Shown: positions 1 through 64,000 of the stretch, one piece after another
Layout: each line of letters starts with the position of its first letter
Numbering within the stretch: the stretch's first letter is position 1
NCBI GenBank assembly: GCA_047974805.1
Contig: JBKECS010000066.1
Span: 27,133 to 91,132 of the forward strand
From: Nostocoides sp.
GTDB taxonomy: Bacteria; Actinomycetota; Actinomycetes; Actinomycetales; Dermatophilaceae
Direction of reading: 5' to 3'
Length of the DNA stretch: 64,000 nucleotides
Program-made: the position numbers and the translations under genes
The notes under the pieces: model-generated
Told to the model about the DNA's origin: nothing
The model's input: only the letters and a program-made list of their open reading frames with translations
The model's database searches: none

Positions 1-258
1 GATCGCTTGCGTGGCGGCCGCCTCATCGGCCCGATGGAACGCATCATCATCCTCGGGCTCGGGCTCGCCGGGAACCTCACGGCCGCGAGCCTGGTCATTG
101 CCGCCAAGGGCCTCATCCGGTTTCCCGAACTCCAGGCGCACGGCGCGGATGCCGACCGACCCGGGATCGATGAGGTCACCGAGTACTTCCTCGTTGGGAG
201 CCTGGTGAGTTGGCTTGTGTCCCTGGTCGCCTTGACCCTTGTTGTCGGCAGCGGCTGA
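1..258 (+). CDS. 3' end of a membrane protein gene truncated by the window edge (function unknown)
   Basis: Frame 1 is open from nt 1 to the stop at 256-258. It has hydrophobic segments (IIILGLGLAGNLTAASLVIAA, FLVGSLVSWLVSLVALTLVV). No family recognised. Confidence 0.35.
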   Translation, partial: DRLRGGRLIGPMERIIILGLGLAGNLTAASLVIAAKGLIRFPELQAHGADADRPGIDEVTEYFLVGSLVSWLVSLVALTLVVGSG

Positions 259-317
259 GGCACCGACAGGCGAGATCCGGTTCGCTGCAACCGGGCATCG
301 GTGACACCATCTCGATT

Positions 318-1028
318 GTGACCCCAGAGTCCACCAGCGACATCGGGCCGGACCTGGTGCCGGCCCGACGTCATGAGGTGCTCCGTCAGGCGTGGTCGGT
401 CGGATTCGCCACCGGACTGTACGGCATCAGCTTCGGCGCCCTCGCCGTGGCCGCAGGGCTGTCGATTTGGCAGACCCAGGCGCTGTCCCTGCTCATGTTC
501 ACCGGAGGTTCCCAGTTCGCCTTCGTCGGCATCGTGGCCGCGGGGGGGCTGGCGTCCGCGCCGGCGGCCATCGCCACAGCCGCCTTCCTCGGTGTCCGAA
601 ACGGTCTGTACGGGCTGCAAACCTCGCGGTTGCTCAAGGTTGTCGGGCTCCGGCGTCTCCTCGCCGCCCAGGTGACCATCGACGAGTCCACCGCGGTCGG
701 TGTCGTCCAACCCGAGGAGAGGGCGCAACGGCTGGGGTTCTGGCAAACCGGGATCGCGGTCTACCTGTTCTGGAACACCGCCACATTCATCGGCGCCGTG
801 GTCGGCAATGCCCTGGGTGATCCCAAGCGGTACGGGTTGGATGCCGCGGCAGCCGCGGCCTTCTGCGCGCTGCTATGGCCGCGGCTTCGCTCACGGGAGG
901 CGATCGCCGTCGCGGCCACGGCTATGGTCATTGCCACGGTGTTGTCCCCCACGCTGCCAGCCGGTGTTCCCGTGTTGCTGGCGTCCAGCGCCGCGTTGCT
1001 CGCCCTCATCCTCCCCAGGGGGAGATGA
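318..1028 (+). CDS. azlC: AzlC-family branched-chain amino acid exporter subunit
   Basis: AzlC-like segment GLYGISFGALAVAAGLS...LMFTGGSQFAFVG plus further hydrophobic helices. The stop overlaps the azlD start (ATGA at 1025-1028). Start uncertain: I prefer the in-frame GTG at 318 over the TTG at 210, which lies inside the preceding ORF. Confidence 0.8.
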   Translation: MTPESTSDIGPDLVPARRHEVLRQAWSVGFATGLYGISFGALAVAAGLSIWQTQALSLLMFTGGSQFAFVGIVAAGGLASAPAAIATAAFLGVRNGLYGLQTSRLLKVVGLRRLLAAQVTIDESTAVGVVQPEERAQRLGFWQTGIAVYLFWNTATFIGAVVGNALGDPKRYGLDAAAAAAFCALLWPRLRSREAIAVAATAMVIATVLSPTLPAGVPVLLASSAALLALILPRGR

Positions 1029-1345
1029 TGACGATGACCATCGCCGTGCTCCTAGCGAGCGCCGCCTGCTACGCCTTGAAGCTCACGGGCTATGTCTTCC
1101 CCGGACACTGGCTGGACGGCGAACGAACGTCGCGAGTGCTTTCTGCGCTCCCCATCGCCCTGCTGGCAGCGCTCATCGCGGTGCAAACGCTCATCGGGAC
1201 CGGCGGCCGGGTGGTCTTAGATGGCCGAATACCCGCAGTGTTCGTCGCCATCGTTCTGCTGCGTCTTAAGGCAAACTTCATTGTCGTCGTCGTCGCGTCT
1301 GCGGTGGTCGCCGCCGTGCTCCGCGCCTATGGCTTGGCCACGTGA
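1025..1345 (+). CDS. azlD: AzlD-family small membrane protein
   Basis: 106-aa hydrophobic protein (MMTMTIAVLLASAACYALKLTGYVFP...) translationally coupled to azlC. Size and position are typical of AzlD. Confidence 0.75.
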   Translation: MMTMTIAVLLASAACYALKLTGYVFPGHWLDGERTSRVLSALPIALLAALIAVQTLIGTGGRVVLDGRIPAVFVAIVLLRLKANFIVVVVASAVVAAVLRAYGLAT

Positions 1346-1355
1346 CCGCCCGCGC

Positions 1356-2105
1356 TCACAACCCGAGATAGTGCTCCAGCCCGACGGTAACCCCCGGGTG
1401 GTTGCCGACCTGCCGGACACCGGCAAGTACGCCGGGCATGAACGATGTCCGCTCCAGCGAGTCGTGCCGGATGGTCAGCAACTCACCCTCGGCCCCGAAG
1501 AGGACCTCCTGGTGAGCCACGAGGCCGCGCAGTCGTACCGAATGCACCGAGACGCCATGCTCACGGCCCCCTCGGGCACCACCGGGATCCTGCTCAGTGG
1601 CGTCCGGTGTCGGCCCGAGACCGGACGCCTCCCGAGCGGCACCGATGATGTCCGCCGTGCGCGCCGCGGTCCCCGAGGGGGCGTCCACCTTGTTCGGATG
1701 GTGCAACTCGATGACCTCGACCGATTCGTAGAACCGAGCGGCCTGCTGCGCGAACGACATCATCAACAATGCGCCGATGGCGAAATTCGGTGCGATGAGC
1801 ACGCCGGTGCCCTCCGGTGAGGCAGCGACCTGCTCGCGCAGCACTCGCAGACGATCCTCGCTCCATCCGGTCGTCCCGACCACGCAGCTGACGCCGCGTG
1901 CCACGCAGTGGGCGAGGTTGGCTGGAGAGGCATCCGGAACGGCGAATTCGACGACCACGTCTGCGCCACCGAGGTCACCCAAGTCATCGCCGAGATCGAA
2001 CCGGCCCACGAGGTCCAAGTCCGCAGCAATGTCCACGGCCCCGCACACCGTCGACCCCATCCGTCCGGCAGCACCGATGACCGCCACCTTGATTGTCTCG
2101 CTCAC
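1356..2105 (-). CDS. dapB: 4-hydroxy-tetrahydrodipicolinate reductase
   Basis: N-terminal KVAVIGAAGRMGS nucleotide-binding motif and the ELHHPNKVDAPSGTA signature. 249 aa. Confidence 0.93.
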   Translation of the reverse strand: MSETIKVAVIGAAGRMGSTVCGAVDIAADLDLVGRFDLGDDLGDLGGADVVVEFAVPDASPANLAHCVARGVSCVVGTTGWSEDRLRVLREQVAASPEGTGVLIAPNFAIGALLMMSFAQQAARFYESVEVIELHHPNKVDAPSGTAARTADIIGAAREASGLGPTPDATEQDPGGARGGREHGVSVHSVRLRGLVAHQEVLFGAEGELLTIRHDSLERTSFMPGVLAGVRQVGNHPGVTVGLEHYLGL

Positions 2106-2153
2106 GTCATCAAGCCTAGGGGCACGCGGCGGTGCTTCGCCGGCGACACCGGG

Positions 2154-3214
2154 TCACTTCCTCGCCTTGACCTTCTCTGGCACAACGAACGTCAAATCTC
2201 CCCCCAATACCTGGGGCTTGCCTTGGTCTGGCACGAAGGTTAGGACAGCGGCAACCCGTTCCTCGGTCACGTCCCCATGTCCGTCCTCCAAGGTTTGACC
2301 GGTCATCTCCCCATAGGCGCCGGGGACGAAGGCAAGATTGTCCGGGCTGGCATGAAACATGGTCGACAGACGATACGAGGACACCACGAGCAGCCCGGTC
2401 TTAGCGCGCACCACTCGAACGGTTCCGGCAGCGCCCGTCACGTAACGATCCCCCGTATAGGGCAGGACCGTAACGTCGAAAAGCCCTCCCTTGCCGGACT
2501 TCAGCCGCCGGACCCGCTCGGTCCAGATCGCCCTGCCGTCATCCTTGGCGCTCACGTCGAGCAGGTTCTCCGAGCGGCCGGTTTCCAGGAATGTCGCAAC
2601 CTGTTCGACCACCGCAATGGCTCGTTCGTTGTCCGCTGCGCTCGGGGTGCTGCTCGTTCCGGGCGGCAACGCCTCGGGGAGTTTGCTGACCTCGGCCCCG
2701 GAACTCATCGCCACCCGCCACGGTTCATCGGCCTCCGATTGGATCAACAGGGTCATCGAGCGCTGGTCCTTATAGACCGGCCCCGGCGTGGTTCCTTGCG
2801 CGTAGACAGTCCCGGCGCTGAGCACGACCCGGGGTACCCCTGGGCAGCAGGTGCGTAGAGGCGGTCTCTCTGGTGAAAAGGGGTGTGGGCTTGTCCTCAC
2901 CGGTCGACTTCACGTACTTCTGCGCCATGGTGAAGAAGTCGTCCCCCATCCAGGACAACTTCCGTGGCGACGGCGCGCCAGCCCGCGGTGGCATACCTGG
3001 GCGGGTACGACGCCGACATGGCCTTGTTGTTCGCCGCGTCATAAGCCGCCCACACCTCGGGCATGTCAGCCAGTGCCAGCGGGGCGCCGTCGTTCACGGG
3101 CGTGGTGGTGGCCAGGCCGCTCGCGCTCCCGCCGGAGCAGCCACCCACTACCGCGCCAACAAGCGCAATTCCGCTGACGCATAGGGCAATTCGTTGATGT
3201 CGTGCACGTGTCAT
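2154..3214 (-). pseudogene. Lipoprotein gene whose coding signal moves through three reading frames (two apparent 1-nt indels)
   Basis: ATG at 3214 gives a lipoprotein signal (MTRARHQRIALCVSGIALVGAVVGGCSGG). High third-position GC and protein-like sequence leave this frame near 2960-2985 and continue in a second frame (KLSWMGDDFFTMAQKYVKSTGEDKPTPLFTRE). They move again near 2825-2850 into the frame of ORF 2154..2900 (VVLSAGTVYAQGTTPGPVYKDQRSMTLLIQSE...). The track lists the three pieces as separate ORFs (2897..3304, 2770..3042, 2154..2900). Confidence 0.5.
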
Positions 3215-3364
3215 GTCGTTCACGCTAGGCAAGACCGGAGACTCCTCGCGCGGCGGATGAGCGATCTGTGGATAACCACCGGCCCGTGGTCCGCGGTCAG
3301 GCACAACGAACGGGCGCCCGGTCGATCAGACCGGGCGCCCGTTGCTGGGTATGCCGTGTGCGGA

Positions 3365-5773
3365 TCAGTCCTCGTCGGAGCCGCTGCCCTCGCCGGACTC
3401 GGAACCGTCGTGGTCACTGTTACCGTGGCCACGACGACGACGGCGGCTGCGCTGACGGCGCTCGCCGTCACCGGAGCCTTCGGCCGCACCATCAGCGGAT
3501 TCGCCGGACCCCTCGTCGGAGCCTTCGCCGGATCCGGCTGAGTCCTGGCCGCCCTGCTCGCTGTTGCCCTCGGGCAGCACGGCCGCCAACGACAGCTTGC
3601 CCCGCGGGTCGATCTCCTTCAGCTCGACCTGGACCTTCTGGCCCACCGAGAGCACATCGTCGACCGAGTCGATCCGCTTGCCGCCGACGAGCTTGCGAAT
3701 CTCGCTAATGTGCAGCAGCCCGTCCTTGCCAGGCAGCAGCGAGATGAAGGCCCCGAACGTCGTGGTCTTCACCACCGTCCCGAGGAACCGCTCGCCGACC
3801 TCAGGCATCTGCGGGTTGGCAATGGCGTTCACCGCTGCCCGGGCCGCCTCGGCCGACGGGCCGTCGGTGGCGCCGATGTAGACCGTGCCGTCATCCTCGA
3901 TGGAGATGTCGGCGCCAGTGTCCTCCTGGATCTGGTTGATCATCTTGCCCTTGGGGCCGATGACCTCACCGATCTTGTCGACCGGCACCTTGACCGAGAT
4001 GACCCGCGGAGCGGTGGCCGCCATCTCATCCGGTGCGTCGATCGCCTCATTCATGACGTCGAGGATGTGGAACCGAGCATCCCGGGCCTGGGTGAGCGCC
4101 CCGGCCAAGACATCGGCGGGGATCCCGTCGAGCTTGGTGTCCAGTTGGATGGCGGTGACGAACTCTCTCGTCCCGGCAACCTTGAAGTCCATGTCGCCGA
4201 AAGCGTCCTCGGCGCCGAGGATGTCGGTCAGCGCCGCATACTGCATCTCACCGTCGATCTGCGCAGACACCAGGCCCATGGCGATGCCTGCGACCGGAGC
4301 ACGCAGCGGCACACCGGCATTGAGCAGCGACAACGTCGAGGCACAAACCGAACCCATTGAGGTCGACCCGTTCGATCCCAGCGCTTCGGAAACCTGGCGG
4401 ATCGCATACGGGAACTCTTCCCGGGTGGGCAGCACCGGCATAAGGGCCCGCTCGGCCAGCGCCCCGTGACCGATCTCGCGGCGCTTGGGTGAACCGACCC
4501 GGCCGGTCTCACCGGTGGAGTACGGCGGGACGTTGTAGTTGTGCATGTAGCGCTTGCGGGTCACCGGGCTCAGGGTGTCCAGCTGCTGCTCCATCCGGAG
4601 CATGTTCAGCGTGGTGACGCCCATGATCTGGGTCTCGCCGCGCTCGAACAGCGCGCTGCCGTGCACCCGCGGGAGCACCTCGACCTCGGCCGAGAGGGCC
4701 CGGATGTCGGCCAGGCCGCGGCCATCGATGCGGACCTTGTCGCGCAAGATCCGCTCACGCACGAGCTGCTTCTGCACCGATCGGTATGCCGCCGAGACCT
4801 CGCTGTCGCGGCCCTGGAAGTCCTTGCCCTCACCGCACAGGGCCTCCTTGAGGGCGGCCTTGATCTCGTCGAGCTTGTCCTCGCGCTCCTGCTTGCCGGC
4901 AATGGTCAGCGCAGCGGCGAGCTGGTCGGTCGTGTCCTTGGCCACCCGCTCGTAGACATCGTCGGTGTAGTCGAGAAAGACCGGGAACTCCTCCACCGGC
5001 TTGGCCGCCTGAGCCGCAAGCTGCGACTGCGCCTCGCACAGCACCTTGATGAAGGTCTTGGAGGCCTCCAGACCCTGCGCGACGACCTCTTCGGTGGGAG
5101 CGGTCTTGCCCTGATTCTTCACCAAGCCCCAGGTGGCCTCGGTGGACTCCGCCTCGACCATCATGATCGCCACGTCATCGCTGCCGTCGGCCTTGGTCAC
5201 GACGCGACCGGCGACGACCATGTCGAAGGTGGAGTTCTCGCTGTCGGAGAAGTTCGGGAAGGCGACCCACTGGCCGTCGATGAGCGAGACCCGCACACCG
5301 CCGATCGGGCCGGAGAACGGCAGACCGGAGATTTGGGTCGCTGCGGAGGCGCCGTTGATGGCCAGCACGTCGTACTGGTGGTCGGGGTTGAGCGACAGGA
5401 CGGTGATGACGACCTGGACCTCGTTGCGCAGACCCTTGACGAAGCTCGGTCGCAGCGGCCGGTCGATGAGTCGGCAGGTGAGGATGGCGTCCGTGGACGG
5501 TCGTCCCTCGCGACGGAAGAAGCTTCCGGGGATCTTGCCGGCGGCATACATCCGCTCTTCGACATCCACCGTCAGCGGGAAGAAGTCGAAACCTTCACGG
5601 GGGTGTTTGCCCGCCGTGGTGGTGGCCAGCAGCATGGTTTCGCCGTCGAGATAGGCGGCGACCGCTCCCCCGGCCTGCTTGGCCAGACGTCCGGTCTCGA
5701 ACCTGACGCTCCGGCTGCCGAACCGACCGTTGTCGATGATCGCTTCGGCGAAGGTGATTTCGGGACCCTCCAT
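3365..5773 (-). CDS. pnp: Polyribonucleotide nucleotidyltransferase (PNPase) with a long low-complexity C-terminal tail
   Basis: Two RNase PH-like halves, a KH segment ([17 protein letters not shown]) and an S1 segment ([32 protein letters not shown]). Lies downstream of rpsO, as is usual. Confidence 0.96.
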
Positions 5774-5888
5774 GGGGACCCTCCTGTTCTGTTTGTCCTA
5801 GCCGCGCGCATCGTCGTTGTGCGCGTCGGTGTTCTTCTTGGTGCGGGGGTTTGATGCGGTCGTATGCCGCGCACCACGACATACGAAA

Positions 5889-5940
5889 CGCCTCAGAGGC
5901 GGGCTCTCCGGAAGGTTTGGAGACACCCGCCTCTGAGGCG
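5889..5940 (-). terminator. rpsO terminator / pnp leader hairpin
   Basis: Perfect 15-bp inverted repeat CGCCTCAGAGGCGGG (5889-5903) / CCCGCCTCTGAGGCG (5926-5940) with a 22-nt loop. It begins 6 nt after the rpsO stop codon and lies upstream of pnp. Confidence 0.7.
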
Positions 5941-5945
5941 CAAGG

Positions 5946-6215
5946 TCATCGGCGCAAGCCCAGGCGCTTGATCAACGAGCGGTAGCGCTCGATGTCGACG
6001 CTCTCGAGGTATCGCAGGAGTCGGCGACGACGGCCGACCAACAGGAGCAGGCCACGACGGCTGTGGTGGTCGTGCTTGTGCTCCCGCGAGTGTTCGGTGA
6101 GGTCCTTGATGCGCTGGGTGAGCAGCGCGATCTGCACCTCGGGAGAACCGGTGTCGCCCTCGACGGTGGCATATTCGGCGATGATCTTCTGCTTGGTGTC
6201 AGCGTCCAGTGGCAT
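5946..6215 (-). CDS. rpsO: 30S ribosomal protein S15
   Basis: 89 aa. [48 protein letters not shown] is the S15 signature region. Confidence 0.96.
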
Positions 6216-6388
6216 GCGCTACCGGCTCCTTGTCACAGTTGTTGCGCGGCGCACCCGGGCCTGTTCACCGGGGCACTATCACTCCGCGGCCGCATCTACG
6301 GCGAGTCAAGGTTACCGCCCACGAACCTCTCTGCGCGAATCGCTTGCGGTAACTGCCCGCCGCGACCGCATCCGTCGCCATTCTCGGT

Positions 6389-6428
6389 GGAGGTTCGTTC
6401 GTGCGCCAGTGCGCACGATGGGACCTCC
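6389..6428 (-). terminator. Possible stem-loop terminator after the amiC-like gene
   Basis: Nested inverted repeats GGAGGT...ACCTCC enclosing TCGTGCGC-cagt-GCGCACGA, about 20 nt after the stop at 6449. No U-tract follows. Confidence 0.3.
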
Positions 6429-6448
6429 AACCGCGCCGTCCACGCGGG

Positions 6449-7588
6449 TCAGCGGCCTCCCGTGCTGACCTGGGCAACGACGTCGAGGCCCACCCCGTTG
6501 GCCGCAGCGAGGTGAACGGGGTGTCGCGCGGCACCGGCATGTAACTCGACCGTGCCGTGGGGAGAGTCCCACGCCCACGAATGGAAGGCGCGCCGAGTGT
6601 CCGGCACGGTGGGGATCGTTCGCCCCGCAATGCTGGTGAGCAGGTGTACGCCCGAGTACGTGGTCTCGGCCATGGTTCCTGGCTCGGGAGCATGCGACTC
6701 CACCAGCGGCTCGGTGCCGCACACGAGATCCCAGGCCCGCTTGAAGTTCCTGCTGAACTCGTTCGCTGAGGCCGTTCGCAGTGAGGAGAACCAACCGGCC
6801 GAGACGAACAAGTTAGCGGTGGCCTCGGGACCGGTCGCCAAGACCACTGTCTCGTCAATGAACGGGCTGAACCGGATGATCGCACCGGCCATATCGGCGG
6901 ACGCAAAGGCCCGGTTGAAACGCACGGCGTCCGAGCCCACGAGCAAGGTGATGACACCCCGAGCTCCGCTGCTGCGGATGTCCTCCAGCACGCTGGCCCA
7001 CACGATGGGGTCCTCGGTGCCGAGGGGCACAAACCGCTGGCGGACGATCTCGGCGTCACGCTCGCACAGGCCCTCATGGGTGCGCGCCGCCGTCTCTCGA
7101 GGCCACACATAGTCGTTGCCAATGAGGTACCACCTGCGCAGGCGAAGCTCGGTGCGGAACCAGTCGAGGGAGGCCAGGATCTGGTCCCCGGGCACCTCAC
7201 CGCTACACAACACCCCGTCGTGGCGCTCCCCGCCTTCGTAGGCAGCGGCATACACATAGGGGATCCGGCCTTGGACTACCCGCGCAATGGACTGGCGCAC
7301 GTTGGACAGGTGCCATCCAGTCACCGCGTCGATCTGGTTGGCGTCCAAGAGCGCCTTGATGTGGCGTCCGACAGCGTCCGGCTCTCCGCCAGCATCGACT
7401 TCGACATAGCTGATGGATCGCCCAGCCACCCCTCCAGCTGCGTCGACCTCGGCGGCGGCCAGCTCGGCGGCGGCGAGGCATTCCAGTCCGAAGATCCCCG
7501 CCGGTCCATGCCTGGGCAGCACCAACGCGACGCGGAATTCACTCTCTGACCGGTTCGACACACCTTCGCGCCACGGAACGCTTGCCAT
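6449..7588 (-). CDS. amiC: AmiC-like amide-binding regulator (type 1 periplasmic-binding fold, cytoplasmic)
   Basis: No signal peptide. The segments AAAYEGGE and IGNDYVWPRE match, by eye, the P. aeruginosa AmiC segments YEGFE and IGSDYIYPRE. It is divergent from MarR-fmdB-amiS-amidase, as in the M. smegmatis acetamidase locus. Start chosen at MASVPW (7588); the track ORF extends to 7684. Confidence 0.75.
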   Translation of the reverse strand: MASVPWREGVSNRSESEFRVALVLPRHGPAGIFGLECLAAAELAAAEVDAAGGVAGRSISYVEVDAGGEPDAVGRHIKALLDANQIDAVTGWHLSNVRQSIARVVQGRIPYVYAAAYEGGERHDGVLCSGEVPGDQILASLDWFRTELRLRRWYLIGNDYVWPRETAARTHEGLCERDAEIVRQRFVPLGTEDPIVWASVLEDIRSSGARGVITLLVGSDAVRFNRAFASADMAGAIIRFSPFIDETVVLATGPEATANLFVSAGWFSSLRTASANEFSRNFKRAWDLVCGTEPLVESHAPEPGTMAETTYSGVHLLTSIAGRTIPTVPDTRRAFHSWAWDSPHGTVELHAGAARHPVHLAAANGVGLDVVAQVSTGGR

Positions 7589-7597
7589 ACTGTCCAC

Positions 7598-7987
7598 GTG
7601 ACGACACAACCTTCCCACTCTGGCCCGACCAGGGAACGGCAGGTGTTGTTGGTCCTGCGAGCAGCGGCGCTCGTGCAATCGCAACTCGAAGACGCGCTAC
7701 ACCCTTACGATCTTACGTCAGACCGCTGGCGCGCGCTCAAGGCTGTGCAGGCCCACCCCGGCGCCTCGATGGCCGAGTTGATTGATGCTCTCGTCATGCC
7801 GTCAACCTCCGCCACGCGCACCGTTGACGCACTCGTGGAGATGGGCGCATTGTTCCGTGCCCCCGACCCAGACGACCGTCGGCGAGTAACCCTGCACCTA
7901 TCCGCCCAGGGCAAGCGCCTCCTTCGGCAGGTGCAGGACGGCGTCGCCGGAATCATCCTGCCCGACGAAGCCTTCGCGCCGCGCTGA
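7598..7987 (+). CDS. MarR-family transcriptional regulator
   Basis: Winged-helix region LTSDRWRALKAVQAHPGASMAELIDALVMPSTSATRTVDALVEMGALFRAPDPDDRRRVTLHLSAQGKRLL. Start uncertain (GTG at 7598 or GTG at 7643). Confidence 0.8.
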   Translation: MTTQPSHSGPTRERQVLLVLRAAALVQSQLEDALHPYDLTSDRWRALKAVQAHPGASMAELIDALVMPSTSATRTVDALVEMGALFRAPDPDDRRRVTLHLSAQGKRLLRQVQDGVAGIILPDEAFAPR

Positions 7988-8069
7988 CCAGACCGGACTA
8001 ACGGAACCTCACAAAAGGACACCTCGGGTCTAGACACGACCGGACACCCATGGTTGCATGACACTATTC

Positions 8070-8092
8070 CCGATTGGGATTATCCCATTCGG
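8070..8092. promoter_or_regulatory. Candidate operator palindrome upstream of the fmdB-amiS-fmdA genes
   Basis: CCGATTGGGAT-T-ATCCCATTCGG: 11-nt arms with one mismatch, in a locally AT-richer stretch 53 nt upstream of the fmdB-like start. Confidence 0.35.
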
Positions 8093-8144
8093 CTTAAATG
8101 CTCTGGCAGGCCTATCGCACAACCACCAATCCGGAGGTCACCCC

Positions 8145-8432
8145 ATGGCGACATACGAGTTCTCCTGCGACCGCGACGGAATCACTGCCCAGCGGCTCCC
8201 CCTGGGTCAGGCGCCCACGGTGGTCCCCTGCCCCACCTGCGGCGGCCCCGCCAAACGGCGATTTAGCGCCCCTCAGCTGCGTCTCGGCGACTCCCGGGCG
8301 CGTCGGCTCATCGCCTCGACGGAAGCCAGCGCCGCGAAGCCAACCGTGGTCTCCGCACCGGCGGGTCGACGCACAAGGCCGGGCATCGCCAGGACCTTCG
8401 ATCCGCGCCAGTTGCGGCTTCCCCGGCCGTAA
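8145..8432 (+). CDS. FmdB-family putative regulatory zinc-ribbon protein (first knuckle degenerate)
   Basis: MATYEFSCDRDG...VPCPTCGG resembles the FmdB N-terminus MPxYEYxCxxCG...CPxCGG. GGAGG lies 8 nt upstream of the ATG at 8145. Position matches amiD/fmdB in amidase loci. Confidence 0.65.
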   Translation: MATYEFSCDRDGITAQRLPLGQAPTVVPCPTCGGPAKRRFSAPQLRLGDSRARRLIASTEASAAKPTVVSAPAGRRTRPGIARTFDPRQLRLPRP

Positions 8433-8470
8433 GCAAAGGCGGGACGCACGTCTCGTCAGGAAGGAGCGTC

Positions 8471-9097
8471 ATGAGTTCCGTCGGTTTGTTATATGTCGGC
8501 GCCGTCCTCTTCATCAACGGCTGTGGACTGCTGGGCCTCGTCCGCGGCACCGGCACTGTGCCCATGAACGTGTTCGTGGGTTTGCTCCAGGCGATCACCC
8601 CCACATGGCTGATCATGTCCTCCGGCGGTGACCCCGATGTTATCTTCGGCGCCTCCGGATTGTTCCTCTTCTCGTTCACCTACCTCTATGTCGCGTGGAA
8701 CGCGATCTGGGGAACGGACCCCACCGGCGTCGGCTACTTCTCGTTGTTCGTCGCTATCGCCGCTGTCGCCTACGCCCTGGTGAACATCATCAAGTACCAG
8801 GACTACGCGTTCGGCGTGATCTGGCTCCTGTGGGCGGTGTTGTGGGCGCTCTTCTTCCTCCTCCTCGGCCTGGGCCGGGAACACCTCACCCGAGTGACCG
8901 GAGCGGTGGCCCTTGTCGAGGGTTGGACAACGGCGGCGATCCCCGCCTTCTTGCTGCTCATCGGTTGGTGGTCGGGCAAATCATCTGGCGTTCTTGCCGG
9001 GGCGGTCGCCGTCGTGACGGTCCTCGGAGTCGCTGTTGTCATGGCCGCGGCGCCCAAAGGCGCCGATCCGGACCGGGAAGGAGCCGCCACGGGATAA
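8471..9097 (+). CDS. amiS: AmiS/UreI-family amide/urea channel
   Basis: 208 aa with about 6 hydrophobic helices. The N-terminus MSSVGLLYVGAVLFINGCGLLG is typical of AmiS/UreI. Lies immediately upstream of the amidase. Confidence 0.8.
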   Translation: MSSVGLLYVGAVLFINGCGLLGLVRGTGTVPMNVFVGLLQAITPTWLIMSSGGDPDVIFGASGLFLFSFTYLYVAWNAIWGTDPTGVGYFSLFVAIAAVAYALVNIIKYQDYAFGVIWLLWAVLWALFFLLLGLGREHLTRVTGAVALVEGWTTAAIPAFLLLIGWWSGKSSGVLAGAVAVVTVLGVAVVMAAAPKGADPDREGAATG

Positions 9098-9156
9098 GCG
9101 GAACGCCATGTTGGACCTGATCCGCCACGAAGGAACGCAACAAAGGAGCGAATGCC

Positions 9157-10413
9157 ATGCCCAAGACCATCTTCCCCCTCGATTCGACGAAGAAGTTCGT
9201 CGACAACTCCATCGTCGGACACAACCGTTGGCACCCGGAGATCCCCGCAGCCGTCACCGTCAAGCCCGGCGACGCGTTTCGGGTGGACTGTCGTGAATGG
9301 TTCGACGGCGCCATCCACAACGACGACTCCGCCGACGATATCCGCGACGCGCCACTGAACTCGGTACACGTCCTCTCCGGGCCCATCGCCGTCGAGGGCG
9401 CCAAGCCTGGCGACCTGCTGGTCGTCGACATCTTGGACGTCGGGCCGATCCCCCAAGAGGACTCCGGTCCGCTCGCCGGCCAGGGCTGGGGCTACACAGG
9501 GATTTTCGCCAAGAAGAACGGCGGGGGCTTCTTGACGGATCAGTTCCCCGACGCCTACAAGGTCATCTGGGACTTCCAGGGTGGCATGGCCACCTCGCGG
9601 CACGTCCCAGGCGTGTCCTTCGCGGGTATCGTGCACCCCGGCCTGATGGGCACTGCCCCCTCTGCCTCGCTGCTGGCGACCTGGAACGCCCGAGAGGGTG
9701 CCCTCATCGCCACCGACCCCCATCGCGTGCCCCCGCTGGCGCTGCCACCGCAGCCGGACTCCGTGGTTCTCGGCGCACTCCCGGCCGCGGACATCGAGCG
9801 CGTCGCCAACGAAGCCGCCCGGACCGCACCCCCTCGGGAGAACGGCGGCAATCAGGACATCAAGAACTTCACCAAGGGTTCGCGGGTGTTCTATCCGGTC
9901 TTCGTCGATGGCGCCAACCTCTCCATGGGTGATCTGCACTTCTCCCAGGGTGACGGTGAAATCACCTTCTGCGGGGCAATCGAGATGGGTGGGTTCATCG
10001 ACCTACGCGTCGATGTCATCCCCGGCGGGATGGACACCTATGGAGTCTCCGAGAACGCCATCTTCATGCCGGGTCGTCATGGGCCGGTGTACAGCGAATG
10101 GCTCGCCTTCTCGGGCACCTCGGTCACCCTCGACGGCGAACAGCGCTACCTGGACTCCCACCTGTCCTATCAGCGCGCCTGCCTGCACGCCATCGACTAC
10201 CTGACCACCTTCGGTTGGACCCCGGAGCAGGCATACATGATCCTCGGCGCTGCGCCGATCGAGGGCCGGCTGTCTGGGGTCGTGGACATCCCCAACTCCT
10301 GTTCGACCGTGTACCTCCCCACGGAGATCTTCGACATTGATGTCCGGCCGTCCAAGGCCGGCCCGGCGAAGATCGATCCCGGCCAGGGCGTCCCCCGTTC
10401 ACCCTTGCCGTAA
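9157..10413 (+). CDS. fmdA: Formamidase (acetamidase/formamidase family)
   Basis: 418 aa. The N-terminal region (HNRWHPEIP, VKPGDAFRVDC, LSGPIAVEGAKPGDLLVVDILDVG) closely resembles my recollection of Methylophilus FmdA. Formate dehydrogenase genes follow. Confidence 0.85.
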   Translation: MPKTIFPLDSTKKFVDNSIVGHNRWHPEIPAAVTVKPGDAFRVDCREWFDGAIHNDDSADDIRDAPLNSVHVLSGPIAVEGAKPGDLLVVDILDVGPIPQEDSGPLAGQGWGYTGIFAKKNGGGFLTDQFPDAYKVIWDFQGGMATSRHVPGVSFAGIVHPGLMGTAPSASLLATWNAREGALIATDPHRVPPLALPPQPDSVVLGALPAADIERVANEAARTAPPRENGGNQDIKNFTKGSRVFYPVFVDGANLSMGDLHFSQGDGEITFCGAIEMGGFIDLRVDVIPGGMDTYGVSENAIFMPGRHGPVYSEWLAFSGTSVTLDGEQRYLDSHLSYQRACLHAIDYLTTFGWTPEQAYMILGAAPIEGRLSGVVDIPNSCSTVYLPTEIFDIDVRPSKAGPAKIDPGQGVPRSPLP

Positions 10414-10424
10414 CCCACACCGAC

Positions 10425-10464
10425 CCGGTGCTCCCGGCTCGCCATAGCCAACCGGGAGCACCGG
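10425..10464 (+). terminator. Strong stem-loop between fmdA and fdsG (terminator or attenuator)
   Basis: Perfect 13-bp inverted repeat CCGGTGCTCCCGG (10425-10437) / CCGGGAGCACCGG (10452-10464) with a 14-nt loop, starting 12 nt after the fmdA stop. No T-tract follows. Confidence 0.45.
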
Positions 10465-10610
10465 CGGCTGCCGACCCGGGCAAGCGGCCCATCCCACCGG
10501 TTGCGGGCATGCCTACCGTTGTCAGTTCCTGGGAGAGCGTGTCGCCGCGACGCGTTCGAGCCTCTAGCGTAGGCAAACACGTGGTACCGACGATCAGGGA
10601 CGGAGAAGTC

Positions 10611-11063
10611 GTGGATCGACGCGATGGTGTACGCGCCCTAGCCCAGCGACACACCCAGGGACGCGGCCCGTTGCTGCCGATCCTGCACGAGGTGATGGAT
10701 GTCTACGGCTGGATCGCGCAGGACGACATCACCGTCATCGCTGACGTGCTCAACCTTTCCCGCGCCGAGGTCGTCGGCGTGGTCAGCTTCTACGACGACT
10801 TCGCGACCAGCCCGCCCACACAACACGTGGTGCGGATTTGCCGCGGTGAGGCGTGCCAAGCGGTCGGCGCGGAACACCTCGCAACGCAGACATCCGCCGA
10901 GTATGCCGACAACCCGCAGGTCACCGTGGAGGAGGCGTTCTGCTTTGGCAACTGCGCGCTCGGCCCGAGCGCGCAGGTCGACGGACGGCTGATCGGACGA
11001 GCCGTGGCGGCAGCCGTCCGTTCGTCGATCGAGACCAGCCAGGCACGGCAGGAAGCACGATGA
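10611..11063 (+). CDS. fdsG: NAD-dependent formate dehydrogenase gamma subunit (NuoE-like 2Fe-2S)
   Basis: SFYDDF...VRICRGEACQAVGAE...FCFGNCALGPS (four Cys, thioredoxin-like ferredoxin). Start ambiguous: GTG at 10611 is preceded by GGAG; alternatives are 10581 and 10509. Confidence 0.8.
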   Translation: MDRRDGVRALAQRHTQGRGPLLPILHEVMDVYGWIAQDDITVIADVLNLSRAEVVGVVSFYDDFATSPPTQHVVRICRGEACQAVGAEHLATQTSAEYADNPQVTVEEAFCFGNCALGPSAQVDGRLIGRAVAAAVRSSIETSQARQEAR

Positions 11064-12631
11064 TCCAGCGCATCTTCGTGCCTGCCGATAGTGCCGCCGT
11101 TGCCGTCGGCGCCGACGAGGTGGCCGCCGCCTTCGCCGCGAACCCACAAGCCGCCGACGCGGAGATCGTCCGCACCGGTTCACGCGGCATGCTCTGGCTC
11201 GAACCGCTCGTCGAGGTCGAAACCACCGCGGGCCGGGTTGGGTATGCCAACGCCACGGTCACCGATGTCACCAGCATCCTCGATGGCAGCGCCGAATCCA
11301 TCGGGGTCGTCACAGATCACCCCTATCTGGCCGGCCAGGACCGGGTTTCCTTCGCCCGGGTCGGGGTCATCTCCCCCACCGACGTGGCCGCCTACCAGGC
11401 CCACGGCGGCTACGCCGGGCTCCGCCGCGCGCTCACCCTCACCCCGAGCGAGGTCATCGCCGAGGTCACGGCGTCCGGGCTGCGCGGCCGCGGTGGCGCC
11501 GGCTTTCCTGCCGGGATCAAATGGACGACGGTCGCTGACGCCGAGGCATCCCCCAAGTTCGTCGCCTGCAACGCCGATGAGGGCGACTCCGGAACCTTTG
11601 CCGACCGGATCCTCATTGAGGGCGACCCCTTCACGCTCATCGAAGGCATGACCATCGCCGGTTATGCGACCGGAGCCCGCGAAGGGTTCGTCTACGTTCG
11701 CTCGGAATATCCCGCTGCTGCCCAGACGCTCCAGGCCGCGATCGACCTCGCGTATGCCGAACACCTGCTGGGCCCGGACATCCTCGGCTCAGGCCTCGCC
11801 TTCGACCTGGCGGTCCGGATCGGTGCCGGGGCTTACATCTGTGGTGAGGAAACCTCCATGTTGGAGAGCCTCGAGGGCCGTCGGGGGGAGGTCCGCGCGA
11901 AGCCGCCCATCCCCGCCTTGTCCGGCCTCTGGGAACGGCCGACCCTGGTCAACAATGTGCTCACCTTTGGCGCGGTGCCGATGATCCTCGCAGACGGTTC
12001 CCAGGCCTATGGCCACCTGGGAGTTGGCCGCTCCCGCGGCACCCAGGTCTTCCAGCTCGGCGGGAATGTCGCCCGTGGCGGCATTGTCGAGGCCTCCTTC
12101 GGGATCAGCCTGGGTGAGCTCATCAATCGGTTCGGCGGCGGCACCGCCACCGGCCGTCCCGTCAAAGCCGTTCAGGTCGGTGGCCCACTCGGGGCATACC
12201 TCACCCCTGACCAGTTCGATCTGCCGATGGACTATGAGGCATTCGCTGAGGCCGGAGCCATGATCGGCCACGGCGGCATCGTGCTCTGGGACGACGCGTT
12301 TGATGCCGCCGCCCTGGCTCGCTTCGCCATGGAGTTCTGCGCCAAGGAATCCTGCGGCAAGTGCACCCCGTGCCGGGTCGGCAGCGTCCGCGGAGTCGAG
12401 ATCATCGACCGGATCCGAGCCAGTGATGACGATAACGAGCGGACCGCGGGATTGACGGTGCTGAGCACCCTGTGCGACACCATGACCAAGGGGTCCCTGT
12501 GCGCCATGGGCGGGATGACGCCGGTGCCGGTGCGCAGCCTGGTGGCGGCCTTCCCCGAGGAATTCACCCACGCCCACCGAGAGATGCGCGGGCCTGGACG
12601 AGCAGTCAGCCAAACGGAGGACCAGTCATGA
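11060..12631 (+). CDS. fdsB: NAD-dependent formate dehydrogenase beta subunit (NuoF-like, FMN/NAD/4Fe-4S)
   Basis: GLRGRGGAGFPAGIKW, CNADEGDSGTFADR and ESCGKCTPCRVG. The ATG overlaps the fdsG stop (ATGA at 11060-11063). Confidence 0.9.
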   Translation: MIQRIFVPADSAAVAVGADEVAAAFAANPQAADAEIVRTGSRGMLWLEPLVEVETTAGRVGYANATVTDVTSILDGSAESIGVVTDHPYLAGQDRVSFARVGVISPTDVAAYQAHGGYAGLRRALTLTPSEVIAEVTASGLRGRGGAGFPAGIKWTTVADAEASPKFVACNADEGDSGTFADRILIEGDPFTLIEGMTIAGYATGAREGFVYVRSEYPAAAQTLQAAIDLAYAEHLLGPDILGSGLAFDLAVRIGAGAYICGEETSMLESLEGRRGEVRAKPPIPALSGLWERPTLVNNVLTFGAVPMILADGSQAYGHLGVGRSRGTQVFQLGGNVARGGIVEASFGISLGELINRFGGGTATGRPVKAVQVGGPLGAYLTPDQFDLPMDYEAFAEAGAMIGHGGIVLWDDAFDAAALARFAMEFCAKESCGKCTPCRVGSVRGVEIIDRIRASDDDNERTAGLTVLSTLCDTMTKGSLCAMGGMTPVPVRSLVAAFPEEFTHAHREMRGPGRAVSQTEDQS

Positions 12632-15447
12632 TCAGCGGCCAACCGGGCCTGGACGAGCCCGATCTCGGCACCCCGGAAGTCACCGCCATCGATTCGGCAT
12701 CCGAGGTGAGCGTGACCATCGATGGTCGCGCCATCGGCGTACCTGCCGGCACCTCGGTGATGCGCGCGGCCGCTCAGGCCGGGGTCACCATCCCCAAGCT
12801 GTGCGCCACCGATTCACTCGCCGCCTACGGTTCGTGCCGCCTGTGCCTGGTCGAGGTCGAGAACGCGAAGGGCACCCCGGCCTCCTGCACGACGCCGTGT
12901 ACCGACCAGATGGTCGTTCATACAGACACCGACCAACTCACCCGCCTGCGCCGGGACGTCATGGAGCTCTACCTCTCGGATCACCCAGCCGACTGCCCGG
13001 GCTGCCTCCGTGGCACCTGCGAGGTCGCGGCGTGGGCTCAGGCGACCGGGGCGACCGGAGAGGTGTACGGCCGGGACGGAGCCGGCCACCTGTCCCAGGT
13101 CATGGACGGCTCCAACCCATATTTCGACTACAACCCCTCCGCGTGCATCGTCTGCTCCCGCTGTGTACGGGCTTGCGACGAAGTTCAGGGCACCTTGGCT
13201 CTCAACGTCGCGGGACGCGGCTTCGACGCCAGGATCACCCCCGGGGGCAGCGACTTCCTTAACAGCGAGTGCGTCTCGTGCGGGGCCTGCGTCCAAGCGT
13301 GCCCGACCGAGGCCTTGATGGAGAAGTCCGCGGTCACCCTGGGAGCGCCGAGCCGGGTCGTGGAGACGACGTGCGCCTACTGTGGGGTCGGCTGCACCTT
13401 CCGCGCACAGGTTCGCGGCGAGGGTGAGGCAACCCAGGTCGTTCGGATGGTGCCGGCCAAGTCGGGCGGGGCCAACGAAGGACACAGCTGTGTCAAGGGG
13501 CGGTTCGCGTACGGCTATGCCCAGCACGCGGATCGGCAGCTGCACCCCATGGTGCGCGAGCGCATCGACGATCCATGGCGATCGGTCAGCTGGGAGGAGG
13601 CCATCGCAACGGTCGCCGAGCGGTTCGGCGCCCTGCAGGCGGCATACGGAACCGGAGCGATCGGGGCGATCAGTTCATCCCGGTGCACCAATGAAGAGGT
13701 GTACGTCGTCCAGAAGATGGTCCGGGCGGCGTTCGGAAACAACAACGTCGACACCTGCGCGCGGGTGTGTCACTCTCCCACCGGCTACGGGTTGAAGACG
13801 ACGTTCGGCACCTCCGCGGGCACCCAAGACTTTGCGTCGATCGATCAGGCCGACGTCATCCTGCTCATCGGGGCCAACCCCACCGATGCGCATCCGGTCG
13901 TCGGCTCCCGGATGAAGCGACGGGTCCGCGCCGGGGCCAAGATCATCGTCGCCGACCCACGCCGGATCGAGCTGGTCCGCAGCCCCCATGTCGAAGCGGC
14001 CTATCACCTCCCGGTCCGTCCGGGGACCAACGTCGCCTTCATCAACGCCATGGCGCACGTCATCGTCACCGAGGGTTTGCAGAACCAGGACTTCCTGGAC
14101 GCCCGCTGCGAGGGCGTGCAGGAGTACCTGACCTTCATCGCCGATCAGCAGCACGCGCCGGAGATGCTCGAGGCGGAGACCGGCATACCGGCGGCGGGTC
14201 TGCGGGCCGCCGCCCGGCTGTATGCCGCCGGGCCGAACTCGGCCATCTATTACGGTCTCGGGGTCACCGAGCACAGCCAGGGCTCCACCATGGTCATGGG
14301 GTTGGCCAATCTCGCCATGCTCACCGGCAACTTGGGGCGTGCCGGTGTCGGGGTCAACCCGCTGCGGGGGCAAAACAATGTCCAGGGCAGCTGTGACATG
14401 GGCTCCTTCCCGCACGAGTTCCCCGGCTACCGCCATGTGGCCACCGATGATGTGCGCGAGCTGTACGAATCGCTGTGGGGGGTGACGATCCCGCCGACCC
14501 CCGGTTTGCGTATCCCCAATATGTTCGACGAGGCGCTCGGCGGTAGCTTCCGTGGGTTGTTCGTCCAAGGCGAGGACATCGCCCAGTCCGATCCGAACAC
14601 CACACACGTCCAGGCCGCGCTGCGAGCCATGGACTGTATCGTCGTCCAGGACCTTTTCCTCAACGAGACCGCCCGGTTTGCCCACGTGTTCCTGCCCGGC
14701 TCCTCCTTCCTGGAGAAGGACGGCACCTTCACCAACGCCGAACGGCGGATCAACCGGGTGCGTCCGATCATGCCCAGCATTGCCGGCAAGGACGAATGGC
14801 AGGTCATCTGCGACATTGCCACCGCGATGGGCTACCCGATGAGGTATGCCGACCCGGCCCAGATCATGGACGAGATCGCCGCGACCACCCCCACCTTCGC
14901 CGGGGTGAGCTTCACGCGACTGGACACCGAGGGGTCCATGCAGTGGCCGGTCACGGCAGCGATGCCACACGGAACCCCGACCATGCATGTCGACGGGTTC
15001 GTTCGGGGCAAGGGCCTGCTCGTCGAGACCGTCTATGTGCCGACCACCGAACGCACCACCCGGCGCTTCCCGCTCGTGCTGACCACCGGGCGGATTCTCA
15101 CCCAGTACAACGTGGGCGCGCAGACCCGCCGGACCGGCAACTCCACGTGGCACCCGACCGATGTGTTGGAGATCCACCCCGCCGACGCTCAGCTGCGCGG
15201 CATTCGGACCGGGGACATCGTGGAACTGGCCAGCCGCATCGGCAAGACGACACTGCCGGCGATGGTGTCTGACCGTATGCCGCCGGGGGTGGTCTACACG
15301 ACGTTCCACCACCCGGTCACCGGGGCAAACGTCGTCACCACCGACAACAGCGACTGGGCAACCAACTGCCCGGAGTACAAGGTCACCGCGGTCGACGTCA
15401 CCGTTGTCACGGCCTCGTCGGGCCAATCGGTCGGAGATCCCCGGTGA
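12628..15447 (+). CDS. fdsA: Formate dehydrogenase alpha subunit (Fe-S clusters plus molybdopterin domain, Cys type)
   Basis: Cluster motifs CRLCLVEVE, CIVCSRCVRACDEVQG, CVSCGACVQACPTEAL and CAYCGVGC, followed by a molybdopterin oxidoreductase domain. The active-site region reads CARVCHSP and there is no in-frame TGA. The ATG overlaps the fdsB stop. Confidence 0.92.
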   Translation: MISGQPGLDEPDLGTPEVTAIDSASEVSVTIDGRAIGVPAGTSVMRAAAQAGVTIPKLCATDSLAAYGSCRLCLVEVENAKGTPASCTTPCTDQMVVHTDTDQLTRLRRDVMELYLSDHPADCPGCLRGTCEVAAWAQATGATGEVYGRDGAGHLSQVMDGSNPYFDYNPSACIVCSRCVRACDEVQGTLALNVAGRGFDARITPGGSDFLNSECVSCGACVQACPTEALMEKSAVTLGAPSRVVETTCAYCGVGCTFRAQVRGEGEATQVVRMVPAKSGGANEGHSCVKGRFAYGYAQHADRQLHPMVRERIDDPWRSVSWEEAIATVAERFGALQAAYGTGAIGAISSSRCTNEEVYVVQKMVRAAFGNNNVDTCARVCHSPTGYGLKTTFGTSAGTQDFASIDQADVILLIGANPTDAHPVVGSRMKRRVRAGAKIIVADPRRIELVRSPHVEAAYHLPVRPGTNVAFINAMAHVIVTEGLQNQDFLDARCEGVQEYLTFIADQQHAPEMLEAETGIPAAGLRAAARLYAAGPNSAIYYGLGVTEHSQGSTMVMGLANLAMLTGNLGRAGVGVNPLRGQNNVQGSCDMGSFPHEFPGYRHVATDDVRELYESLWGVTIPPTPGLRIPNMFDEALGGSFRGLFVQGEDIAQSDPNTTHVQAALRAMDCIVVQDLFLNETARFAHVFLPGSSFLEKDGTFTNAERRINRVRPIMPSIAGKDEWQVICDIATAMGYPMRYADPAQIMDEIAATTPTFAGVSFTRLDTEGSMQWPVTAAMPHGTPTMHVDGFVRGKGLLVETVYVPTTERTTRRFPLVLTTGRILTQYNVGAQTRRTGNSTWHPTDVLEIHPADAQLRGIRTGDIVELASRIGKTTLPAMVSDRMPPGVVYTTFHHPVTGANVVTTDNSDWATNCPEYKVTAVDVTVVTASSGQSVGDPR

Positions 15448-15650
15448 AGCCCGCCGTGGTGCGGCTCGGCAATGACATCGCCCGGCAGTTCGCCACCCGC
15501 TGCGCCGAGGAGGCGGCACAGCAGATCGCCGAGCACATCCGCAGCTTTTGGGAGCCAGGGATGATCGCGCAGCTTCGGGCCGTGGCGGCCTCGCCCCAGG
15601 CGGAGGAGCTCGACCCGTTGGTGCGGCAGGCGATCGCTCATCTGACGTGA
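15444..15650 (+). CDS. fdsD: Formate dehydrogenase delta subunit
   Basis: 68 aa. VVRLGNDIARQF...IAEHIRSFWEPGM is FdsD-like. The GTG overlaps the fdsA stop (GTGA). Confidence 0.8.
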   Translation: MKPAVVRLGNDIARQFATRCAEEAAQQIAEHIRSFWEPGMIAQLRAVAASPQAEELDPLVRQAIAHLT

Positions 15651-16486
15651 TGGCGCGGCAGGCACCGTGGCGCGTGCCGCCGCTGCACGCGGTAGTGTCG
15701 AGTGTGCCCGAGGTCGCCCCCCACGTTGTCGCATTGCTGCTGCTCGCAGCGTTCTCGGCGGGGTGGGTGGATGCTGTGGTAGGCGGCGGTGGGCTCATCC
15801 AGCTTCCGGCCCTGCTCATCGCCTTCCCCCAGGCCGCCCCGGTGCATCTGCTAGCCACGAACAAGCTCTCGTCGGTCATGGGCACCACCACGAGCGCGAC
15901 TACCTTCGTGCGCCGAGTCCGATTGGATTGGCGGACAGCACTTCCCCTGGCCCTGGCCGCCTTCGCCGGCTCCTTGATCGGCGCCGTCATCGCCTCGCAT
16001 ATTCCCCGTTCCGCTTTTAACCCGGTCATCCTGCTCGCCCTCGTCCTCGTCGCCACCACCGTCTTGGCCCGGCCCCGAATGGGCGCCGAGACGTTGCTGC
16101 GGCATACGGGGGCACGGCACTACGGCCTGGCAACGCTCGCAGGGTTCGGCATCGGGATCTATGACGGTGCGCTCGGCCCAGGGACCGGCAGTTTCTTCGT
16201 GTTCGCGTTGGTCGGCCTGCTGGGTTACGGCTTCCTTGAGGCCAGTGCTAAGGCGAAGCTGGCCAACGTGGCCACCAACGTCGGGTCGTTGCTCATCTTC
16301 ATCCCCCAGGGGGTGGCCTGGTGGCGGCTTGGTGCGGCCATGGGGTTGGCCAACGTCCTCGGCGGATATTTGGGTGCTCGGACGGCGGTCGCCAAAGGGT
16401 CGGGGTTCATTCGGGCGATCTTCCTCGTCGTCGTGACCGCGTTCATCCTGAGGATTGGGTACGACACGTTCGCCCAGCTCGACTAG
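15650..16486 (+). CDS. TSUP (TauE/SafE) family membrane transporter
   Basis: About 8 hydrophobic helices with the internal-repeat motifs GGGGLIQLPALL and GPGTGSFFVFALV. The ATG shares a base with the fdsD stop (TGATG at 15648-15652). Confidence 0.8.
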   Translation: MARQAPWRVPPLHAVVSSVPEVAPHVVALLLLAAFSAGWVDAVVGGGGLIQLPALLIAFPQAAPVHLLATNKLSSVMGTTTSATTFVRRVRLDWRTALPLALAAFAGSLIGAVIASHIPRSAFNPVILLALVLVATTVLARPRMGAETLLRHTGARHYGLATLAGFGIGIYDGALGPGTGSFFVFALVGLLGYGFLEASAKAKLANVATNVGSLLIFIPQGVAWWRLGAAMGLANVLGGYLGARTAVAKGSGFIRAIFLVVVTAFILRIGYDTFAQLD

Positions 16487-16505
16487 GTTGGCTGCTGTGA
16501 CGTGC

Positions 16506-18047
16506 TCAGGACCGGATTCGGTCCCACGTGCGTCTGCCGCCGACGACGGTCGCCTCGACGCGGAGGGTGCGCAGGTGTGCGGCCGCAGCGGCAGTATCGC
16601 CGGAATCAACCAGGGCGTGGGCGGCATATGGGTCGCGGTCCACCAGCGCGAGGTCGGCTCGGGCCCCCGGCCGCACGGTCCCGGCGCCATCCACGGATGC
16701 GGCGAGCGACTCAGCGACAGTCAGGGCCTGCTCCGGGTGCCAAGGTGGGCGGTGATCGTCGCTGCGGTGCACGGCTGCGGCCATGGCGAGCCACGGATCC
16801 AACGGCGCCACGGGTGCGTCCGATCCCAGCGCTAGGGCCACCCCTGCCCTGACCAGCGACCGGAACGGGTAGACCCGGTCGGTTCGCTCCGGCCACCACC
16901 GGTCGGCGACATCCCGGTCATGAAGCAGGTGGGCAGGTTGGATGCTCGCGGTGATCCCCAGGCGGGCCATCCGAGGAAGGTCTGACCGGGCGAAGAGTTG
17001 GGCGTGTTCGATGCTGCCGGTCATTCCTGTGACGTCGAAGGCATCCAAGGCGGTAGCGACCGCCTCGTCCCCGATGGCATGCACGGCAGCGGTCAGCCCG
17101 ATTCCCTCGGCGCGGGCCAAGAGGGATCGCAGGACCTCGATGTCGGCGTTGGCCCGGCCGCGGGGGAACTCCAGCTGCTCGCCGCCGGCATACGGCTGGC
17201 AGCACCATGCGGTGAGCGTGTTCAGAGAGCCGTCGCTGATGACCTTCAGCGGTCCCATGGTGACCAGGTCCTGTCCTGCGACGAGGGGGTCGCCAGTACG
17301 TAGCCCAAGGGCGGCCACCTCGTCCAACTCCCCCGGATAGGTTGCCGCGCGAACCCGCAGCGTGGTGATCCCTCGGGCATATCGTGCCGGCCAATCGCGC
17401 CACGCCCCGGCGAATTCGACATCGACGATCCCTACCACTCCACGCGCGGCAGCGTCGAGTTCCATCGCACGCACAGCGGCGTCCGGTTCCTGCTGCGCGG
17501 TCGCGATGGCCTCGAACCGCTGATAGGCGGCAAACCACTCGGTTTCGGTCAGCGGCCCCACCACGTCATCCATGCCGATGAGGCGCAACGCCGCCGAATT
17601 GGCCCACCCGTTGTGGCCATCCCCGCTGACCAATACGACAGGGCGAGGACCGGTGACGGCATCCAACTCGCTGACCGTGCCCGGCCGCGGCCACATCGCC
17701 GACCGGTAGCCATAGCCGAACACGATGCGGCCGGGCTCGTGCGCTTCGGGGAGCGCATCGGCGACCGCGGCCACCACTCCCGTCGGGTCGGTGGCGCCGG
17801 AGACGTCGATGCGATGACGGGTCTGGGCCCACATCGTGGCGTGGACGTGGGCATCCCACAGGCCAGGGATAAGCCAGCGACCGTCGGCGTCCAACACCTC
17901 CTCGTCGGGTGTTGGCGACGCTGTGGTGGCCACCTGCATGACCCGCCCTGCCTGCACTCGGACATCGCAGACATTGTCCGGGCTCGGGCCGGTCCAGGTC
18001 GGATCGATCGGGACGAGCCGGACCCGGCGAATCAGGAGATCCGACAT
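16506..18047 (-). CDS. Metal-dependent amidohydrolase (YtcJ-like, amidohydrolase_3)
   Basis: LIPGLWDAHVHATMW (HxH), AVHAIGDEAV and GSDAPVAPLDP. 513 aa. Confidence 0.8.
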   Translation of the reverse strand: MSDLLIRRVRLVPIDPTWTGPSPDNVCDVRVQAGRVMQVATTASPTPDEEVLDADGRWLIPGLWDAHVHATMWAQTRHRIDVSGATDPTGVVAAVADALPEAHEPGRIVFGYGYRSAMWPRPGTVSELDAVTGPRPVVLVSGDGHNGWANSAALRLIGMDDVVGPLTETEWFAAYQRFEAIATAQQEPDAAVRAMELDAAARGVVGIVDVEFAGAWRDWPARYARGITTLRVRAATYPGELDEVAALGLRTGDPLVAGQDLVTMGPLKVISDGSLNTLTAWCCQPYAGGEQLEFPRGRANADIEVLRSLLARAEGIGLTAAVHAIGDEAVATALDAFDVTGMTGSIEHAQLFARSDLPRMARLGITASIQPAHLLHDRDVADRWWPERTDRVYPFRSLVRAGVALALGSDAPVAPLDPWLAMAAAVHRSDDHRPPWHPEQALTVAESLAASVDGAGTVRPGARADLALVDRDPYAAHALVDSGDTAAAAAHLRTLRVEATVVGGRRTWDRIRS

Positions 18048-18063
18048 CTCGTTCGACGACCTG

Positions 18064-18114
18064 GGGTCACGAGTTGATCAGGGTCACGAGTTGATCAGGG
18101 TCACAGGTTGATCA
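18064..18114. repeat. Three tandem 17-nt units spanning the lpdA stop codon
   Basis: GGGTCACGAGTTGATCA at 18064-18080 and again at 18081-18097. GGGTCACAGGTTGATCA at 18098-18114 encodes the last lpdA codons (..MINL*). Confidence 0.9.
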
Positions 18115-19498
18115 TGTGGCCGCTGATTCCGTGAATGGATTCCTTAATGGCCTCGGACAGGGTCGGGTGGGCGAAGACATTCCGACCGACCTCGTCAGCG
18201 GTCAGATCCCATTGGCGGGCCAGGGTGAGGACGGGGAGGAGCTCGGTGACGTCCGGGCCGATCATGTGCGCGCCCAGGATCTCGTTGTGCGTGGCGTCGG
18301 CGACGATCTTGACGAAGCCCACCCCCTCGCCCAGCCCTTGGGCCTTGCCGTTGGCGGAGAAGGGGAAGGACGCGGTCTTGACGTCGTATCCCTTGTCCTT
18401 GGCCTGCTGCTCGGAGTAGCCGAACGAACCGATCTGGGGGTGGCAGTACGTCGCCCGCGGGATGAAGTCGTATTCGACCGGCATCGTCTCGGCCCCGGCC
18501 ATGGTCTCCGCCGCGACGATCCCCATGGCCTCGGCCACGTGGGCGAGCATCATCTTGGCCGTCACGTCGCCGATGGCGTAGACGGTCGGGATGTTGGTAC
18601 GGCAGTGGTCGTCCACGGCGATGGCGCCGCGGTCGGTGAGGGCGACCCTGGTGTTTTCCAGCCCGTAGCCCTCAACGCGCGGGGCGAACCCGATGGCGGA
18701 CAGCAGTCGGTCGGCTTCGAGCACCGTCGCCTCGCCGCCGCCTGCCGGAGTCACGGTGACCTTGACTCCCGAGCCGGTGTCTTCGACGGACTCGACCTTG
18801 GTGCTCAGCATGACCTTCACGCCGAGCTTTTTGTACTGCCGAAGGAGTTCCTTGGACACGTCCGCGTCTTCGGTCGGCACCATCCGGTCAAGGAACTCAA
18901 CGATGGTGACGTCGACGCCGAAGTTCGTCATGACGTAGGCGAACTCCACCCCGATGGCACCGGAGCCGGCGATGATGATCGAGCCTGGCAGATTGGGGTC
19001 GAGGATCTGCTCCTCGTAGGTGACGACGTTCGGGCTGATTGTCACCCCGGGAAGCATCCGGGTCACCGAGCCAGTGGCGATGATGAGCTTGTCGAAGGTC
19101 ACGGCCCGGGTGCTGCCGTCATTCATGGCAACATCCATCGAGGTCGCGCTCGTCAGGGTCCCCCACCCGTCGATCTCGGTGATCTTGTTCTTCTTCATCA
19201 GGTAGTGCACGCCGCCAACGACCTTCGCCGACACCGAGCGGCTGCGCTCCTGTGCCGGGCGGTATGCCATGGTGACCTCGCCTTCGATGGCGAAAAGGTC
19301 TTTTTCCCTGGTGATCGTGTGCGCCAGTTCTGCGTTCTTGAGCAACGCCTTGCTGGGGATGCACCCGACGTTGAGGCAGACCCCACCCCAGTACTTCTTC
19401 TCCACGACAGCGGCCTTGAGACCGAGCTGCGAGGCCCGGATCGCTGCCACGTATCCACCGGGGCCAGCACCGAGGACGACCACGTCAAAATCAGCCAT
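18101..19498 (-). CDS. lpdA: Dihydrolipoyl dehydrogenase
   Basis: FAD motif [11 protein letters not shown], redox-active [10 protein letters not shown] and C-terminal HAHPTLSE. 465 aa. Confidence 0.95.
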
Positions 19499-19567
19499 GG
19501 TCGCCAGCCTATCCGGTACCTGCCCTGGTCAACGCACGCCCCCGAGGGGCGGCCACGCTGCTTCAGG

Positions 19568-20095
19568 TCAAAGGACCGCACACACGTAGTTCTGGCCTTT
19601 GCGGGTGAGCCGGACCTTGGCCGTGGGGTACCCGGGGCAAGGCGATCCATCGGGCAGAACCTCCGTCACCGCGATCGTCCCGGTCGTCGTGGAGGCGGAA
19701 TTGGCGACCGTCCCGGTCACCGTCAGGGTCAGACAGCTGCCGGCGGCAAGGGTCGTCCCCGTCACCAGGGTGCAGGTCGGTGGCAGGCTCGCCGAACAGG
19801 TCACGGAACCGTTGGTGGTCGTCGCGGACAATACGGTGATGTCGCCGGCGGAGGTGATGGCAAAGTGGGTTCCCGCTGGGATCGTTTCACCTGCAGCGGC
19901 ACACATCGTGTACGTGACCACTCCACCGGAACCGCAGGTGGCCGTGACGGCGTAGTTGGGCGCCTCCTGGCACGTCGGCGACGCCGCATAGGCACCGCTC
20001 GCGGCGCCGATCACGACCGCTGGTGTTGCCCACGCCACGCCGGAGGTTACCGTCCGACGCCGAACCTGCTGGGGCACGTTGGCATACGAAGTCAT
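19568..20095 (-). CDS. Secreted Thr/Cys-rich protein with a twin-arginine-like signal (unknown function)
   Basis: MTSYANVPQQVRRRTVTSGVAWATPAVVIGAASGAYA signal, followed by a Thr/Gly/Ala-rich mature part with 8 Cys. The N-terminus parallels that of the 23990..24925 protein. Confidence 0.6.
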   Translation of the reverse strand: MTSYANVPQQVRRRTVTSGVAWATPAVVIGAASGAYAASPTCQEAPNYAVTATCGSGGVVTYTMCAAAGETIPAGTHFAITSAGDITVLSATTTNGSVTCSASLPPTCTLVTGTTLAAGSCLTLTVTGTVANSASTTTGTIAVTEVLPDGSPCPGYPTAKVRLTRKGQNYVCAVL

Positions 20096-20292
20096 CAGAA
20101 ACTGCTCCCCAACATGGCCGTTCACGGCCTCCTGGAGCCGGCGCACGCCCAGCGCCAACCCGTCCACACCGTCCGGCCACGCCCGCGGCCGGAAACCCTT
20201 CCAGCCAGAAGGTTATCGTGCACCAGCGAGCGGCCATGCCCAATCCGTCATGATCGATGCGACATGCTGTAAGACACGCCGATAAGCGTCTG

Positions 20293-20718
20293 CTAGCTCA
20301 GGCTTGGGAACCAGATATCAATCTCGCGAATGGCCGATTCCGGTGAATCCGAACCGTGGACGACGTTCTGTTGCGCCGCTGTGCCCCAGTCCCGGCCGAG
20401 GTCGCCTCGGATGCTGCCAGGGGCGGCCGTGGTGGGATCGGTCGCGCCGGCGAGGGAACGGAAACCCCGAATGCAGTCCTGTCCCTGGATGACCACGGCC
20501 GTCACTGGGCCGGAGGACATGAACTCGATGAGCGACTCATAGAACGGCTTGCCCTCGTGCTCGGCGTAGTGCCGCGCCAAGTTCTCCCGGGTCGGCGTCA
20601 CCACCGCCAAGGCGAGCAGGACATACCCCTTGGCCTCGATCCGGCGCAGTACCTCACCGGTCAGGCCGCGGGCGTAACCGTCGGGTTTGACAAGGACGAG
20701 CGAGCGTTCGATGGTCAC
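20293..20718 (-). CDS. ndk: Nucleoside diphosphate kinase
   Basis: ERSLVLVKPDG...NVVHGSDSPESA. The GTG start at 20718 overlaps the stop of the upstream gene (GTGA). The track ORF is over-extended to 21297. Confidence 0.93.
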   Translation of the reverse strand: MTIERSLVLVKPDGYARGLTGEVLRRIEAKGYVLLALAVVTPTRENLARHYAEHEGKPFYESLIEFMSSGPVTAVVIQGQDCIRGFRSLAGATDPTTAAPGSIRGDLGRDWGTAAQQNVVHGSDSPESAIREIDIWFPSLS

Positions 20719-21134
20719 GAGGCCACTGTATCGGCGGGTGGCGCCGCGTCCACTTGGCCGCCACGGATGAGTGCCCACAGCCAAAGGGCCAGGAAGATGA
20801 GCCCAATGACCGCCATGGTCGGCACAACGAACGCGGAGGCGAGCGCGGCCAGCTGAACGAGCCAGCCCAGCGTCACGCCCCACGCCCTGCGCATGGCTCC
20901 TGCTGCGATCAACGCCATGACCGCCAAGGCCACCCCAAACCAGAGATAGCGGGCTGCGTGCCCATCCTCCCCGGCCACAGCGACGCCACGGGCGACCAGG
21001 GCGCCGAAGAAGATGACGATGGCCTCGGCGAACAGCACAAGTGCGCCCAACCGCCAGCTGAACGTGCCAAGTCGTCCAAAGAATGGGGGTCGTGTGCCGC
21101 GGGACGGCGATGACGATCCGACAGGGTTGTCCAC
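20715..21134 (-). CDS. DUF4233-like small membrane protein
   Basis: 139 aa with 3-4 hydrophobic helices, in the conserved actinobacterial slot between folC and ndk. Confidence 0.7.
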   Translation of the reverse strand: MDNPVGSSSPSRGTRPPFFGRLGTFSWRLGALVLFAEAIVIFFGALVARGVAVAGEDGHAARYLWFGVALAVMALIAAGAMRRAWGVTLGWLVQLAALASAFVVPTMAVIGLIFLALWLWALIRGGQVDAAPPADTVAS

Positions 21135-21157
21135 GATCCCAGCCTAGGACGGGTGCT

Positions 21158-22585
21158 TCAGACCGAATCGGCGCCGAGCAGCATCCGGACCTCGGCCGCG
21201 GTGACCACCGACCCGGTGGCCACGATGCCACCGTTGACGCCGCCCTCGTCGGCCAGTTCGGCGGCCGCGTCGACGGCATCGGGCAGGTCCGCCACAACGC
21301 TGACCCGGTGCTCGCCGAAGATCTCGACGGCCAGTTCGCCGAGTTCGGCCGGATTCATCGCCCGTGGAGAGGTCGTGCGGGAGATGACGACCTCGTCGAA
21401 GATGGGTTCGAAGATCTCCAACATCCCGGTGGCATCCTTGTCGGCCATGACCGCGATGACACCGACGAGCTTGCCGAAAGCGAACGAGTCCTTCAACGCC
21501 TCGGCAAGCGCCCGCGCGCCGTGCGGGTTGTGTGCTGCATCGACGATCACCGTCGGAGAGCGTCGGACGATCTCCAAACGCCCAGGGCTCTTCACCGCCG
21601 CCAGGCCGGCGCGTAGCACGTCGATGTTCAGCGCCCGGCTGCCCCCACCGACAAAACACTCCACCGCGGCGACCGCCATGGCGGCGTTGTCGCCCTGGTG
21701 CGCCCCGTGCAGCGGAAGGAACAGATCGGCATACGTGGCAGCAAGCCCGGCGACCGTCAGGTTCTGGCCACCGACGGCGACGACGCGTTCGGTGACCGCG
21801 AAATCGATCCCTGCCACGGCAAGGCTCGCACCGGCCTGCTCGGCCGCCTCGGCCACGATGGCCGCGACGGCGGGGTCCTGGGCGGCGCTGACCACGTGAG
21901 CACCCGTCTTGATAATGCCCACCTTCTCGGTGGCGATCTGCTCCACCGAATCCCCCAGGAACCGGGTGTGATCCACTCCGATCGGGCCTATGACCGCCAC
22001 GTCTCCATCTGCGACGTTCGTGGCATCCCAACGCCCGCCGAGCCCGACCTCGACGATGGCCACGTCGACCGGTGAGTCCGCGAAGGCCGCATAGGCGACG
22101 GCGACAAGGGTTTGGAAGTAGTTCATTCGCGGGCCGCCGGCGGCCACGGTGCGCGCGTCCACCATTTCGACATACGGGCGGACCTCCTTGTATGCCGCAA
22201 TGAACTTCTCCGGCTCGATCGCAGCACCGTCCAGGGCGATGCGCTCCCTCAGGTCGTGCAGGTGCGGACTGGTGAACCGGCCGGTGCGAAGGCCGTGCTC
22301 ACGGAGGATCGATTCGATCAAGCGCGCCGTCGACGTCTTGCCATTGGTTCCGGTCAGGTGGATCACCGGAAAGGCACGCTGGGGATCCCCAAGCAGTTCC
22401 ATGACGGCGGTGATTTCTGCCAGGGAGGGGTCGATGTCGTTCTCCGGGGCGCGGGCCAGCAGCTCCTGGTCGATCTCCCGCAGGCGCCGGGTGACCTCCA
22501 GCTGGTGGGCAGCATGGCGGGCGGCGGCGTCGGGTGCGGGGCTCATCGGGCTAGTCTCGCGCACGACGCCGGGGTGTGCCGCCAC
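21158..22585 (-). CDS. folC: Folylpolyglutamate synthase / dihydrofolate synthase
   Basis: Mur-ligase P-loop HLTGTNGKTSTARLI. 475 aa, in the folC-DUF4233-ndk arrangement. Confidence 0.92.
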   Translation of the reverse strand: MAAHPGVVRETSPMSPAPDAAARHAAHQLEVTRRLREIDQELLARAPENDIDPSLAEITAVMELLGDPQRAFPVIHLTGTNGKTSTARLIESILREHGLRTGRFTSPHLHDLRERIALDGAAIEPEKFIAAYKEVRPYVEMVDARTVAAGGPRMNYFQTLVAVAYAAFADSPVDVAIVEVGLGGRWDATNVADGDVAVIGPIGVDHTRFLGDSVEQIATEKVGIIKTGAHVVSAAQDPAVAAIVAEAAEQAGASLAVAGIDFAVTERVVAVGGQNLTVAGLAATYADLFLPLHGAHQGDNAAMAVAAVECFVGGGSRALNIDVLRAGLAAVKSPGRLEIVRRSPTVIVDAAHNPHGARALAEALKDSFAFGKLVGVIAVMADKDATGMLEIFEPIFDEVVISRTTSPRAMNPAELGELAVEIFGEHRVSVVADLPDAVDAAAELADEGGVNGGIVATGSVVTAAEVRMLLGADSV

Positions 22586-22606
22586 GCCCGGCGTCTGGAG
22601 CGATGG

Positions 22607-23941
22607 CTACCCGTGGTTATGACCCTGCTCACCGTGAGCCTGGTGATCAAGCAGGTTCGGACCGTGCGGGCCGTCGTGACCGTGCACGTTGTCCGGGTCA
22701 CCGACATACGTCATGGTCAACTCACCGTGCATGAGTTGCTCCCTGGTGACCGGGATGACTCGTCCGTCGTTGAACGTCCACCAGGCGAACGGTTCGGAAC
22801 CGTCCGGCATGAGCGGGGCTGGCGGGGGCACGTATGCCGGCAGTTCGCCGGGATCGAAGCTGTCGAGCTCTGCGGCGATGTCCTCGACGAACTCGTCGAT
22901 ACCCGGCACCGAACCCACGGGGCCCCCAGCGAGCAGTCCGTCGGCGCCCAGGAGGACGGCGGAGGGGGATTCACCCAGGCCCAGCTCGTACCAGGCGCGA
23001 CCCTCATGGTCATACCACCCATCCTCGGGCGCAGCGACCTCCGGGCGCTGGTGCGCCTGGAACGGCAGCGTCGTGACGTAGTGCACGTCGACGAACGGCA
23101 GCGCCGCACGCCAACGCGACATACTCTCCAGCGCCAACGCAGTCGTGCCGCAGAAGCAGTTCGTCGCGACGAGCAGGACGGGTTTGCTCCGCGCGAGCTC
23201 CGGCAGGGAGGTCACCTCACCGGCGCGACCAACGAGATAGGCCATCGGGATGGGGCGGCGGACATAGTCGGGGTTGTCCCGATCGAGCGCGTCCAGGACC
23301 TCCTGATCGCTGATGGCTTGGACTGCGCCACCAACAGCATCGGATGGAGGACGCACAGCGGTGGCACCGACCCCGCCGGGGGGCGGCGCTGCCGGGCTCA
23401 CTGCAGTACCGGTGCTACTTGCGGTTGTTGAGCCTGCGGCCACGAACCAGACGACGACGCCAACCACAGCACTGGCGGCCAACCATCCCGCCGCGGATCC
23501 CCCGGGTGCCGCCAGAAGGGACCAGAGCGAGTCTCCGGCCAGACCGACCCCGACCGCCGCGACGGCAAGGACGACGAAGATGACGTTGCGGGTGACCGTT
23601 CGTCCGTTGATCCGCTGGTCCCCGATCTTGCCGAAGCACCCGCAGCTCGGGCGGGGGTCGAAGCGCATGGCGCGGGCGACCAGGGCTGCATAGGTGAGCA
23701 TGAGTGCCAGCGTCAACCACGAGGCGGCGAGGTAGATCGGGGCCCACGGGGTCAGCAGCCCCAAGGCAAGGGCGCCCTCTCCGGCGGGGAGGGCGACGCC
23801 GACCCACGGCTTGGCAAACGCCCTTGGCAAACGGAGGTTGGCGATGACCGACCTGGTGGAATACCGGTCCCGCCATTTGGCGTACCCGCTAAGCAGCAGC
23901 ACACCGGCTAGCACCAACGGCGCCACAGCAAGAAATGTCAC
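22607..23941 (-). CDS. MauE/DoxX-like membrane domain fused to a thioredoxin-like domain with a His-rich C-terminus
   Basis: The N-terminal ~170 aa has 4-5 helices and the SCGCFG motif typical of MauE-type proteins. The C-terminal half has a TlpA/thioredoxin-like layout with NCFCG where a CxxC is expected. The tail reads HGHDGPHGPNLLDHQAHGEQGHNHG. GTG start. Confidence 0.6.
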   Translation of the reverse strand: MTFLAVAPLVLAGVLLLSGYAKWRDRYSTRSVIANLRLPRAFAKPWVGVALPAGEGALALGLLTPWAPIYLAASWLTLALMLTYAALVARAMRFDPRPSCGCFGKIGDQRINGRTVTRNVIFVVLAVAAVGVGLAGDSLWSLLAAPGGSAAGWLAASAVVGVVVWFVAAGSTTASSTGTAVSPAAPPPGGVGATAVRPPSDAVGGAVQAISDQEVLDALDRDNPDYVRRPIPMAYLVGRAGEVTSLPELARSKPVLLVATNCFCGTTALALESMSRWRAALPFVDVHYVTTLPFQAHQRPEVAAPEDGWYDHEGRAWYELGLGESPSAVLLGADGLLAGGPVGSVPGIDEFVEDIAAELDSFDPGELPAYVPPPAPLMPDGSEPFAWWTFNDGRVIPVTREQLMHGELTMTYVGDPDNVHGHDGPHGPNLLDHQAHGEQGHNHG

Positions 23942-23989
23942 GTCGATTCACTCCTGTCGAGCACGGCGGCCCTCACGTGTATGCCCTGC

Positions 23990-24925
23990 TCAGAGGTGCC
24001 CGCCCGGGCTGCAGCCCCAGGCTGAGGTCGTGCCGTCGGGCAGATAGCAGGCCACGGCCTTGGCGCTCTCGGTGTTGCAGTAGTACTGGTTCGCCACCGG
24101 ACGGCAGGAGGTGAACCCGTTGGCGGTCGAGGACACCGTGCCGGAGCAGGACGTGACCGCGCTGGAGGTGTCGATCGACGCGGTCAGGGTGCAGCAGGCG
24201 CCGGAGCCGTAATAGTTCGTCCCGGTTCCGCCGAGCGTGGTGCAGCCGGCGTTTTGGGTCTGGGCGAAGTTGGGACTGAACGAGACCCCGAAGCATCGAT
24301 AGAAGACCCCCGTGTCCATATCCGGCCCCCAGATGTGGGTCGGGCACCAGGCGTCGTTGAAGGTCAGCGTGAACGTATTGCTCGCACCTTCGACCCAGCC
24401 ACTCAGCCCGGAGCACATCGCGGTGGTCTGGGTCTTGGCATACGCGGTGGGGACCGGGTCGGTGAAGCCCGTCCCGGGATAGCACGGGTTGTAGGGGTAG
24501 TTGCACGGGCCGGGTGTCGGCGTCGCGTAGTGGTTCGTGTAGGGAGCCTGGTAGCTCATGATCCAGCACGAGCAACCCAGCCCGTTAGCGCAGGTGTAGC
24601 TGAAGGTGATGATCGTGCCCTTGGGGATGCAGTCATCATTGACCGTCGCCACGGTCTGGGTCGCGCCAGCGTTGTCGCAGTTGGGACAGATCTGGAACCA
24701 GGCCCGGGTCGTGCGGGTCGAGCCCGGGATCCCGTTGGAGATCTGCTCACAAAACCACGAGCTGCATCCGGCGATGTCGGGACAATCGGGCAGGCTGGCC
24801 GAGGACGCCAGCGCGGGGGTGGCGCCGGCGACGACGACGGTGGGCACGGCCCATGCCGATCCTCGCATGACCGAGCGGCGGCGAACACCTGGTGTCGAAT
24901 TCGTGGCAGGAGCGTCAGTGGTCAT
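23990..24925 (-). CDS. Secreted cysteine-rich protein with a twin-arginine-like signal (unknown function)
   Basis: MTTDAPATNSTPGVRRRSVMRGSAWAVPTVVVAGATPALA signal. I count 22 Cys in the ~270-aa mature part, including CxC and CC pairs. No family recognised. Confidence 0.6.
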   Translation of the reverse strand: MTTDAPATNSTPGVRRRSVMRGSAWAVPTVVVAGATPALASSASLPDCPDIAGCSSWFCEQISNGIPGSTRTTRAWFQICPNCDNAGATQTVATVNDDCIPKGTIITFSYTCANGLGCSCWIMSYQAPYTNHYATPTPGPCNYPYNPCYPGTGFTDPVPTAYAKTQTTAMCSGLSGWVEGASNTFTLTFNDAWCPTHIWGPDMDTGVFYRCFGVSFSPNFAQTQNAGCTTLGGTGTNYYGSGACCTLTASIDTSSAVTSCSGTVSSTANGFTSCRPVANQYYCNTESAKAVACYLPDGTTSAWGCSPGGHL

Positions 24926-25095
24926 GGGGAACGGCACCTCGCGGGGGACGACATCAACCAGCGGCGGCACCTCGACATTTGCCAACCACCGGGTAATGAA
25001 AATAGGGCAGCGGGGTCGCCCAGGGACGGCATAGACCTTAACCCAGCCAGGCACGCCAGGCAGCCAGCCCGTCACCCGGTGCGTTGAGTGAGGCT

Positions 25096-25130
25096 GTCGC
25101 CTGGGGTTGCGGCACGTAATCCCAGGCGAC
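25096..25130 (-). terminator. Stem-loop after ileS
   Basis: 10-bp perfect inverted repeat GTCGCCTGGG (25096-25105) / CCCAGGCGAC (25121-25130), 25 nt after the ileS stop. Confidence 0.45.
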
Positions 25131-25154
25131 GGGCACATCCTGGAGCCGGTGTAG

Positions 25155-28100
25155 TCAGCGTTTGCGGATCAGCAGGCGGACCCGCAAGTTGTCGCCGACG
25201 GTGGTTTCGGTGACCTCCTCGTCAGTAGCGTCGAGGTCGTCGAGGTGCATCGAGGCCGACAGCTGCTGCGACAGCGTCTCGGACATCACCAGGTCCCGGT
25301 GCTCCACGGTGGCCCTCCATACTGGTTCGGCGCCCACGATGGTGGCGGAAATCCGGTCGGTGACCTCGAGCCCGGCGTCCTTGCGCGCCTGCTGTACGGC
25401 ACGGACAAGGTCGCGCGCCACGCCCTCGGTGGCCAGCGCGTCGGTGACCTCAACATCAAGCACGACGAACCCGCCACCATTGAGCATCCCCGTCGCCGTG
25501 CCCGAGGAGTCGCCGTCACCGGCGACCATCTCCAGGGTGTACTCCCCCGGCGCCAACACGATGCCTCCAGCCGTCACTTCTCCGGCCCCCGACACTGACC
25601 AGTCGCCACTCTTGGCGCCGCGGATGGCCGTCTGGACGTCCTTGCCCAGCCTCGGGCCGGCGAGGCGGGCATTGACGGTCAATGCCTCAGTGACGCCGAA
25701 GCCGGCGGCGGCCTCGTCCGTGTCGGACATCAGGCGCACCTGCTTGACGTTGACCTCCTCGGCAATGATCGGCTCGAACCCGGCAAGCGCCTCGGGGTCG
25801 GCGGTGACCACGGTCAGGCTGGCCAACGGCAATCGAGTCCGCAGGCCGGCGCCCTTGCGCAGCGAGGAGGCCACTGAACACACCTCCCGGACCTTGTCCA
25901 TGGCAGCGACCAAGCCGTCGTCGCGGGGCAGGTCACCGGCCGAAGGCCAGTCGGTCAGGTGCACCGAGCGGCCACCGGTCAGGCCTCGCCAGATCTCCTC
26001 GGTGGTCAGCGGCAGGAGAGGCGCGGTGACCCGGCATACCGTCTCCAGCGTCGTATACAGCGTGTCGAAGGCCGCCTTGGTGCCGTCCTGATCACCGGAC
26101 CCGGTGTCCCAGAATCGTTCCCGCGAGCGACGCACATACCAGTTCGTCAGCACGTCGAGGAAGCTGCGCGTGGAGTCACACGCCCCGGCGATGTCGAAGG
26201 CGTCCAGCCGCTCGGTGGACTCGTGCACGTATGCCGCGAGCTTGGCCAGCAGGTACCGATCCAACGGGTCGTTCGAGGCCGTCGAACGCCTGGCCTCATA
26301 ACCGCTCTCCCCTAGTGCGTTGGCATAAAGGCTGAAGAAGTACCAGACGTTCCACAGCGGCAGCAGCACCTGGCGAACCCCGTCCCGGATGCCCTGCTCG
26401 GTGACGATGAGATTGCCGCCGCGCAAGATGGGCGAGGACATGAGGAACCAGCGCATCGCGTCCGCTCCGTCACGGTGGAACACCTCGGTGACGTCGGGAT
26501 AGTTGCGCAACGACTTGGACATCTTCGCTCCGTCGTTGCCGAGCACGATGCCATGGCTGATGCAGGCGGAGAATGCCGGACGATCGAAGAGTGCCGTGGC
26601 GAGGATGTGCAGGGTGTAGAACCAGCCACGGGTCTGCCCGATGTACTCGACGATGAAGTCCGCCGGGAAGTGCTGCTCGAACCACTCGGCATTCTCGAAC
26701 GGGTAGTGCACCTGGGCAAAGCTCATCGACCCGGAGTCGAACCAGACGTCGAGCACGTCCTCGACCCGGCGCATCGTCGAATTCCCGGTCGGGTCATCCG
26801 GGTTTGGCCGGGTCAGTTGGTCGATGTAGGGCCGGTGCACGTCCGGCTCACCGGTGGGGCCGATGGGGAGACGGCCGAAGTCCGCCTCCAGCTCCGCCAG
26901 CGAGCCATAGACGTCGACCCGGGGGTATGCCGGGTCGTCGGACTTCCACACCGGGATGGGGCTACCCCAGAACCGGTTCCGGGAGATGGACCAGTCGCGG
27001 GCATTCTCCAACCATTTGCCGAATTGGCCGTCCTTGACGTGCTCGGGCACCCAGGTGATCTCCTGGTTGAGCGCCACCATCCGATCCTTGAACTTCGTCA
27101 CCTCGACGAACCATGAGCTGACCGCCATGTAGATCAGCGGCTGCCGGCAGCGCCAACAATGCGGGTAGGAGTGCTCGTAGGTTTCCCGCCGGACCAGCAC
27201 GGTGCCGTCGGTGACACTGCCCCGTTCGCCACCGGCGGTGGCGGCGTTGAGATGGTCGAGAATCAGCCCATTGGCGTCCAGCACCTGGATGTTCTCGTAG
27301 TCGGTGACCGGGAAGGTGAACCTGCCGTCCGGACCCACCGGTACCACCGGAGCGATGCCCGCAGCGTCGGTGACGACCTTGTCCTCCTCACCGAACGCCG
27401 GCGCGATGTGGACGAGCCCGGTCCCGTCCTCGGTGGTGACGTAGTCCGCAGGCAGGATCTGGTGGGCGCCTGCGTGTCCGAGGAAGTAGGAGAACGGCGG
27501 GGTGTAGTGCGTGCCGACGAGGTCCGCTCCCTTGACGCTCGCGACGACCCGGTCGGCGACATCCTCACCCAGCTCGCGGGCGTAGGCGGCCAGCCGTTCC
27601 CGCGCCAACAGGTAACGCTCCTCCTGCCCCGTGGGACCGTCCGAGGTGACCACGACATAGTCGACATCGGGGTGCACCGCCATGGCGAGGTTGGACGGCA
27701 ACGTCCATGGGGTGGTCGTCCAGATCAGCGCCAGCGTCCCCGCATACGGGCCGTCGCTCAGCCGCAACCCAAGCGTCACGGCGGGGTCTTGCCGGGACCG
27801 GTAGACCTCCTCGTCCATGCGCAGTTCGTGGTTGCTCAGCGGGGTCTGGTCGTTCCAGCAATAGGGCAGCACCCGGAAGCCCTCGTAGACCCAGCCCTTG
27901 TCGTACAGCGACTTGAACGCCCACAGCACCGACTCCATGAAGGTGGGGTTGAGTGTCTTGTAATCGTGCTCGAAATCGACCCAGCGAGCTTGGCGGGTAA
28001 CGTAGGCCCGCCACTCGTCGGTGTACTTCAGGACCGAGGCGCGACACTTTTCGTTGAACGTGCCGATCCCCAGGTCGAGGATCTCCTCCTTGGTCTTGAT

Positions 28101-28481
28101 CCCCAGCTGGCTCATCGCCTCCAACTCGGCGGGCAGACCGTGAGTGTCCCACCCGAAGCGGCGTTCCACCTTGCGCCCACACATGGTCTGGTAGCGGGGC
28201 ACGATGTCCTTGACATAGCCGGTGAGCAGGTGGCCGTAGTGCGGAAGACCGTTGGCGAAGGGTGGGCCGTCATAAAAGACGAATTCGTTGGCGCCGTCGA
28301 CGCCGGCGCCACGGTTGTCGATGGAGGCCTGAAAGGTGTCGTCGGCAGCCCAGTAGGCAAGGACTCGTTCCTCGATCTCCGGGAAATTCGGGGAGGGAGG
28401 GATCACCGTCGAGGCGTCATGGCTGGCGGAGTGCTCGTCGGGGTCGCCAACGGGTCCGGTGCTCGCCTTGGGGTAGGCCAT
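25155..28481 (-). CDS. ileS: Isoleucine--tRNA ligase
   Basis: [14 protein letters not shown] (HIGH region) and KMSKSLRN (KMSKS). ATG at 28481 is preceded by AAGGAG. The track ORF over-extends to 28769 through the leader. Confidence 0.95.
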
Positions 28482-28790
28482 TGGTGGTGCTCCTTGGTGC
28501 GTTTCCTGCGTCGTCGGCTGCTTGTGCTGCACGAGGACGACGGATGCTTCCCCTGTTCGGGTCGGCACACCACCGCGGTACCACCTCGCTTGCCGTATGC
28601 CGTCGGCGTGCCCGCTGGTCGGCGGGGCGCGCAGCAGCATACGACCGCTTCGTATCGACGCTGTCGTGGCCGGAACGTCCGGTTCTAGTGAGGTGAGCAG
28701 ACCAGGAAGGCCTCCTCGCCCGTTCTTCCGAAGGGCTTGCCGCTGATAACGGCTCAAACGCCTGGGCACACTCTATCGGCCCTTCAAAAG
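28482..28790 (-). ncRNA. T-box leader of ileS
   Basis: The minus strand reads ...AGCGAGGTGGTACCGCGGTGGTG... (plus coordinates about 28565-28590), which is the conserved T-box sequence. A short hairpin GCCG-UUAUCAG-CGGC (about 28738-28752) displays AUC-A as a candidate Ile specifier. The 5' boundary is not defined. Confidence 0.7.
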
Positions 28791-28861
28791 GACCACCCAA
28801 TCTGCTCATCCCGGCGGCCGCTCGCCGGCGCTCGTGGTCAGTCCTGCAAGAATCACCGTCC

Positions 28862-29401
28862 ATGAGCGGGCTTGAACTGGGGCAGCAGGAATCGTGGCTC
28901 AGCCGAGAGGACCTCGACGCAGCCAGGGACCGCGTGCCGATGCTCTATGTCCAGGCGGTCCCGGTCCGGGTGGACCACACCGGGATCGTCACGACTATCG
29001 GGCTGCTCATGCGGGCCCGAGAGGACGGCACCGTGGGCCGTGAACTCGTCTCCGGACGAGTGCTCTACCACGAGCGCATCCGTGATGCGCTGCTGCGCAA
29101 CATCGAAAAGGACCTCGGGTCGATGGCGCTACCGTCCGTGCCGGTCTCACCGCAGCCGTTCACCGTAGCTGAGTATTTCCCGACTCCCGGGGTGACGCCG
29201 TATCACGATGTGCGTCAGCATGCCGTGGCCCTGGCGTACGTCGTCCCGGTCAGCGGGGACTGCGCGCCGAGCCAGGACGCCCTGGACTTGGCATGGGTGA
29301 CCCCGCGGGAGGCGAGCGACCCGTCGGTCGATGCGGAGATGTCTGGCGGCCATGGAGTCCTGCTGCGCCAAGCCCTGGCCCACCTCGGCTTCCCCATCTA
29401 G
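28862..29401 (+). CDS. DUF4916 / NUDIX-fold-like protein
   Basis: 179 aa, divergent from ileS. The family call comes from overall resemblance only (VPMLYVQAVPVRVD...GLLMRAREDGTVGRELVSGRVLYHERIRDAL). Confidence 0.5.
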   Translation: MSGLELGQQESWLSREDLDAARDRVPMLYVQAVPVRVDHTGIVTTIGLLMRAREDGTVGRELVSGRVLYHERIRDALLRNIEKDLGSMALPSVPVSPQPFTVAEYFPTPGVTPYHDVRQHAVALAYVVPVSGDCAPSQDALDLAWVTPREASDPSVDAEMSGGHGVLLRQALAHLGFPI

Positions 29402-29419
29402 ACGGTATGAGGTGACTGG

Positions 29420-30202
29420 CTAGTGGGTGCTGTGGTCGCGTCCCAGCCTGCGCAGGTGCGCCGCCGCGAGACCAACAAGGACCCCCAACCAGACGGCGAC
29501 GCTGATGGCATACGGTGTCGGATTGTCATGGCGGGCACCTGGTAGGCCCCGTCCGATGCTCGACCCGCTGAGTAGCCGCCATAGCCCGCCGAGGGGGTGA
29601 AGCACCAGGTACGCGCCATACTCAGGCACGATGAGCAGCGCGGCGAAAGACGCCCCAGCGGCTGTTGCGACCACGATGGCACGAGTTCCCGATTCGGCCG
29701 CCAGGAACAAGCACCACGCCAGCGCAACAGCGACACAGATGACTACGGGTCCCAACGCGGCAACCGTGAACATGTAGGCGGGTGGGATCATGGGTACTGC
29801 GGGATGACTGGTGAGGGCACGAAAGGCCATATCGCCCTGTGCTCCCAAGCCAGCCGAGAGCAGAACGACCAGCCATGATGCACACCCAGCGATAGCCGCG
29901 ACGAGGGCCTGGGCGATGGCGATTGTCCTTGGGTTCTCTCCGTGCTGGAGGCGCTCAGGGAACCGGCCACTGTCCAGGTCAGCACCGAGGAGCATCGCCA
30001 GCGCGGCCAGAGCGACGACAACACCTACCCCCGCACCGAGGAAGCCGCCATTGACGACGCCCCATTGACCTAGCGTTTCGGGGTCACCGTTGAGCCACAC
30101 AGGGGTGAGAACGGCGACCGAAGCCGCCATCAACGCGACGGGCAAGGCAACCCAGACAAGTCCTGGTTGGGCACGGGTACGCCACTCATTCCAGGTCGCC
30201 AT
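29420..30202 (-). CDS. Multi-pass membrane protein (ABC-2 permease-like), last gene of the island
   Basis: About 6 hydrophobic helices. Start chosen at MATWNEW (30202) so that it does not overlap the upstream gene. Confidence 0.55.
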   Translation of the reverse strand: MATWNEWRTRAQPGLVWVALPVALMAASVAVLTPVWLNGDPETLGQWGVVNGGFLGAGVGVVVALAALAMLLGADLDSGRFPERLQHGENPRTIAIAQALVAAIAGCASWLVVLLSAGLGAQGDMAFRALTSHPAVPMIPPAYMFTVAALGPVVICVAVALAWCLFLAAESGTRAIVVATAAGASFAALLIVPEYGAYLVLHPLGGLWRLLSGSSIGRGLPGARHDNPTPYAISVAVWLGVLVGLAAAHLRRLGRDHSTH

Positions 30203-30213
30203 GGCCAGCGTGC

Positions 30214-31404
30214 TCACGGACTGGCGCACGGCTGTTCGGCAATGGAAGCCACGCGCCATGCTCGGTCAGGATGCACCAGGCACGCGTGGAAAGCGTGTCC
30301 ATCGATATCGATAAGCAGGTCAGCGGCACGGATCGTTGGTGAGGAGTGCACGCTCACAATGGCGTTTCGGGTGGCCTGGGCGAAGTTGGCTGGCAGGCTG
30401 ACCATGATGACGCCAGCAGCACCCGTGACCGCGAGCTTGTCGGCGCTCGTCACCCGGCCGGCCGCATAGAACGTCAAGAACTGACGAAGGGTCGCCTCGG
30501 CACCTATGCCGCGCTGCACCTGGACATGGGTGGAATACCGCGCGGGGTACGGCACCGCCTCACCCATCGTCGGTCCGGCGCACATAAGAACCGCGGAGAC
30601 GATCAAGCAGCCTGAGACCCATCGTCTGCGCGTGCGTGTACTGGCGCGGGCCAAGCCCCACCGAGAATGCGCTGCCCCTTCGTAAGGGCGTCTCCCGACA
30701 AGGCGCAGTTCCTCGACCGGTTCCCTCGTGCGCAAGATCACGACACACGCCAGCCATGATCCTGCCACGCTCATCCCCGACAGGAGGCTCACGAAAACAC
30801 CGCTGCCGTTGCCCGGCGGAATCACCGAAACGGCCGAAATGGGCGACAGCGCTAGCACGAGAGTTCGACCGGACAATCGGGGACCAAACCACGCCATCAA
30901 CGGCACCAGGCACACTGTCACGGTCAACGCGACTGCGGCGGATCTCCTCCGGCCCCAGGACAGAACCGTCGCCCACCCGACAGCTGTAGGCACGGCAAGA
31001 TAGGTCAAGGTGATGATGGGCCAGGCCGCCGCGGAAGCGAATCTTTCCTCAGGCTGAGTGTGCAGGCGGGACGCCGCAAGCGCCGTGAGGGTGATGGCGA
31101 GTGTCGCGCCAGTCACGGTAAGCAGGAGGGTCAGGAATATTCGTGACCGGAAGGCACGCGCCGAAGTCCCGGCAAGATGGTTGCCGGTCTCCGCCGCCGC
31201 TTCCGTCGAGGCACCCCACACCGAGGCCACCAACAACACCCCAGCAGTCCCAGAGAACACCGACGCCACAGACGACGCCCCCGACAATGCAAGCTCCAAG
31301 CTTGGGGCACCAATTGCCCAGACAACACCACACGCGATCACCGTGGCGACAACAAGGACCCAAAAAGCGACCTCACGTCGCATCACCGCGACGGCGCCCC
31401 TCAT
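30214..31404 (-). CDS. Multi-pass membrane protein with an extra anchored C-terminal soluble domain
   Basis: About 7 helices, an Arg-rich loop, one more helix, then a ~120-aa non-hydrophobic domain (YPARYSTHVQVQRGIG...HPDRAWRVASIAEQ). The ATG overlaps the ATPase stop (ATGA at 31401-31404). Confidence 0.6.
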   Translation of the reverse strand: MRGAVAVMRREVAFWVLVVATVIACGVVWAIGAPSLELALSGASSVASVFSGTAGVLLVASVWGASTEAAAETGNHLAGTSARAFRSRIFLTLLLTVTGATLAITLTALAASRLHTQPEERFASAAAWPIITLTYLAVPTAVGWATVLSWGRRRSAAVALTVTVCLVPLMAWFGPRLSGRTLVLALSPISAVSVIPPGNGSGVFVSLLSGMSVAGSWLACVVILRTREPVEELRLVGRRPYEGAAHSRWGLARASTRTRRRWVSGCLIVSAVLMCAGPTMGEAVPYPARYSTHVQVQRGIGAEATLRQFLTFYAAGRVTSADKLAVTGAAGVIMVSLPANFAQATRNAIVSVHSSPTIRAADLLIDIDGHAFHACLVHPDRAWRVASIAEQPCASP

Positions 31405-32162
31405 GAAGGACCGGTGATCACAGCGTCGTCGGTTGGGGGATTCCTTCGACTGACGACGGAGAAATAGAGGTCTTCAAGGTTGGTCACGGCCGAAATGTCA
31501 GCCATCAACCCAGCAGCCAACATCTGACCGCGATTCAGTAGGGCGTAGTTGGTGGCTACCTGCTGGACCTCGTGCAAGAGGTGGCTGGAGACAATGATGG
31601 TCCGCCCTTCAGACCTCAGCTCGAGAATTAGCGTGCTCAGCCATCGGATCCCGAGCGGGTCCAGACCGTTCGTCGGTTCGTCCAGAATGATCAGACCCGC
31701 ATCAGCGAGCAGGACACGCGCGATCCCGAGGCGCTGGCGCATGCCCTGGCTGAACTCTCCCACGGGTTTGTTACCGACTTCGTCAAGACCGACCCGTTCC
31801 AACACCTCCTGGCAAACTGTCTTGGCCAGACGCTGAGTAACAAAGACGCTTCGCAGGTTCTCCAGCGCAGTGAGCCGATTGAACAAGCGTGGTTCCTCGA
31901 CCAGGCCGGCGACCCTCGGAGTGGGAGTGTAGGGCCGAACAGCACCACTGGCCCATGCGATGTGGCCCTGGTCGGGGCGCACGCTCGCCAGGATGCATCG
32001 CAGTAGCGTCGTCTTGCCCGAACCATTCGCCCCCACTAGCCCCAGACAAGCACCGCGGGCCACCTCGATGTCCACCGGGCCCAAGGTGAAGGCTGCGCCT
32101 CTGGACTTCACCAGTCCGGTGATCGTCAGGCCTCCGGTGCCGACGGGAGTTCCTGATGCCAC
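31401..32162 (-). CDS. ABC transporter ATP-binding protein
   Basis: Walker A GANGSGKTTLL, signature FSQGMRQR, Walker B LIILDEPTNGLD and H-loop VSSHLL. GTG at 32162 is preceded by GGAGGGGAGGG. Confidence 0.85.
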   Translation of the reverse strand: MASGTPVGTGGLTITGLVKSRGAAFTLGPVDIEVARGACLGLVGANGSGKTTLLRCILASVRPDQGHIAWASGAVRPYTPTPRVAGLVEEPRLFNRLTALENLRSVFVTQRLAKTVCQEVLERVGLDEVGNKPVGEFSQGMRQRLGIARVLLADAGLIILDEPTNGLDPLGIRWLSTLILELRSEGRTIIVSSHLLHEVQQVATNYALLNRGQMLAAGLMADISAVTNLEDLYFSVVSRRNPPTDDAVITGPS

Positions 32163-32701
32163 GTCACCCTCCCCTCCATATCGGCAAGCACGAATCCTCC
32201 CGATGAAAGGAACCGCACCGAGGCGGCCCCCGGGTACGTGTGCAACGTCTTCCCGGTTTGGTCGTAGATTGTCACTGCATGTCCAAACACCACAGTGCTC
32301 TTCGAGACGCGGCACTGCGCATCACCCGTGGCCTCGGCCGGCAGCGGAATCTCACGCTCCTTCACGGTGAAGACGTTCCCGATAACGGCGCGGGACCCGT
32401 CGACGCTGGTGCAAGCCCGCATCCCACGTGTCGGTGTTACCACCCAACCGGTCTTGGTCAGCCGCACCAAGTAGACCAGGCTTTGGGTCGGATCCTCCGT
32501 AAAGGCGACGATCTGGCCGGACTGATCACCGTCGTCCATCGTGATTGATGACTCAGGAATTGGCAGGGCATACCGATGTATGGATCCGTCGGCATGCAAC
32601 GACTCCAGGGTGCCCACGCCCCTGGCGTCTGACACCGTGCGCAGGGATCCCCCCGGATCAACCGACAGGATGATGTTCACACCCCCGTGGGTTGCTCCCA
32701 C
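32126..32701 (-). CDS. Orphan 191-aa protein (no signal peptide, no recognisable domain)
   Basis: ORF with a GTG start, beta-rich-looking sequence and acceptable third-position GC. Directly upstream of the ABC ATPase, with a short overlap. Confidence 0.45.
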   Translation of the reverse strand: MGATHGGVNIILSVDPGGSLRTVSDARGVGTLESLHADGSIHRYALPIPESSITMDDGDQSGQIVAFTEDPTQSLVYLVRLTKTGWVVTPTRGMRACTSVDGSRAVIGNVFTVKEREIPLPAEATGDAQCRVSKSTVVFGHAVTIYDQTGKTLHTYPGAASVRFLSSGGFVLADMEGRVTWHQELPSAPEA

Positions 32702-32901
32702 CGGACAGGCAACCTTCCCGATCCATACAACGCGGGGGCAGGGTCTGCCTCCAACCCGTGAGAATCGCCGGTCAACACTGCCGCGGGACCGTGCCTAACA
32801 CACGATTGTTGGACTCGTCAGCCGCGCGCCGTTTCTTGCCACACGGTAAGACCTGAACGAGTCACGCCCCGGGCCACACTATCGACCATGACGACCGCAC
32901 C

Positions 32902-33084
32902 CTAGCTGTCGGCGCGAAGGATGGTCGGCGCGGCGTCCAGCCAGGTCATGTCCACCGTGACCTCAGGGGGAGCCTCGCTGTCCTGCTGTCCAAACGTCAG
33001 GTAGAGGACGAAGGCTCCGACACAACTGGCAACGAAGGCACCAACGGCTAGCCGCACAATCCTGGGACTATCCGGTCGGGCCAT
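32902..33084 (-). CDS. 60-aa single-pass membrane protein
   Basis: MARPDSPRIVRLAVGAFVASCVGAFVLYLTFGQQ: one hydrophobic helix followed by an acidic tail. The ATG overlaps the end of the upstream peptide ORF. Confidence 0.4.
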   Translation of the reverse strand: MARPDSPRIVRLAVGAFVASCVGAFVLYLTFGQQDSEAPPEVTVDMTWLDAAPTILRADS

Positions 33085-33333
33085 GGCTCAGGTGCCGCCT
33101 CGCCGAGTTCAGTAGAGCCAAGAGATTGCACTCGCGTCGAGAGCTCCCATTGTCATACCAGGTGTTGAACCCCGACGCGGAATACGCACGTCCCGCAGCG
33201 CTCGCGCTGCAGGACTTGACCGTTGTTGAGTTGTACGAGGCAAAAGCGACGCCCGTACTGCCTCCCATCAAGGCAGCAACTGCCACCGTGACCGCAGCTG
33301 CCCCCCCTTTGACAAACGTGGGAAAATGTTCAT
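33068..33333 (-). CDS. Candidate small secreted peptide precursor, frame interrupted at a G7 tract
   Basis: GGGAGGG, then 4 nt, then ATG (33333) opens MNIFPRLSKGG. This frame stops after 22 codons. One extra G in the G7 run (plus-strand C7 at 33301-33307) would continue as AAAVTVAVAALMGGSTGVAFA/SYNSTTVKSCSAS...RREC...HGPTG, the frame of track ORF 33068..33286. That gives a classic Sec signal plus a ~56-aa mature peptide with 2 Cys. Confidence 0.4.
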
Positions 33334-33489
33334 AAATCCCTCCCGATTCTTCACAGTGATGGCCCGCGTCCCGGAGACACCATGCTCGTGGTTGACCCGG
33401 CGATCACCGGTGACGAGGTATGACGTTATCCCGCCGACGGCTGAGGTTCCACCGGAACGGGCCGTATCCACGATTCCGCCTTCCGGCCA

Positions 33490-33524
33490 AACACTGATGA
33501 GATCGTGCGATGGTCATCAGTGTT
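33490..33524. promoter_or_regulatory. 11-bp perfect inverted repeat between plsC and the peptide island (terminator or operator)
   Basis: AACACTGATGA (33490-33500) / TCATCAGTGTT (33514-33524) with a 13-nt spacer. It is AT-rich for this genome and lies 18 nt after the plsC stop. Confidence 0.4.
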
Positions 33525-33541
33525 GCAGGCGAAGGCCGACC

Positions 33542-34249
33542 TCAGACCTCGAAGGGCGGGGCCGGGGCGGTGCCGCCGAGCCGGGCGGGTAGGAAGCGCA
33601 GGTCGTCCCCGGTCAATGGCGGGTAGCGATCCTGTTGTCCGCGCAGTTGGGCGATCATCACCTCACGCAGCCGCGCGGTGGCCTCCTCGGCATTGTCCGG
33701 GCGAGCAACGGTCAACGGCGCTCCCACGGTGACGAAGATCGGCACGTTGGAGCGGCCGAGCCGTTTCGCCTTCACGCCCTTGGTCCACAACCGCTGCGAC
33801 CCCCAGACCGTCGTCGGCAGGATCGGCGCCCCTGCAGCCTGGGCCATCCGGACCGCCCCGGACTTGAAAGCCTTGATCTCCAGCGACTGCGAGATAGTCG
33901 CCTCCGGGAAGACCCCGACGATCTCGCCGTCCTTCAACGCATTCACCGCCGCCCGGAAGGCCCCCATCCCGGCCGCCCGATCCACCGGGATGTGGCGCAT
34001 CGATCGCAACAGCGGACCCGCGACCGGATTGGCGAAGACCTCCTCCTTGGCCATGAATCGCACCATCCGGCCGGCCGGACGCGCCGCCAGGCCCGCATAG
34101 AGGTAATCCAAATAGGAAATGTGGTTGATCGCCATGACCGCCCCGCCGCTGGCCGGCACGTTCGCGCCTCCGCGGATGTCGAACTTCAGCCCTTGTGCGA
34201 GGAACACACTCCTGGCAAGACCGATGACCGGCGCGTAGACCCATTCCAT
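33542..34249 (-). CDS. plsC: 1-acyl-sn-glycerol-3-phosphate acyltransferase
   Basis: NHISYLD (HX4D) and VGVFPEATIS motifs. Start chosen at MEWVYAP (34249). Confidence 0.85.
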   Translation of the reverse strand: MEWVYAPVIGLARSVFLAQGLKFDIRGGANVPASGGAVMAINHISYLDYLYAGLAARPAGRMVRFMAKEEVFANPVAGPLLRSMRHIPVDRAAGMGAFRAAVNALKDGEIVGVFPEATISQSLEIKAFKSGAVRMAQAAGAPILPTTVWGSQRLWTKGVKAKRLGRSNVPIFVTVGAPLTVARPDNAEEATARLREVMIAQLRGQQDRYPPLTGDDLRFLPARLGGTAPAPPFEV

Positions 34250-34337
34250 AGCCCGAGCGTAGGCCACACCGGCCAGGCCGTGCTCGGGTCGCGAACCGGA
34301 TTGGGGACGGCGTGAGGCTTCTGGGAAACTGGCGGAC

Positions 34338-36992
34338 ATGACCACAGGCCCCACCGCATCGTCCCGGATCCCCGAGCGCCCCTCGCTTGATGGACTCGAG
34401 GAGAAATGGGGCCAGGTATGGCGCGAGAACGACACGTATGCCTTCGACGCCGCCGCGGCACTGGCCGCCGAGCGCGAGCAGATCTGGGCCATCGACACTC
34501 CCCCGCCGACCGCCAGCGGATCCTTGCACCTCGGTCACGTGTTCGGCTACACCCAGGCCGACTGCATCGCCCGCTTCAAACGGATGAAGGGGCTGCACGT
34601 CTTCTACCCGATCGGGTGGGATGACAACGGCCTGCCGACCGAGCGACGGGTGCAGAACTACTACGGGGTGCGCGGCGATGCGAGCCTGCACTTCGACCCC
34701 GACTTCACCCCGCCTCAGACCGGCGGTGAGGGCAAGTCGACCAAGGCCGCCGATCAGGTGCCGATCAGCCGCCGCAACTTCATCGATCTCTGCGAGATCC
34801 TCACCGTCGAGGACGAACAGACCTTCGAGGACACCTTTCGTCGGCTCGGGCTGAGCCTGGACTGGAACGTCCAGTACCGCACAATCGACGAGCATTCCCG
34901 GGCCACCGCCCAGCAGGCATTCCTGCGCAACCTTGCCCGTGGCGAGGCATACCAGTCCGAAGCCCCCGGCCTGTGGGACGTCACTTTCCAGTCCGCCGTC
35001 GCCCAGGCCGAGCTCGAAGCCCGGGATTATCCGGGCGCCTACCACCGGGTCGCCTTCCACACCGGCACTGGGCCTACGGACGATGCGGTGTACATCGAGA
35101 CCACTCGTCCGGAGCTGCTGCCTGCCTGCGTCGCGCTCATCGCCAACCCGGAGGATGAGCGGTACACGCACCTCTTCGGCACGACCGTGACCTCGCCGGT
35201 GTTCGGGGTTGCCGTGCCCGTGCTAGCCCACCCCGCGGCGGAGATGGACAAGGGCGCCGGCATCGCCATGTGCTGCACGTTCGGTGACCTCACCGACGTG
35301 CAGTGGTGGCGCGAGCTGCAGCTGCCGACCCGTTCGATCATCACCCGCGCCGGTCGGATCGCGCCGGAGACCCCGAGCTGGATCACCTCCGCCACCGGTG
35401 ACGCAACGTATGCCGATATGGCCGGCAAGACCGTCTACTCCGCCCGGGCAGTCGTCGTCGATGCCCTCCGAGAGTCCGGCGATCTGGACGGGGAGCCGAA
35501 GGCCACCCAGCGCAAGGCGAACTTCTTCGAAAAGGGCGACAAGCCGCTGGAGATCGTCACCTCTCGGCAGTGGTACATCCGCAACGGTGGCCGCGACGCC
35601 GATCTGCGCGCGGAGTTGGTCGCTCGCGGTGAGGAGATCGCCTGGCACCCGGCATACATGCGCTCCCGGTACGAGAACTGGGTCGGCGGCCTCAACGGGG
35701 ATTGGCTGGTCTCCCGGCAACGGTTCTTCGGGGTGCCCATCCCGGTCTGGTATGCCGTGGGGGCCGACGGCGAGATCGACTACGAAACCCGGATCGTGCC
35801 GGGCGAGGATGCGCTGCCGGTCGACCCGGCGTCCGAGCCGGCGCCCGGATTCGAGGAGTCCCAGCGCGGCATACCGGGCGGGTTTGTCGGGGACCCTGAC
35901 GTCATGGACACCTGGGCGACGAGTTCGCTGTCACCGCAGATCGCCGCCGGATGGCGTGGTGGGCCGGGCTACAACCCGGAGCTGTTCGCCAAGATCTTCC
36001 CCTTCGACCAGCGGCCGCAGGGCCACGACATCATCCGGACCTGGCTGTTCGCCACCGTGGTGCGGGCCCACCTGGAAGACGGCACGATCCCGTGGACGAA
36101 CGCGACGATCAACGGGTGGATTCTCGATCCGGACCGCAAGAAGATGTCCAAGTCCAAGGGCAACGCGACGACCCCGATCGACCTGCTCATCGACCATGGC
36201 ACCGACGCGGTCCGCTATTGGGCCGCGGCGGCACGTCCGGGCACCGACACGGCGTTCGACACTGCGCAGATGAAGGTCGGGCGCCGCTTGGCCATCAAAT
36301 TGCTCAACGCGAGCAAGTTCGCGCTCGGTATCGGCGCTGATGACGAGATCACCGTGCCGTCGGTTGATGACGCCTTGCCTGCCGTCACCCACGCGCTGGA
36401 TGTGTCCATGCTCGCCCGTCTGGCCGGAGTGGTCGAGGCGGCCGGCGCGGCATACGAGGCCATGGACTACGCCCGGGCTCTGGAAGTCAGCGAAACCTTC
36501 TTCTGGAGCTTCTGCGACGACTACCTGGAGCTGGTCAAGGACCGCGCCTACGGCGGTCGCGGCGAGCAGGGTGCACGCTCGGCACGGGCTGCCCTGCGGC
36601 TCGCCCTCGATGTGCAGCTGCGGCTGTTCGCGCCGGTGCTGTCCTTCGCTGCCGAAGAGGTCTGGTCCTGGTTCCACGACGGATCAGTGCACGTGGCGAA
36701 CTGGCCAACGCCGGCGGAGCTCCGCCCCAGCGTGGACGCAGATCCGGACATGTTGCCCGTCGTGGCGGCAGCACTCTCAGGGATCCGCAAGGCCAAGTCG
36801 GACGCCAAGCTCGGGATGAGGGCCGAGGTGGCCTCGATGACGCTGGTCGCCTCGCGCTCGGACGCGGATCGGATTGCTGCGGGCGAGGCTGACCTACGCG
36901 CGGCCGGCCGGGTCAGCGGCGAGTTCACCCTCGTCGACGGTGAGCATCTCGAAGTCAAGGACACCGTCCTCATCCCGGTCGCAAAACCCTGA
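34338..36992 (+). CDS. valS: Valine--tRNA ligase
   Basis: PPPTASGSLHLGHVFGY (HIGH-type) and KKMSKSKGN (KMSKS). 884 aa. Confidence 0.95.
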   Translation: MTTGPTASSRIPERPSLDGLEEKWGQVWRENDTYAFDAAAALAAEREQIWAIDTPPPTASGSLHLGHVFGYTQADCIARFKRMKGLHVFYPIGWDDNGLPTERRVQNYYGVRGDASLHFDPDFTPPQTGGEGKSTKAADQVPISRRNFIDLCEILTVEDEQTFEDTFRRLGLSLDWNVQYRTIDEHSRATAQQAFLRNLARGEAYQSEAPGLWDVTFQSAVAQAELEARDYPGAYHRVAFHTGTGPTDDAVYIETTRPELLPACVALIANPEDERYTHLFGTTVTSPVFGVAVPVLAHPAAEMDKGAGIAMCCTFGDLTDVQWWRELQLPTRSIITRAGRIAPETPSWITSATGDATYADMAGKTVYSARAVVVDALRESGDLDGEPKATQRKANFFEKGDKPLEIVTSRQWYIRNGGRDADLRAELVARGEEIAWHPAYMRSRYENWVGGLNGDWLVSRQRFFGVPIPVWYAVGADGEIDYETRIVPGEDALPVDPASEPAPGFEESQRGIPGGFVGDPDVMDTWATSSLSPQIAAGWRGGPGYNPELFAKIFPFDQRPQGHDIIRTWLFATVVRAHLEDGTIPWTNATINGWILDPDRKKMSKSKGNATTPIDLLIDHGTDAVRYWAAAARPGTDTAFDTAQMKVGRRLAIKLLNASKFALGIGADDEITVPSVDDALPAVTHALDVSMLARLAGVVEAAGAAYEAMDYARALEVSETFFWSFCDDYLELVKDRAYGGRGEQGARSARAALRLALDVQLRLFAPVLSFAAEEVWSWFHDGSVHVANWPTPAELRPSVDADPDMLPVVAAALSGIRKAKSDAKLGMRAEVASMTLVASRSDADRIAAGEADLRAAGRVSGEFTLVDGEHLEVKDTVLIPVAKP

Positions 36993-37002
36993 CCATCCTT
37001 GG

Positions 37003-37062
37003 TTGAGTGTGCGTAACTCGCCCGGGATTCGGTCGGGTCCCGGGCGAGTTACGCACACTCAA
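37003..37062. terminator. Bidirectional terminator hairpin between convergent genes
   Basis: Perfect 25-bp inverted repeat TTGAGTGTGCGTAACTCGCCCGGGA (37003-37027) / TCCCGGGCGAGTTACGCACACTCAA (37038-37062) with a 10-nt loop. Confidence 0.7.
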
Positions 37063-37067
37063 CGTTG

Positions 37068-37745
37068 TCAGGCGGGGGTCGGCGTGGCCGCTGCCAGGTT
37101 TCCGCGGGCACGCACGGCCCGTTCACCGGTGGGTTCAACGCAGATCCACGGGATGTCCCAGCCGGCCAGCCCCAGCGCGTGTCCGGCGAACTCGTCTCGG
37201 CGAAGGACCCGGACGGTCCCGCTGGCCGGTTCATAGACCTTCAGTGCTCGATCCCCGTGGCCGGGGAGCACGAGAACGACGTGCCGAGGCAGGTAGTTGT
37301 TGCCGACATAGAGCACTCCGGGCTCCCCGTCGGCAACGACATCGACCAGCCGGTCATAGTCGGCGACCAACCCCTTCCGGTCCCCAACACGGCACTGGTC
37401 GACGGCATACCGTGCGCCAAAGCGGGCCGCACCGAGTTCCAGCTCACGCTTTGCCCCCCAAGGCGGGGTCCCCAGGACCCGCGGCCAGGGTGGCTGTACT
37501 GACCGACCGAGGATCCACAGGCCGTTGGTTCGCCGCATGACGATCCGCTCGTATGCCGCGAACCGTTCCGCCGGGGTTTCTCCCGCCGGGGAGGTTGGAA
37601 GGACAGGCTGGCCGGTCTGTATCCACGAGGCGAACATGGGGTCGACGAGCATGCGGGCCACGGTCAGGCAGGCAGAACCGCAGGTTGTCGGAGACTGTTG
37701 AACCGGGCCGGTGGAGCCGATGGTCAGTCGGAAGGGTGTCGACAC
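37068..37745 (-). CDS. Conserved hypothetical protein, possible papain-like cysteine peptidase fold
   Basis: 225 aa. N-terminal QQSPTTCGSACL resembles the Gln/Cys active-site region of C39-like peptidases, with a later candidate His in LPRHVVLVLPGH. This is inference only. Confidence 0.45.
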   Translation of the reverse strand: MSTPFRLTIGSTGPVQQSPTTCGSACLTVARMLVDPMFASWIQTGQPVLPTSPAGETPAERFAAYERIVMRRTNGLWILGRSVQPPWPRVLGTPPWGAKRELELGAARFGARYAVDQCRVGDRKGLVADYDRLVDVVADGEPGVLYVGNNYLPRHVVLVLPGHGDRALKVYEPASGTVRVLRRDEFAGHALGLAGWDIPWICVEPTGERAVRARGNLAAATPTPA

Positions 37746-37764
37746 GGCAAGCAGCCGTGTCGAC

Positions 37765-39042
37765 TTAGGCCGACCGCTTGCGCGGAGAACGCTTCGGCGG
37801 CTCGTCCTGGCGCACGATGGTCGGCAGGACGTTCTTCAACACGACGTCCCGGTTCACCACGACCTTGGTGATGTCATCTTCGCTGGGCACGTCGAACATG
37901 ACCGGCAGGAGGACCTCCTCCATGATCGCCCGAAGTCCGCGGGCGCCGGTACCTCGGGACAGCGCCTGCTCCGCCACGGCCTCTACCGCGTCCTCGGTGA
38001 ACTCCAGCTCGACCCCGTCGATCGCGAACATCTTCTGGTACTGCTTGACCAGCGCATTACGGGGCGTGGTGAGGATTTCGACGAGGGCCGCCCGGTCCAG
38101 CGGGCTCACCGTGGTGATGACGGGCAGGCGCCCGATGAATTCGGGGATGAGGCCGAACTTCATGAGATCTTCGGGCATGACGTCGTGGATGGATTCGGCC
38201 AAGTCCATCGGTGTGTGCAACTCCGAGCCGAAGCCCAGGCCCTTCTTGCCGTTGCGGGACTCGATGAGCTTCTCCAGGCCAGCGAAAGCGCCGCCCACGA
38301 TGAAGAGCACGTTCGTCGTGTCGATCTGGATGAACTCCTGGTGGGGATGCTTGCGCCCGCCCTGGGGAGGCACCGAGGCAGCGGTCCCCTCGAGAATCTT
38401 CAGGAGTGCCTGCTGGACTCCCTCTCCGGAGACGTCCCGGGTGATCGAGGGATTCTCCGACTTCCGGGCGATCTTGTCGACCTCGTCGATGTAGATGATC
38501 CCGGTCTCGGCCTTCTTGACGTCATAGTCCGCAGCCTGAATCAGTTTGAGCAGGATGTTCTCGACATCCTCACCGACGTAGCCGGCCTCGGTCAACGCCG
38601 TGGCGTCGGCGATCGCGAAGGGCACATTGAGCATCTTGGCCAGCGTTTGCGCTAAGTAGGTTTTTCCGCACCCTGTCGGCCCGATGAGCAGGATGTTGGA
38701 CTTGGCGATGTCGACGTGGTCAGCGTCGCGCTTGGCGCCGCCCTCGCCGGCCTGGATGCGCTTGTAGTGGTTATAGACGGCAACCGCTAGGGCACGCTTG
38801 GCCACGTCCTGGCCGATGACGTATTGCTGGAGGAACTCGAAGATCTCGCGGGGTTTGGGCAGGTCGGCAAGCTCGAGGTCGGTGGTCTCCGCAAGTTCTT
38901 CCTCGATGATCTCGTTGCACAGGTCGATGCATTCGTCGCAGATGTACACACCTGGTCCGGCGATGAGCTTCTTGACCTGTTTCTGCGACTTGCCGCAGAA
39001 GGAGCACTTGAGCAAGTCGCCACCGTCACCAAGTCGCGCCAC
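37765..39042 (-). CDS. clpX: ATP-dependent Clp protease ATP-binding subunit ClpX
   Basis: Zinc ribbon CSFCGKSQ...CDECIDLC and Walker [10 protein letters not shown] prefer the GTG at 39042 (GGAAGG 9 nt upstream) over the GTG at 39048. Confidence 0.95.
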
Positions 39043-39211
39043 GAGCACAGCCTTCCGTCGTCACCTTCTGCGGGTGGAGCACCCATCGGCCCCGACGGTA
39101 CCCGCCGCCGGCGGCCTTAGCCTCCATTGAAACCCCGGTGTCGCGTCTGCGTCTGCCCTTGTCAGCTATCAGCGCAACCTCGTCCGGCTGGGCACCGACG
39201 GCGATCTGCGT

Positions 39212-39895
39212 CTAGTTGCTTGCCTTGCGGGAGCTGAGCACCTCGTCGATCAGGCCGTACTCCTTGGCCTGGTCGGCAGAGAGGATCTTGTCCCGCTCGA
39301 TGTCCTGTTTGACCTGCTCGGGGCTACGACCACTGTGCCGAGCGATGGTGTCCTCGAGCCAGGTACGCATACGGAAAATCTCGTTGGCCTGGATCTCGAC
39401 GTCTGAGGCTTGACCGCCACCACCCTCGACGGCAGGCTGATGGATCAGGATGCGACTGTTCGGCAGGGCGAACCGTTTGCCAGGTGCTCCGGCACCGAGC
39501 AAGACGGCGGCCGCCGACGCGGCCTGGCCGATGACGAAGGTCTGCACGTCCGGCCGGATGTATTGCATGGTGTCGTAGATGGCCGTCATGGCGGTGAACG
39601 ACCCGCCCGGGCTGTTGATGTACATCAGCACGTCACGGTCGGGGTCTTGGGACTCCAGCACGATGAGCTGGGCGATGATGTCATCCGCCGATGCGTCATC
39701 GACTTGGACCCCGAGGAAGATGATCCGGTCCTCGAACAGCTTGGTGTACGGGTCCTGGCGCTTCATCCCATAGGACGTGCGCTCTTCGAACTGCGGCAGG
39801 ATGTATCGCCCGCGCGGAGCGGACCCGGTGTAGACGCCGGATGGGGTGGGGAAGGTCATGGGCATGGTGTCCTTGTCGTCTCGCTGGCCGGTCAC
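39212..39895 (-). CDS. clpP2: ATP-dependent Clp protease proteolytic subunit 2
   Basis: [21 protein letters not shown]...[11 protein letters not shown]...[11 protein letters not shown]...ILIHQP. The GTG overlaps the clpP1 stop (GTGA). An internal ATG (MPMTF) is an alternative start. Confidence 0.92.
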
Positions 39896-40524
39896 TGCTT
39901 CGAGCCGGTGTCCGCGGCCGCGTCGTCCTGGCGTCCGGGGGCATCCTGCGCCCGGGTGATGACGTGATCGACGAAGCCGTAATCGAGGGCTTCGTGCGCG
40001 GTGAACCAGCGGTCCCGATCGGAGTCTTCGGTGATCTTCTCCAGGGTCTGTCCGGTGTGTTCGGCGATGAGTTCAGCCATCTGACGCTTCATGGCCAGGA
40101 GGAGTTCAGCCTGGATCTTGACATCCGTTGCGGTTCCGCCGATACCACCCAGGGGCTGGTGCATGAGGATCCGTGCGTGCGGGGTGGCATACCGCTTGCC
40201 CTTGGTGCCGGCAGACAGCAGGAACTGCCCCATGGAGGCAGCCATGCCCATGGCCACGGTAGCCACGTCGTTCGGCACCCACTGCATGGTGTCGAAGATG
40301 GCCATTCCGGCGGTCACCGACCCACCGGGAGAGTTGATGTAGAGCCAGATGTCCTTCTCAGGGTCTTCGGCGGCAAGCAGCAGCATCTGTGCGCAGATGG
40401 CATTGGCGTTGTCGTCGCGCACATCCGATCCGAGGAAGATGATGCGCTCCTTGAGGAGCCGATTGAAGATGTGGTCATCGAGGCCGGGCTGGGGCCCGGT
40501 CGCGGCGATGAGGGGCTGCGTCAC
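39892..40524 (-). CDS. clpP1: ATP-dependent Clp protease proteolytic subunit 1
   Basis: [21 protein letters not shown]...[12 protein letters not shown]...[11 protein letters not shown]...ILMHQP. Confidence 0.93.
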
Positions 40525-40629
40525 AGGTACTCCTTGGCAGGCCGAGCTGCCTGCGCTGCTGAGATGGATCTGTTAGGTGTCAGTGACCCTAACGCTCCAC
40601 CACCGGCAACGATTCCGATTGGCCGCTCT

Positions 40630-40643
40630 GTTCGCCGTGAGCG
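40630..40643. promoter_or_regulatory. ClgR-type operator candidate upstream of clpP1P2
   Basis: GTTCGC-CGTGA-GCG matches the GTTCGC-N5-GCG motif reported for Streptomyces ClgR, as I recall it. It lies about 105-120 nt upstream of the clpP1 start. Confidence 0.35.
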
Positions 40644-40753
40644 CAAGCATGACGGCACCGACCAGGAACAAGCGGTCAGAATGCCCGTGGACGGCCGCAT
40701 GGGTGGACGGTCGCATGGGGTCGCGGCACGCTGGCCCGACAACTTCGCAAGAG

Positions 40754-40800
40754 AACCCGGAGGTTCGCTGGGGAAACTTTGCCTTGTGAACCTCCGGGTT
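40754..40800 (-). terminator. Stem-loop terminator after the MFS gene
   Basis: Perfect 13-bp inverted repeat AACCCGGAGGTTC (40754-40766) / GAACCTCCGGGTT (40788-40800), 25 nt after the stop at 40825. Confidence 0.55.
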
Positions 40801-40824
40801 TCCTTGTCACGGCTGTATCCGCGC

Positions 40825-42135
40825 CTAGTCCGTTGACCGTGCTGTAGAGACCGCCGGAACCGCAAAGACGGCGATGAGGAGCAACACGACGACAACGCTG
40901 AACGCGGGCAGGATGCCGACCCGGTCGCCCAGGTGCCCCAACAGCGGCGGTCCGGCGATGAAGGCGCCATAGCCGATGGTGGCGACGACGGACATCCGTG
41001 CTGCGGCACGGCGCGGGTCATCGGCGGAGGCACTCATCCCGACCGGGAAGCCCAGCGCGGCGCCCACTCCCCAGATCCCGGCGCCGAGGTAGGCCGCCCA
41101 GACCGGGCCGACGATGACCAGGACCGCCCCGACGATGGCGATGAGGAACGTTGTCCGAACCACCGTGACTCGCCCGTACCGATCGATCAACGAGCCACCG
41201 AGCATCCGGGCGAGGGTCATGAACAGCAGGAAGACCGCAAAGGCAAGGGTGCCGGCCCACCTCGGCACGCCGTAGCCATCGACGAAGCCCACCGCGAGCC
41301 AATCGTTCGCGGTCCCCTCGGTGAATGCCGCGGCGAAGACGACCATCCCGATGACCAACGTCCGCCGCTCCAACCACGCCGAACCCGCTTCGATGTGCTC
41401 TCGACGACGAGACTTACCCGCTCGCTCTCCCCCAGGCACACTGGCCTGACCGACGTCACCCATCTCACTGGCCTGACCGACGTCACCCATCTCACCGGAG
41501 TCAGCCCAGCCCAAGACCCCCTCGACGGTCCAGCTTGGGCCCGTCCCCGCGGGCACCTCGACCGGCGCCGGGGCCACCTCATCCTCGGGCAGGAACCGCG
41601 CGGTGACCCACCAGCCCAGCCCGACGATGACGACCCCGACAACCGCCAGGTGCCCAAGGATCGAGACGCCGGCATAGGACATCGCGGCCCCCACCAACGC
41701 GGCAACGACCGTGCCCGCGGAAAACCCCGCGTGGTAACTGGGCATCACGGTCCGTCCCAGATCTCGCTCCACCGTCGCGCCCTCGAGGTTCATCGCCACG
41801 TCCCACACCGCTACCCCGATACCGAGCAGCGCCAGGCTTGCTGCGAGCACCCACCTGTTGTCGAGGGTGGTGATGCCGAGCCCGATCCCCACGTTGCTCG
41901 CGAGGGCGGTCGCCAGGCCGATCCGGATGGCGCCCACGACACCTACTCGGGTGGCTAGGCGTCCCGACAGGGGCAAGGCGATCAACGACCCGACCGAGGT
42001 GAAGAGCAGGGTGCTGCCGAGTTCGCCAGGGGTTAGCGCCAGCGCGTGTTTGGCATCGGCAATCCGGGCTGCCCAGCTGGCGAAGCACACGCCGGCCAAG
42101 GCGAAGACGACGAGAACCGCCCGGTGAGCCGCCAC
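40825..42135 (-). CDS. MFS transporter with an enlarged central loop
   Basis: Two blocks of 6 hydrophobic helices, separated by a charged loop that contains a 9-aa tandem duplication. Confidence 0.8.
   Translation of the reverse strand: MAAHRAVLVVFALAGVCFASWAARIADAKHALALTPGELGSTLLFTSVGSLIALPLSGRLATRVGVVGAIRIGLATALASNVGIGLGITTLDNRWVLAASLALLGIGVAVWDVAMNLEGATVERDLGRTVMPSYHAGFSAGTVVAALVGAAMSYAGVSILGHLAVVGVVIVGLGWWVTARFLPEDEVAPAPVEVPAGTGPSWTVEGVLGWADSGEMGDVGQASEMGDVGQASVPGGERAGKSRRREHIEAGSAWLERRTLVIGMVVFAAAFTEGTANDWLAVGFVDGYGVPRWAGTLAFAVFLLFMTLARMLGGSLIDRYGRVTVVRTTFLIAIVGAVLVIVGPVWAAYLGAGIWGVGAALGFPVGMSASADDPRRAAARMSVVATIGYGAFIAGPPLLGHLGDRVGILPAFSVVVVLLLIAVFAVPAVSTARSTD
41441..41494. repeat. Perfect in-frame 27-nt tandem duplication inside the MFS central loop
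   Basis: CTGGCCTGACCGACGTCACCCATCTCA occurs at 41441-41467 and again at 41468-41494, encoding EMGDVGQAS twice. Confidence 0.9.
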
Positions 42136-42176
42136 GAGGGCGGCGTCACCGGGCGGTGTCGGGTGCTTGTCGGCGT

Positions 42177-43559
42177 TCAGGCGTCCTCAGCAGAGGTCGC
42201 GGCCGGTGTCTCCTCAGCGGACGTCTCGACCGGTGCCTCCTCGTCGGCAACCTCATCCGCCCCGTCCTCGACCTCGTCCGAGTCCTCCTGCTCACCGGGC
42301 AGAGCGGCGTTGAGGTCAACCGGGTTGCCGGAGGCGTCGGTGACGACCGCGAGCTCGAGGACCCCGGCCAGAGCCTTGCGGCGGGTGACCTCGCCAACCA
42401 TCGCGCCGATCTGCCCCTGCTGATCCATCGTTTGGGCGAATTGGTTGGGGTCCATGCCGTATTGCTGGGCGCTCATGATCAGGTACTCGATGAGCTCCTG
42501 CTGCCCGACCTCGACGTTGTCCTTCTCGGCGATCGCGTCGAGAAGGAACTGCGTCCGCAGCGCCTTGCGGGTCGACTCGTCCACCTCGGCCCGGTGCTCG
42601 TCATCGTCCATCCGCTCCTCTCCCTCGAGGTGGGCGTCGACCTCGGCCAGGACGAGTCCATCCGGCACCGGGATCTCGATGGTGTCCAGCAGATGCTCAA
42701 GGACCTTGTCCCGGGCTTGCACCCCCTGGTCGAACTTCTTGCCCGCCTCGACCTGCTTGACCGCATCGGCCCGCAGCTCGTCCAAGGTGTCGAACTCCGA
42801 GGCGAGTTGGGCGAAGTCATCGTCCAACTCGGGCAGTTCGCGGATCTTGACCGCTGTGACCGTCACGACGCAGTCGGCGTTTTCGCCGGCATGTTCGCCA
42901 CCGGCCAGGGGCGCGGTGAACTCCTTGCTCTGCCCGGCAGCCAGGCCGGTAATGGCCTCGTCCATACCGTCGAGCATGTTCCCCGACCCCACCTCGTAGG
43001 ACACCCCAGACACAGAATCGACCTCTTCGCCGGCGACGGTCGCGCTCAGGTCGATGGTGACGAAGTCGCCGTCCGCGGCGGCGCGCTCCACACCCACCAG
43101 GGTCCCGAACCGTTGCTGCAGCGAGGTCAACCGATCGGCGACCTCATCGTCGGTCACCACAGCGTCGTCGACCTGGACGGCGATCCCGGCCAGGTTGGGC
43201 AGATCGATCTGAGGACGCACGTCGGTCTCGACGGTGAAGGACAGCTCCTGGCCCTCCTCCAGAGGAACCTCAGTGACCTCGACGTCTGGACGCCCGATGG
43301 CCTTGACCTCGTTCTCCTCGACGGCGCGGCCGAAGAACTCTGGCAGGGCTTCGTTCACGGCCTCTTGGACGACCGCGGCGCGTCCGATCCGCTGGTCGAT
43401 GATCCGCGCAGGCACCTTGCCGCGCCGGAAGCCCGGCACCTGGATCTGGCCGGCGATCGTCTTGTATGCCTGGTCCAGGCTCGGCTTGAGCTCCTCGAAC
43501 GGGACCTGCACAGTCAGCTTGACGCGGGTCGGGTTGAGAGTCTCGACGGCAGTCTTCAC
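42177..43559 (-). CDS. tig: Trigger factor
   Basis: VKTAVETLNPTRVKLTVQVPFEELKPSLDQAYKTIAGQIQVPGFRRGKVP is the typical N-terminus. GTG at 43559. Acidic C-terminal tail. The track ORF over-extends to 43715. Confidence 0.93.
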   Translation of the reverse strand: MKTAVETLNPTRVKLTVQVPFEELKPSLDQAYKTIAGQIQVPGFRRGKVPARIIDQRIGRAAVVQEAVNEALPEFFGRAVEENEVKAIGRPDVEVTEVPLEEGQELSFTVETDVRPQIDLPNLAGIAVQVDDAVVTDDEVADRLTSLQQRFGTLVGVERAAADGDFVTIDLSATVAGEEVDSVSGVSYEVGSGNMLDGMDEAITGLAAGQSKEFTAPLAGGEHAGENADCVVTVTAVKIRELPELDDDFAQLASEFDTLDELRADAVKQVEAGKKFDQGVQARDKVLEHLLDTIEIPVPDGLVLAEVDAHLEGEERMDDDEHRAEVDESTRKALRTQFLLDAIAEKDNVEVGQQELIEYLIMSAQQYGMDPNQFAQTMDQQGQIGAMVGEVTRRKALAGVLELAVVTDASGNPVDLNAALPGEQEDSDEVEDGADEVADEEAPVETSAEETPAATSAEDA

Positions 43560-43751
43560 AACGGGCCTTCCACTGGAATGAACGTCTCGGGGAGCGCACC
43601 GGGACAGACCGCCGGCAGCACACGTGAACCAGCAGACCATGCTAGCCGTATGCCGCACTCGGGCCGAATCGTCCGGCCCACCGGCAATCCCCTCCGATGA
43701 GCAGGAACCCGGCATGCCGCATACCGACCGGCGCCGGTGGCTCCTACTCCG

Positions 43752-43825
43752 TCGGGGTAGCCGGATTTGAACCGGCGGCCTTCCGCTCCCAAAGCGGACG
43801 CGCTACCAACCTGCGCCATACCCCG
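43752..43825 (-). tRNA. tRNA-Pro (anticodon TGG)
   Basis: The minus strand reads CGGGGTATGGCGCAGGTTGGTAGCGCGTCCGCTTTGGGAGCGGAAGGCCGCCGGTTCAAATCCGGCTACCCCGA. It folds as a cloverleaf with anticodon loop TTTGGGA and T-loop GGTTCAAATCC. CCA is not encoded. Confidence 0.9.
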
Positions 43826-44007
43826 TTGCTGTCAAGCTCCGCGTTCGAACGGCCCGTTGGACCGTCATGCCGGCAGGAGTCCGCTGCTGCCGGCGGCGAC
43901 GGCGGTTTGGGAGCCGGGAACGCGGGCATTAGGCTAGCCCCTGCCTTGCCCGGGTGCGCAATCCGGCCCTGACGGACCGGCGGCTGCGGCCGTGGGCAGC
44001 GCACCCT

Positions 44008-44081
44008 GCGGGCGTAGCTCAATGGTAGAGCCCCAGTCTTCCAAACTGGCTACGCGAGTTCGATTCTCGTCGCCCGCTCCA
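44008..44081 (+). tRNA. tRNA-Gly (anticodon TCC)
   Basis: GCGGGCGTAGCTCAATGGTAGAGCCCCAGTCTTCCAAACTGGCTACGCGAGTTCGATTCTCGTCGCCCGCTCCA. Anticodon loop CTTCCAA. CCA is encoded. Confidence 0.9.
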
Positions 44082-44113
44082 GCCGTGAGGGGCACCGGAC
44101 CTACAGTGGTCCG

Positions 44114-44527
44114 GTGCCCCTCACCTTCTTCACCGCCAGCGTCTGCCTGCTCGATGCACCGCGGCTGCTGACCGTCCGCAAGCAGGGCACCGCGCGGTTT
44201 ATGCTGCCCGGCGGCAAGATCGAGCCCGGCGAGACCCCCCTGGAATGCGCCATCAGGGAGACGCGTGAGGAAACCGGGCTGACCCTCGACCCCACCACGG
44301 TGTCCTGGCTCGGGCATTGGGTTGCCCCCGCAGCCAACGAGCCGGGCGCAATGGTCGACTCGGTGGTCCATGTGGCTGCCTGTCCGGACACCCCGGAGCC
44401 GGCCAACGAGATCGCCGAGGTTGTCTGGCTGGACCCGACCGGCACGATCCCACCGGACTTGGCGCCGCTACTGGTCCGGCACGTCCTGCCGGCCGTCCGC
44501 GATTGGCTCAGCGCCGCACGGCAGTGA
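44114..44527 (+). CDS. NUDIX hydrolase
   Basis: Nudix box GGKIEPGETPLECAIRETREETGL. 137 aa. Confidence 0.85.
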   Translation: MPLTFFTASVCLLDAPRLLTVRKQGTARFMLPGGKIEPGETPLECAIRETREETGLTLDPTTVSWLGHWVAPAANEPGAMVDSVVHVAACPDTPEPANEIAEVVWLDPTGTIPPDLAPLLVRHVLPAVRDWLSAARQ

Positions 44528-45200
44528 ACTCGGCGACGGCCGGCCCGGCGATCTTGGCCTTGGCCTCGAAACCGTCCATCGGTCGCCACGCCGGGCGTTC
44601 GCCCTCGGTGACCGCGAACCGGTCCCCGGCCGACAGGACGCTTCGGATGTGCGATGCGTAGCCGGCGTGGTCCGTGGCGATCCGGATCACCCCGGACGGG
44701 GCCAGTCGCCGGTATGCCAGATCGAGAAGATCCGGGCCGACAAGTCGGCGTTTGTGGTGACGCGCCTTGGGCCACGGGTCGGGGAAGAACATGTGCAGCC
44801 CGGCCAGATGCTGCGGCGCGATCCGTTCGGCCAACACATTCACGCCGTCGTCGAGAACGATCCGAAGGTTGGGCACGGCGCACCGCTGGGCAGCCGCGAG
44901 CATCCGTGCGATCCCGGGCGGGTGGACGTCGACGGCGAGGACGTCGTGGTGCGGATGCGTGGCCGCATACCCGATCGCGGCGCCACCATGGCCGCAGCCA
45001 ATCTCCAGCACCAGCGGCGCCACCCGCCCGAACGTGGCCATGGCATCCAGCGGACCGTCCGGGATCGCCCGTGACGGCCCAAGGGCAGCCAACCGGTCCA
45101 GGGTCAGTGGGGAGAGCCGGCCGCGCCGTGCGGAGTAGCTGCGGATCCGGGGCTGGCTGCCCGCGGCGGCGGCCTCGGCCTGATTCGACATGACCGTCAT
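44508..45200 (-). CDS. trmB: tRNA (guanine-N7)-methyltransferase
   Basis: LEIGCGHGG SAM motif and FFPDPWPKARHHKRR. The ATG at 45200 overlaps the PP2C stop (ATGA). Confidence 0.9.
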   Translation of the reverse strand: MTVMSNQAEAAAAGSQPRIRSYSARRGRLSPLTLDRLAALGPSRAIPDGPLDAMATFGRVAPLVLEIGCGHGGAAIGYAATHPHHDVLAVDVHPPGIARMLAAAQRCAVPNLRIVLDDGVNVLAERIAPQHLAGLHMFFPDPWPKARHHKRRLVGPDLLDLAYRRLAPSGVIRIATDHAGYASHIRSVLSAGDRFAVTEGERPAWRPMDGFEAKAKIAGPAVAEFTAVRR

Positions 45201-46264
45201 GTCCGGGTGAGCACGACCGCGGCCCGATCGTCGGCGTCTCCGGCCCTCGCTGCGTCGCAGACGGCTCGAGCAACCCGGGACGGCGCCGCGGACACGGCCG
45301 CCCGCTCGGCGACGCCGAGCATACGATCGATCCCGTCGGCCAACTCGTATCGTTGCGACTCGATGACCCCGTCGGTGTACAGCAAGATCGCGTCGCCGGG
45401 CTCCATGGTCCCGCCGACGCGGCGATAGTGCGCGAACTCGACCACGCCCAACAACGGCCCGGCCGCAGCATCGAGCATCGACCAACGTCCGGATCCACCC
45501 CGATGATGCGCGGCCGGCGGATGACCAGCAGACCCCACCGTGTAGGCGCCGGTGCTCAGATCCACCCAGAGATGGACACAGGTCGCGAAGCCCTCCGGCC
45601 ATTGCTGGCGCAGCAGGAAGGCGTTGGCGCTGGGCAGGAACTCCTCCGGTGGCGTCGACCCAAGCAGCCCGGCGAGCGCCCCGGACAGCAACAGCGAGCG
45701 CGTCCCCGCGTTGACGCCCTTGCCGGAGACGTCGACTAGGGCGAGCTCAAGGATCTGTCCGTCGATGGAGCGGCTTGCGATGAGGAAGTCGCCCGAGAAG
45801 GAGTCCCCGTGGGCCGAATCGACCACGGCCTCCGCGGTCCATCCCTCCGGCAAGGCGGGGATCTCTCCGGTCCGCTTCAACCGGTCGCGCAGATCCACCA
45901 GCATGGACTCGCCCAGCACCCCGGTCACGCCGAGCCGAGAGCGGGCGTTGGAGACCCACAACATCAGGCCCATGACGATGACCTGGGCGGTGAGGCTGAC
46001 CGGGAAGCCGGCGTCGGACTGACCGACATCCGAGGCAGCGACCATCCACCACAGGATGTAGGCGTCCACGACGAGGAGCCGCCCTGTGGTCAAGAACAGG
46101 CCGGCGACCACGACGATCGGCGCGAAAGGCGCCACCGCGGGCCAGTCCGGATGCCACATCATCACCGCGACACCCACGGCAGTGACCGCCACGACGAGGA
46201 TGGCGAGCACGAAGAACCCCCCGCCCGGTCGCCACCTGGCGCGGCGACGAAGCGAGCGGATCAC
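45197..46264 (-). CDS. Membrane-anchored PP2C/SpoIIE-family serine phosphatase
   Basis: N-terminal hydrophobic helices followed by DVSGKGVNAG...LLYTDGVIE, which are PP2C/SpoIIE motifs. Confidence 0.8.
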   Translation of the reverse strand: MIRSLRRRARWRPGGGFFVLAILVVAVTAVGVAVMMWHPDWPAVAPFAPIVVVAGLFLTTGRLLVVDAYILWWMVAASDVGQSDAGFPVSLTAQVIVMGLMLWVSNARSRLGVTGVLGESMLVDLRDRLKRTGEIPALPEGWTAEAVVDSAHGDSFSGDFLIASRSIDGQILELALVDVSGKGVNAGTRSLLLSGALAGLLGSTPPEEFLPSANAFLLRQQWPEGFATCVHLWVDLSTGAYTVGSAGHPPAAHHRGGSGRWSMLDAAAGPLLGVVEFAHYRRVGGTMEPGDAILLYTDGVIESQRYELADGIDRMLGVAERAAVSAAPSRVARAVCDAARAGDADDRAAVVLTRT

Positions 46265-46286
46265 CCTGCTCGGCCAGGTGCGGATA

Positions 46287-46772
46287 TCAGCCTCCGGTGG
46301 GCGGTTCCGCAGCGGAAGGCAGGGTGGAGTCCTGCTCGTAGGCGGTCAGCATGTCGATCCGGCGCTGGTGGCGCGGTTCGGCGGAGAAGGCGGTGGCCAA
46401 GAAGGTTGACACCATGGCGCGGGCATCGTCCATTGTCGCCATTCGTCCGCCGATGGAGATGATCTGGGCGTTGTTATGCTCCCGCGCCAGCCGCGCCATC
46501 TCCTCGTCGTAGCACAGGGCTGCCCGGATCCCGGCCACTTTGTTCGCGGCCATCTGTTCACCGTTGCCCGATCCGCCGAGGACGACACCCAGTGATTCCG
46601 GATCGGCAGCCACCGCCTCTGCGGCGCGCAGGACGAAGACGGGATAGTCATCCAGCGGGTCCAGGGTGAAGGCTCCGTGGTTGACCACGTCGTGGCCCTG
46701 CTCGGTCAGGAAGGTGATGAGGTCCTGGAACAACTCCCAGGCGGCATGGTCGCTGGCAATGTGCACGCGCAT
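46287..46772 (-). CDS. rpiB: Ribose-5-phosphate isomerase B
   Basis: MRVHIASDHAAWEL...GGSGNGEQMAANKVAGIRAALCYD...REHNNAQIISIGGRM. Confidence 0.92.
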   Translation of the reverse strand: MRVHIASDHAAWELFQDLITFLTEQGHDVVNHGAFTLDPLDDYPVFVLRAAEAVAADPESLGVVLGGSGNGEQMAANKVAGIRAALCYDEEMARLAREHNNAQIISIGGRMATMDDARAMVSTFLATAFSAEPRHQRRIDMLTAYEQDSTLPSAAEPPTGG

Positions 46773-46859
46773 GGTCGGCGGCTCCGTTGTGTGAGGTCGG
46801 GTTCAGGGCGGTGATGCTGGTCGCAATTCTTGCTCAGCCAGCATCGTTCAGAGGTCGGT

Positions 46860-47474
46860 TCAATCGATGATGGGGTCTCGGGTCCGGCTGCGCTTGAGCT
46901 CGAAGAAGCCGTCTGTGCCGGCGACGAGCAGACAGCCGTCCCAGAGCGCGCCGGCAGCCTCACCGGTGGGCGCCGGGGAGACCACCGGCCCGAAGAAGGC
47001 GACCCCGTTGACCGCGATCGTCGGGGTACCCACATCTGGGCCGACCAGGGAAATCACGGTGTCCTTGGTGGTCCGCAACTGGTCGTCGAGTTCGGTCGTG
47101 TCGGCATACGCCGCGTAGTCGGCGGCCAAGCCGACCTCGGCCAGGGCCGGTGTGATGACGTCGGCGACCGGACGGATGCCGTCCCGGTGCACCCGGGTGC
47201 CCATGGCGTCGTACAAGGCCTTGACCGTGGCGTTGTCGTTGTCCCGGGCCACGGCCGCGACCACGCGGGCCGGTGCCCACGCGGTGTCAAGGAAGGTCCG
47301 GTAATCGGCCGACAGGTCCCGCCCTTCATTCAGCGCCGCCAGGGACATCACGTGCCAGGTGACCCTGACATCTCGCACCTTCTCGACCTCCATCATCCAC
47401 CGGGAGGCCATCCATGCCCACGGGCAGAGCGGGTCGAACCAGAAGTCGGCAGTGTTCGCACCTTGTTCAGCCAT
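46860..47474 (-). CDS. DsbA-family thioredoxin-fold protein (monothiol CPWA variant)
   Basis: FWFDPLCPWAWMASRW sits where relatives carry CPWC. About 204 aa. Start chosen at MAEQGANT (47474). Confidence 0.7.
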   Translation of the reverse strand: MAEQGANTADFWFDPLCPWAWMASRWMMEVEKVRDVRVTWHVMSLAALNEGRDLSADYRTFLDTAWAPARVVAAVARDNDNATVKALYDAMGTRVHRDGIRPVADVITPALAEVGLAADYAAYADTTELDDQLRTTKDTVISLVGPDVGTPTIAVNGVAFFGPVVSPAPTGEAAGALWDGCLLVAGTDGFFELKRSRTRDPIID

Positions 47475-47594
47475 GGCGCCATCCTGCCATCGGCACTGAA
47501 AGAATACTTCTGCGGGTCGGCCCCAAGACACCGGCTCGCGGCCTGGTCGGTGCCAGACCCCACCGGCTCGGCGAGTTGATCACGAGGAGATGTC

Positions 47595-50165
47595 ATGCCC
47601 GGACGAAACCTGACCGATGTCGAGGCCGCCGCCAGGTCAGACTTGGTCACGGTAGATCGATACCGAGTCACGTTGGACCTGACGACCGGTGACGACACGT
47701 TCGCCACCACCTCGGCAGTGGTTTTCACCGCGACCGCCGGTGCGGCGACCTTCATCGATTTCATCGGGGACGCCGTGCTGCGCATCACCCTCAACGGGGT
47801 GGACCTGCCGGTGGCGGAACTTGTCGACGACGCCAGGATCACCCTGCCGGACCTCGCCGAGCACAACGAGCTCGAAATCGAAGCGACCGGACGCTATATG
47901 AACACCGGTGAGGGGTTGCACCGCTTGGTCGACCCGGTCGACCAGGAGGTCTACCTGTACTCCCAATTCGAGGTCTCCGATGCCCGTCGGATGTTCCCAG
48001 TCTTCGACCAGCCGGATCTCAAGGCGACGTATGCCTTCACCGTCACCGCGCCCGATCACTGGCAGGTGCTGTCCAACTCCCCCTCCCCGACCCCGACGCC
48101 GGTCCGTCCGGGCGTTGCCCGCTGGGAGTTCCCCGCCACGGAACGGATGAGCAGCTACATCACTGCCTTGGTCGCCGGTCCGTACGAGGTCCGCCGCGAC
48201 ATTGCCCATGGCCGCGACGGCGACATCCCCCTGGGACTGTATGCGCGGTCCTCCATGGCGACCTATCTCAACTGGGACAACGTCTTTGAGATCACCAAGG
48301 CCGGGTTGGCCTTCTTCGAGGAGGAGTTCGACCGGGCCTATCCGTTTGCCAAGTACGACCAGATCTTCACCCCGGAATACAACATGGGAGCCATGGAGAA
48401 CGCCGGATGCGTGACCATCAACGAGGTCTACGTCTTTCGGGGTCAGGTGCCCGATCGGATCGTCGAACGGCGCGCCCTGACCATCCTGCACGAGTTGGCG
48501 CACATGTGGTTCGGCAACCTCGTCACCATGACGTGGTGGAACGACCTGTGGCTCAACGAGTCCTTCGCCGAGTGGGCGGCCACCACCGCTCAGGCGGAGC
48601 GGACCGAGTGGGTCGACGCGTGGGCGACGTTCGGTACCTTCGAAAAGGAGTGGGCCTACCGGCAGGACCAGCAATCCACGACTCACCCGGTGGTCGCCCC
48701 GATTCGCGACTTGCACGACGTCGAAATCAACTTCGACGGGATCACGTATGCCAAGGGCGCCTCCGCGCTGAAGCAATTGGCCGCGTTTGTCGGACGGGAG
48801 CCCTTCGTCGCGGGTCTGCGCACCTACTTTGCCCAGTATGCCTGGGGCAACACGGTGCTGACCGACCTGCTGAAACACCTCTCCGCGACCTCCGGGCGTG
48901 ACCTCGCCAAGTGGTCCGCCACCTGGTTGGAGACAGCCGGGGTCAACACCCTGCGACCCGATGTCGTCCTGAACGATCAGGGCCAGTACGCCTCGGTCGT
49001 CATCGAGCAGCTCCCCGATGCCAGCGCCGGTATCTTGCGCCCCCATCGTCTTCGGGTCGGCACATATGCCCTGATCGACGGGGTGCTGACCCGCACCACA
49101 TCGAGCGAGCTCGACGTGGTGGGTGCACGCACCCCGGTCCCCGCACTGATCGGGCAGCCCGAGGCGGATCTGTTGCTGATCAATGACGAGGATCTGACAT
49201 ATGCCAAGATCCGGTTCGATCCCCGCTCCCTGGCCACCGTGCTGGCCCATCCCTCGGCACTGATCGAGGCGGGACCACGCACGCTCGTCGTGACGGCGTT
49301 GTGGGACATGGTCCGCGATGGCGAGCTGCCGGCCGGGCGATTCGTCGAACTGGCGTTTGGGCTGCTCAATGGCCTGTCGGATTCCACCATGATGGCGGTC
49401 CTGCTCACCCGGCTGATGGGTTCCCCCCTGGCCGCGGTACCGACGTCGATTCTGATGTATACCCCGACCAGTCAGCGGGAAGAGTTGCGCCGAACCGCCG
49501 TAACCACCGTGCACTCCAAGTTCTTGGCCGCCGAACCGGGCAGCGACGCGCAGCTCCAATTGGCCATGGCCTGGCTGGACCTGCTCGGCCCGGGCGACGA
49601 CGTGAGCCCCGCGGCCGGCCTGCTCGACGGGACGGCACCGGTGGCCGGTTTCGACGTGGGCGCGGACATGCGATGGCGCATCGTGTGCGCGCTCGCCGCC
49701 GCCGGATCCGTCGGCGAGGCGGAGATTGACGCCGAGCTTGCTGGCGACGACACGGCCAACGGCCGGGCGGAAGCGGCGAAGGCATTGGCCTCACGACCGA
49801 CCATCGCCGCCAAGGCCCAGGCGTGGGAGCAGATCCTGCACGACACCACGCTGTCGAACTCCGTCGTCGACGCTCTGGCGGCGGGATTCACCCGGGCTGG
49901 AGCCGAAGACGTACTGGCCGGCTTCGTCACGGCATACCATGAGGCTCTGCTCCCGGTGTGGCGGGATCGCCCGCTGGCAATCGGCGAAGCCATCGTCTCC
50001 GGGTGCTATCCGCGAACACTGGCCAGCGCCGAGTTGCTCAGCGCCACCCAGGCGTGGCTCGATGCCCACCCTGACGCTCCGGCGCCGCTTATCCGACTGG
50101 TCACGGAGAACCGCGACGAGATCACCATCGCACTGACCGCGCAGGCGCGGACACAGACGTCATGA
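47595..50165 (+). CDS. pepN: Aminopeptidase N (M1 family)
   Basis: GAMEN exopeptidase motif and the HELAHMWFGNLV...WLNESFAEW zinc motif. 856 aa. Confidence 0.95.
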   Translation: MPGRNLTDVEAAARSDLVTVDRYRVTLDLTTGDDTFATTSAVVFTATAGAATFIDFIGDAVLRITLNGVDLPVAELVDDARITLPDLAEHNELEIEATGRYMNTGEGLHRLVDPVDQEVYLYSQFEVSDARRMFPVFDQPDLKATYAFTVTAPDHWQVLSNSPSPTPTPVRPGVARWEFPATERMSSYITALVAGPYEVRRDIAHGRDGDIPLGLYARSSMATYLNWDNVFEITKAGLAFFEEEFDRAYPFAKYDQIFTPEYNMGAMENAGCVTINEVYVFRGQVPDRIVERRALTILHELAHMWFGNLVTMTWWNDLWLNESFAEWAATTAQAERTEWVDAWATFGTFEKEWAYRQDQQSTTHPVVAPIRDLHDVEINFDGITYAKGASALKQLAAFVGREPFVAGLRTYFAQYAWGNTVLTDLLKHLSATSGRDLAKWSATWLETAGVNTLRPDVVLNDQGQYASVVIEQLPDASAGILRPHRLRVGTYALIDGVLTRTTSSELDVVGARTPVPALIGQPEADLLLINDEDLTYAKIRFDPRSLATVLAHPSALIEAGPRTLVVTALWDMVRDGELPAGRFVELAFGLLNGLSDSTMMAVLLTRLMGSPLAAVPTSILMYTPTSQREELRRTAVTTVHSKFLAAEPGSDAQLQLAMAWLDLLGPGDDVSPAAGLLDGTAPVAGFDVGADMRWRIVCALAAAGSVGEAEIDAELAGDDTANGRAEAAKALASRPTIAAKAQAWEQILHDTTLSNSVVDALAAGFTRAGAEDVLAGFVTAYHEALLPVWRDRPLAIGEAIVSGCYPRTLASAELLSATQAWLDAHPDAPAPLIRLVTENRDEITIALTAQARTQTS

Positions 50166-51103
50166 TCGTGCCCCCCGCTGTCCTCGCACCGGTCGAGTCC
50201 TTGGCGGACAAGGCCACGGTGACCGCCGAAGACGTCCTGCACTGGCTGGCCACCGATGGATTGCGGATCGTACTCACCTTGGTCACCCTCGTCGTGGTGC
50301 GATTCATCGCCAACCGAGCGATCAGCACCATCGTGGACGCCTCGACCAAGCGCGCCCGGGACGGGTCCCGAACCACAGCCCAGAAGATGCTGGACAACGT
50401 GACCGGGGCCGATGACGAACGCCATGCCGCCCGGATGAAGACCCTCGGATCCCTCTTGCGTTCGATCGTGACCTTCGTCCTCATCGTCATCGGCGTGCTG
50501 ACCGTCTTCGGTGTCGCCGGGATCCCTCTGGGGCCCCTGCTCGCCTCCGCCGGGATCGGCGGCGTCGCCATCGGCCTGGGCGCGCAAAGCCTGATCAAGG
50601 ATTTCTTGTCCGGCATCTTCATGATCATCGAGGACCAGTACGGCGTCGGCGACATCATCGACACCGGAGAGGCCGTCGGCACGGTCGAGGAGGTCACGCT
50701 ACGGGTCACTCGTCTGCGCGACACCAGCGGGGTCACCTGGTATGTCCGCAACGGCGAGATCGTGCGGGTGGGCAATACCTCGCAGGGATGGCAGGCCGCC
50801 GATGTGGACATCCCGATCGCCTCCTCCGAGCCGGTAGACAAGGCCATCGAGGTGATCCGTCGCGCCGCGGACCTGGCGGGCCATGACGACATGCATGACA
50901 TGCTCATCGACGACCCCGACGTGTTGGGGGTCCAGTCGGTCAGCGCGGCCGGCACGATCATTCGCACGAGGGTTCGGTGCGTTCCCGGTGCCGCCGGAAC
51001 GGTCACCCGCCGGTTGCGCGCCCAGATCAAGAACGCCCTGGACGACGAGGGCATCGCCGGGCCTCCCCCGGCCGCTGCCAGCGATCGGCCCGAACGGACC
51101 TGA
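50162..51103 (+). CDS. Small-conductance mechanosensitive channel (MscS family)
   Basis: LIKDFLSGIFMIIEDQYGVGDIIDTGEAVGTVEEVTLRVTRLRD. The ATG overlaps the pepN stop (ATGA). Confidence 0.88.
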   Translation: MIVPPAVLAPVESLADKATVTAEDVLHWLATDGLRIVLTLVTLVVVRFIANRAISTIVDASTKRARDGSRTTAQKMLDNVTGADDERHAARMKTLGSLLRSIVTFVLIVIGVLTVFGVAGIPLGPLLASAGIGGVAIGLGAQSLIKDFLSGIFMIIEDQYGVGDIIDTGEAVGTVEEVTLRVTRLRDTSGVTWYVRNGEIVRVGNTSQGWQAADVDIPIASSEPVDKAIEVIRRAADLAGHDDMHDMLIDDPDVLGVQSVSAAGTIIRTRVRCVPGAAGTVTRRLRAQIKNALDDEGIAGPPPAAASDRPERT

Positions 51104-51183
51104 GGTCGCCCCAGGGACCAGCGTGGGGCCAATGCCCGGGGCCCCCTCACCGGAGGGAATCCCCCACCTGAAACACTGGCACG

Positions 51184-51570
51184 GTGACCACGTCCGCAGA
51201 GAGCTTCTACGACCGTGTCGGGGGCAAGGAGACCTTCGCCCGACTCGTGCACGCCTTCTATGAGGGTGTGGCCAGCGACCCCGAGCTGCGAGCCATGTAC
51301 CCCGAGGAGGACCTGGCCCCGGCCGAACGACGGCTGCGGATGTTCCTGGAGCAGTATTGGGGCGGCCCGAAGGACTACAGCCAGGAGCGCGGCCACCCTC
51401 GGCTGCGGATGCGTCACATCCCGTTCGCCATCACCGAGTCGATGCGTGACCGCTGGCTGCACCACATGCTGGCCGCCGTGGACACCCTCGAGCTGCCGTC
51501 CGCGCAGGACTCACAACTTCGCGACTATCTCGAGCAATCGGCCCATATGCTCGTCAACACCCCGGAATAG
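51184..51570 (+). CDS. glbO: Group II truncated hemoglobin
   Basis: FYDRVGGKETFARLVHAFYEGVASDPELRAMYPE...YWGGPKDYSQERGHPRLRMRH. Confidence 0.88.
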   Translation: MTTSAESFYDRVGGKETFARLVHAFYEGVASDPELRAMYPEEDLAPAERRLRMFLEQYWGGPKDYSQERGHPRLRMRHIPFAITESMRDRWLHHMLAAVDTLELPSAQDSQLRDYLEQSAHMLVNTPE

Positions 51571-51673
51571 TCCGCGCCGCTGGTCATCGCCCCTCACTCG
51601 CATACCGAATGTGGGTGATCGCGCCAGGTGTGACCGCCGCAGCGCCCAATCTCGACGCGAACAGCCACACTCG

Positions 51674-53536
51674 ATGTCGTCCCGAACACGATTTCGCGTG
51701 CGGGACCGGCATACGGGAGCATTGCCGTTTGTGACCAATGCCACTCCACCGGCCGACGCGTCCCCCACCGGGGAGCAGACTCCTGCCCACCTGACTCGCA
51801 CGGTTGTGCACGCCGCAGACAGACACGACGCCTGGTGGCGGCAGGCGGTCATTTACCAGATCTATCCTCGCAGCTGGGCCGACTCGGACGGGGACGGTAT
51901 CGGCGACCTGCCCGGTATCACCGCTCGCCTGGACTATCTGCGAGACCTCGGCGTCGACGCCCTCTGGCTCAGCCCGTTCTATGTCTCCCCAATGAACGAC
52001 GCCGGGTACGACGTCGCGAACTACCGGGACGTCGACCCGTGCTTCGGCAGCCTGGGCGATGCCGACACGCTCATCCGGCGCGCCCACGATCTCGGGCTGA
52101 AGGTCATCATCGACCTGGTCCCCAACCACTCCAGCAGCACCCACCCGTGGTTCCAGGCGGCCCTGGCCGCCCAGCCCGGGAGCCAGGAGCGGGCCCGCTA
52201 CCTCTTCCGCGACGGGCGAGGTGAGCACGGAGAGGCGCCACCGAACAACTGGGCCTCAGTCTTCGGCGGCCGGGGCTGGAGCCGAGTCACCGAAACCGAC
52301 GGCGAGCCTGGCCAGTGGTACCTGCACCTCTTCGACGCCACCCAACCGGACTACGACTGGCGCAACGCGGAGGTCCGCGCGGAGTTCGAGGCCATCTTGG
52401 CGTTCTGGCTGGATCGGGATGTCGATGGCTTCCGGGTCGACGTCGCCCATTCCTTGATCAAAGCGGAGTCGCTGCCCGATTGGGACGGCCCGGCCACCCT
52501 TGAAGCGCTGTTCGCGACCAGCACGCTCACCCCGGACACGCCACGGCCGCCGATGTGGGATCAGGACGGGGTGCATGAGGTCTACCGGTCCTGGAGGTCC
52601 CTGGTGGACGGGTACGGCCCCGGGGAACGGATTCTCTGTGCGGAGGCCTGGGTGCAGCCGTTGGAACGATTGGCCCGCTACGTGCGGCCCGATGAGATGC
52701 ACCAGGCGTTCAACTTCGACTTCCTGGAGACACCGCGGCGTGCGGACCGGCTCCGCGCGGTCATCGCCGGTTCGTTGGCGGCCAACGACGCCGTCGGCGC
52801 GCCGACGACGTGGGTGCTGTCCAACCATGACGTCGTCCGGCACGCCACCCGGCTCGGCCTGGACCAGGACGGCCCGCGGCCCAACGGCATCGGCGCGAAC
52901 GATCCCCAACCGGACGTCGCGCTCGGGCTTCGTCGGGCCCGCGCCGCGAGCCTGCTCATGCTCGCCCTTCCTGGTGGGGCCTACCTCTATCAGGGCGAGG
53001 AACTGGGTCTGCCCGACCACACGACGATGCCCGATGAGGCCCGCCATGACCCGACGTTCGCCTCCACCGGCGGCGCGGTTCTCGGCCGCGACGGGTGCCG
53101 GGTGCCCATGCCCTGGCGAGCGGAGGCTCCCTCCTTCGGGTTCGGCCCAAGCGAGCGGACCTGGTTGCCCCAGCCGGCGGCATACCGCGCGTATGCCGTG
53201 GACCAGCAGGACGGCGTGCCCGGGTCGACCCTGGAGCTCTACCGGCACGCACTGCATATGCGCCGGGAACGGGGCATCGGGCTGGCCGGGCTGGACCTCA
53301 TCGACGGGCTCGGCGAGGACGTCGTCGCGGTCCAGCTCACCGCTGCCGATGGCACGGTCACGACGGCTGTGGCCAACCTCGGCGCCACGCAGGTGGATCT
53401 CCCGCCCGAGTTGGGCGACATCTTGCTTGCCTCCGCGCCCGTGGACACCGAGGGCACCCTGCCGGTCGATACCACTGCTTGGCTGGGCCGGTCCGACAAC
53501 GCTGCACCGGCGATACCCGATCGAGGAGTGGCATGA
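51674..53536 (+). CDS. GH13 alpha-glucosidase / oligo-1,6-glucosidase-like
   Basis: VIYQIYPRSWADSDGDGIGDL, DVDGFRVDVAHSL and VLSNHDVVRH. Start uncertain (ATG at 51674 or GTG at 51806). The track ORF over-extends to 51215. Confidence 0.85.
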   Translation: MSSRTRFRVRDRHTGALPFVTNATPPADASPTGEQTPAHLTRTVVHAADRHDAWWRQAVIYQIYPRSWADSDGDGIGDLPGITARLDYLRDLGVDALWLSPFYVSPMNDAGYDVANYRDVDPCFGSLGDADTLIRRAHDLGLKVIIDLVPNHSSSTHPWFQAALAAQPGSQERARYLFRDGRGEHGEAPPNNWASVFGGRGWSRVTETDGEPGQWYLHLFDATQPDYDWRNAEVRAEFEAILAFWLDRDVDGFRVDVAHSLIKAESLPDWDGPATLEALFATSTLTPDTPRPPMWDQDGVHEVYRSWRSLVDGYGPGERILCAEAWVQPLERLARYVRPDEMHQAFNFDFLETPRRADRLRAVIAGSLAANDAVGAPTTWVLSNHDVVRHATRLGLDQDGPRPNGIGANDPQPDVALGLRRARAASLLMLALPGGAYLYQGEELGLPDHTTMPDEARHDPTFASTGGAVLGRDGCRVPMPWRAEAPSFGFGPSERTWLPQPAAYRAYAVDQQDGVPGSTLELYRHALHMRRERGIGLAGLDLIDGLGEDVVAVQLTAADGTVTTAVANLGATQVDLPPELGDILLASAPVDTEGTLPVDTTAWLGRSDNAAPAIPDRGVA

Positions 53537-54336
53537 CACATCGTCCGGCCGCGGCATACCCCTACTTCGACGCGCCAACACCGCTAGCCCTGGCGCATCG
53601 CGGCGGTGCGGCCTACGGCCCCAACCGCGGGCTGGAGAACAGCCTCGCGGCTTTTCGGACCGCCAGGTCGCTGGGCTACCGCTACCTAGAGACCGACGTG
53701 CACGCGACCGCTGACGGAGTCCTGGTCGCCTTCCACGATGATCGTCTGGATCGGGTCACCGACGGGGTGGGTGCGGTGGCCGACCTGCCGTATGCGAGCG
53801 TCGCCGAGGCTCGAATTGGTGGTCGGGAGCCCATCCCACGGTTGGAGGAGCTGCTTGAAGAGCTGCCCGGGGCCCGGCTCAATATCGACGTTAAGTCCAA
53901 CCAGGCGGTGGCGCCGCTCATTGAGGCGATCCGTCGGCATGAGGCGATCGACCGGGTGTGCGTCGGCTCCTTCTCGGAGCGGCGTTTGCGTGCGGTCCGC
54001 ACCGCGCTCGGGCCGAAGCTGGCCACAGCGGCCGGACAGTTCGGCGTGGCCGCGCTCCGTTTCGGCCCCTCCGTGATCACCCGGATGATGGCGACGCCGT
54101 CACCAGTCCTGCAGATCCCCGACACCCACCACATCGGTGGGGTGACCCTTCGGCTGGTCACCCCGGGACTGCTTCGAAAGGCTCATGCCCTTGGCAAGCA
54201 GGTCCACGTCTGGACCGTCGACGACCCCTCGGAGATGGCCCGGCTCCTCGATCTGGGCGTCGACGGAATCGTCACCGACCGGATAGATGTGCTGGCGCGG
54301 GTGTTGGCTGGTCGCGGGGTAGCGTTGGGCCAGTGA
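53533..54336 (+). CDS. Glycerophosphodiester phosphodiesterase family protein
   Basis: LAHRGG...ENSLAAF...ETDVHATADGVLVAFHD...VWTVDD. The ATG overlaps the upstream stop (ATGA at 53533-53536). Confidence 0.85.
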   Translation: MTHRPAAAYPYFDAPTPLALAHRGGAAYGPNRGLENSLAAFRTARSLGYRYLETDVHATADGVLVAFHDDRLDRVTDGVGAVADLPYASVAEARIGGREPIPRLEELLEELPGARLNIDVKSNQAVAPLIEAIRRHEAIDRVCVGSFSERRLRAVRTALGPKLATAAGQFGVAALRFGPSVITRMMATPSPVLQIPDTHHIGGVTLRLVTPGLLRKAHALGKQVHVWTVDDPSEMARLLDLGVDGIVTDRIDVLARVLAGRGVALGQ

Positions 54337-55793
54337 CCAAGCACACCCACCCGCGGGAGTCACCCGCCGCGCGGGGGGTGACTCGGCAGCGCCGACTCGG
54401 TCCCTTCTCCGCCGCTCACGCCGTGGTCACCGCCGTCATTCTCGCGCTGGTCACCATCGTTGCCTTCGAGGCGATGGCGCTCTCGGCGATCATGCCTGCG
54501 ATCGCGACCGACCTGGACGCCGGTGGTAGCTACGGCTTGGCCTTCTCGGCACTCTTGACCGCTCAGCTCGTCGGCATCGTGGTCGCTGGAGTCTGGACCG
54601 AACGCCACGGGCCCGTGCCGGGCATGATGGCAGGCCAGTTGCTCCTGGCCGGCGGGTCCGTGTTGTGCGCCCTCGCGCCGAACTTCGCCATCTTCCTCAC
54701 CGGCCGGGTCATCGCCGGTCTGGGTGGGGGCATTCTGTTGGTTTTGCTCTATGTCGTTGTCGGCCGTTCCTTCGACGAACACATTCGTCCCCGAGTGTTT
54801 ACCCTTATTTCTGCGGCCTGGATCGTGCCGGCTCTGGTCGGCGGCCCCGTCGCCGCATGGATCACCCAACACCTGGGCTGGCGCGCCGTGTTTTGGGTGC
54901 TCATCCCTCCGATTCTGTTGACGAGCGTGGTCATCACTGCTCAAGCCCGCAGCCGCCGGGGGGATCTGGCGCCACCGGCAACCAGTCCCCGCGATCATCG
55001 AGCCCATCAGCAAGCCCTGCGGGCGGGCGTCATCGTGGCCGTGTCCGCCGGCGTGATGCAATTCGGCTCCACCCACCTGTCCCCTCCAGGCAACGGAGCG
55101 ATCCTAGCGAGTGTGGCCGGCCTGGTCGGGGTCGCGATCTTCGCGCCGCGCCTAGTGCCGCCGGGCACGTGGCGCTGCGCCCACGGGCTACCGTCGGTGC
55201 TGGCCGGTAGGGCACTGGCGACGGCGTCCTTCTTCGGCGGGCTGACCTACGCTCCGTTGTTCCTCGTGCGCGAACGTCACCTGGGGCTGGCTCATGCCGG
55301 ACTGCTCGTCTCCGCCGGTTCGCTGGGATGGTCGCTGGGCTCCTTCATTCAGGGGTTGTCGGCATTCAACGGGCGTCGCGAGCGCCTCGTGGTCATCGGC
55401 GGGGTCTTGCTGTCCCTGTCCTTGGGCGCCCTGGCGTTGATCGCCGCCGTGGACCTGCCCACGTGGCTGTTCATCCCGGTGTTCGTCCTGGGCGGCACCG
55501 GGATGGGGCTGTGCGTAGCGAGTCAGTCGGTGTTGGCGCTCGAGCTCGTCGACACGCACGAGCACGGCTTGGTTTCCTCCGGTCTCATGCTCAGTGACGT
55601 CCTCGGTAGCGTCATCGGGATCGCCTTGGCGAGTGCCGTCTTCGCCGCCGGCCACGGGTCACAGCCCACCGGCGCGACCCGCTATGTGGTCATCTGGGCC
55701 GGGTGCGCGCTGGTCGCAGCAGGCATCATCGTCGCCGGCCTGCGCATCGGGAAGGACCCGGCAACCGGTAGACGGACCTCAGTCGGCGCCTAG
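54333..55793 (+). CDS. MFS transporter
   Basis: About 12-14 hydrophobic helices. The GTG overlaps the upstream stop (GTGA at 54333-54336). Confidence 0.8.
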   Translation: MTKHTHPRESPAARGVTRQRRLGPFSAAHAVVTAVILALVTIVAFEAMALSAIMPAIATDLDAGGSYGLAFSALLTAQLVGIVVAGVWTERHGPVPGMMAGQLLLAGGSVLCALAPNFAIFLTGRVIAGLGGGILLVLLYVVVGRSFDEHIRPRVFTLISAAWIVPALVGGPVAAWITQHLGWRAVFWVLIPPILLTSVVITAQARSRRGDLAPPATSPRDHRAHQQALRAGVIVAVSAGVMQFGSTHLSPPGNGAILASVAGLVGVAIFAPRLVPPGTWRCAHGLPSVLAGRALATASFFGGLTYAPLFLVRERHLGLAHAGLLVSAGSLGWSLGSFIQGLSAFNGRRERLVVIGGVLLSLSLGALALIAAVDLPTWLFIPVFVLGGTGMGLCVASQSVLALELVDTHEHGLVSSGLMLSDVLGSVIGIALASAVFAAGHGSQPTGATRYVVIWAGCALVAAGIIVAGLRIGKDPATGRRTSVGA

Positions 55794-55796
55794 AGG

Positions 55797-56456
55797 TCAG
55801 CGGGCCAACGCGTGACCCCCTGGCCCGCTGAGGCGCCACCACGGACCGGACCGGAAGAGGTCAGCGGGGGCACCGAACCCCAACGTATGCGCGGCGAACG
55901 CCAGCCCCGCGGGAAAGCCGGTCGTGGGTTCGTCCGCTGATGTGCCGGGTTCGGCGAATGCCGACCACGTCCGGCGGCGAAGGTCGTCCACGGCCAGGGA
56001 ACCCAGAGTCCCAGATGATCCGGCCTCGGCCACCACCGCGATACCGTCCCGGGCGACCTCCTCGATGCGCACCTTGGTCACCTCGCCAGCCAAGCTCCAG
56101 CCACTGCGCGGCGGGGCCACCGCGGTCCAGAGCAGATTGAGCCACACGGGAGGGACGGGCAGTACGCTGCCCCCCCGCCGTGTGCGGTCGGTGATCGCGG
56201 CCAGCGGCACGGTGACGTCCAGCGGCGCTTCGGCCGCCACGGCGAAGGTTCGCAGGCCCAGCACCACGCCTTGATGGGTCACCCCGGCAGACGGCACGAC
56301 GCACACATAGGCCGCGAGGACGTCCCCGACCACCTGCAGGCGCATGCCGCCGTCGGCGTCCAGGACCTTGGCCCTGGACGCAAAGGTCCCCAGGTCGGCC
56401 ACGGCCCGCGGGTCGAGCAGATCAAGAACGGGCATACGGCGATCGTCGGGAGTCAT
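55797..56456 (-). CDS. Conserved hypothetical protein
   Basis: Good coding signal. The ATG at 56456 overlaps the thioesterase stop (ATGA). No domain recognised. Confidence 0.55.
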   Translation of the reverse strand: MTPDDRRMPVLDLLDPRAVADLGTFASRAKVLDADGGMRLQVVGDVLAAYVCVVPSAGVTHQGVVLGLRTFAVAAEAPLDVTVPLAAITDRTRRGGSVLPVPPVWLNLLWTAVAPPRSGWSLAGEVTKVRIEEVARDGIAVVAEAGSSGTLGSLAVDDLRRRTWSAFAEPGTSADEPTTGFPAGLAFAAHTLGFGAPADLFRSGPWWRLSGPGGHALAR

Positions 56457-56908
56457 CGCCGACGCCACCGCATAGGGACCGCCTCGCCGAGATAACGGCC
56501 GAGTTGCTCCCGCTCGGTCGGGCTGAGCCGACGGGGCCGGGCATCCTCGAAGCTGTAGGCAGCCAGCGAGGTCTCGGCCCGGGCATACACGGTGTCGCCG
56601 GCATCGTCGGGATCACGCACGGCATAGGCGACCTCGAAGCCGGCCCCACCGACGCGAGTGACCCACATGTCCACCGCGATCGGGGTGTAGTGAAAGGTTA
56701 AGGGTGCCAGGTACTCGATCTCGTGCCGGGACACGATCACCCCGGTGTCGAGCAGCGTCCGGTCCTGCCCGAACCACTCCCGAAAGCCGATCACCCGAGC
56801 GTCCTCGAGCAAACGGAGGAACTGGACGTTGTTGACATGTCCATAGGCGTCCATGTCCGACCAGCGCAGCGGCACGAGGAAACGTGTGTTCGCGGGCGCA
56901 TCGCTCAT
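56453..56908 (-). CDS. Acyl-CoA thioesterase (hotdog fold, YbgC/4HBT-like)
   Basis: [30 protein letters not shown] at 56908 (the track start at 56920 is a TTG). Confidence 0.8.
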
Positions 56909-56981
56909 GGGGACAGTCAACCACCCGCCAGTTCCGGGTCACCTCGCGGCCGTGTCGGTGCCCTTATCTAGGGTGATCCGT

Positions 56982-59111
56982 ATGCCGACCGCCACGTCCC
57001 CCGCGTCAGACGGCCCTGCGCTGGCGGCGCTGCGGGGCCTGGTCGGGCGGGAGGACGCCACCTTCCGGGACGGTCAGTGGGAGGCGATCGCGGCCCTGCT
57101 GGACCACGAACGGGTCCTCGTCGTCCAGCGCACCGGGTGGGGCAAGTCGGCGGTGTATTTCGTCACGACCATGCTGCGCCGCGCCCAGGGAGCCGGGCCG
57201 ACCGTCATCGTCTCCCCGCTGCTGGCGCTCATGCGCGACCAAATCGAGGCGGCTGCCCGGGCCGGCATAGTCGCGGTGACGATGAACTCGGCCAACGCGG
57301 CCGAATGGGACGGGGTTCGTCAGCGGTTGGCGGCCGATGAGGTGGACCTTCTCTTGGTCAGCCCCGAGCGGTTGAACAACCCACGCTTCCGTCAGGAGCA
57401 GCTACCGGATTTGGCGGCCAGGTGCGGGCTGCTCGTGGTCGATGAGGCCCACTGTGTCAGCGATTGGGGCCATGACTTCCGGCCCGACTATCGGCGCATC
57501 AAGGATCTGCTGGGTCGACTCGGGGACGACACCCCGGTCCTGGCGACCACAGCCACCGCCAACGAGCGGGTCGTCGTTGACGTCGAAGAGCAGCTCAGCG
57601 TCGCGGGTGACGGGCCGCGGCCGGTGCGGACCCTCCGAGGTGGCCTGGCCCGTGACTCGCTCCGGCTTGGGGTTGCCCCGGTCATGGACGCAGAGCATCG
57701 GCTTGCCTGGCTGCTCACTCACCTGGATGCGCTGCCCGGATCGGGGATCATCTACACCCTGACCGTCTCCGCAGCGCACGACGTCGCTGCCGCCCTGGCC
57801 GATGCTGGGCACTCCGTCGCCGCCTACACCGGGCGCACCGATACCGAGCAGCGCGAACGCCTCGAGGAGGCCCTTCGGAGCAACGCGGTCAAGGCGCTGG
57901 TGGCAACCTCGGCGCTGGGAATGGGGTTCGACAAGCCGGATCTGGGCTTCGTTGTCCACCTCGGGGCGCCGTCGTCCCCGGTCGCCTACTACCAGCAGGT
58001 CGGACGCGCAGGGCGCGCCACCGACCGGGCCGACGTACTGCTCCTGCCCGGGGTGGAGGATCGGGAGATCTGGACCTATTTCGCCTCGGTGTCGATGCCA
58101 CGCCAAGACCAGGCCGATGCGGTCCTCACCGCGCTGACTCACGCCACCAAGCCCCTGTCGACGGCGGCGCTCGAGACCATCGTCGACGTACGCCGCACCC
58201 GGCTGGAATTGCTCCTCAAGGTGCTCGATGTGGACGGGGCCGTCACGCGCGTCGCCGGTGGCTGGGTGGGCACCGGACAGCCGTGGACCTATGACGAAGC
58301 GCGCTACCAGCGGGTGGCGGCGGCACGACACCAGGAACAGGCGCTCATGCTCGCCTACGAGCGAGGGGAGGTCTGCCGGATGATGTTCCTGCAACGCGCC
58401 CTTAACGACCACGCCGCCGCCCCCTGCGGACGATGCGACGTCTGCACCGGCCCCTGGATCGCGACACAGGTTCCTCCGCCGAGTCTGGAAGCCGCCCGAG
58501 GCCGGCTCGCTCGGGCCGGAGTCGACCTCGACCCCCGCGGGCAATGGCCGTCAGGAATGTCCCGGCTCGGGGTGCCGGTCAGCGGACGGATCGCCTCGCA
58601 GGAACGTCCCGAGATCGGGCGCGCGCTGGCCAGGATGACCGACCTCGGATGGGGTCAGCGGCTGCGCACGTTGTTCGCCGATGCCGCCCCCGCCACGGTG
58701 CTGGACGAGGAGTTCCTCCGAGCCTGTGTCTCGGTGCTCGCGGCCTGGGACTGGCGGCACCGACCGGTGGCCGTGAGCTACATCCCATCTCGCACCCGCC
58801 CGGCACTGGTGACTTCGCTGGCCGAGGGGCTGTCCCGGGCGGGACGACTGCCCCTCCTCAGCGGGTTGGAGTTCGCCCACGGCGGGCCGACAGGTCAACC
58901 CGGAGGCAACAGCGCCTTTCGGCTTGCTGGGGTGTGGGAACGGCTGGTTGCTGGCGAGGGTCTTCGCCAAGAGCTTCGGAACGTGGACGGCCCGGTCCTC
59001 CTCGTGGACGACCTGGCCTCCTCGCGATGGACGATGACCGTCGCAGCCCGCGAACTGCGCCTGGCAGGCGCTCCCGCGGTGCTGCCGTTCGTGCTGGCGC
59101 TGGACGGCTGA
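56982..59111 (+). CDS. RecQ-family DNA helicase with a C-terminal phosphoribosyltransferase/ComF-like domain
   Basis: Walker [13 protein letters not shown] box [19 protein letters not shown] and a Cys cluster CGRCDVC. The C-terminal ~120 aa ends in [30 protein letters not shown], which is PRTase-like. Confidence 0.85.
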
Positions 59112-59196
59112 TTCAGGCCAAGCACAGGAGAGCCCTCACCGGCGGCGCACGGAACACCCGGGCGGACCAACAGGTGGACCGGCACACAAGTGGCCT

Positions 59197-60174
59197 ATGG
59201 TGACGCGAGTGAGCGAGCACCACACTCCCGTCCCTCCCGGCCTTGACGGCGCCGTCGGCCTCGACATCCTCCTCGGCCTGCTCGACCTGCGCGAAATCGG
59301 CACCTCTCGGGTGAACATCACGACAACCAACGAGGACCTCTCACCCATGGCGGGGTCCGAAGCGACCGTGTTCATCGGCCCGAGCCAACGCCAACCCCAT
59401 CACCGCGTATTCGGCGGCCAGGTGTTGGCCCAATCTCTCATGGCGGCCGGGCGCACGCTCGACTTGGCGTCGGACGATCCGCCACGGCCAGTGCACAGCC
59501 TGCATGCCTACTTCATGCGGCCTGGTGACGACACCGAACCGATCCGTTTTGCCGTCGAGCGCATGAGGGACGGCCGCTCGTTCAGCACCCGCCGGGTGCA
59601 TGCGATCCAGAAAGGGCAGCCCATCCTGTCCCTGTCGGCATCCTTCCAGGAGAGCGCCGACGGGGTGGATCATCAAGACCCCATGCCGACGGTTCCCGGA
59701 CCCGAGGGCCTGGCGAGCGCGATCGATCTCGTCGCCGAGGTTTCCCCAACGTTTGCCGAATCCATGCGGATCCGGCCGGTGGAGATCCGGCATGTGGAGC
59801 CCATGCGGGTCGAATCTGACGGCGCGGAAGGCCCGTCACGCCAGCACGTCTGGATGAAGGCCGTTGGAGAATTGCCCGACGACCCGTTGGTCCACGCCTG
59901 CGTCTTGGCCTACGCCTCTGACTTCACCCTGCTCGAACCGATCATGCGAACCCACGGCCTGGGCTACGGCGATCCCCGGCTGCGGATGGCCAGCCTCGAT
60001 CACGCCATGTGGTTCCACCGACCAGTGCGAATGGACCAGTGGGTGCTCTATGAACAGGCCTCCCCGTCGGCCCAGGGCGCGCGAGGCCTCAGTTTGGGCA
60101 AGATCTTCTCTCGCGACGGGGAGTTGGTCGCCACCGTCGCTCAAGAGGGCATGATCCGGATCAAGCGGAACTGA
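59197..60174 (+). CDS. tesB: Acyl-CoA thioesterase II
   Basis: Double hotdog fold. VFGGQVLAQSLMAAGRT...HSLHAYFMRPGD...SLDHAMWFHRP. Confidence 0.88.
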   Translation: MVTRVSEHHTPVPPGLDGAVGLDILLGLLDLREIGTSRVNITTTNEDLSPMAGSEATVFIGPSQRQPHHRVFGGQVLAQSLMAAGRTLDLASDDPPRPVHSLHAYFMRPGDDTEPIRFAVERMRDGRSFSTRRVHAIQKGQPILSLSASFQESADGVDHQDPMPTVPGPEGLASAIDLVAEVSPTFAESMRIRPVEIRHVEPMRVESDGAEGPSRQHVWMKAVGELPDDPLVHACVLAYASDFTLLEPIMRTHGLGYGDPRLRMASLDHAMWFHRPVRMDQWVLYEQASPSAQGARGLSLGKIFSRDGELVATVAQEGMIRIKRN

Positions 60175-62323
60175 CCGAGGCCGGCGAGCCGGGCTGTTCC
60201 ATCGGGCAGCGCAGCACGATGACGCTGCGCTGGGTGACCGGTAGCAGGGCTCCGGGCGGCAGCGGATCCCCGCCCGAGGGATCTTCCACCGTGCTCGCCG
60301 TGTCGATCTCGATGAACCATTGATCGCCATACTCCGACTGGGGCAACCGGAACTCCAGGTCGGCTCCACCGTTGATGAGGACGAGAAAGTGGTCGTCGAC
60401 GATCCGCTCGCCATAGACGCCGGGTTCGGGGATGTTCGACCCGTTGAGGAAGACCGTCATGGAGTCCAGACCTGAGTTCCAGGATTCCTCACTCATGTGT
60501 TCGGCATCGGGCTGGAACCATTCGATCTCTCCCAAAGCGGACTCCCCCCCGTGGTCTGCGGCACCGGCGAAGAACCGTCGGCGCCGCAGCACCGGGTGTG
60601 CCGCTCGAAGCGCCACGAGACGCTGGGTGAAGGTCAACAGGTGCTCGTGCTCCTCGTCCCGGTCCCAGTGGACCCAGGTGAGCTCGTTGTCCTGACAGTA
60701 GGCGTTGTTGTTTCCCTGCTGGCTGCGGGAGATCTCGTCGCCGTGGCAGAGCATGGGCACGCCTTGGGACAGCAACAAGGTCGTGAGCAGGTTGCGCTGC
60801 TGCCGCGCCCGCAGGGCGCGCACGTCCGGATCGTCGGTCGGCCCCTCGACCCCACAGTTCCACGACCGGTTGAAGCTCTCCCCGTCCCGGTTGTCCTCGC
60901 CGTTGGCCTCGTTGTGCTTCTCGTTGTAGCTCACCAGATCCGCCATGGTGAAGCCGTCATGGGCGGTGACGAAGTTGATCGAAGCGATGGGTTTGCGGCT
61001 GCTGTTTTCGTACAGGTCGCTGGAGCCGGTGATTCGGGAGGCGAACTCGCCGAGGGAATCGGGTTGGCCCCGCCAAAAGTCCCGGACAGTGTCGCGGAAC
61101 TTCCCGTTCCACTCTGTCCACAGCGGCGGGAAATTGCCCACCTGGTAGCCACCGTCGCCGACGTCCCATGGTTCGGCGATGAGCTTGACCTGACTGACGA
61201 TGGGATCCTGCTGGACCAGGTCGAAGAAGGCAGACAACCGATCGACCTCATGGAACTGGCGGGCCAACGTGGCGGCCAGGTCGAACCGGAAACCGTCGAC
61301 GTGCATCTCTATCACCCAGTAGCGCAGCGAGTCCATGATGAGCTGGAGCACATGCGGGTTGCGCATGAGCAGGCTGTTTCCGGTGCCGGTGGTGTCGTAG
61401 TAGTGACTGGGGTCGTCCTCGACCAGCCGGTAGTAGGCCTTGTTGTCCAGGCCGCGGAAGCACAGGGTGGGTCCGAGGTGGTTTCCCTCGGCCGTGTGGT
61501 TGTAGACGACGTCGAGGATGACTTCGATGTCGGCCGCGTGCAAGGCCTTGACCATGGCCTTGAATTCGTTCACCTGTTCACCGCGAGTGCCAAGCGCGGC
61601 GTACTCGTTGTGCGGGGCGAAGAAGCCGATGGTGTTGTACCCCCAATAGTTGCGCAGGCCACGATCGAGCAGCGTGAAGTCCTGGACGAATTGGTGCACC
61701 GGCATGAGTTCGACCGCCGTGACGCCGAGATCCTTCAGATGCGCGATGGTGGCTGGGTGGGCCAGGCCGGCATACGTTCCGCGGATCGACTCGGGAACCT
61801 CCGGATGCAACTTGGTCAGTCCCTTGACGTGTGCCTCGTAGATGACTGTGTCGTGGTATTCGTGTCCGGGAGCGCGGTCGTTACCCCAGTCGAAGAACGG
61901 GTTGATCACGACGGAGAGCAAGGTATGCCCGAGACTGTCCAACCCCGAGGTGATCCCGGTGCCGCCGACCTCGGGATCCTCGAAGGCATAGGAGAACAAG
62001 GACGGGTCCCCGGTCATCTGCGCGTCGATGGCTTTGGCATACGGGTCGAGGAGGAGTTTGGTCGGGTCGCAACGGTCCCCCTGGTCCGGCGCGAACGGTC
62101 CGTGGACCCGATAGCCGTAGCGTTGGCCCGGTTGGACGCCGGGCAGATAGCCGTGCCATACATGACCATCTACCTCGGGCAGGCGGGCACGATGTTCGGA
62201 GCCGTCCTCCTCGACGAGGCACAACTCGACGGTCTCGGCCACTTCGGAGAACACCGCGAAGTTCGTCCCCGTGCCGTCGAAGGTGGCACCCAGAGGGTAG
62301 GGACGTCCGGGCCAGACCTGCAT
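60161..62323 (-). CDS. glgX: Glycogen debranching enzyme
   Basis: MQVWPGRPYPLGATFDGTGTNFAVFS, HVDGFRFDLAATL and LIAEPWDVG. 720 aa. The 3' end overlaps tesB convergently by 14 nt. Confidence 0.95.
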   Translation of the reverse strand: MQVWPGRPYPLGATFDGTGTNFAVFSEVAETVELCLVEEDGSEHRARLPEVDGHVWHGYLPGVQPGQRYGYRVHGPFAPDQGDRCDPTKLLLDPYAKAIDAQMTGDPSLFSYAFEDPEVGGTGITSGLDSLGHTLLSVVINPFFDWGNDRAPGHEYHDTVIYEAHVKGLTKLHPEVPESIRGTYAGLAHPATIAHLKDLGVTAVELMPVHQFVQDFTLLDRGLRNYWGYNTIGFFAPHNEYAALGTRGEQVNEFKAMVKALHAADIEVILDVVYNHTAEGNHLGPTLCFRGLDNKAYYRLVEDDPSHYYDTTGTGNSLLMRNPHVLQLIMDSLRYWVIEMHVDGFRFDLAATLARQFHEVDRLSAFFDLVQQDPIVSQVKLIAEPWDVGDGGYQVGNFPPLWTEWNGKFRDTVRDFWRGQPDSLGEFASRITGSSDLYENSSRKPIASINFVTAHDGFTMADLVSYNEKHNEANGEDNRDGESFNRSWNCGVEGPTDDPDVRALRARQQRNLLTTLLLSQGVPMLCHGDEISRSQQGNNNAYCQDNELTWVHWDRDEEHEHLLTFTQRLVALRAAHPVLRRRRFFAGAADHGGESALGEIEWFQPDAEHMSEESWNSGLDSMTVFLNGSNIPEPGVYGERIVDDHFLVLINGGADLEFRLPQSEYGDQWFIEIDTASTVEDPSGGDPLPPGALLPVTQRSVIVLRCPMEQPGSPASVSSA

Positions 62324-62480
62324 CGTGTCTCACAATCGTCATCGGCTGCCACAAGCATCCGCCCTGGTGGCGACCCGTGTGGGGCGAGTCATACCGCCCA
62401 CACCAGTGGGGGCGCTAAGCCCCGCCTAGAGTGGCGAGGAACATCTCAATCTACTGAACGACGTCGAAGGGTTTCACATC

Positions 62481-63236
62481 ATGGGCACTCAACGGGCGGC
62501 AGTGGTTACCGGTGCGGCGCGAGGAATCGGCGCAGCAACCGCCAAGCGGTTGGCCAACGACGGGTATGCCGTCGCGGTACTCGACCTTGACGAGACCGCC
62601 TGCGCCGAGACGGTCTCGGCGATCGAGCAGGCCGGTGGGCGAGCCCTCGCAGTCGGGGCCGACGTCAGTGACGAGACGCAGGTTCAGACCGCAGCCGCCA
62701 AGATCGCCGCCGATCTGGGCGCACCGGTCGTCCTGGTCAACAACGCCGGCATCCTGCGCGACAACCTCATCTTCAAGATGACCGCGGCGGATTGGGATGC
62801 GGTGTTGAACGTGCACCTGCGGGGGGCGTTCCTGATGACCCGGGAGTGCCAGACCTACATGACGCAGGAGAAGTTCGGCCGGATCGTCAACCTGTCCTCG
62901 TCCTCGGCACAGGGCAACCGTGGCCAGGCGAACTACTCCGCCGCGAAGGCGGGCATGCAGGGCTTCACCAAGACGCTCGCCATCGAGTTGGGCAAGTTCG
63001 GGGTGACTGCCAATGCGGTGGCTCCCGGGTTCATCCAGACGGAGATGACCGCAGCGACCGCGGAACGGATCGGGATGTCGTTCGAGGACTTCATCGAAGC
63101 ATCGGCTAAGGCCATCCCCGTGGGCCGGGTCGGGCAGCCCGAAGACATCGCCGCCACGATCTCCTTCTTGGCCTCCCCCGAGGCCGGGTTCGTCTCCGGG
63201 CAAGTCATCTACGTCGCCGGCGGGCCGCTTGACTGA
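62481..63236 (+). CDS. fabG: 3-oxoacyl-ACP reductase (classical SDR)
   Basis: TGAARGIGAA, NNAG and YSAAK motifs. 251 aa. Confidence 0.88.
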   Translation: MGTQRAAVVTGAARGIGAATAKRLANDGYAVAVLDLDETACAETVSAIEQAGGRALAVGADVSDETQVQTAAAKIAADLGAPVVLVNNAGILRDNLIFKMTAADWDAVLNVHLRGAFLMTRECQTYMTQEKFGRIVNLSSSSAQGNRGQANYSAAKAGMQGFTKTLAIELGKFGVTANAVAPGFIQTEMTAATAERIGMSFEDFIEASAKAIPVGRVGQPEDIAATISFLASPEAGFVSGQVIYVAGGPLD

Positions 63237-63774
63237 CCCGGTCCCCAAGGACCCGCACGAGGCGCCGCCTCCGGTCGGCGACCCCCCAGTCTCACCGACC
63301 ACTCGATGCGTCGTGGGATCTCGGCGCCTGGTGCTTGCCGCCAATGGTGCGCGCTATCGGTACATCACCCGGCGGCCGACATTTTGGATCGTGCTCGCCG
63401 CCGTCATCGCCGTCATCCTCCTCGGGGGCACCCTCGCAGGGTTCAGGCCGGCGGTCACTCTCGGACTCCTGCTCTGCGCCGGCGTCTTCTATGTGTGGGC
63501 GTCGTGGCGGCAGGGCGTGCGGGCCTTTCTCAAGGTCTATCCGACCGGCGACAAGATCTGCGCCGATATCAGCGTCGACGGTTTGACTCTGACCACGCCT
63601 GGCGGGACCTATCGCGCGCCGTGGCAGAGGTATGCCGCTGCCGACGTGGTCAACGGCCACCTCGTCCTGCCGCTTGCCGACAGCGCGGCCACGCTGGTCA
63701 TCCCGCCGGAGCTGATGCACGCCGGAGCATACGACGTCGCCTGCGAAGGGATCCGCGCGGTACGAGGCGGGTAG
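63229..63774 (+). CDS. YcxB-like membrane protein (hypothetical)
   Basis: Two adjacent hydrophobic helices (FWIVLAAVIAVILLGG, LGLLLCAGVFYVW) followed by a small C-terminal domain. Start uncertain (TTG at 63229 or GTG at 63313). Confidence 0.5.
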   Translation: MTDPVPKDPHEAPPPVGDPPVSPTTRCVVGSRRLVLAANGARYRYITRRPTFWIVLAAVIAVILLGGTLAGFRPAVTLGLLLCAGVFYVWASWRQGVRAFLKVYPTGDKICADISVDGLTLTTPGGTYRAPWQRYAAADVVNGHLVLPLADSAATLVIPPELMHAGAYDVACEGIRAVRGG

Positions 63775-63793
63775 CGACGTTCCGCGGGAGGGG

Positions 63794-64000
63794 TTAGAGG
63801 CCTAGGTCGCGACCGATGAGCTCTTTCATGATTTCGTTCGATCCGGCCCAGATCTTGGTCACGCGGGCGTCCCTCCAGGCCCGTGCCACCCGGTATTCGT
63901 TCATGAACCCGTAGCCGCCGTGGAGTTGGACGCACTCATCCAAAACCTCGGATTGGACCTGGGAGCTCCACCATTTGGCTTTGGCAGCATCCACCGGGGT
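63794..64000 (-). CDS. Acyl-CoA dehydrogenase, C-terminal part (truncated by the window edge)
   Basis: QLHGGYGFMNEYRVARAWRDARVTKIWAGSNEIMKELIGRDLGL is a typical ACAD C-terminus. Confidence 0.85.
   Translation of the reverse strand, partial: TPVDAAKAKWWSSQVQSEVLDECVQLHGGYGFMNEYRVARAWRDARVTKIWAGSNEIMKELIGRDLGL

Follow-up and report, generated by a model that had tools for sequence, protein, structure and literature searches.

The oxidation of disulfide-bonded secreted proteins in Actinobacteria is only partly known. Actinomyces, Corynebacterium, and Mycobacterium rely on MdbA/DsbA and VKOR, acting as separate proteins, for oxidative folding. VKOR-thioredoxin fusions (VKOR-Trx), such as the cyanobacterial VKOR, combine the functions of DsbB and DsbA in one chain: a quinone-linked disulfide generator of four helices is joined by a fifth helix to a thioredoxin-like domain, which lies on the same membrane side. 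The MauE/MauD system pairs a membrane protein with a thioredoxin-fold partner and encodes nearby a small Cys-rich exported client, MauA, carrying a twin-arginine leader and six disulfides; the twin-arginine (Tat) route exports folded proteins. In uropathogenic E. coli, DsbL/DsbI represents an extra oxidase copy encoded beside a disulfide-containing exported client, AssT. The TlpA/ResA/CcmG/DsbE/YkuV proteins are membrane-tethered thioredoxin folds with an N-terminal extension, a cis-Pro loop, and a CxxC site, mostly kept reduced via CcdA/DsbD. Disulfides within CxC motifs are strained and oxidizing.

The proposal that MauE is a third widespread membrane enzyme generating disulfides dates only from 2026. 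MauE replaces DsbB through a CXC site that is essential for this replacement in E. coli, mutation of either cysteine abolishing it in two MauE proteins, and a lysine and a glutamate lie near the docked quinone (bioRxiv 10.64898/2026.03.05.709764). According to the same preprint, 8.2% of the MauE entries in InterPro carry a fused thioredoxin-superfamily domain, VKOR-thioredoxin fusions account for ~9% of VKOR entries, and an analogy between the two is drawn (bioRxiv 10.64898/2026.03.05.709764). Because MauE-thioredoxin fusions are noted there, the architecture described below is of a known kind, analogous to VKOR-Trx; an earlier note on this DNA had regarded such a fusion as undescribed, a view now out of date, with NCBI already naming the family 'MauE/DoxX family redox-associated membrane protein'.

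The stretch of DNA analyzed here (the window) comprises 64,000 nt from Nostocoides sp., and all positions are window coordinates. On the minus strand, the interval between ileS and folC holds two genes, a Cys-rich gene followed by a MauE-thioredoxin fusion gene (Table 1). Like MauE/MauD, the fusion protein belongs to the same Pfam family, with the CXC-F-G loop between helices 3 and 4, the helix 1 Lys, the helix 2 Glu, and a thioredoxin-fold partner; unlike MauE/MauD, the partner is fused via a fifth helix instead of forming a separate MauD and carries CxC instead of CxxC. No mau genes are present, the His-rich extension is unique, the fused family is known from sequence alone, and the host is an actinobacterium using menaquinone, as opposed to ubiquinone in the MauE/MauD comparison. 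The plan of VKOR-Trx is shared, whereas the membrane domain belongs to an unrelated clan (MauE/DoxX), with a single CXC in place of the VKOR loop pair plus CxxC, and CxC serves as the active site of the thioredoxin domain. The TlpA/ResA/CcmG/DsbE/YkuV proteins are the best matches of aa 212-360, but the domain here lacks the second CxxC cysteine, has a cysteine at -2, escapes their Pfam models, and is anchored by a membrane domain of the oxidase type. The protein families differ from those of DsbL/DsbI-AssT, where dedication to the client is experimental and not, as here, inferred. With MdbA/DsbA-VKOR, the presumed role in exported-protein oxidative folding in disulfide-favoring Actinobacteria is shared, while the components differ.

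Organization of the ileS-folC interval

The gaps of 48 nt and 21 nt that the earlier note gave for two co-directional genes upstream of folC were both confirmed. A scan of the 48-nt spacer found no terminator-like site between the Cys-rich and fusion genes, which are probably co-transcribed. An inverted repeat with 17-nt arms (22557-22573 and 22587-22603) spans the fusion-folC junction. The 229-nt spacer on the ileS side, which presumably includes the promoter for both genes, contains a hairpin with 23-nt arms (25089-25137) and a weak terminator-like site (25005-25021), the latter coming from a scan at chance level (2 found versus 2.3 expected). The folC start is GTG at 22585, its real start possibly lying slightly further downstream, and the ileS ORF is open to 28769, its genuine start probably being internal.

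Table 1. Coordinates of the two-gene insertion, its encoded domains, and the bordering genes
Feature	Position	Strand	Description
folC	21158..22585	-	Pfam Mur_ligase_M + Mur_ligase_C; downstream border of insertion
Spacer, fusion gene/folC	22586..22606	-	21 nt
MauE-thioredoxin fusion gene	22607..23941	-	444 aa; NCBI product MFV0463681.1
His-rich tail	22610..22684	-	last 25 residues; 8 His/25 residues
Lineage-specific C-terminal extension	22610..22861	-	~aa 361-444, ~85 aa; other family members without it (alignment A1)
TlpA/ResA-like thioredoxin-fold domain	22862..23308	-	~aa 212-360; AF2, Foldseek, profile search
Thioredoxin CxC active site C262-F263-C264 (putative)	23150..23158	-	CFCG aa 262-265; alignment A1
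Disordered linker	23309..23425	-	~aa 173-211; S/T/A/P/G-rich; AF2 pLDDT <50 over aa 172-210
Fifth transmembrane helix	23426..23494	-	~aa 150-172; AF2 helix
MauE four-helix membrane domain	23537..23941	-	~aa 1-135; Pfam PF07291
CGC redox motif C100-G101-C102	23636..23644	-	within SCGCFG aa 99-104; loop between helices 3 and 4
Intergenic spacer, Cys-rich gene/fusion gene	23942..23989	-	48 nt; AGGAG RBS 9 nt before fusion GTG
Cys-rich gene	23990..24925	-	311-aa precursor; NCBI product MFV0463682.1
Twin-arginine-type signal peptide (predicted)	24806..24925	-	aa 1-40 of the Cys-rich protein
Spacer downstream of ileS	24926..25154	-	229 nt
ileS	25155..28469	-	Pfam tRNA-synt_1, Anticodon_1, DUF5915; upstream border of insertion

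In 80 loci of relatives, the ileS-folC-DUF4233-ndk block is kept without the Cys-rich or the fusion gene, folC either following ileS immediately or being separated from it by unrelated genes, with a GNAT gene or others occupying the gap in some relatives. In the window, the Cys-rich and fusion genes, co-directional, are the sole insert in this gap and were inserted jointly into an otherwise conserved block, an arrangement that is new. Since insertion into the ileS-folC gap is a general occurrence, the adjacency of the two genes could be accidental.

MauE domain of the fusion protein

The fusion ORF starts with GTG and has a GC3 of 0.79 and a codon-usage log-likelihood of +0.32 bits/codon; the NCBI pipeline annotates the same 444-aa and 311-aa products for the two genes in a Nostocoides sp. 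MAG. The fusion protein contains four cysteines in total (100, 102, 262, and 264), arranged as two CxC pairs. With no other cysteine in the chain, it offers a clean system in which to study a CxC-to-CxC disulfide relay.

The N-terminal domain of the fusion is MauE. It scores 84.6 bits on PF07291 (curated cut-off 27, E 9e-24) over aa 3-129, corresponding to profile positions 4-125 of 128, and AF2 places its helices at residues 2-24, 45-62, 67-91, and 113-134. Across alignment A1, which comprises 28 diverse fusion-family members, K22, E55, R90, C100, C102, F103, G104, T115, R118, and N119 are invariant. K22 and E55 are the conserved helix 1 Lys and helix 2 Glu, proposed quinone contacts, and the K, E, and CXC-F-G positions are those reported as conserved or essential (bioRxiv 10.64898/2026.03.05.709764). 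The MauE-type membrane domain with SCGCFG recognized in the earlier note is thus borne out by both the profile match and the position of the motif.

Counting five helices, the thioredoxin domain would lie on the CGC-loop side of the membrane. In the linker that joins it to the fifth helix, GC3 falls to 0.56, and alignment A1 shows variable length and sequence.

Thioredoxin domain and its CxC active site

Pfam and NCBIfam models (Redoxin, AhpC-TSA, Thioredoxin_2, and others) gave no match to the C-terminal half, searched within the full-length protein or alone. AF2 pLDDT is mostly >90 in the thioredoxin half, and the secondary structure of aa 235-360 fits the fold. Foldseek against the PDB returned a probability of 1.0 and target TM values of 0.6-0.74 (DsbE, ResA, CcmG, TlpA, StoA), the top 50 matches being nearly all TlpA, ResA, CcmG, DsbE, StoA, SdbA, or Mtb DsbE, mainly extracytoplasmic reductases, with TlpA complexed with ScoI and CoxB among them. 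The family profile matched YkuV in the PDB with E 7e-5, aligning C264 with the first Cys of CxxC. The C-terminal part accordingly adopts a TlpA/ResA/CcmG-type thioredoxin fold, as the thioredoxin-like reading of this half had anticipated.

The nearest structural relatives of the thioredoxin half are mostly reductases, which counts against an oxidase role.

The domain carries a conserved DYVRxPIP entry, an N-C262-F-C264-G-T-T active site, and the family signature LGADGLLAGGPV, along with a predicted cis-Pro loop, S-P326-S-A-V-L-L, just before the strand at aa 327-331, P326 being at least 90% conserved. CFCG does stand in place of CxxC, as had been noticed: C264, invariant in alignment A1, corresponds to the nucleophilic Cys that opens CxxC in other members, which carry CGSC or CGPC, whereas C262 lies at position -2 and the usual +3 Cys is replaced by Thr. 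The CxC form predominates among 120 protein clusters, at 76 CxC versus 36 CxxC, and is the minor form among genome loci, at 21 versus 58. New here is a Pfam-invisible thioredoxin domain whose CxC site retains the canonical first Cys and has the second displaced to -2. In a sizeable subclade, the second active-site Cys has shifted from +3 to -2, turning CxxC into CxC, and the presence of a database-invisible thioredoxin domain in a large actinobacterial MauE family implies that MauE-thioredoxin fusion counts are underestimated.

C-terminal extension and His-rich tail

In the C-terminal extension, AF2 weakly predicts a beta-hairpin and a helix (aa 386-404; pLDDT 65-72), beyond which the His-rich end is disordered (pLDDT <50). 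Its frame is coding (+0.37 bits/codon), and a search for homologues of the extension found none. The downstream product does end in the His-rich tail that had been read from it, the last 25 residues being HGHDGPHGPNLLDHQAHGEQGHNHG. His-rich C-termini are also found in two other members, P0063, whose last 30 residues include 15 His, and P0088, while the great majority of the family is without one. The tail is the one feature from which metal loading of a client may be suggested.

A reductive or metallochaperone helper, resembling TlpA-ScoI/CoxB or ResA/CcmG, would keep the cysteines of the neighboring protein reduced and load it with metal captured by the tail, making the neighbor a metal-binding protein. 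The histidine content of the tail, the recurrence of such tails in two members, and the extracytoplasmic reductases among the structural neighbors, including TlpA with ScoI and CoxB, agree with this reading, which we nonetheless consider improbable. The strained, oxidizing nature of CxC disulfides opposes it, as do the rarity of the tail in the family and the wide distribution of the 22 cysteines in the neighbor, unlike metallothionein-like clusters. A reductase role for MauE was suggested in an earlier study cited by the preprint, but both MauE proteins tested there were oxidases, and MauE is without a known route to cytoplasmic reductant, as the preprint also argues (10.64898/2026.03.05.709764).

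Cysteine-rich secreted protein

The Cys-rich ORF starts with ATG, preceded by a GAGG Shine-Dalgarno site ~9 nt upstream, and has a GC3 of 0.87 and a codon-usage log-likelihood of +0.34 bits/codon; the other five frames of both ORFs score at most 0.05 bits/codon. Its N-terminus, MTTDAPATNSTPGVRRRSVMRGSAWAVPTVVVAGATPALA, includes V-R-R-R-S-V-M-R-G followed by the h-region GSAWAVPTVVVAGATPALA and a predicted AxA cleavage site. The twin-arginine-like signal claimed for the upstream product is present in the sequence (RRRSVMRG), with the best NCBIfam matches being Tat-target families, all sub-threshold (E 0.12), and with the Sec-avoidance charge absent from the c-region. This segment is the sole database similarity of the protein and is common to many otherwise unrelated actinobacterial secreted proteins.

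The count of 22 mature-region cysteines, including CSC (aa 118/120) and CC (244/245), is exact, every one lying past the predicted cleavage site. They are spaced 5-23 residues apart, with a single CxxC, a single CxC, and a single CC. The mature protein, of ~271 aa, 28 kDa, and pI 4.5, is rich in T, G, S, A, P, N, and Y and has few charged residues. It is an orphan with no relatives, the search of 5.8 billion clusters and 1.84 billion representatives returning only the self-match and searches of Pfam, NCBIfam, and PDB yielding nothing above threshold. Its structure prediction reached a pLDDT of 34, too low to show disulfide pairing.

With neither the ORF nor the fusion tail having homologues, and with the tail structure poorly predicted, the ORF might not be a gene and the tail might be a functionless read-through of former intergenic DNA. 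This explanation is scarcely credible, as the codon statistics of both are housekeeping-like and frame-specific, other frames being negative or near zero, the ORF is preceded by a Shine-Dalgarno site and encodes a well-formed signal peptide belonging to a recurrent class, and an identical ORF is present in an independent assembly (P0121). The codon statistics, the ribosome-binding site, and the NCBI annotation of the same product together uphold the Cys-rich ORF as a real gene.

Fusion family and the relationship between the two genes

The fusion family is large and actinobacterial, with >150 protein clusters and 157 genome loci, and its neighborhoods are variable and mostly housekeeping. The 102,840-bp contig that carries the fusion gene also encodes a second copy, P0004 (MFV0463647.1); its protein accession is 34 numbers removed, and it follows a peptidase M19 gene. 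In the tree, the ileS-folC copy branches outside (P0004,(P0002,P0003)); among these three, its closest orthologues, all of which have other locations, P0002 and P0003 adjoin SAF/tad pilus-assembly genes, P0002 also being beside ftsK. That the ileS-folC copy is a diverged second paralogue ending in a His-rich stretch is likewise new. Paralogue pairs are found in several genomes (L014/L042, L032/L039, L030/L033, and L055/L057).

None of the 80 fusion-family loci examined lies beside ileS or folC or has a homologue of the Cys-rich protein. The two genes thus do not co-occur in other genomes, contrary to what the pairing suggested in the earlier note would predict; co-occurrence by homology fails because the Cys-rich neighbor has no relatives. 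Non-homologous Cys-rich ORFs with Tat signals adjoin family members, 123-210 nt away, in two further independent lineages, the Terrabacter/Humibacillus clade (L035, L051, L058, and L061) and Aestuariimicrobium (L042), against a chance expectation of 0.14-0.24 events (rough P ~0.01-0.025). No Tat-class Cys-rich ORF was found near folC in 0.58 Mb of relatives' folC loci. The window encodes one further Tat-class Cys protein, at a distance of 2.5 kb, and none elsewhere. Generic Cys-rich neighbors show no such excess (5/114 adjacent versus 15/530 distant genes, P = 0.37), and most members are without one.

These data bear on whether the fusion, with the same enzymology, is instead a general-purpose second copy beside a passenger Cys-rich gene in a permissive intergenic site. 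Such a copy would fit a widespread family with variable neighborhoods and recurrent paralogue pairs, the non-significant test for generic Cys-rich neighbors, the different genes held by different relatives in the ileS-folC gap, and the argument that MauE is a generalist (bioRxiv 10.64898/2026.03.05.709764). It fits less well with two co-directional genes 48 nt apart that form the sole insert without a terminator-like site between them, with the divergence and unique tail of this copy, with Tat-class Cys-rich ORFs adjoining family members more than local density predicts, and with the second such protein 2.5 kb off. We regard it as a somewhat unlikely but serious alternative; if it holds, the locus amounts to a commonplace insertion specific to one lineage.

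Adjacency, paralogy, and weak recurrence make a dedicated oxidase-client pair plausible, and a client-dedicated helper stays plausible because of the recurrent Tat Cys-rich neighbors and the divergent extra paralogue. Of the helper proposed in the earlier note, a redox role in disulfide formation fits the MauE work (10.64898/2026.03.05.709764), whereas dedication finds no backing in co-occurrence. The locus offers a natural candidate helper-client pair, and the 22-Cys orphan could be a stringent folding reporter.

Proposed mechanism

In the proposed mechanism, the MauE four-helix domain would act in a DsbB- or VKOR-like manner, with C100/C102 next to a quinone pocket lined by K22 and E55 and the CGC pair re-oxidized by membrane quinone. 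The fifth helix and flexible linker would hold the TlpA-like thioredoxin domain on the CGC-loop side, enabling the CGC pair to oxidize C262/C264, after which the thioredoxin domain would hand disulfides to exported proteins as DsbA does. We infer the direction of electron flow, with disulfides passing from the quinone-linked CGC pair to CxC and on to the client. The presumed client is the Tat/Sec-signal neighbor, whose 22 cysteines, even in number and widely spaced in a beta-rich, poorly charged chain, could form up to 11 structural disulfides. The divergent second copy, the unique tail, and the joint arrival with the orphan gene make this neighbor the most likely main client, and we give about an even chance to the fusion being a single-chain disulfide generator mainly serving it. 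The proposed logic matches that of MauE/MauD with six-disulfide MauA and of DsbL/DsbI with AssT.

Membrane orientation

Family-wide K+R means are 4.7 for loop 1 and 4.25 for the CGC loop, compared with at most 0.7 each for the N-terminus and loops 2 and 4. Taken naively, the positive-inside rule would use this K/R excess on the CGC side to place the CGC loop and thioredoxin domain in the cytoplasm, where a client-dedicated oxidase would put disulfides into Tat-signal Cys-rich proteins before folded export. If true, this reading would join the K/R bias with the Tat-type signals of all recurrent Cys-rich neighbors, allow clients folded at the inner membrane face to pass Tat quality control, make the His-rich tail a possible cytoplasmic metal- or partner-binding element, and take in the old puzzle of how MauA, with its Tat signal and six disulfides, can rely on MauE/MauD. 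The conflict over orientation and the link to Tat-type signals bear on MauA maturation by the classical system.

We hold a cytoplasm-facing oxidase to be very doubtful. Many K/R lie at conserved columns and so may be functional rather than topogenic, TlpA-like domains with long S/T/P/A linkers are typically extracytoplasmic, and the Tat assignment is itself a prediction. The CGC loop and thioredoxin domain are more readily placed outside the cytoplasm, an orientation that the K+R count opposes and that agrees with two MauE proteins replacing DsbB for periplasmic DsbA, FlgI, and PhoA and with TOPCONS putting the CXC of both tested proteins in the periplasm (bioRxiv 10.64898/2026.03.05.709764).

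Gene pair between ileS and folC

The locus probably encodes a single-chain MauE-Trx oxidase whose thioredoxin site is CxC and whose tail is His-rich; its gene is an additional paralogue and lies next to that of an orphan secreted protein with 22 Cys. The paired Cys-rich and MauE/thioredoxin genes that the earlier note placed between ileS and folC are confirmed by their ORFs, gaps, motifs, coding statistics and NCBI annotation. Every gene from ileS through ndk in the window lies on the minus strand, and ribosome-binding sites precede both the Cys-rich and the fusion ORF. The 311-aa product begins with MTTDAPATNSTPGVRRRSVMRGSAWAVPTVVVAGATPALA and holds exactly 22 cysteines, all in its mature part and including CSC and CC, the same number as first counted. 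In the 444-aa fusion, SCGCFG occupies aa 99-104 and CFCG occupies aa 262-265; the protein ends in HGHDGPHGPNLLDHQAHGEQGHNHG. GC3 is 0.87 for the Cys-rich ORF and 0.79 for the fusion ORF, with codon-usage log-likelihoods of +0.34 and +0.32 bits/codon, respectively, and +0.37 for the fusion's C-terminal tail alone, values like those of housekeeping genes; the five alternative frames score 0.05 or less. NCBI annotates the same 311-aa and 444-aa products in a Nostocoides sp. MAG. A hairpin with 23-nt arms directly follows the ileS stop (25089-25137), and an inverted repeat with 17-nt arms (22557-22603) straddles the fusion-gene stop and folC start; each of them is a possible terminator or regulatory element.

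Features of the window in and around the gene pair
Feature	Position or length	Strand	Remark
ileS	25155-28469 (or to 28769)	-	upstream of Cys-rich gene
Gap, ileS to Cys-rich gene	229 nt
Cys-rich ORF	23990-24925	-	311 aa
Gap, Cys-rich ORF to fusion ORF	48 nt
Fusion ORF	22607-23941	-	444 aa
Gap, fusion ORF to folC	21 nt
folC	21158-22585	-
DUF4233	20715-21134	-	followed by ndk
Second small secreted protein	19568-20095	-	same twin-arginine signal class (RRRTVTSGVAWATPAVVIGAASGAYA), 8 Cys
Cytoplasmic DsbA-fold protein	46860-47531	-	Rv2466c family (mycothiol-dependent nitroreductase, CPWC site)
Formate-dehydrogenase-like molybdopterin oxidoreductase	12472-15447	+	991 aa

Domains, fold and active site of the fusion protein

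The N-terminal domain is of MauE type, as first read, with a Pfam match at aa 3-129 (E 9e-24), and the C-terminal half has no Pfam match, whether in the full-length protein or searched alone. With 28 homologues as input, AlphaFold2 gives a model of mean pLDDT 79 in which four membrane helices are followed by a fifth at aa 150-172. Residues 173-210 form a disordered linker, 212-360 an alpha/beta domain predicted with confidence, and 386-404 a weakly predicted beta-hairpin and helix; the end is disordered. Foldseek against PDB groups the alpha/beta domain with TlpA, ResA, CcmG, DsbE, StoA, SdbA and Mtb DsbE (probability 1.0, target TM up to 0.74), and the fusion-family profile matches B. subtilis YkuV (E 7e-5). 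Because the modeled domain, the TlpA/ResA-type matches and the YkuV match coincide, the description of this part as thioredoxin-fold-like is right.

In a diverse alignment of the family, the invariant positions are K22, E55, R90, C100, C102, F103, G104, T115, R118 and N119 in the membrane part, and Y226, R228, P232, C264 and the LGADGLLAGGPV signature in the thioredoxin part. In alignments, C264 corresponds to the first Cys of the CGSC or CGPC site that distant family members and YkuV carry. The reported replacement of CxxC holds, giving CxC: C264 is kept, the Cys at +3 is Thr in the window's copy (Thr or Ser across its subclade), and a new Cys stands at -2, with the subclade pattern [N/T]-C-x-C-[G/A]-x-[T/S]. 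Among the 120 protein clusters closest to the query, 76 have this form, as do 21 of 79 species-representative loci. The fusion protein has four cysteines in total, arranged as two CxC pairs.

The family itself is large, with >150 protein clusters returned by search and 157 loci found by scanning GTDB representative genomes with a pattern. Its members are typically about 350 aa long, belong mostly to Micrococcales and Propionibacteriales, and carry the NCBI name 'MauE/DoxX family redox-associated membrane protein'. Long N-terminal 'extensions' at four loci (L033, L053, L058, L079) are artefacts of longest-ORF calling rather than added domains. Tandem double thioredoxin domains follow MauE in some members, mostly of Propionibacteriales (proteins P0059, P0068, P0083, P0099; loci L064, L066, L068, L074), and in most of these a CxxC domain is paired with a CxC domain.

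A preprint dated March 2026 reports that MauE proteins of two phyla give E. coli delta-dsbB back its motility and PhoA activity, that each Cys of the CXC is essential, that a conserved Phe-Gly comes after this motif, that two conserved residues, Lys on helix 1 and Glu on helix 2, line a docked quinone, and that thioredoxin-superfamily fusions make up 8.2% of InterPro MauE entries, with such fusions likewise in VKOR (bioRxiv 10.64898/2026.03.05.709764). All of these sequence features (CXC, Phe-Gly, Lys, Glu) are present and invariant in the fusion family. The architecture is thus of a known kind, a putative one-chain counterpart of DsbB plus DsbA that resembles VKOR-Trx. The thioredoxin domain of this family is unseen by Pfam and is therefore unlikely to be counted in the 8.2%.

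The Cys-rich secreted protein

A word-indexed search of 5.8 billion clusters returned a sole match to the Cys-rich protein, an identical copy in another assembly. With full HMMER over 1.84 billion representatives, all further matches were marginal (E 5.7e-6 or weaker); apart from one to an internal stretch, they cover the signal peptide and first mature part. Pfam, NCBIfam and PDB sequences gave none. By these searches, the protein has no relatives. Its mature part (271 aa, pI 4.5) is abundant in T, G, S, A, P, N and Y, is charged (D, E, K or R) at only 21 positions, and shows no internal repeat. Alignment-free AlphaFold2 reaches a pLDDT of 34, so the model is unusable and a disulfide map is not derivable from it.

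The signal class, RRxVxKGAAWAVPAV...AxA, is common to many small secreted proteins of Micrococcales that are otherwise unrelated; these often have several Cys, frequently at both start and end. A Tat signal is plausible for the Cys-rich protein, with matches to Tat-target families below threshold only. Within one actinobacterial secreted class, the signal RRxVVKGAAWAVPAV..A.A is strikingly conserved while the mature parts are unrelated and fast-evolving (proteins P0122-P0129; loci L025, L035, L040, L042, L051, L058, L060-L063, L069, L073, L078), and in many members one Cys follows the cleavage site directly and a further one lies at the very C-terminus. This class has no matching Pfam or NCBIfam model. 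In one Nostocoides and one Janibacter locus (L062 and L025), a fusion-family member is followed by convergent ftsK, a Tat-class secreted protein and RNase J, a conserved arrangement placing the Tat-class protein about 3 kb from the family member.

Genomic context and history

The ileS-folC site as the family's conserved location is rejected, as none of 80 genome loci has a family member beside ileS, folC, DUF4233 or ndk. Clustering of neighbours within four genes revealed no conserved partner, none being common to >16 of 58 loci. The closest homologues, P0002 and P0003, share about 50% identity with the window's copy and adjoin SAF/tad pilus-assembly genes, with a convergent ftsK gene downstream of P0002. 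A second paralogue, P0004 (MFV0463647.1; locus L084), lies on the same 102,840-bp contig outside the window, 34 protein accession numbers from the fusion gene and directly after a peptidase M19 gene; it is about 48% identical, 348 aa long, and has the CFCG site and no tail. A neighbour-joining tree places the window's copy outside (P0004,(P0002,P0003)).

In the reverse comparison, 80 metagenomic loci with a related folC (50-67% identity) keep the order ileS-folC-DUF4233-ndk, with an ileS-folC gap ranging from overlap to about 600 nt, and none of the 80 has a MauE or Cys-rich gene in that gap. The spacer is a variable slot among relatives (L089, L091, L092, L097, L102, L106, L111): several hold a gene for a GNAT acetyltransferase (about 165 aa), and L111 holds three unrelated genes (membrane hydroxylase-like, AraC-type regulator, glyoxalase-like). 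The spacers between folC and DUF4233 and between DUF4233 and ndk also differ, by as much as 3-5 kb. Because relatives keep the block without both genes, homologues sit elsewhere, and P0004 shares the contig, the insertion of the Cys-rich and fusion genes into this conserved housekeeping block is specific to the lineage, and the fusion gene is a divergent extra paralogue. Flanking repeats and compositional shifts were looked for as marks of a mobile element, and none was convincing.

Significance of the pairing

Several findings favour a meaningful pairing. The two genes run in the same direction a short distance apart, and no terminator-like site separates them. The fusion gene is an additional paralogue whose tail is unique, and the second Tat-class gene, just downstream of ndk, lies 2.5 kb from it; a motif scan of the 64-kb window found no Tat-class ORF beyond these two. 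Elsewhere, two groups have Tat-class Cys-rich ORFs (6-10 Cys, about 190 aa) at a distance of 123-210 nt from family members. The first comprises Terrabacter, Humibacillus and an Intrasporangiaceae isolate, whose loci are syntenic and therefore a single adjacency event; the second is Aestuariimicrobium soli, with the ORF beside the second of its two family copies. Given how dense such ORFs are locally, chance would yield 0.14-0.24 adjacencies, against two independent ones observed (P about 0.01-0.025), and 0.58 Mb of folC loci contains none of these ORFs. Against the pairing, most family members have no Tat-class Cys-rich neighbour, enrichment of Cys-rich neighbours in general is not significant in the family (P = 0.37), and the ileS-folC gap accepts unrelated genes. 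The expected co-occurrence of both genes across genomes is contradicted by the cluster search and the 80 family loci. The first reading of the locus as helper and client is partly supported, and dedication of the fusion to its Cys-rich neighbour is plausible, with roughly even chances given the enzymology.

Proposed mechanism, topology and tail

In the proposed mechanism, a quinone would oxidise the CGC pair of the MauE domain, which would oxidise the tethered CxC thioredoxin domain, forced by the five helices to the CGC-loop side of the membrane; the thioredoxin domain would then oxidise exported clients, chiefly the Cys-rich neighbour. A CxC disulfide is strained and oxidising, which fits an oxidase role of the fusion.

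The family mean K+R is 4.7 in loop 1 and 4.25 in the CGC loop, and 0.7 or fewer in each opposite-side segment (N-terminus, loops 2 and 4). By the naive, uncalibrated positive-inside rule, this excess would place the active sites on the cytoplasmic side; a tblastn search of plasmids for canonical MauE sequences as a topology control found no match. Functional evidence and TOPCONS for two other MauE proteins are contrary to that placement (bioRxiv 10.64898/2026.03.05.709764). The anomaly, K/R-rich loops on the side expected to be extracytoplasmic, is seen in the family alignment (A1; window 23537-23941), and many of these K/R, at conserved positions, may be functional. If the active sites were truly cytoplasmic, disulfides would be made before folded export, making the link to the Tat signal very interesting. 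MauA has a twin-arginine leader.

The tail of about 85-87 residues is unique to the fusion protein, coding by codon statistics, and without homologues by homology search or tblastn. It was first described as metal-binding-looking; the His-rich end stands, with 8 His in 25 residues. His-rich ends recur sporadically in the family, in P0063 (15 His in the last 30 residues) and P0088, so some metal-related or partner-binding role is possible, but no more than that.

Other genes in the window

The Rv2466c-family gene lies in a block with clpX, two Clp protease-like genes and valS. The formate-dehydrogenase-like oxidoreductase has N-terminal 2Fe-2S and 4Fe-4S domains and 28 Cys, and its gene is followed by one for a TauE/SafE exporter.

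Follow-up and report, generated by a model that had tools for sequence, protein, structure and literature searches.

A five-gene island between DUF4916 and plsC

The stretch of Nostocoides sp. DNA analysed here (64 kb; hereafter, the window) contains an island at positions 29402–33541, extending from the DUF4916 stop to the plsC stop, that comprises a whole cassette and its upstream intergenic region. The island ORFs are all read from the minus strand and are flanked by DUF4916 (28862–29401, plus strand) and plsC (33542–34249, minus strand); these positions agree with a preliminary description of the locus as a minus-strand gene string flanked by conserved blocks. The six genes listed there are reduced to five (g1 to g5), g2 having been counted twice as fragments. 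The island is a half-decayed copy of the cassette in which g1 and g2 are pseudogenes and the three-gene ABC exporter, g3–g5, is intact. As described earlier, the island has no gene for a regulator, a modification enzyme or an integrase.

The GC content of the 4140-bp island is 63.3% versus 66.7% across the window, a modest depletion. Among all windows of the same size the GC minimum begins at 29401, corresponding to the island itself, and GC3 amounts to 0.70–0.74 in the island ORFs versus 0.83–0.86 in DUF4916, plsC and valS. The earlier hand counts of GC (46.7% at 33301–33360, 58.3% at 31501–31560 and 71.7% at 35001–35060) proved exact, and the claim of a low-GC island is upheld for this lowest-GC 4.1-kb stretch of the window. 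In the comparison with relatives that had been proposed as a check, none of 80 related genomes has a cassette gene closer than 10 kb to DUF4916, which in many of them directly adjoins plsC-valS. GC, GC3 and absence from the 80 relatives support the view of a compositionally distinct insertion amid conserved blocks: the cassette was horizontally acquired, set between DUF4916 and plsC in Nostocoides sp., and its first two genes were then lost. The island flanks carry no direct repeats, no tRNA and no Rfam match. A hairpin just past the plsC stop (33475–33539, minus strand; inverted repeat I1 with 26-nt arms and a perfect 11-nt core) is probably the plsC terminator, predicted to keep plsC transcription apart from the cassette.

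Two pseudogenes upstream of an intact transporter

The first gene, g1 (33068–33344, minus strand), is the remnant of a secreted precursor of ~145 amino acids, as judged from its reading frames and from alignment to intact g1 proteins. A Shine-Dalgarno sequence, GGGAGGG (33344–33338), precedes the ATG at 33333, and the frame opened by this codon ends after 21 codons at a stop at 33270–33268. The signal-peptide frame, closed by a second stop at 33068, is reached only if one G is added to a run of seven (33307–33301), eight being needed for the frame. The same G7 run, in identical sequence, is found in an independent assembly (Logan contig L082), so the Sec-type peptide precursor previously assigned to 33333–33068 is not an intact ORF in either. 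The one-G repair yields an 88-amino acid product that matches residues 1 to ~70 of intact g1 proteins (42% identity over 60 residues with the copy in metagenome contig L086, E 4e-5; 37% over 51 residues with that of Knoellia). A 3' deletion has removed ~70 residues from the C-terminus, the conserved cysteine there among them. What had been taken for a small secreted peptide is accordingly a frameshifted, truncated remnant, the N-terminal third of g1, and the product of intact cassettes has a Sec signal and a mature form of ~120 amino acids, predicted to be rich in beta strands, with one conserved cysteine near each end. The AF2 model of g1 is too poor to be used (pLDDT 45.6), and the sequence matched no family in Pfam, NCBIfam or the bacteriocin and toxin families.

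The second pseudogene, g2 (32126–33084, minus strand), corresponds to a membrane-anchored extracytoplasmic protein of ~355 amino acids. Searches by tblastn with intact g2 proteins (L086, L089, L090 and L092) follow one frame across two stops, TAG at 32904–32902 and TGA at 32820–32818, and then switch frame at ~32695–32680, where a frameshift is located (E 1e-27 and 4e-23). The 60-amino acid single-TM protein and the 191-amino acid orphan of the preliminary description both derive from this one pseudogene, the former from its N-terminal and the latter from its C-terminal part. Relative to L086 the window copy has an internal gap of ~49 residues, and the second cysteine of a conserved CxxC is gone; its conceptual translation nevertheless keeps 18 of 22 family-invariant columns (82%). 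Intact g2 proteins are composed of an N-terminal membrane anchor and an ectodomain of ~330 amino acids bearing the CxxC and two further invariant cysteines, and g2 has no match in Pfam or NCBIfam.

The previously recognised ABC ATPase is present as g3 (31401–32162, minus strand), a protein of 253 amino acids with a GTG start and GGAGGGGAGGG just upstream (PF00005, E 3.5e-29). An NCBI entry, 'MAG: ABC transporter ATP-binding protein [Nostocoides sp.]', matches it exactly over all 253 residues. Walker A (G44–T52), the signature (S138-Q-G-M-R-Q-R), Walker B (D161–E162) and H194 are evident, with E89/E90 at the Q-loop position (an 'E-loop'), and 52 of 53 family-invariant columns are kept. The E-loop is not specific, since the motif x-[ILV]-E-x-P occurs in 118 of the 120 nearest ATPases, generic ABC-2 ATPases among them. 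The top NCBIfam model is TIGR03740 (lantibiotic protection ATPase; 172.9 bits, below the cutoff of 309.75), followed by drrA (122 bits versus a 312-bit cutoff). Among solved structures NosF is the top stand-alone bacterial match (E 2e-32), after ABCA nucleotide-binding domains.

The two multi-TM proteins noted earlier are both present as permeases. The larger, g4 (30214–31404, minus strand; 396 amino acids), shares its start with the stop of g3 in the reported ATGA overlap (31404–31401) and can be aligned from end to end with the g4 proteins of intact cassettes (31–40% identity). Its six-TM ABC-2 (type V) domain is joined through an Arg-rich linker to a seventh TM helix, after which comes an outer C-terminal domain of ~110 amino acids (about 30552–30217, minus strand), the soluble addition that had been observed. 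In Foldseek searches with the AF2 model (mean pLDDT 80.7), the transmembrane domain (TMD) matched NosY first (prob 1.00, TM 0.51–0.62), with PmtCD and ABCG next, and the C-terminal domain weakly matched NTF2-like proteins (E ~0.5). The g4 sequence has no match in Pfam, NCBIfam or the PDB, and a search of 1.84 billion representative proteins turned up only 10 relatives. The second permease, g5 (29420–30217, minus strand; 260–265 amino acids), has six hydrophobic segments, is 38–43% identical to g5 of intact cassettes, keeps all 8 family-invariant columns and matches nothing in Pfam or NCBIfam. Its start is probably the GTG at 30217, in a GTGA overlap with the g4 stop; an alternative is the ATG at 30202.

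In the window g3–g5 are full length and retain their conserved residues, with 66 of 68 family-invariant columns kept versus the 18 of 22 in g2 (Fisher p = 0.03). The g1–g2 segment carries 3–5 lesions per 1208 bp and the 2743 bp of g3–g5 none; at the g1–g2 density 7–11 would be expected, and the chance of zero is 1e-3 to 1e-5. This is suggestive of selection and not proof of it, because the decay is recent, as indicated by the share of invariant columns that g2 retains. The pump in the window may be silent: a sigma-70-like promoter was looked for and not found, and the premature upstream stops could cause polarity.

A recurrent cassette and its resemblance to known exporters

The order g1, g2, g3, g4, g5 recurs at nine unrelated genomic sites in four actinobacterial orders, with intact cassettes in Knoellia, Nocardioides, Paractinoplanes and several metagenome contigs, and pairwise homology between the window products and those of other cassettes ranges from E 1e-17 to 1e-87. 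Most copies retain g1 (L092 is without it), and g2 accompanies g3–g5 in fixed order with overlapping junctions. Three of the products have conserved cysteine pairs predicted to face outward, which suggests an extracytoplasmic complex. An unrelated cassette, L083–85, has a truncated and inverted g1 beside ISL3/rve transposases, a frameshifted g2 and intact g3–g5; the decay pattern is known from two or three cassettes only.

In architecture and fold the transporter resembles LanFEG, DrrABC and NosFY, and it is a member of none of these. The hallmarks of LanFEG are an E-loop and two distinct six-TM subunits (bioRxiv 10.1101/2025.10.09.681468; PMC5786555). As in LanFEG/CprABC systems such as NisFEG and NukFEG, the cassette has a gene for an ATPase of ~230–250 amino acids followed by two different six-TM permeases in F-E-G order, the ATPase has Glu for Gln at the Q-loop and TIGR03740 as its top curated model, and the extracytoplasmic accessory proteins are comparable in role to LanI and LanH. 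However, the ATPase falls well short of the TIGR03740 cutoff, g4 and g5 match no LanE/LanG or ABC2_membrane model, and g4 is elaborated with the extra helix and NTF2-like ectodomain. Genes for lanthipeptide precursors, modification enzymes and two-component systems are missing from the immediate neighbourhood of all nine cassettes, the secreted product is a protein of ~120 amino acids rather than a peptide, and the host is a high-GC actinobacterium.

Possible function of the cassette

That the locus is a decayed copy of a conserved cassette encoding a heterodimeric ABC-2 exporter can be stated with high confidence. Like LanF2EG or DrrA2BC, the exporter would be a type V heterodimer, built from two g3 subunits, one g4 and one g5. 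Its outer face, formed by the g4 NTF2-like domain and the anchored g2, may handle secreted g1 or an associated molecule. Partnered by g2, g1 could be an exported effector, antagonistic or otherwise costly, for which the g3–g5 pump would serve as a self-protection or export device. An effector with a protective pump appears the most likely function because g1 and g2 decay jointly and the pump stays intact, both in the window and in L083–85; the assignment itself is tentative. Toxicity of g1 has no sequence support, with no match among the bacteriocin, toxin and other families searched. For the locus as a whole, an acquired and decayed cassette with a possibly protective exporter is the best explanation and, on balance, a probable one.

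It is conceivable, if rather unlikely, that the ABC-2 dimer instead drives ATP-powered work in the docked g2 and g4 NTF2-like domain, with no export of g1, in the manner of the nitrous oxide reductase maturation system NosDFY(L). The docked proteins would then mature, load or assemble g1 or a cell-envelope component, and the pump in the window would be a functionless relic whose genes have merely not decayed yet. The structural matches of g4 to NosY and of g3 to NosF point this way, as do the outward-facing cysteine pairs and the joint loss of g1 and g2, and both systems would pair a type V ABC-2 dimer with extracytoplasmic partners. Yet g4 is only 16–18% identical to NosY, which forms a homodimer in contrast to the permease heterodimer of the cassette; homologues of NosD (a beta-helix protein), NosL and NosZ are absent, as is any link to denitrification genes. 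An obligatory g2 moreover predicts decay of the pump, whose genes are free of the expected lesions here and likewise in L083–85.

Less probable still is generic efflux of a small molecule or a lipid by the ABC-2 pump, with g1 and g2 as functionally unrelated neighbours. DrrABC of M. tuberculosis has one ATPase and two different six-TM permeases, the layout of the cassette; drrA is the second model for the ATPase, and the pump survives without g1 and g2. Its drrA score is, however, far under the cutoff, and g2 and mostly g1 accompany g3–g5 at all nine sites. The ABC-2/type V fold is also common to PmtABCD, the phenol-soluble-modulin exporter, and PmtCD is among the g4 structural matches. Pmt carries toxic peptides out of the cell and shields the producer as well. 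Neither DrrABC nor PmtABCD has g1- or g2-like partners or a permease-fused NTF2-like ectodomain such as the dedicated extracytoplasmic domain of g4. The analogy drawn in the preliminary description, to an intact small Sec-dependent unmodified bacteriocin of lactococcin-972 type with two orphans and an ABC immunity transporter, is very improbable. Adding one G does give g1 a plausible signal peptide ending AFA|SYN behind a good Shine-Dalgarno sequence and an ATG, and an ABC transporter lies downstream; the likeness to the lactococcin 972 locus (lclA precursor, lclB membrane protein and ABC ATPase) is one of gene order only, a Sec-dependent product encoded ahead of an ABC system. In lactococcin-972 loci the membrane partner is one large protein that spans the membrane many times, in place of two ABC-2 permeases; g1 is roughly double lactococcin 972 in size, has two conserved cysteines and is represented here only by an N-terminal fragment of its family. 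HMM searches returned no PF09683 or NCBIfam bacteriocin match for the peptide and no NCBIfam match of any kind at E<=1 for the membrane proteins, and no component of the cassette matches the lactococcin system in sequence. The g1 frameshift and the fragmentation of g2, to which both orphans belong, rule out such an intact gene inventory.

The toxin-plus-immunity analogy is a possible one that now rests on the pattern of gene decay and not on gene order. The non-ATPase products lie outside described families, as had been supposed, with no match in Pfam, NCBIfam or PADLOC, and 'undescribed export/immunity module' is still a fair label for the family. The cassette is a rare, undescribed five-gene module of actinobacteria, whose pump, in the Nostocoides copy, may have been retained as orphan protection after loss of the effector.

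Insertion site and composition of the island

The island occupies positions 29402–33541 of the window. It is bounded by the stop codon of a DUF4916 gene (28862–29401, plus strand; PF16262, E 2e-83), with ileS upstream, and by the stop codon of a gene for a PlsC-type acyltransferase (33542–34249, minus strand), beyond which lies valS. The string of minus-strand reading frames and both flanks are as set out in the preliminary description, and the three GC values counted there by hand proved exact. The GC content of this 4140 bp stretch is 63.3%, against 66.7% for the window, and is the minimum among all stretches of the same size (minimum at 29401). Third-position GC is 0.70–0.74 in the island reading frames versus 0.83–0.86 in DUF4916, plsC and valS. 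On these values the compositional anomaly is real but modest. The segments 38001–41000 and 60001–63000 of the window, at 63.2–63.8% GC, are about as low.

A scan for DUF4916 with one genome per GTDB species returned 80 loci, mostly from Intrasporangiaceae/Dermatophilaceae, at 66–75% identity. Homologues of the five non-ATPase products first called in the island, or of intact members of their families, were found within 10 kb of DUF4916 in none of the 80 loci, and the block is not universally syntenic core. In many relatives (for example L002, L006, L012, L013 and L042) plsC and valS come immediately after DUF4916. In others the junction carries unrelated cargo (L063 7321–9843, L027 10537–14836 and L069 10528–16070; also L070, L048, L023 and L004), the kinds encountered including a fused ABC_membrane+ABC_tran exporter in a Janibacter MAG, an AI-2E transporter in Oryzobacter terrae and an IS110 transposase in a Micrococcales MAG. 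Because the cassette genes are missing there from all 80 relatives, and the junction is either empty or otherwise filled, the island is, on this comparison, an insertion at a variable junction. That the junction is empty in many Intrasporangiaceae and holds unrelated cargo in others suggests an insertion hot spot. No att-like direct repeats, flanking repeats, tRNA, integrase or Rfam element was found at the island borders; a scan for sigma-70-type promoters, which is uninformative for actinobacterial promoters, also returned none.

A five-gene cassette and its copy in the window

Pfam, NCBIfam and PADLOC recognised the ATPase alone when searched with every window product and with intact members of the families. 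A word-indexed homologue search with the 396-aa membrane protein returned nothing, and one with a concatenated alignment of g1, g2 and the g4 C-terminal domain (cassette genes defined below) returned one protein; in both, low-complexity words swamped the candidate list. The family was reached via relatives of the ATPase and the gene neighbourhoods of the closest ones. Members of this ATPase clade are approximately 236–245 aa in length with 42–67% identity, the closest (P0002, 67%) lying on a contig of only 2.2 kb, and throughout their neighbourhoods a conserved, operon-like five-gene unit recurs with tight or overlapping junctions: a secreted protein (g1, called at 72–149 aa), a membrane-anchored protein (g2, ~350–360 aa), the ABC ATPase (g3), a permease with an extra domain (g4, 365–423 aa) and a second permease (g5, 242–265 aa).

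The cassettes lie at unrelated chromosomal positions. Among cultured strains, Knoellia remsis and Paractinoplanes rishiriensis carry all five genes and Phycicoccus endophyticus carries g2–g5 only; further carriers include a Nocardioides MAG and a Solirubrobacteraceae MAG. The K. remsis cassette (PVTI01000005.1; 5362–9669 in locus L089) is intact and lies inside the pyrimidine biosynthesis operon, with carA on one side and carB on the other. Its g1, annotated at 72 aa, is a truncated gene call, as the frame extends upstream to give a precursor of about 145 aa with a signal peptide. A further cassette, represented by contigs L083–85, adjoins ISL3/rve transposases and a toxin-antitoxin pair. Directly upstream of the P. 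rishiriensis cassette (470–2450 in L094) are genes for an ECF-type sigma factor (Sigma70_r4_2) and a Beta-prop_PLL protein, with a small adjacent ORF; these may constitute a regulatory link, absent from the other cassettes. A metagenome scan with the ATPase alignment recovered mostly out-of-family ABC-2 ATPases, and among the matches listed a g2 homologue was present in L096 only; tblastn of g4 and g2 against a plasmid collection gave no match. As judged from these neighbourhoods, the cassette is coherent and rare, and spans at least four actinobacterial orders.

Pairwise comparison maps every island product to this unit. The 396-aa membrane protein corresponds over its full length to g4 (30214–31404, minus strand, as are all five genes) with 31–37% identity and E-values to 1e-53, the membrane protein called at 260 aa to g5 (29420–30217; 38–43%) and the ATPase to g3 (31401–32162; 46–56%). 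The preliminary description had counted six genes, among them a 60-aa single-TM protein and a 191-aa orphan. The former matches the N-terminus of g2 (45% over 44 aa) and the latter its C-terminal two-thirds (27–30% over ~230 aa), so that both are pieces of one g2 pseudogene (32126–33084). Likewise, there is no small secreted peptide of the kind first supposed: once repaired, its reading frame matches the first ~70 residues of g1 (33068–33344) at 37–42% identity, and represents a frameshifted, truncated N-terminal part of that protein.

In tblastn, intact g2 proteins follow a single frame from 33036 to about 32686, running through a TAG at 32904–32902 and a TGA at 32820–32818, beyond which the match shifts frame and continues to 32153. 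Approximately 49 residues of the g2 protein from another cassette (L086) have no counterpart, and the second Cys of the family CxxC is lost. The g1 frame opens at ATG 33333, preceded by a GGGAGGG Shine-Dalgarno sequence, and is lost at a G7 run (33307–33301) where G8 is needed. Resemblance to the family ends after ~70 residues; a further ~70 C-terminal residues, including the conserved C-terminal Cys, are absent. The G7 homopolymer (C7 on the plus strand) lies within the region coding for the signal peptide. It is possible that the run is a slippage tract, but restoring the frame would still leave a truncated product; phase variation at this site was judged unlikely to matter, as even then the C-terminal half of the protein is missing.

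The window is matched by two Logan contigs (run SRR30067232), exactly over 27369–30283 and with one synonymous difference over 30590–38364, and the island ATPase is identical to the NCBI entry 'MAG: ABC transporter ATP-binding protein [Nostocoides sp.]'. The sole difference (TGC versus TGT at 30607, a Cys codon of g4) lies 18 nt from the end of Logan contig L082 and may reflect a polymorphism between strains or an artefact at the end of the assembly. Because the same G7 run and the same stops occur in this independently assembled contig, the lesions are genuine. Sequencing error was rejected on the same identity, and because base substitutions account for two of the lesions. A reading of the in-frame stops TGA and TAG as selenocysteine or pyrrolysine was likewise rejected, since in relatives they line up with ordinary positions that are not Cys. 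With its products mapped to g1–g5 and the lesions genuine, the island comprises, by alignment, five genes of which two are pseudogenes, and the locus is a decaying copy of the cassette. What look like small orphan ORFs in a high-GC genome can thus be pieces of pseudogenes.

Predicted architecture and relation to known transporters

The g3 ATPase has a canonical Walker A motif, the signature S-Q-G-M-R-Q-R, a Walker B motif and an H-loop, with Glu-Glu at the position of the Q-loop (G-L-V-E89-E90-P); HMMER aligns E90 to the Q-loop Gln of ABCA4. The pattern x-[ILV]-E-x-P is common to 118 of the 120 nearest ATPases, so this E-loop is not discriminating. The best of 203 NCBIfam models is TIGR03740 (lantibiotic-protection ATPase), at 172.9 bits and below its cutoff of 309.75, followed by drrA at 122 bits; the best matches among solved structures are ABCA nucleotide-binding domains and NosF.

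An AF2 model of g4 from a 10-sequence alignment (mean pLDDT 80.7) predicts a six-helix transmembrane domain, a disordered Arg-rich linker, a seventh helix and an alpha+beta C-terminal domain. The best Foldseek match of the transmembrane domain is NosY (probability 1.00, TM 0.51–0.62), together with PmtCD and ABCG2/G25/G1/G5-G8, with modest E-values (4e-3 at best); the C-terminal domain matches NTF2-like proteins weakly. From the positive-inside rule and a conserved Cys pair we infer that the C-terminal domain lies outside the cell. Searched with HMMER against a set of 1.84 billion representative proteins, g4 has only 10 relatives, of ~330–400 aa save for a 113-aa fragment 99% identical to the query C-terminal domain; on this search it belongs to a small family with no links to larger ones. 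Six hydrophobic segments are seen in the g5 hydropathy profile. The g4 and g5 families are barely alignable (hhalign probability 14%), as expected for two diverged ABC-2 subunits. The two genes share a GTGA start/stop overlap at 30214–30217, which suggests that g5 starts at GTG 30217 (265 aa) and not at ATG 30202 (the choice of the gene caller, 260 aa) or ATG 30259 (a 279-aa ORF).

In the g1 proteins a cleavable signal peptide of AXA type precedes a mature part of about 110–120 aa, for which an all-beta structure is predicted and which has a Cys near either end; the AF2 model (pLDDT 45.6) was not usable. The g2 protein comprises an N-terminal anchor and an ectodomain of ~330 aa with four invariant Cys. 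A 4-sequence g2 profile matched BamB (E 5e-5 to 5e-4) over only ~45 residues, and two g2 members bear automatic UniRef names as PQQ-like propeller proteins. Together these suggest a propeller fold, which a broader, 8-sequence profile, in which the BamB match is lost, and a Pfam scan, which found nothing, do not confirm. That short BamB match is the one significant hit to the PDB for the g1, g2, g4 and g5 sequences, and none of the four proteins from intact cassettes matches Pfam-A or NCBIfam. Four of the five families, all but the ATPase, thus lack a Pfam or NCBIfam model and appear new to the databases, in keeping with the earlier suggestion that the island, which is a real insertion, is undescribed. 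The profile and fold searches proposed at that stage recognised the ATPase and a type V transmembrane fold in g4, and left g1, g2, g4 and g5 without a family.

The defining features of LanFEG transporters are an E-loop in the LanF ATPase and a pair of different six-TM subunits (bioRxiv 10.1101/2025.10.09.681468; PMC5786555), the E-loop being a conserved Glu that replaces the Q-loop Gln (bioRxiv 10.1101/2025.10.09.681468). The cassette resembles LanFEG/CprABC in having an ATPase with an E-loop followed by two different permeases, g4 with a six-TM core plus the seventh helix and g5 with six TM, as predicted from hydropathy and the g4 model. It differs in that the ATPase scores under the curated TIGR03740 cutoff. 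Neither g4 nor g5, from the window or intact cassettes, matches LanE/LanG (MutE/MutG) or ABC2_membrane models (Pfam E<=0.1, NCBIfam E<=1), and neither lanthipeptide biosynthesis genes nor a cognate two-component system is found in the island or the Pfam-annotated flanks of nine cassettes. At the fold level the likeness is to ABC-2/type V exporters, through the modelled six-helix type V fold of g4 and an ATPase similar in sequence to ABCA/NosF domains; the Pfam families of a NosD-type periplasmic beta-helix protein, NosL and NosZ occur neither in the island nor in any cassette.

The island had initially been likened to a lactococcin-972-type bacteriocin locus, a comparison from which the cassette departs in every feature tested. 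Neither the repaired 88-aa peptide nor intact g1 proteins match Lactococcin_972 (PF09683) or any bacteriocin model, and the window peptide frame has no Pfam match. For the membrane immunity protein, g4 and g5 match no NCBIfam model at E<=1, and a lactococcin-972 ATPase model is not among the 25 best ATPase model matches. In the cassette transporter, features of LanFEG, NosFY and DrrABC occur together with a new ectodomain fused to a permease, and the system can best be regarded as a novel variation on ABC-2 heterodimeric exporters, with accessory proteins that are themselves novel.

Retention of the pump and possible functions

In the window g3, g4 and g5 match intact relatives over their whole length. 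Columns invariant among the other family members, with the window copy excluded from their definition, are kept at 52 of 53 positions in g3, 6 of 7 in g4 and 8 of 8 in g5, versus 18 of 22 in the conceptual g2 translation (Fisher p = 0.03). The lesion density of g1–g2 (3–5 in 1208 bp) leads to an expectation of 7–11 in the 2743 bp of g3–g5; none is seen, for which a uniform model gives P = 1e-3 to 1e-5. Independently of the window, the L083–85 cassette has the same asymmetry: an inverted, truncated g1 remnant beside the ISL3 transposase (4574–5992 in L083), a frameshifted g2 and intact g3–g5, in an identical structure from three separate samples (an NCBI MAG, a JGI metagenome and an ENA assembly). 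In P. endophyticus g1 is absent altogether.

Two copies of g3 probably assemble with one g4 and one g5 as a heterodimeric exporter of LanFEG/DrrABC type, the outer face of which, formed by the NTF2-like domain of g4 and anchored g2, would deal with secreted g1. In two independent cassettes the pump has survived the loss of g1 and g2. For this reason we tentatively favour the view that g1, together with g2, acts as an effector that is exported and is either antagonistic or costly, and that the pump serves for its export or for self-protection and persists as orphan protection; we give this somewhat less than an even chance. The main rival, a NosDFY-style machine performing extracytoplasmic work on g1 via g2, is in line with the structural matches, but on this model the pump would be expected to decay along with g2; we consider it unlikely. 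That the pump is a generic efflux system with unrelated neighbours is very improbable, because it does not easily explain why g2, and in most cases g1, travels with the pump across four orders.

More broadly, and in our view doubtfully, g1–g5 may constitute an unrecognised actinobacterial system in which the transporter and a disulfide-bonded, anchored g2 export, present or neutralise the ~12-kDa, two-cysteine g1. Such a system would represent a novel class of protein bacteriocin with its immunity module, or else a novel extracytoplasmic mechanotransducer in the style of NosDFY, and the window would then hold a 'cheater' end-state, with the effector lost and the pump kept.

Nostocoides, previously known as Tetrasphaera, is a key phosphate accumulator in wastewater. 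The island itself is half-dead and of limited interest alone; the cassette family is the more interesting object, and is testable in cultured carriers. If g1 is antagonistic, the cassette would be a new pairing of protein toxin and ABC immunity in environmentally important Actinomycetota, and the repeated loss of g1 and g2 with the pump kept would be a natural record of producer-to-cheater transitions.

Follow-up and report, generated by a model that had tools for sequence, protein, structure and literature searches.

Is a run of seven G residues near the start of a small open reading frame (ORF) a phase switch, a slippage site, a sequencing error, or the mark of a gene that is no longer a gene? 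This question is raised by a locus in a draft genome of Nostocoides sp. (NCBI GenBank assembly GCA_047974805.1, contig JBKECS010000066.1, positions 27,133 to 91,132). The whole stretch of 64,000 nucleotides that was analysed is referred to as the window, and the coordinates of the locus are positions within it. An earlier note, made from the letters alone, described a frame that opens behind a strong Shine-Dalgarno sequence, soon meets a stop, and continues at the G7 run in the -1 frame as a signal peptide with a 56-aa mature peptide. Phase switching, ribosomal or transcriptional slippage, and sequencing error were proposed there as possible causes.

The layout agrees with that description to the base. 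A Shine-Dalgarno sequence GGGAGGG (33344-33338, minus strand) is separated by the 4-nt spacer ATTT from an ATG (33333-33331). This ATG opens frame A (33268-33333, minus strand), which reads MNIFPRLSKGGQLRSRWQLLP and consists of the ATG, 20 codons and a TGA stop (33270-33268), i.e. 21 amino acids and the stop, or 22 codons. The G7 homopolymer (33301-33307, minus strand; C7 on the plus strand) occupies codons 9-11 of frame A, starting at the third base of an AAG codon. By sequence reading and frame logic it is the site of the frame break and has an out-of-frame length. The heptamer G_GGG_GGG stands in the X_XXY_YYZ phase of frame A, so a zero-frame slippery heptamer is present. Frame B continues from a GCA at 33301 with AAAVTVAVAALMGGSTGVAFA, followed by SYNSTTVKSC..., and ends at a TAG (33070-33068). 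It is open over 111 codons and, as had also been stated, has no ATG of its own; its sole ATG, GTG or TTG start is a GTG at 33286. One extra G in the tract unites both frames into a product of 88 aa, composed of a putative n-h-c signal peptide of 32 aa with AFA at its end, and of 56 more residues.

A first possibility is that there is no gene here, and that the two frames are a chance pair of ORFs in an intergenic stretch. Frame B has a neutral codon-usage score (-4 bits), the score of the opposite strand is slightly higher, and the gene has no match in Pfam or large databases. The frame on the opposite strand is a 69-aa antisense ORF (33126-33335, plus strand) with a codon-usage score of +3 bits, as compared to -4 for the sense frame; we read this score as an effect of Ser/Ala/Asn-rich composition and not as a sign of a gene. 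A scan for promoters and terminators found nothing. Codon-usage scoring is uninformative for this gene, because the whole island in which it lies is compositionally foreign (see below). The GC3 of frame B (0.69), however, agrees with that of the rest of the island (~0.72), and frame B shares homology and gene order with two other cassettes. The probability that this is a chance arrangement appears very low.

The united frames, termed gene 1 in the following, are the first gene of a five-gene cassette, in which the gene for a predicted secreted protein is joined by genes for a membrane-anchored protein, an ABC ATPase of LanF-like type and a pair of membrane proteins. A homologue of the 191-aa ORF of the window was found in one of 151 sampled family genomes (G168), where the genes (membrane-anchored protein, ABC ATPase, two membrane proteins) stand in the same order as in the window. 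A small ORF beside these genes starts with an ATG behind a GGGAGG Shine-Dalgarno sequence; its product, which has an apparently complete signal peptide and the motif KSC...FSYSAGG, is matched by the window product in BLASTP (E=3e-6). A third copy was found with a two-sequence profile (E=4e-8) in Knoellia remsis (G270; Intrasporangiaceae). The K. remsis cassette is intact, and its products are the secreted protein (145 aa), the membrane-anchored protein (362 aa), the ATPase (237 aa) and two membrane proteins (386 and 263 aa). All five window genes are syntenic with this cassette and with the G168 copy.

Both homologues have features of their own. In K. remsis the cassette is inserted between carA and carB, genes that are usually adjacent, which is an unusual site inside the pyrimidine biosynthesis operon. 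The public annotation of K. remsis gene 1 comprises 72 aa from an internal Met (3742-3960 of a K. remsis stretch in which the C7 run described below lies at ~3535-3541), and the Logan call comprises 121 aa. Because the conserved signal peptide and the KSC region lie upstream of both shorter calls, the 145-aa ORF (3523-3960) is likely the real gene 1, and the public annotation is likely mis-started. Gene 1 of G168 is broken by two IS elements (G168:C51:17000-31000, 2586-5622), namely an ISL3-type element (4134-5622) with the 8-bp target duplication GGGTAACT, and an IS3-type element (~2586-4061) without a clear duplication. When its flanks are rejoined, a protein of ~160 aa results, the C-terminus of which (GGDNR...ADMDAVAAFRATC) agrees with K. 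remsis. The gene is divergent from the remaining cassette, not co-directional. Gene 2 of G168 consists of two ORFs (105 and 260 aa; 5914-7010) that overlap in GTGA, and homology to the single K. remsis gene 2 protein spans their junction; this gene may be frameshifted too, or it may represent a coupled gene pair.

The cassette family is undescribed and very rare. Three carriers were found in total (the Nostocoides window genome, G168 and K. remsis), all of them among 401 genomes sampled from the family. The window genome is the only match in 401 genomes of the order, and K. remsis the only one in 18 Knoellia species. Pattern and profile scans of genome and metagenome contig collections retrieved no further copies, and exact look-ups of the cassette proteins of the window genome matched no other dataset. 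Large protein sets contained no match to the joined 88-aa product or to the 145-aa K. remsis protein, where the public calls of K. remsis gene 1 (72 or 121 aa) probably fall outside the length filter of these searches. For gene 1, gene 2 and both membrane proteins, the Pfam and NCBIfam libraries yielded no more than a weak CARDB hint (E=0.23). Single-sequence AlphaFold2 prediction of the K. remsis gene 1 protein was unusable (pLDDT 36.8). Some candidates were discarded: a HMMER scan of frame B against 1.84 billion representatives returned long repetitive proteins only, which were read as compositional matches, and weak profile matches in two further genomes (G103 and G421) were inspected and judged spurious.

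In both homologues, a complete signal peptide and a conserved KSC...YSAxG region stand in a single frame behind an ATG. The signal peptides, judged by eye, end in ...GVAFA before S in the window product, in ...GVAMA before A in G168, and in ...APWAMG before D in K. remsis. Since the n-region, the h/c-region and the mature part share one frame in both homologues, frames A and B were once a single ORF, as had been proposed for the n-region and the downstream part. The split pattern is beyond chance, since the joined product finds its match in gene 1 of two syntenic cassettes; on this comparison, frames A and B are two parts of what was once one gene. The N-terminus of frame A (M-x-x-F-P) is similar to that of the K. 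remsis protein (MRLSFPP), and only the first ~11 codons of frame A, i.e. the n-region, are ancestral coding sequence. The frame change must fall in the first ~12 codons, and the G7 is the only long run prone to slippage there.

A single additional G would, however, not restore a full-length member of this family. The full-length mature protein of the family comprises ~120 aa. As judged by BLASTP, profile match, tblastn and three-way alignment, frame B is a remnant (33068-33301, minus strand) that contains the h/c-region of the signal peptide, the AFA site and 56 residues. Its resemblance to the family stops near ...SSRREC (~33135). According to tblastn and three-way alignment, the C-terminal ~70-80 residues of the family (GGDNR...ADMDAVxAxRAxC) are absent from all window frames; this block is present in K. 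remsis and in the rejoined gene 1 of G168. The supposed 56-aa mature peptide does not stand up to the three-way alignment, by which it is a truncated remnant of the ~120-aa mature protein. With two homologues for comparison, it is conceivable that the form of 88 aa is a naturally short variant and did not arise by truncation.

Gene 2 (32126-33084, minus strand) is a pseudogene by alignment to the K. remsis protein, and is the homologue of the 362-aa membrane-anchored protein. It contains an in-frame TAG (32904-32902), a TGA (32820-32818) and a frameshift at a G5 run (32686-32682) with a deficit of one G. The 60-aa and 191-aa ORFs of the window and the 200-nt stretch between them (32702-32901) are pieces of gene 2; this stretch is the middle of the pseudogene and is readable in the frame of the 60-aa ORF past the TAG and the TGA. 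As is characteristic of pseudogenes, frames are disrupted relative to the intact K. remsis homologue and conserved parts are lost.

The ABC transporter ATPase (31401-32150, minus strand) is intact; its best family match is TIGR03740, at a score below the cut-off (see below). The 396-aa membrane protein (30214-31404, minus strand) is intact and colinear with the 386-aa K. remsis protein, of which residues 1-385 of 386 align. The 279-aa membrane protein (29420-30259, minus strand) is likewise intact and colinear with the 263-aa K. remsis protein. All three genes are full length, each aligning to its K. remsis counterpart in one HSP. All five lesions of the cassette fall within the first ~507 of its ~1393 codon-equivalents (~36%), for which a uniform model gives P ~0.006 by our own arithmetic. 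This distribution suggests that the pump has been kept while genes 1 and 2 decay, and the three transporter genes may have been retained by selection.

The cassette forms an island of ~4.1 kb (29402-33541) between a DUF4916 gene and plsC-valS, as delimited by composition and by an empty site. GC3 in the island is ~0.72, as compared to ~0.85 in the core genes valS and plsC, and in another genome of the same genus (G001) the DUF4916 gene directly adjoins plsC-valS. Composition and empty site point to horizontal acquisition of the cassette.

We consider it probable that the G7 truly exists with this out-of-frame length, and that it lies in the 5' end of a pseudogene within a decaying imported cassette. 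A possible course of events would begin with the horizontal gain of a cassette encoding a Sec-secreted protein of ~120 aa, a membrane-anchored protein of ~360 aa, a LanF-like ATPase and two membrane proteins. A change of the tract length by one base, most simply by slipped-strand mispairing at replication, would then have separated the ATG and the n-region from the remaining signal peptide, and ribosomes starting at 33333 would now stop after 21 codons. The resulting off state would not be part of a working switch, with the C-terminal half of gene 1 lost, gene 2 dead and the transporter genes alone intact. The order of these lesions, and any function of the cassette, are what we infer from the present state of the locus.

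This account depends on the tract length being correct. Were it a sequencing or assembly error, the organism would have G8, and its gene 1 would be in frame at the 5' end. Such errors classically occur at homopolymers, the window genome is a draft in 100 contigs, and both frameshifts of the island are single-G deficits in G runs (the G7, and the G5 at 32686-32682), which is also the signature of homopolymer undercalling. G/C runs of at least 7 are not rare in this genome (121 in 3.03 Mb; 66.9% GC). Among the classifiable G/C7 tracts 25 are in frame, and the two flagged frame changes are ordinary gene junctions. Hence, no classifiable G7 tract breaks a gene, and the genome-wide rate of frame changes at G/C runs of at least 6 equals the rate at random positions, so that there is no excess which would speak for systematic miscalling. 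Moreover, two nonsense codons and a missing 3' half cannot come from homopolymer errors, and the locus is therefore decaying in any case. We regard an erroneous tract as very unlikely; the indirect evidence favours a real G7 in the window genome, from which we infer the reality of the tract length.

The same tract might also serve programmed recoding, where -1 ribosomal frameshifting on G_GGG_GGG or transcriptional slippage yields the full precursor. The tract has exactly the X_XXY_YYZ phase, and a -1 shift leads into frame B. However, the 86 nt downstream form no significant structure (MFE -30.3 kcal/mol, as compared to -27.1 +/- 3.4 for shuffles; z = -0.93), the homologues are single-frame, and it is the length of the DNA tract that decides on the in-frame state in K. 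remsis. All-G heptamers are not known as efficient slippery sites in bacteria, which we counted against recoding. The locus thus gives no sign of the ribosomal or transcriptional slippage that had been proposed, and we consider such a mechanism extremely improbable.

Phase switching requires a separate look at the K. remsis orthologue, which has a homopolymer of its own. Gene 1 starts there with ATG AGG CTC TCT TTC CCC CCC GTA, with a C7 run at codons 5-7 (PVTI01000005.1, ~24233-24239). This run aligns with TTC CCA of the window and not with the G7; the two tracts are therefore independent. The NCBI assembly and the Logan assembly of SRR4235378 have C7, which is in frame. Four other runs (ERR14836128, ERR14836129, ERR14836130 and ERR14866756) have C8, which is out of frame. 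Over 2150 aligned bases the contigs of ERR14836129 and ERR14836130 equal the NCBI assembly, the tract excepted, and both downstream membrane proteins on the ERR14836129 contig are 100% identical to the NCBI versions; for ERR14836128 and ERR14866756 the comparison comprises only the sequence around the tract. As a control served a 378-aa K. remsis gene with two other 7-base G/C tracts, the exact product of which is found in ERR14836128, -129 and -130 (one ENA assembly carrying this gene is labelled metagenome). The control tracts being unchanged, these three datasets do not systematically miscall such tracts. The contig of ERR14836134 ends within gene 1, 182 nt upstream of gene 2, and does not reach the tract, which could be due to low coverage or to an assembly break from tract heterogeneity.

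Runs of exactly seven G/C are scarce in the K. remsis genome (22 per 3.6 Mb), and two of the three family members have a G/C tract of at least 7 within the first 11 codons. The chance that two given members each bear such a run in the first 33 nt is of the order of 1e-7 to 1e-6 by our post hoc estimate. The K. remsis tract varies in length, and the remaining cassette is identical between C7 and C8 datasets where compared. From these sequences, the C7/C8 difference looks like a real tract-length polymorphism, i.e. a hallmark of phase variation, and phase variation is plausible for the family.

Could the window genome itself still contain a live switch, in which the tract toggles between G7 and G8, and a functional peptide of 56 aa is secreted by those cells that have G8? 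In favour of this, the tract is situated at the 5' end, and a one-base change restores a complete signal peptide. The K. remsis orthologue differs between datasets (C7 as opposed to C8) at unchanged control tracts, tracts of at least 7 G/C occur in the first 11 codons of two of three family members at the low background frequency given above, and switching at a G7 tract is documented for glpK of Mycobacterium tuberculosis (PMC6667613). However, the restored window product would still be without the conserved C-terminal half of the family, and the adjacent partner gene 2 is irreversibly broken. A contingency gene is an otherwise intact gene, and the window copy is not. A live switch in the window genome is unlikely. 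The phase switch of the earlier note is thus supported at the level of the family, where K. remsis has C7 in one dataset and C8 in four runs, and is opposed in the window genome by the truncated gene 1 and the dead gene 2.

A wider version of this idea is that gene 1 is a true contingency gene in environmental Intrasporangiaceae, where independent 5' tracts in different lineages switch export and the LanFEG-like transporter stays constitutively intact. We put this forward tentatively, at somewhat less than even chances. If it were true, the system would be e.g. an antagonistic or surface protein that can be switched, paired with a pump for self-protection that is fixed, and the window would be an end state, in which the switch was locked off and then decayed.

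For the annotation of the window, the preferred reading as a pseudogene in a decaying cassette means that the G7 marks a pseudogene, not a hidden peptide gene, and that the 60-aa ORF, the 191-aa ORF and the intervening "non-coding" gap are one broken gene. Across the family, gene 1 has been knocked out repeatedly (two lineages have tract frameshifts, the third has IS insertions), with pump genes intact throughout. This pattern fits an evolution in which the product is lost and the protection is kept. Combined with the C7/C8 polymorphism, it offers a testable case for homopolymer phase variation beyond the usual pathogens.

The split gene may be compared with several known systems. Like the genes dnaX and IS3 transposase with their -1 frameshifting, the window gene has a heptamer in X_XXY_YYZ phase and a second frame without its own start. 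Unlike in these systems, there is no stimulatory structure, and the split is not conserved, the in-frame alleles of the homologues being single ORFs.

In M. tuberculosis, a one-base change in the G7 tract of glpK switches the gene off and on, with reversibility and phenotype shown (PMC6667613; bioRxiv 10.1101/717272; PMC10334774), and more than 100 genes of this species have such homopolymeric tracts (PMC6667613). Gene 1 resembles glpK by its run of seven G/C in the 5' part of the ORF, and in the K. remsis orthologue the tract is likewise expanded by one base (C7 to C8), with no other difference found between datasets. Unlike glpK, gene 1 is an orphan gene of a secreted protein known from sequence only, and its window copy has further, irreversible lesions.

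The contingency loci of Neisseria, Haemophilus and Campylobacter have poly-G/C tracts in genes of surface or secreted proteins. Gene 1 shares with these classical loci an exported product, a tract close to the 5' end, tracts that are independent across members, and frequent off alleles. It differs from them in belonging to environmental Intrasporangiaceae and in being represented by three loci.

LanFEG transporters are encoded by one ATPase gene followed by two membrane-protein genes. The cassette resembles this layout, as two membrane-protein genes follow the ATPase gene in all three loci, beside a gene for a small exported product. Among 193 families, the best match of the window ATPase is TIGR03740, the lantibiotic-protection ATPase (E=4e-51), with 173.8 bits, which is far below the curated cut-off of 309.75. 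Unlike in LanFEG systems, the membrane proteins match no family of Pfam or NCBIfam, the signal peptide of gene 1 would be of the Sec type and not a lantibiotic leader, and modification enzymes are missing. Because the ATPase is nearest to lantibiotic-protection ATPases and the layout is LanFEG-like, we would guess, with low confidence and by analogy, that the cassette may pair an exported antagonistic or surface protein with an exporter for self-protection.
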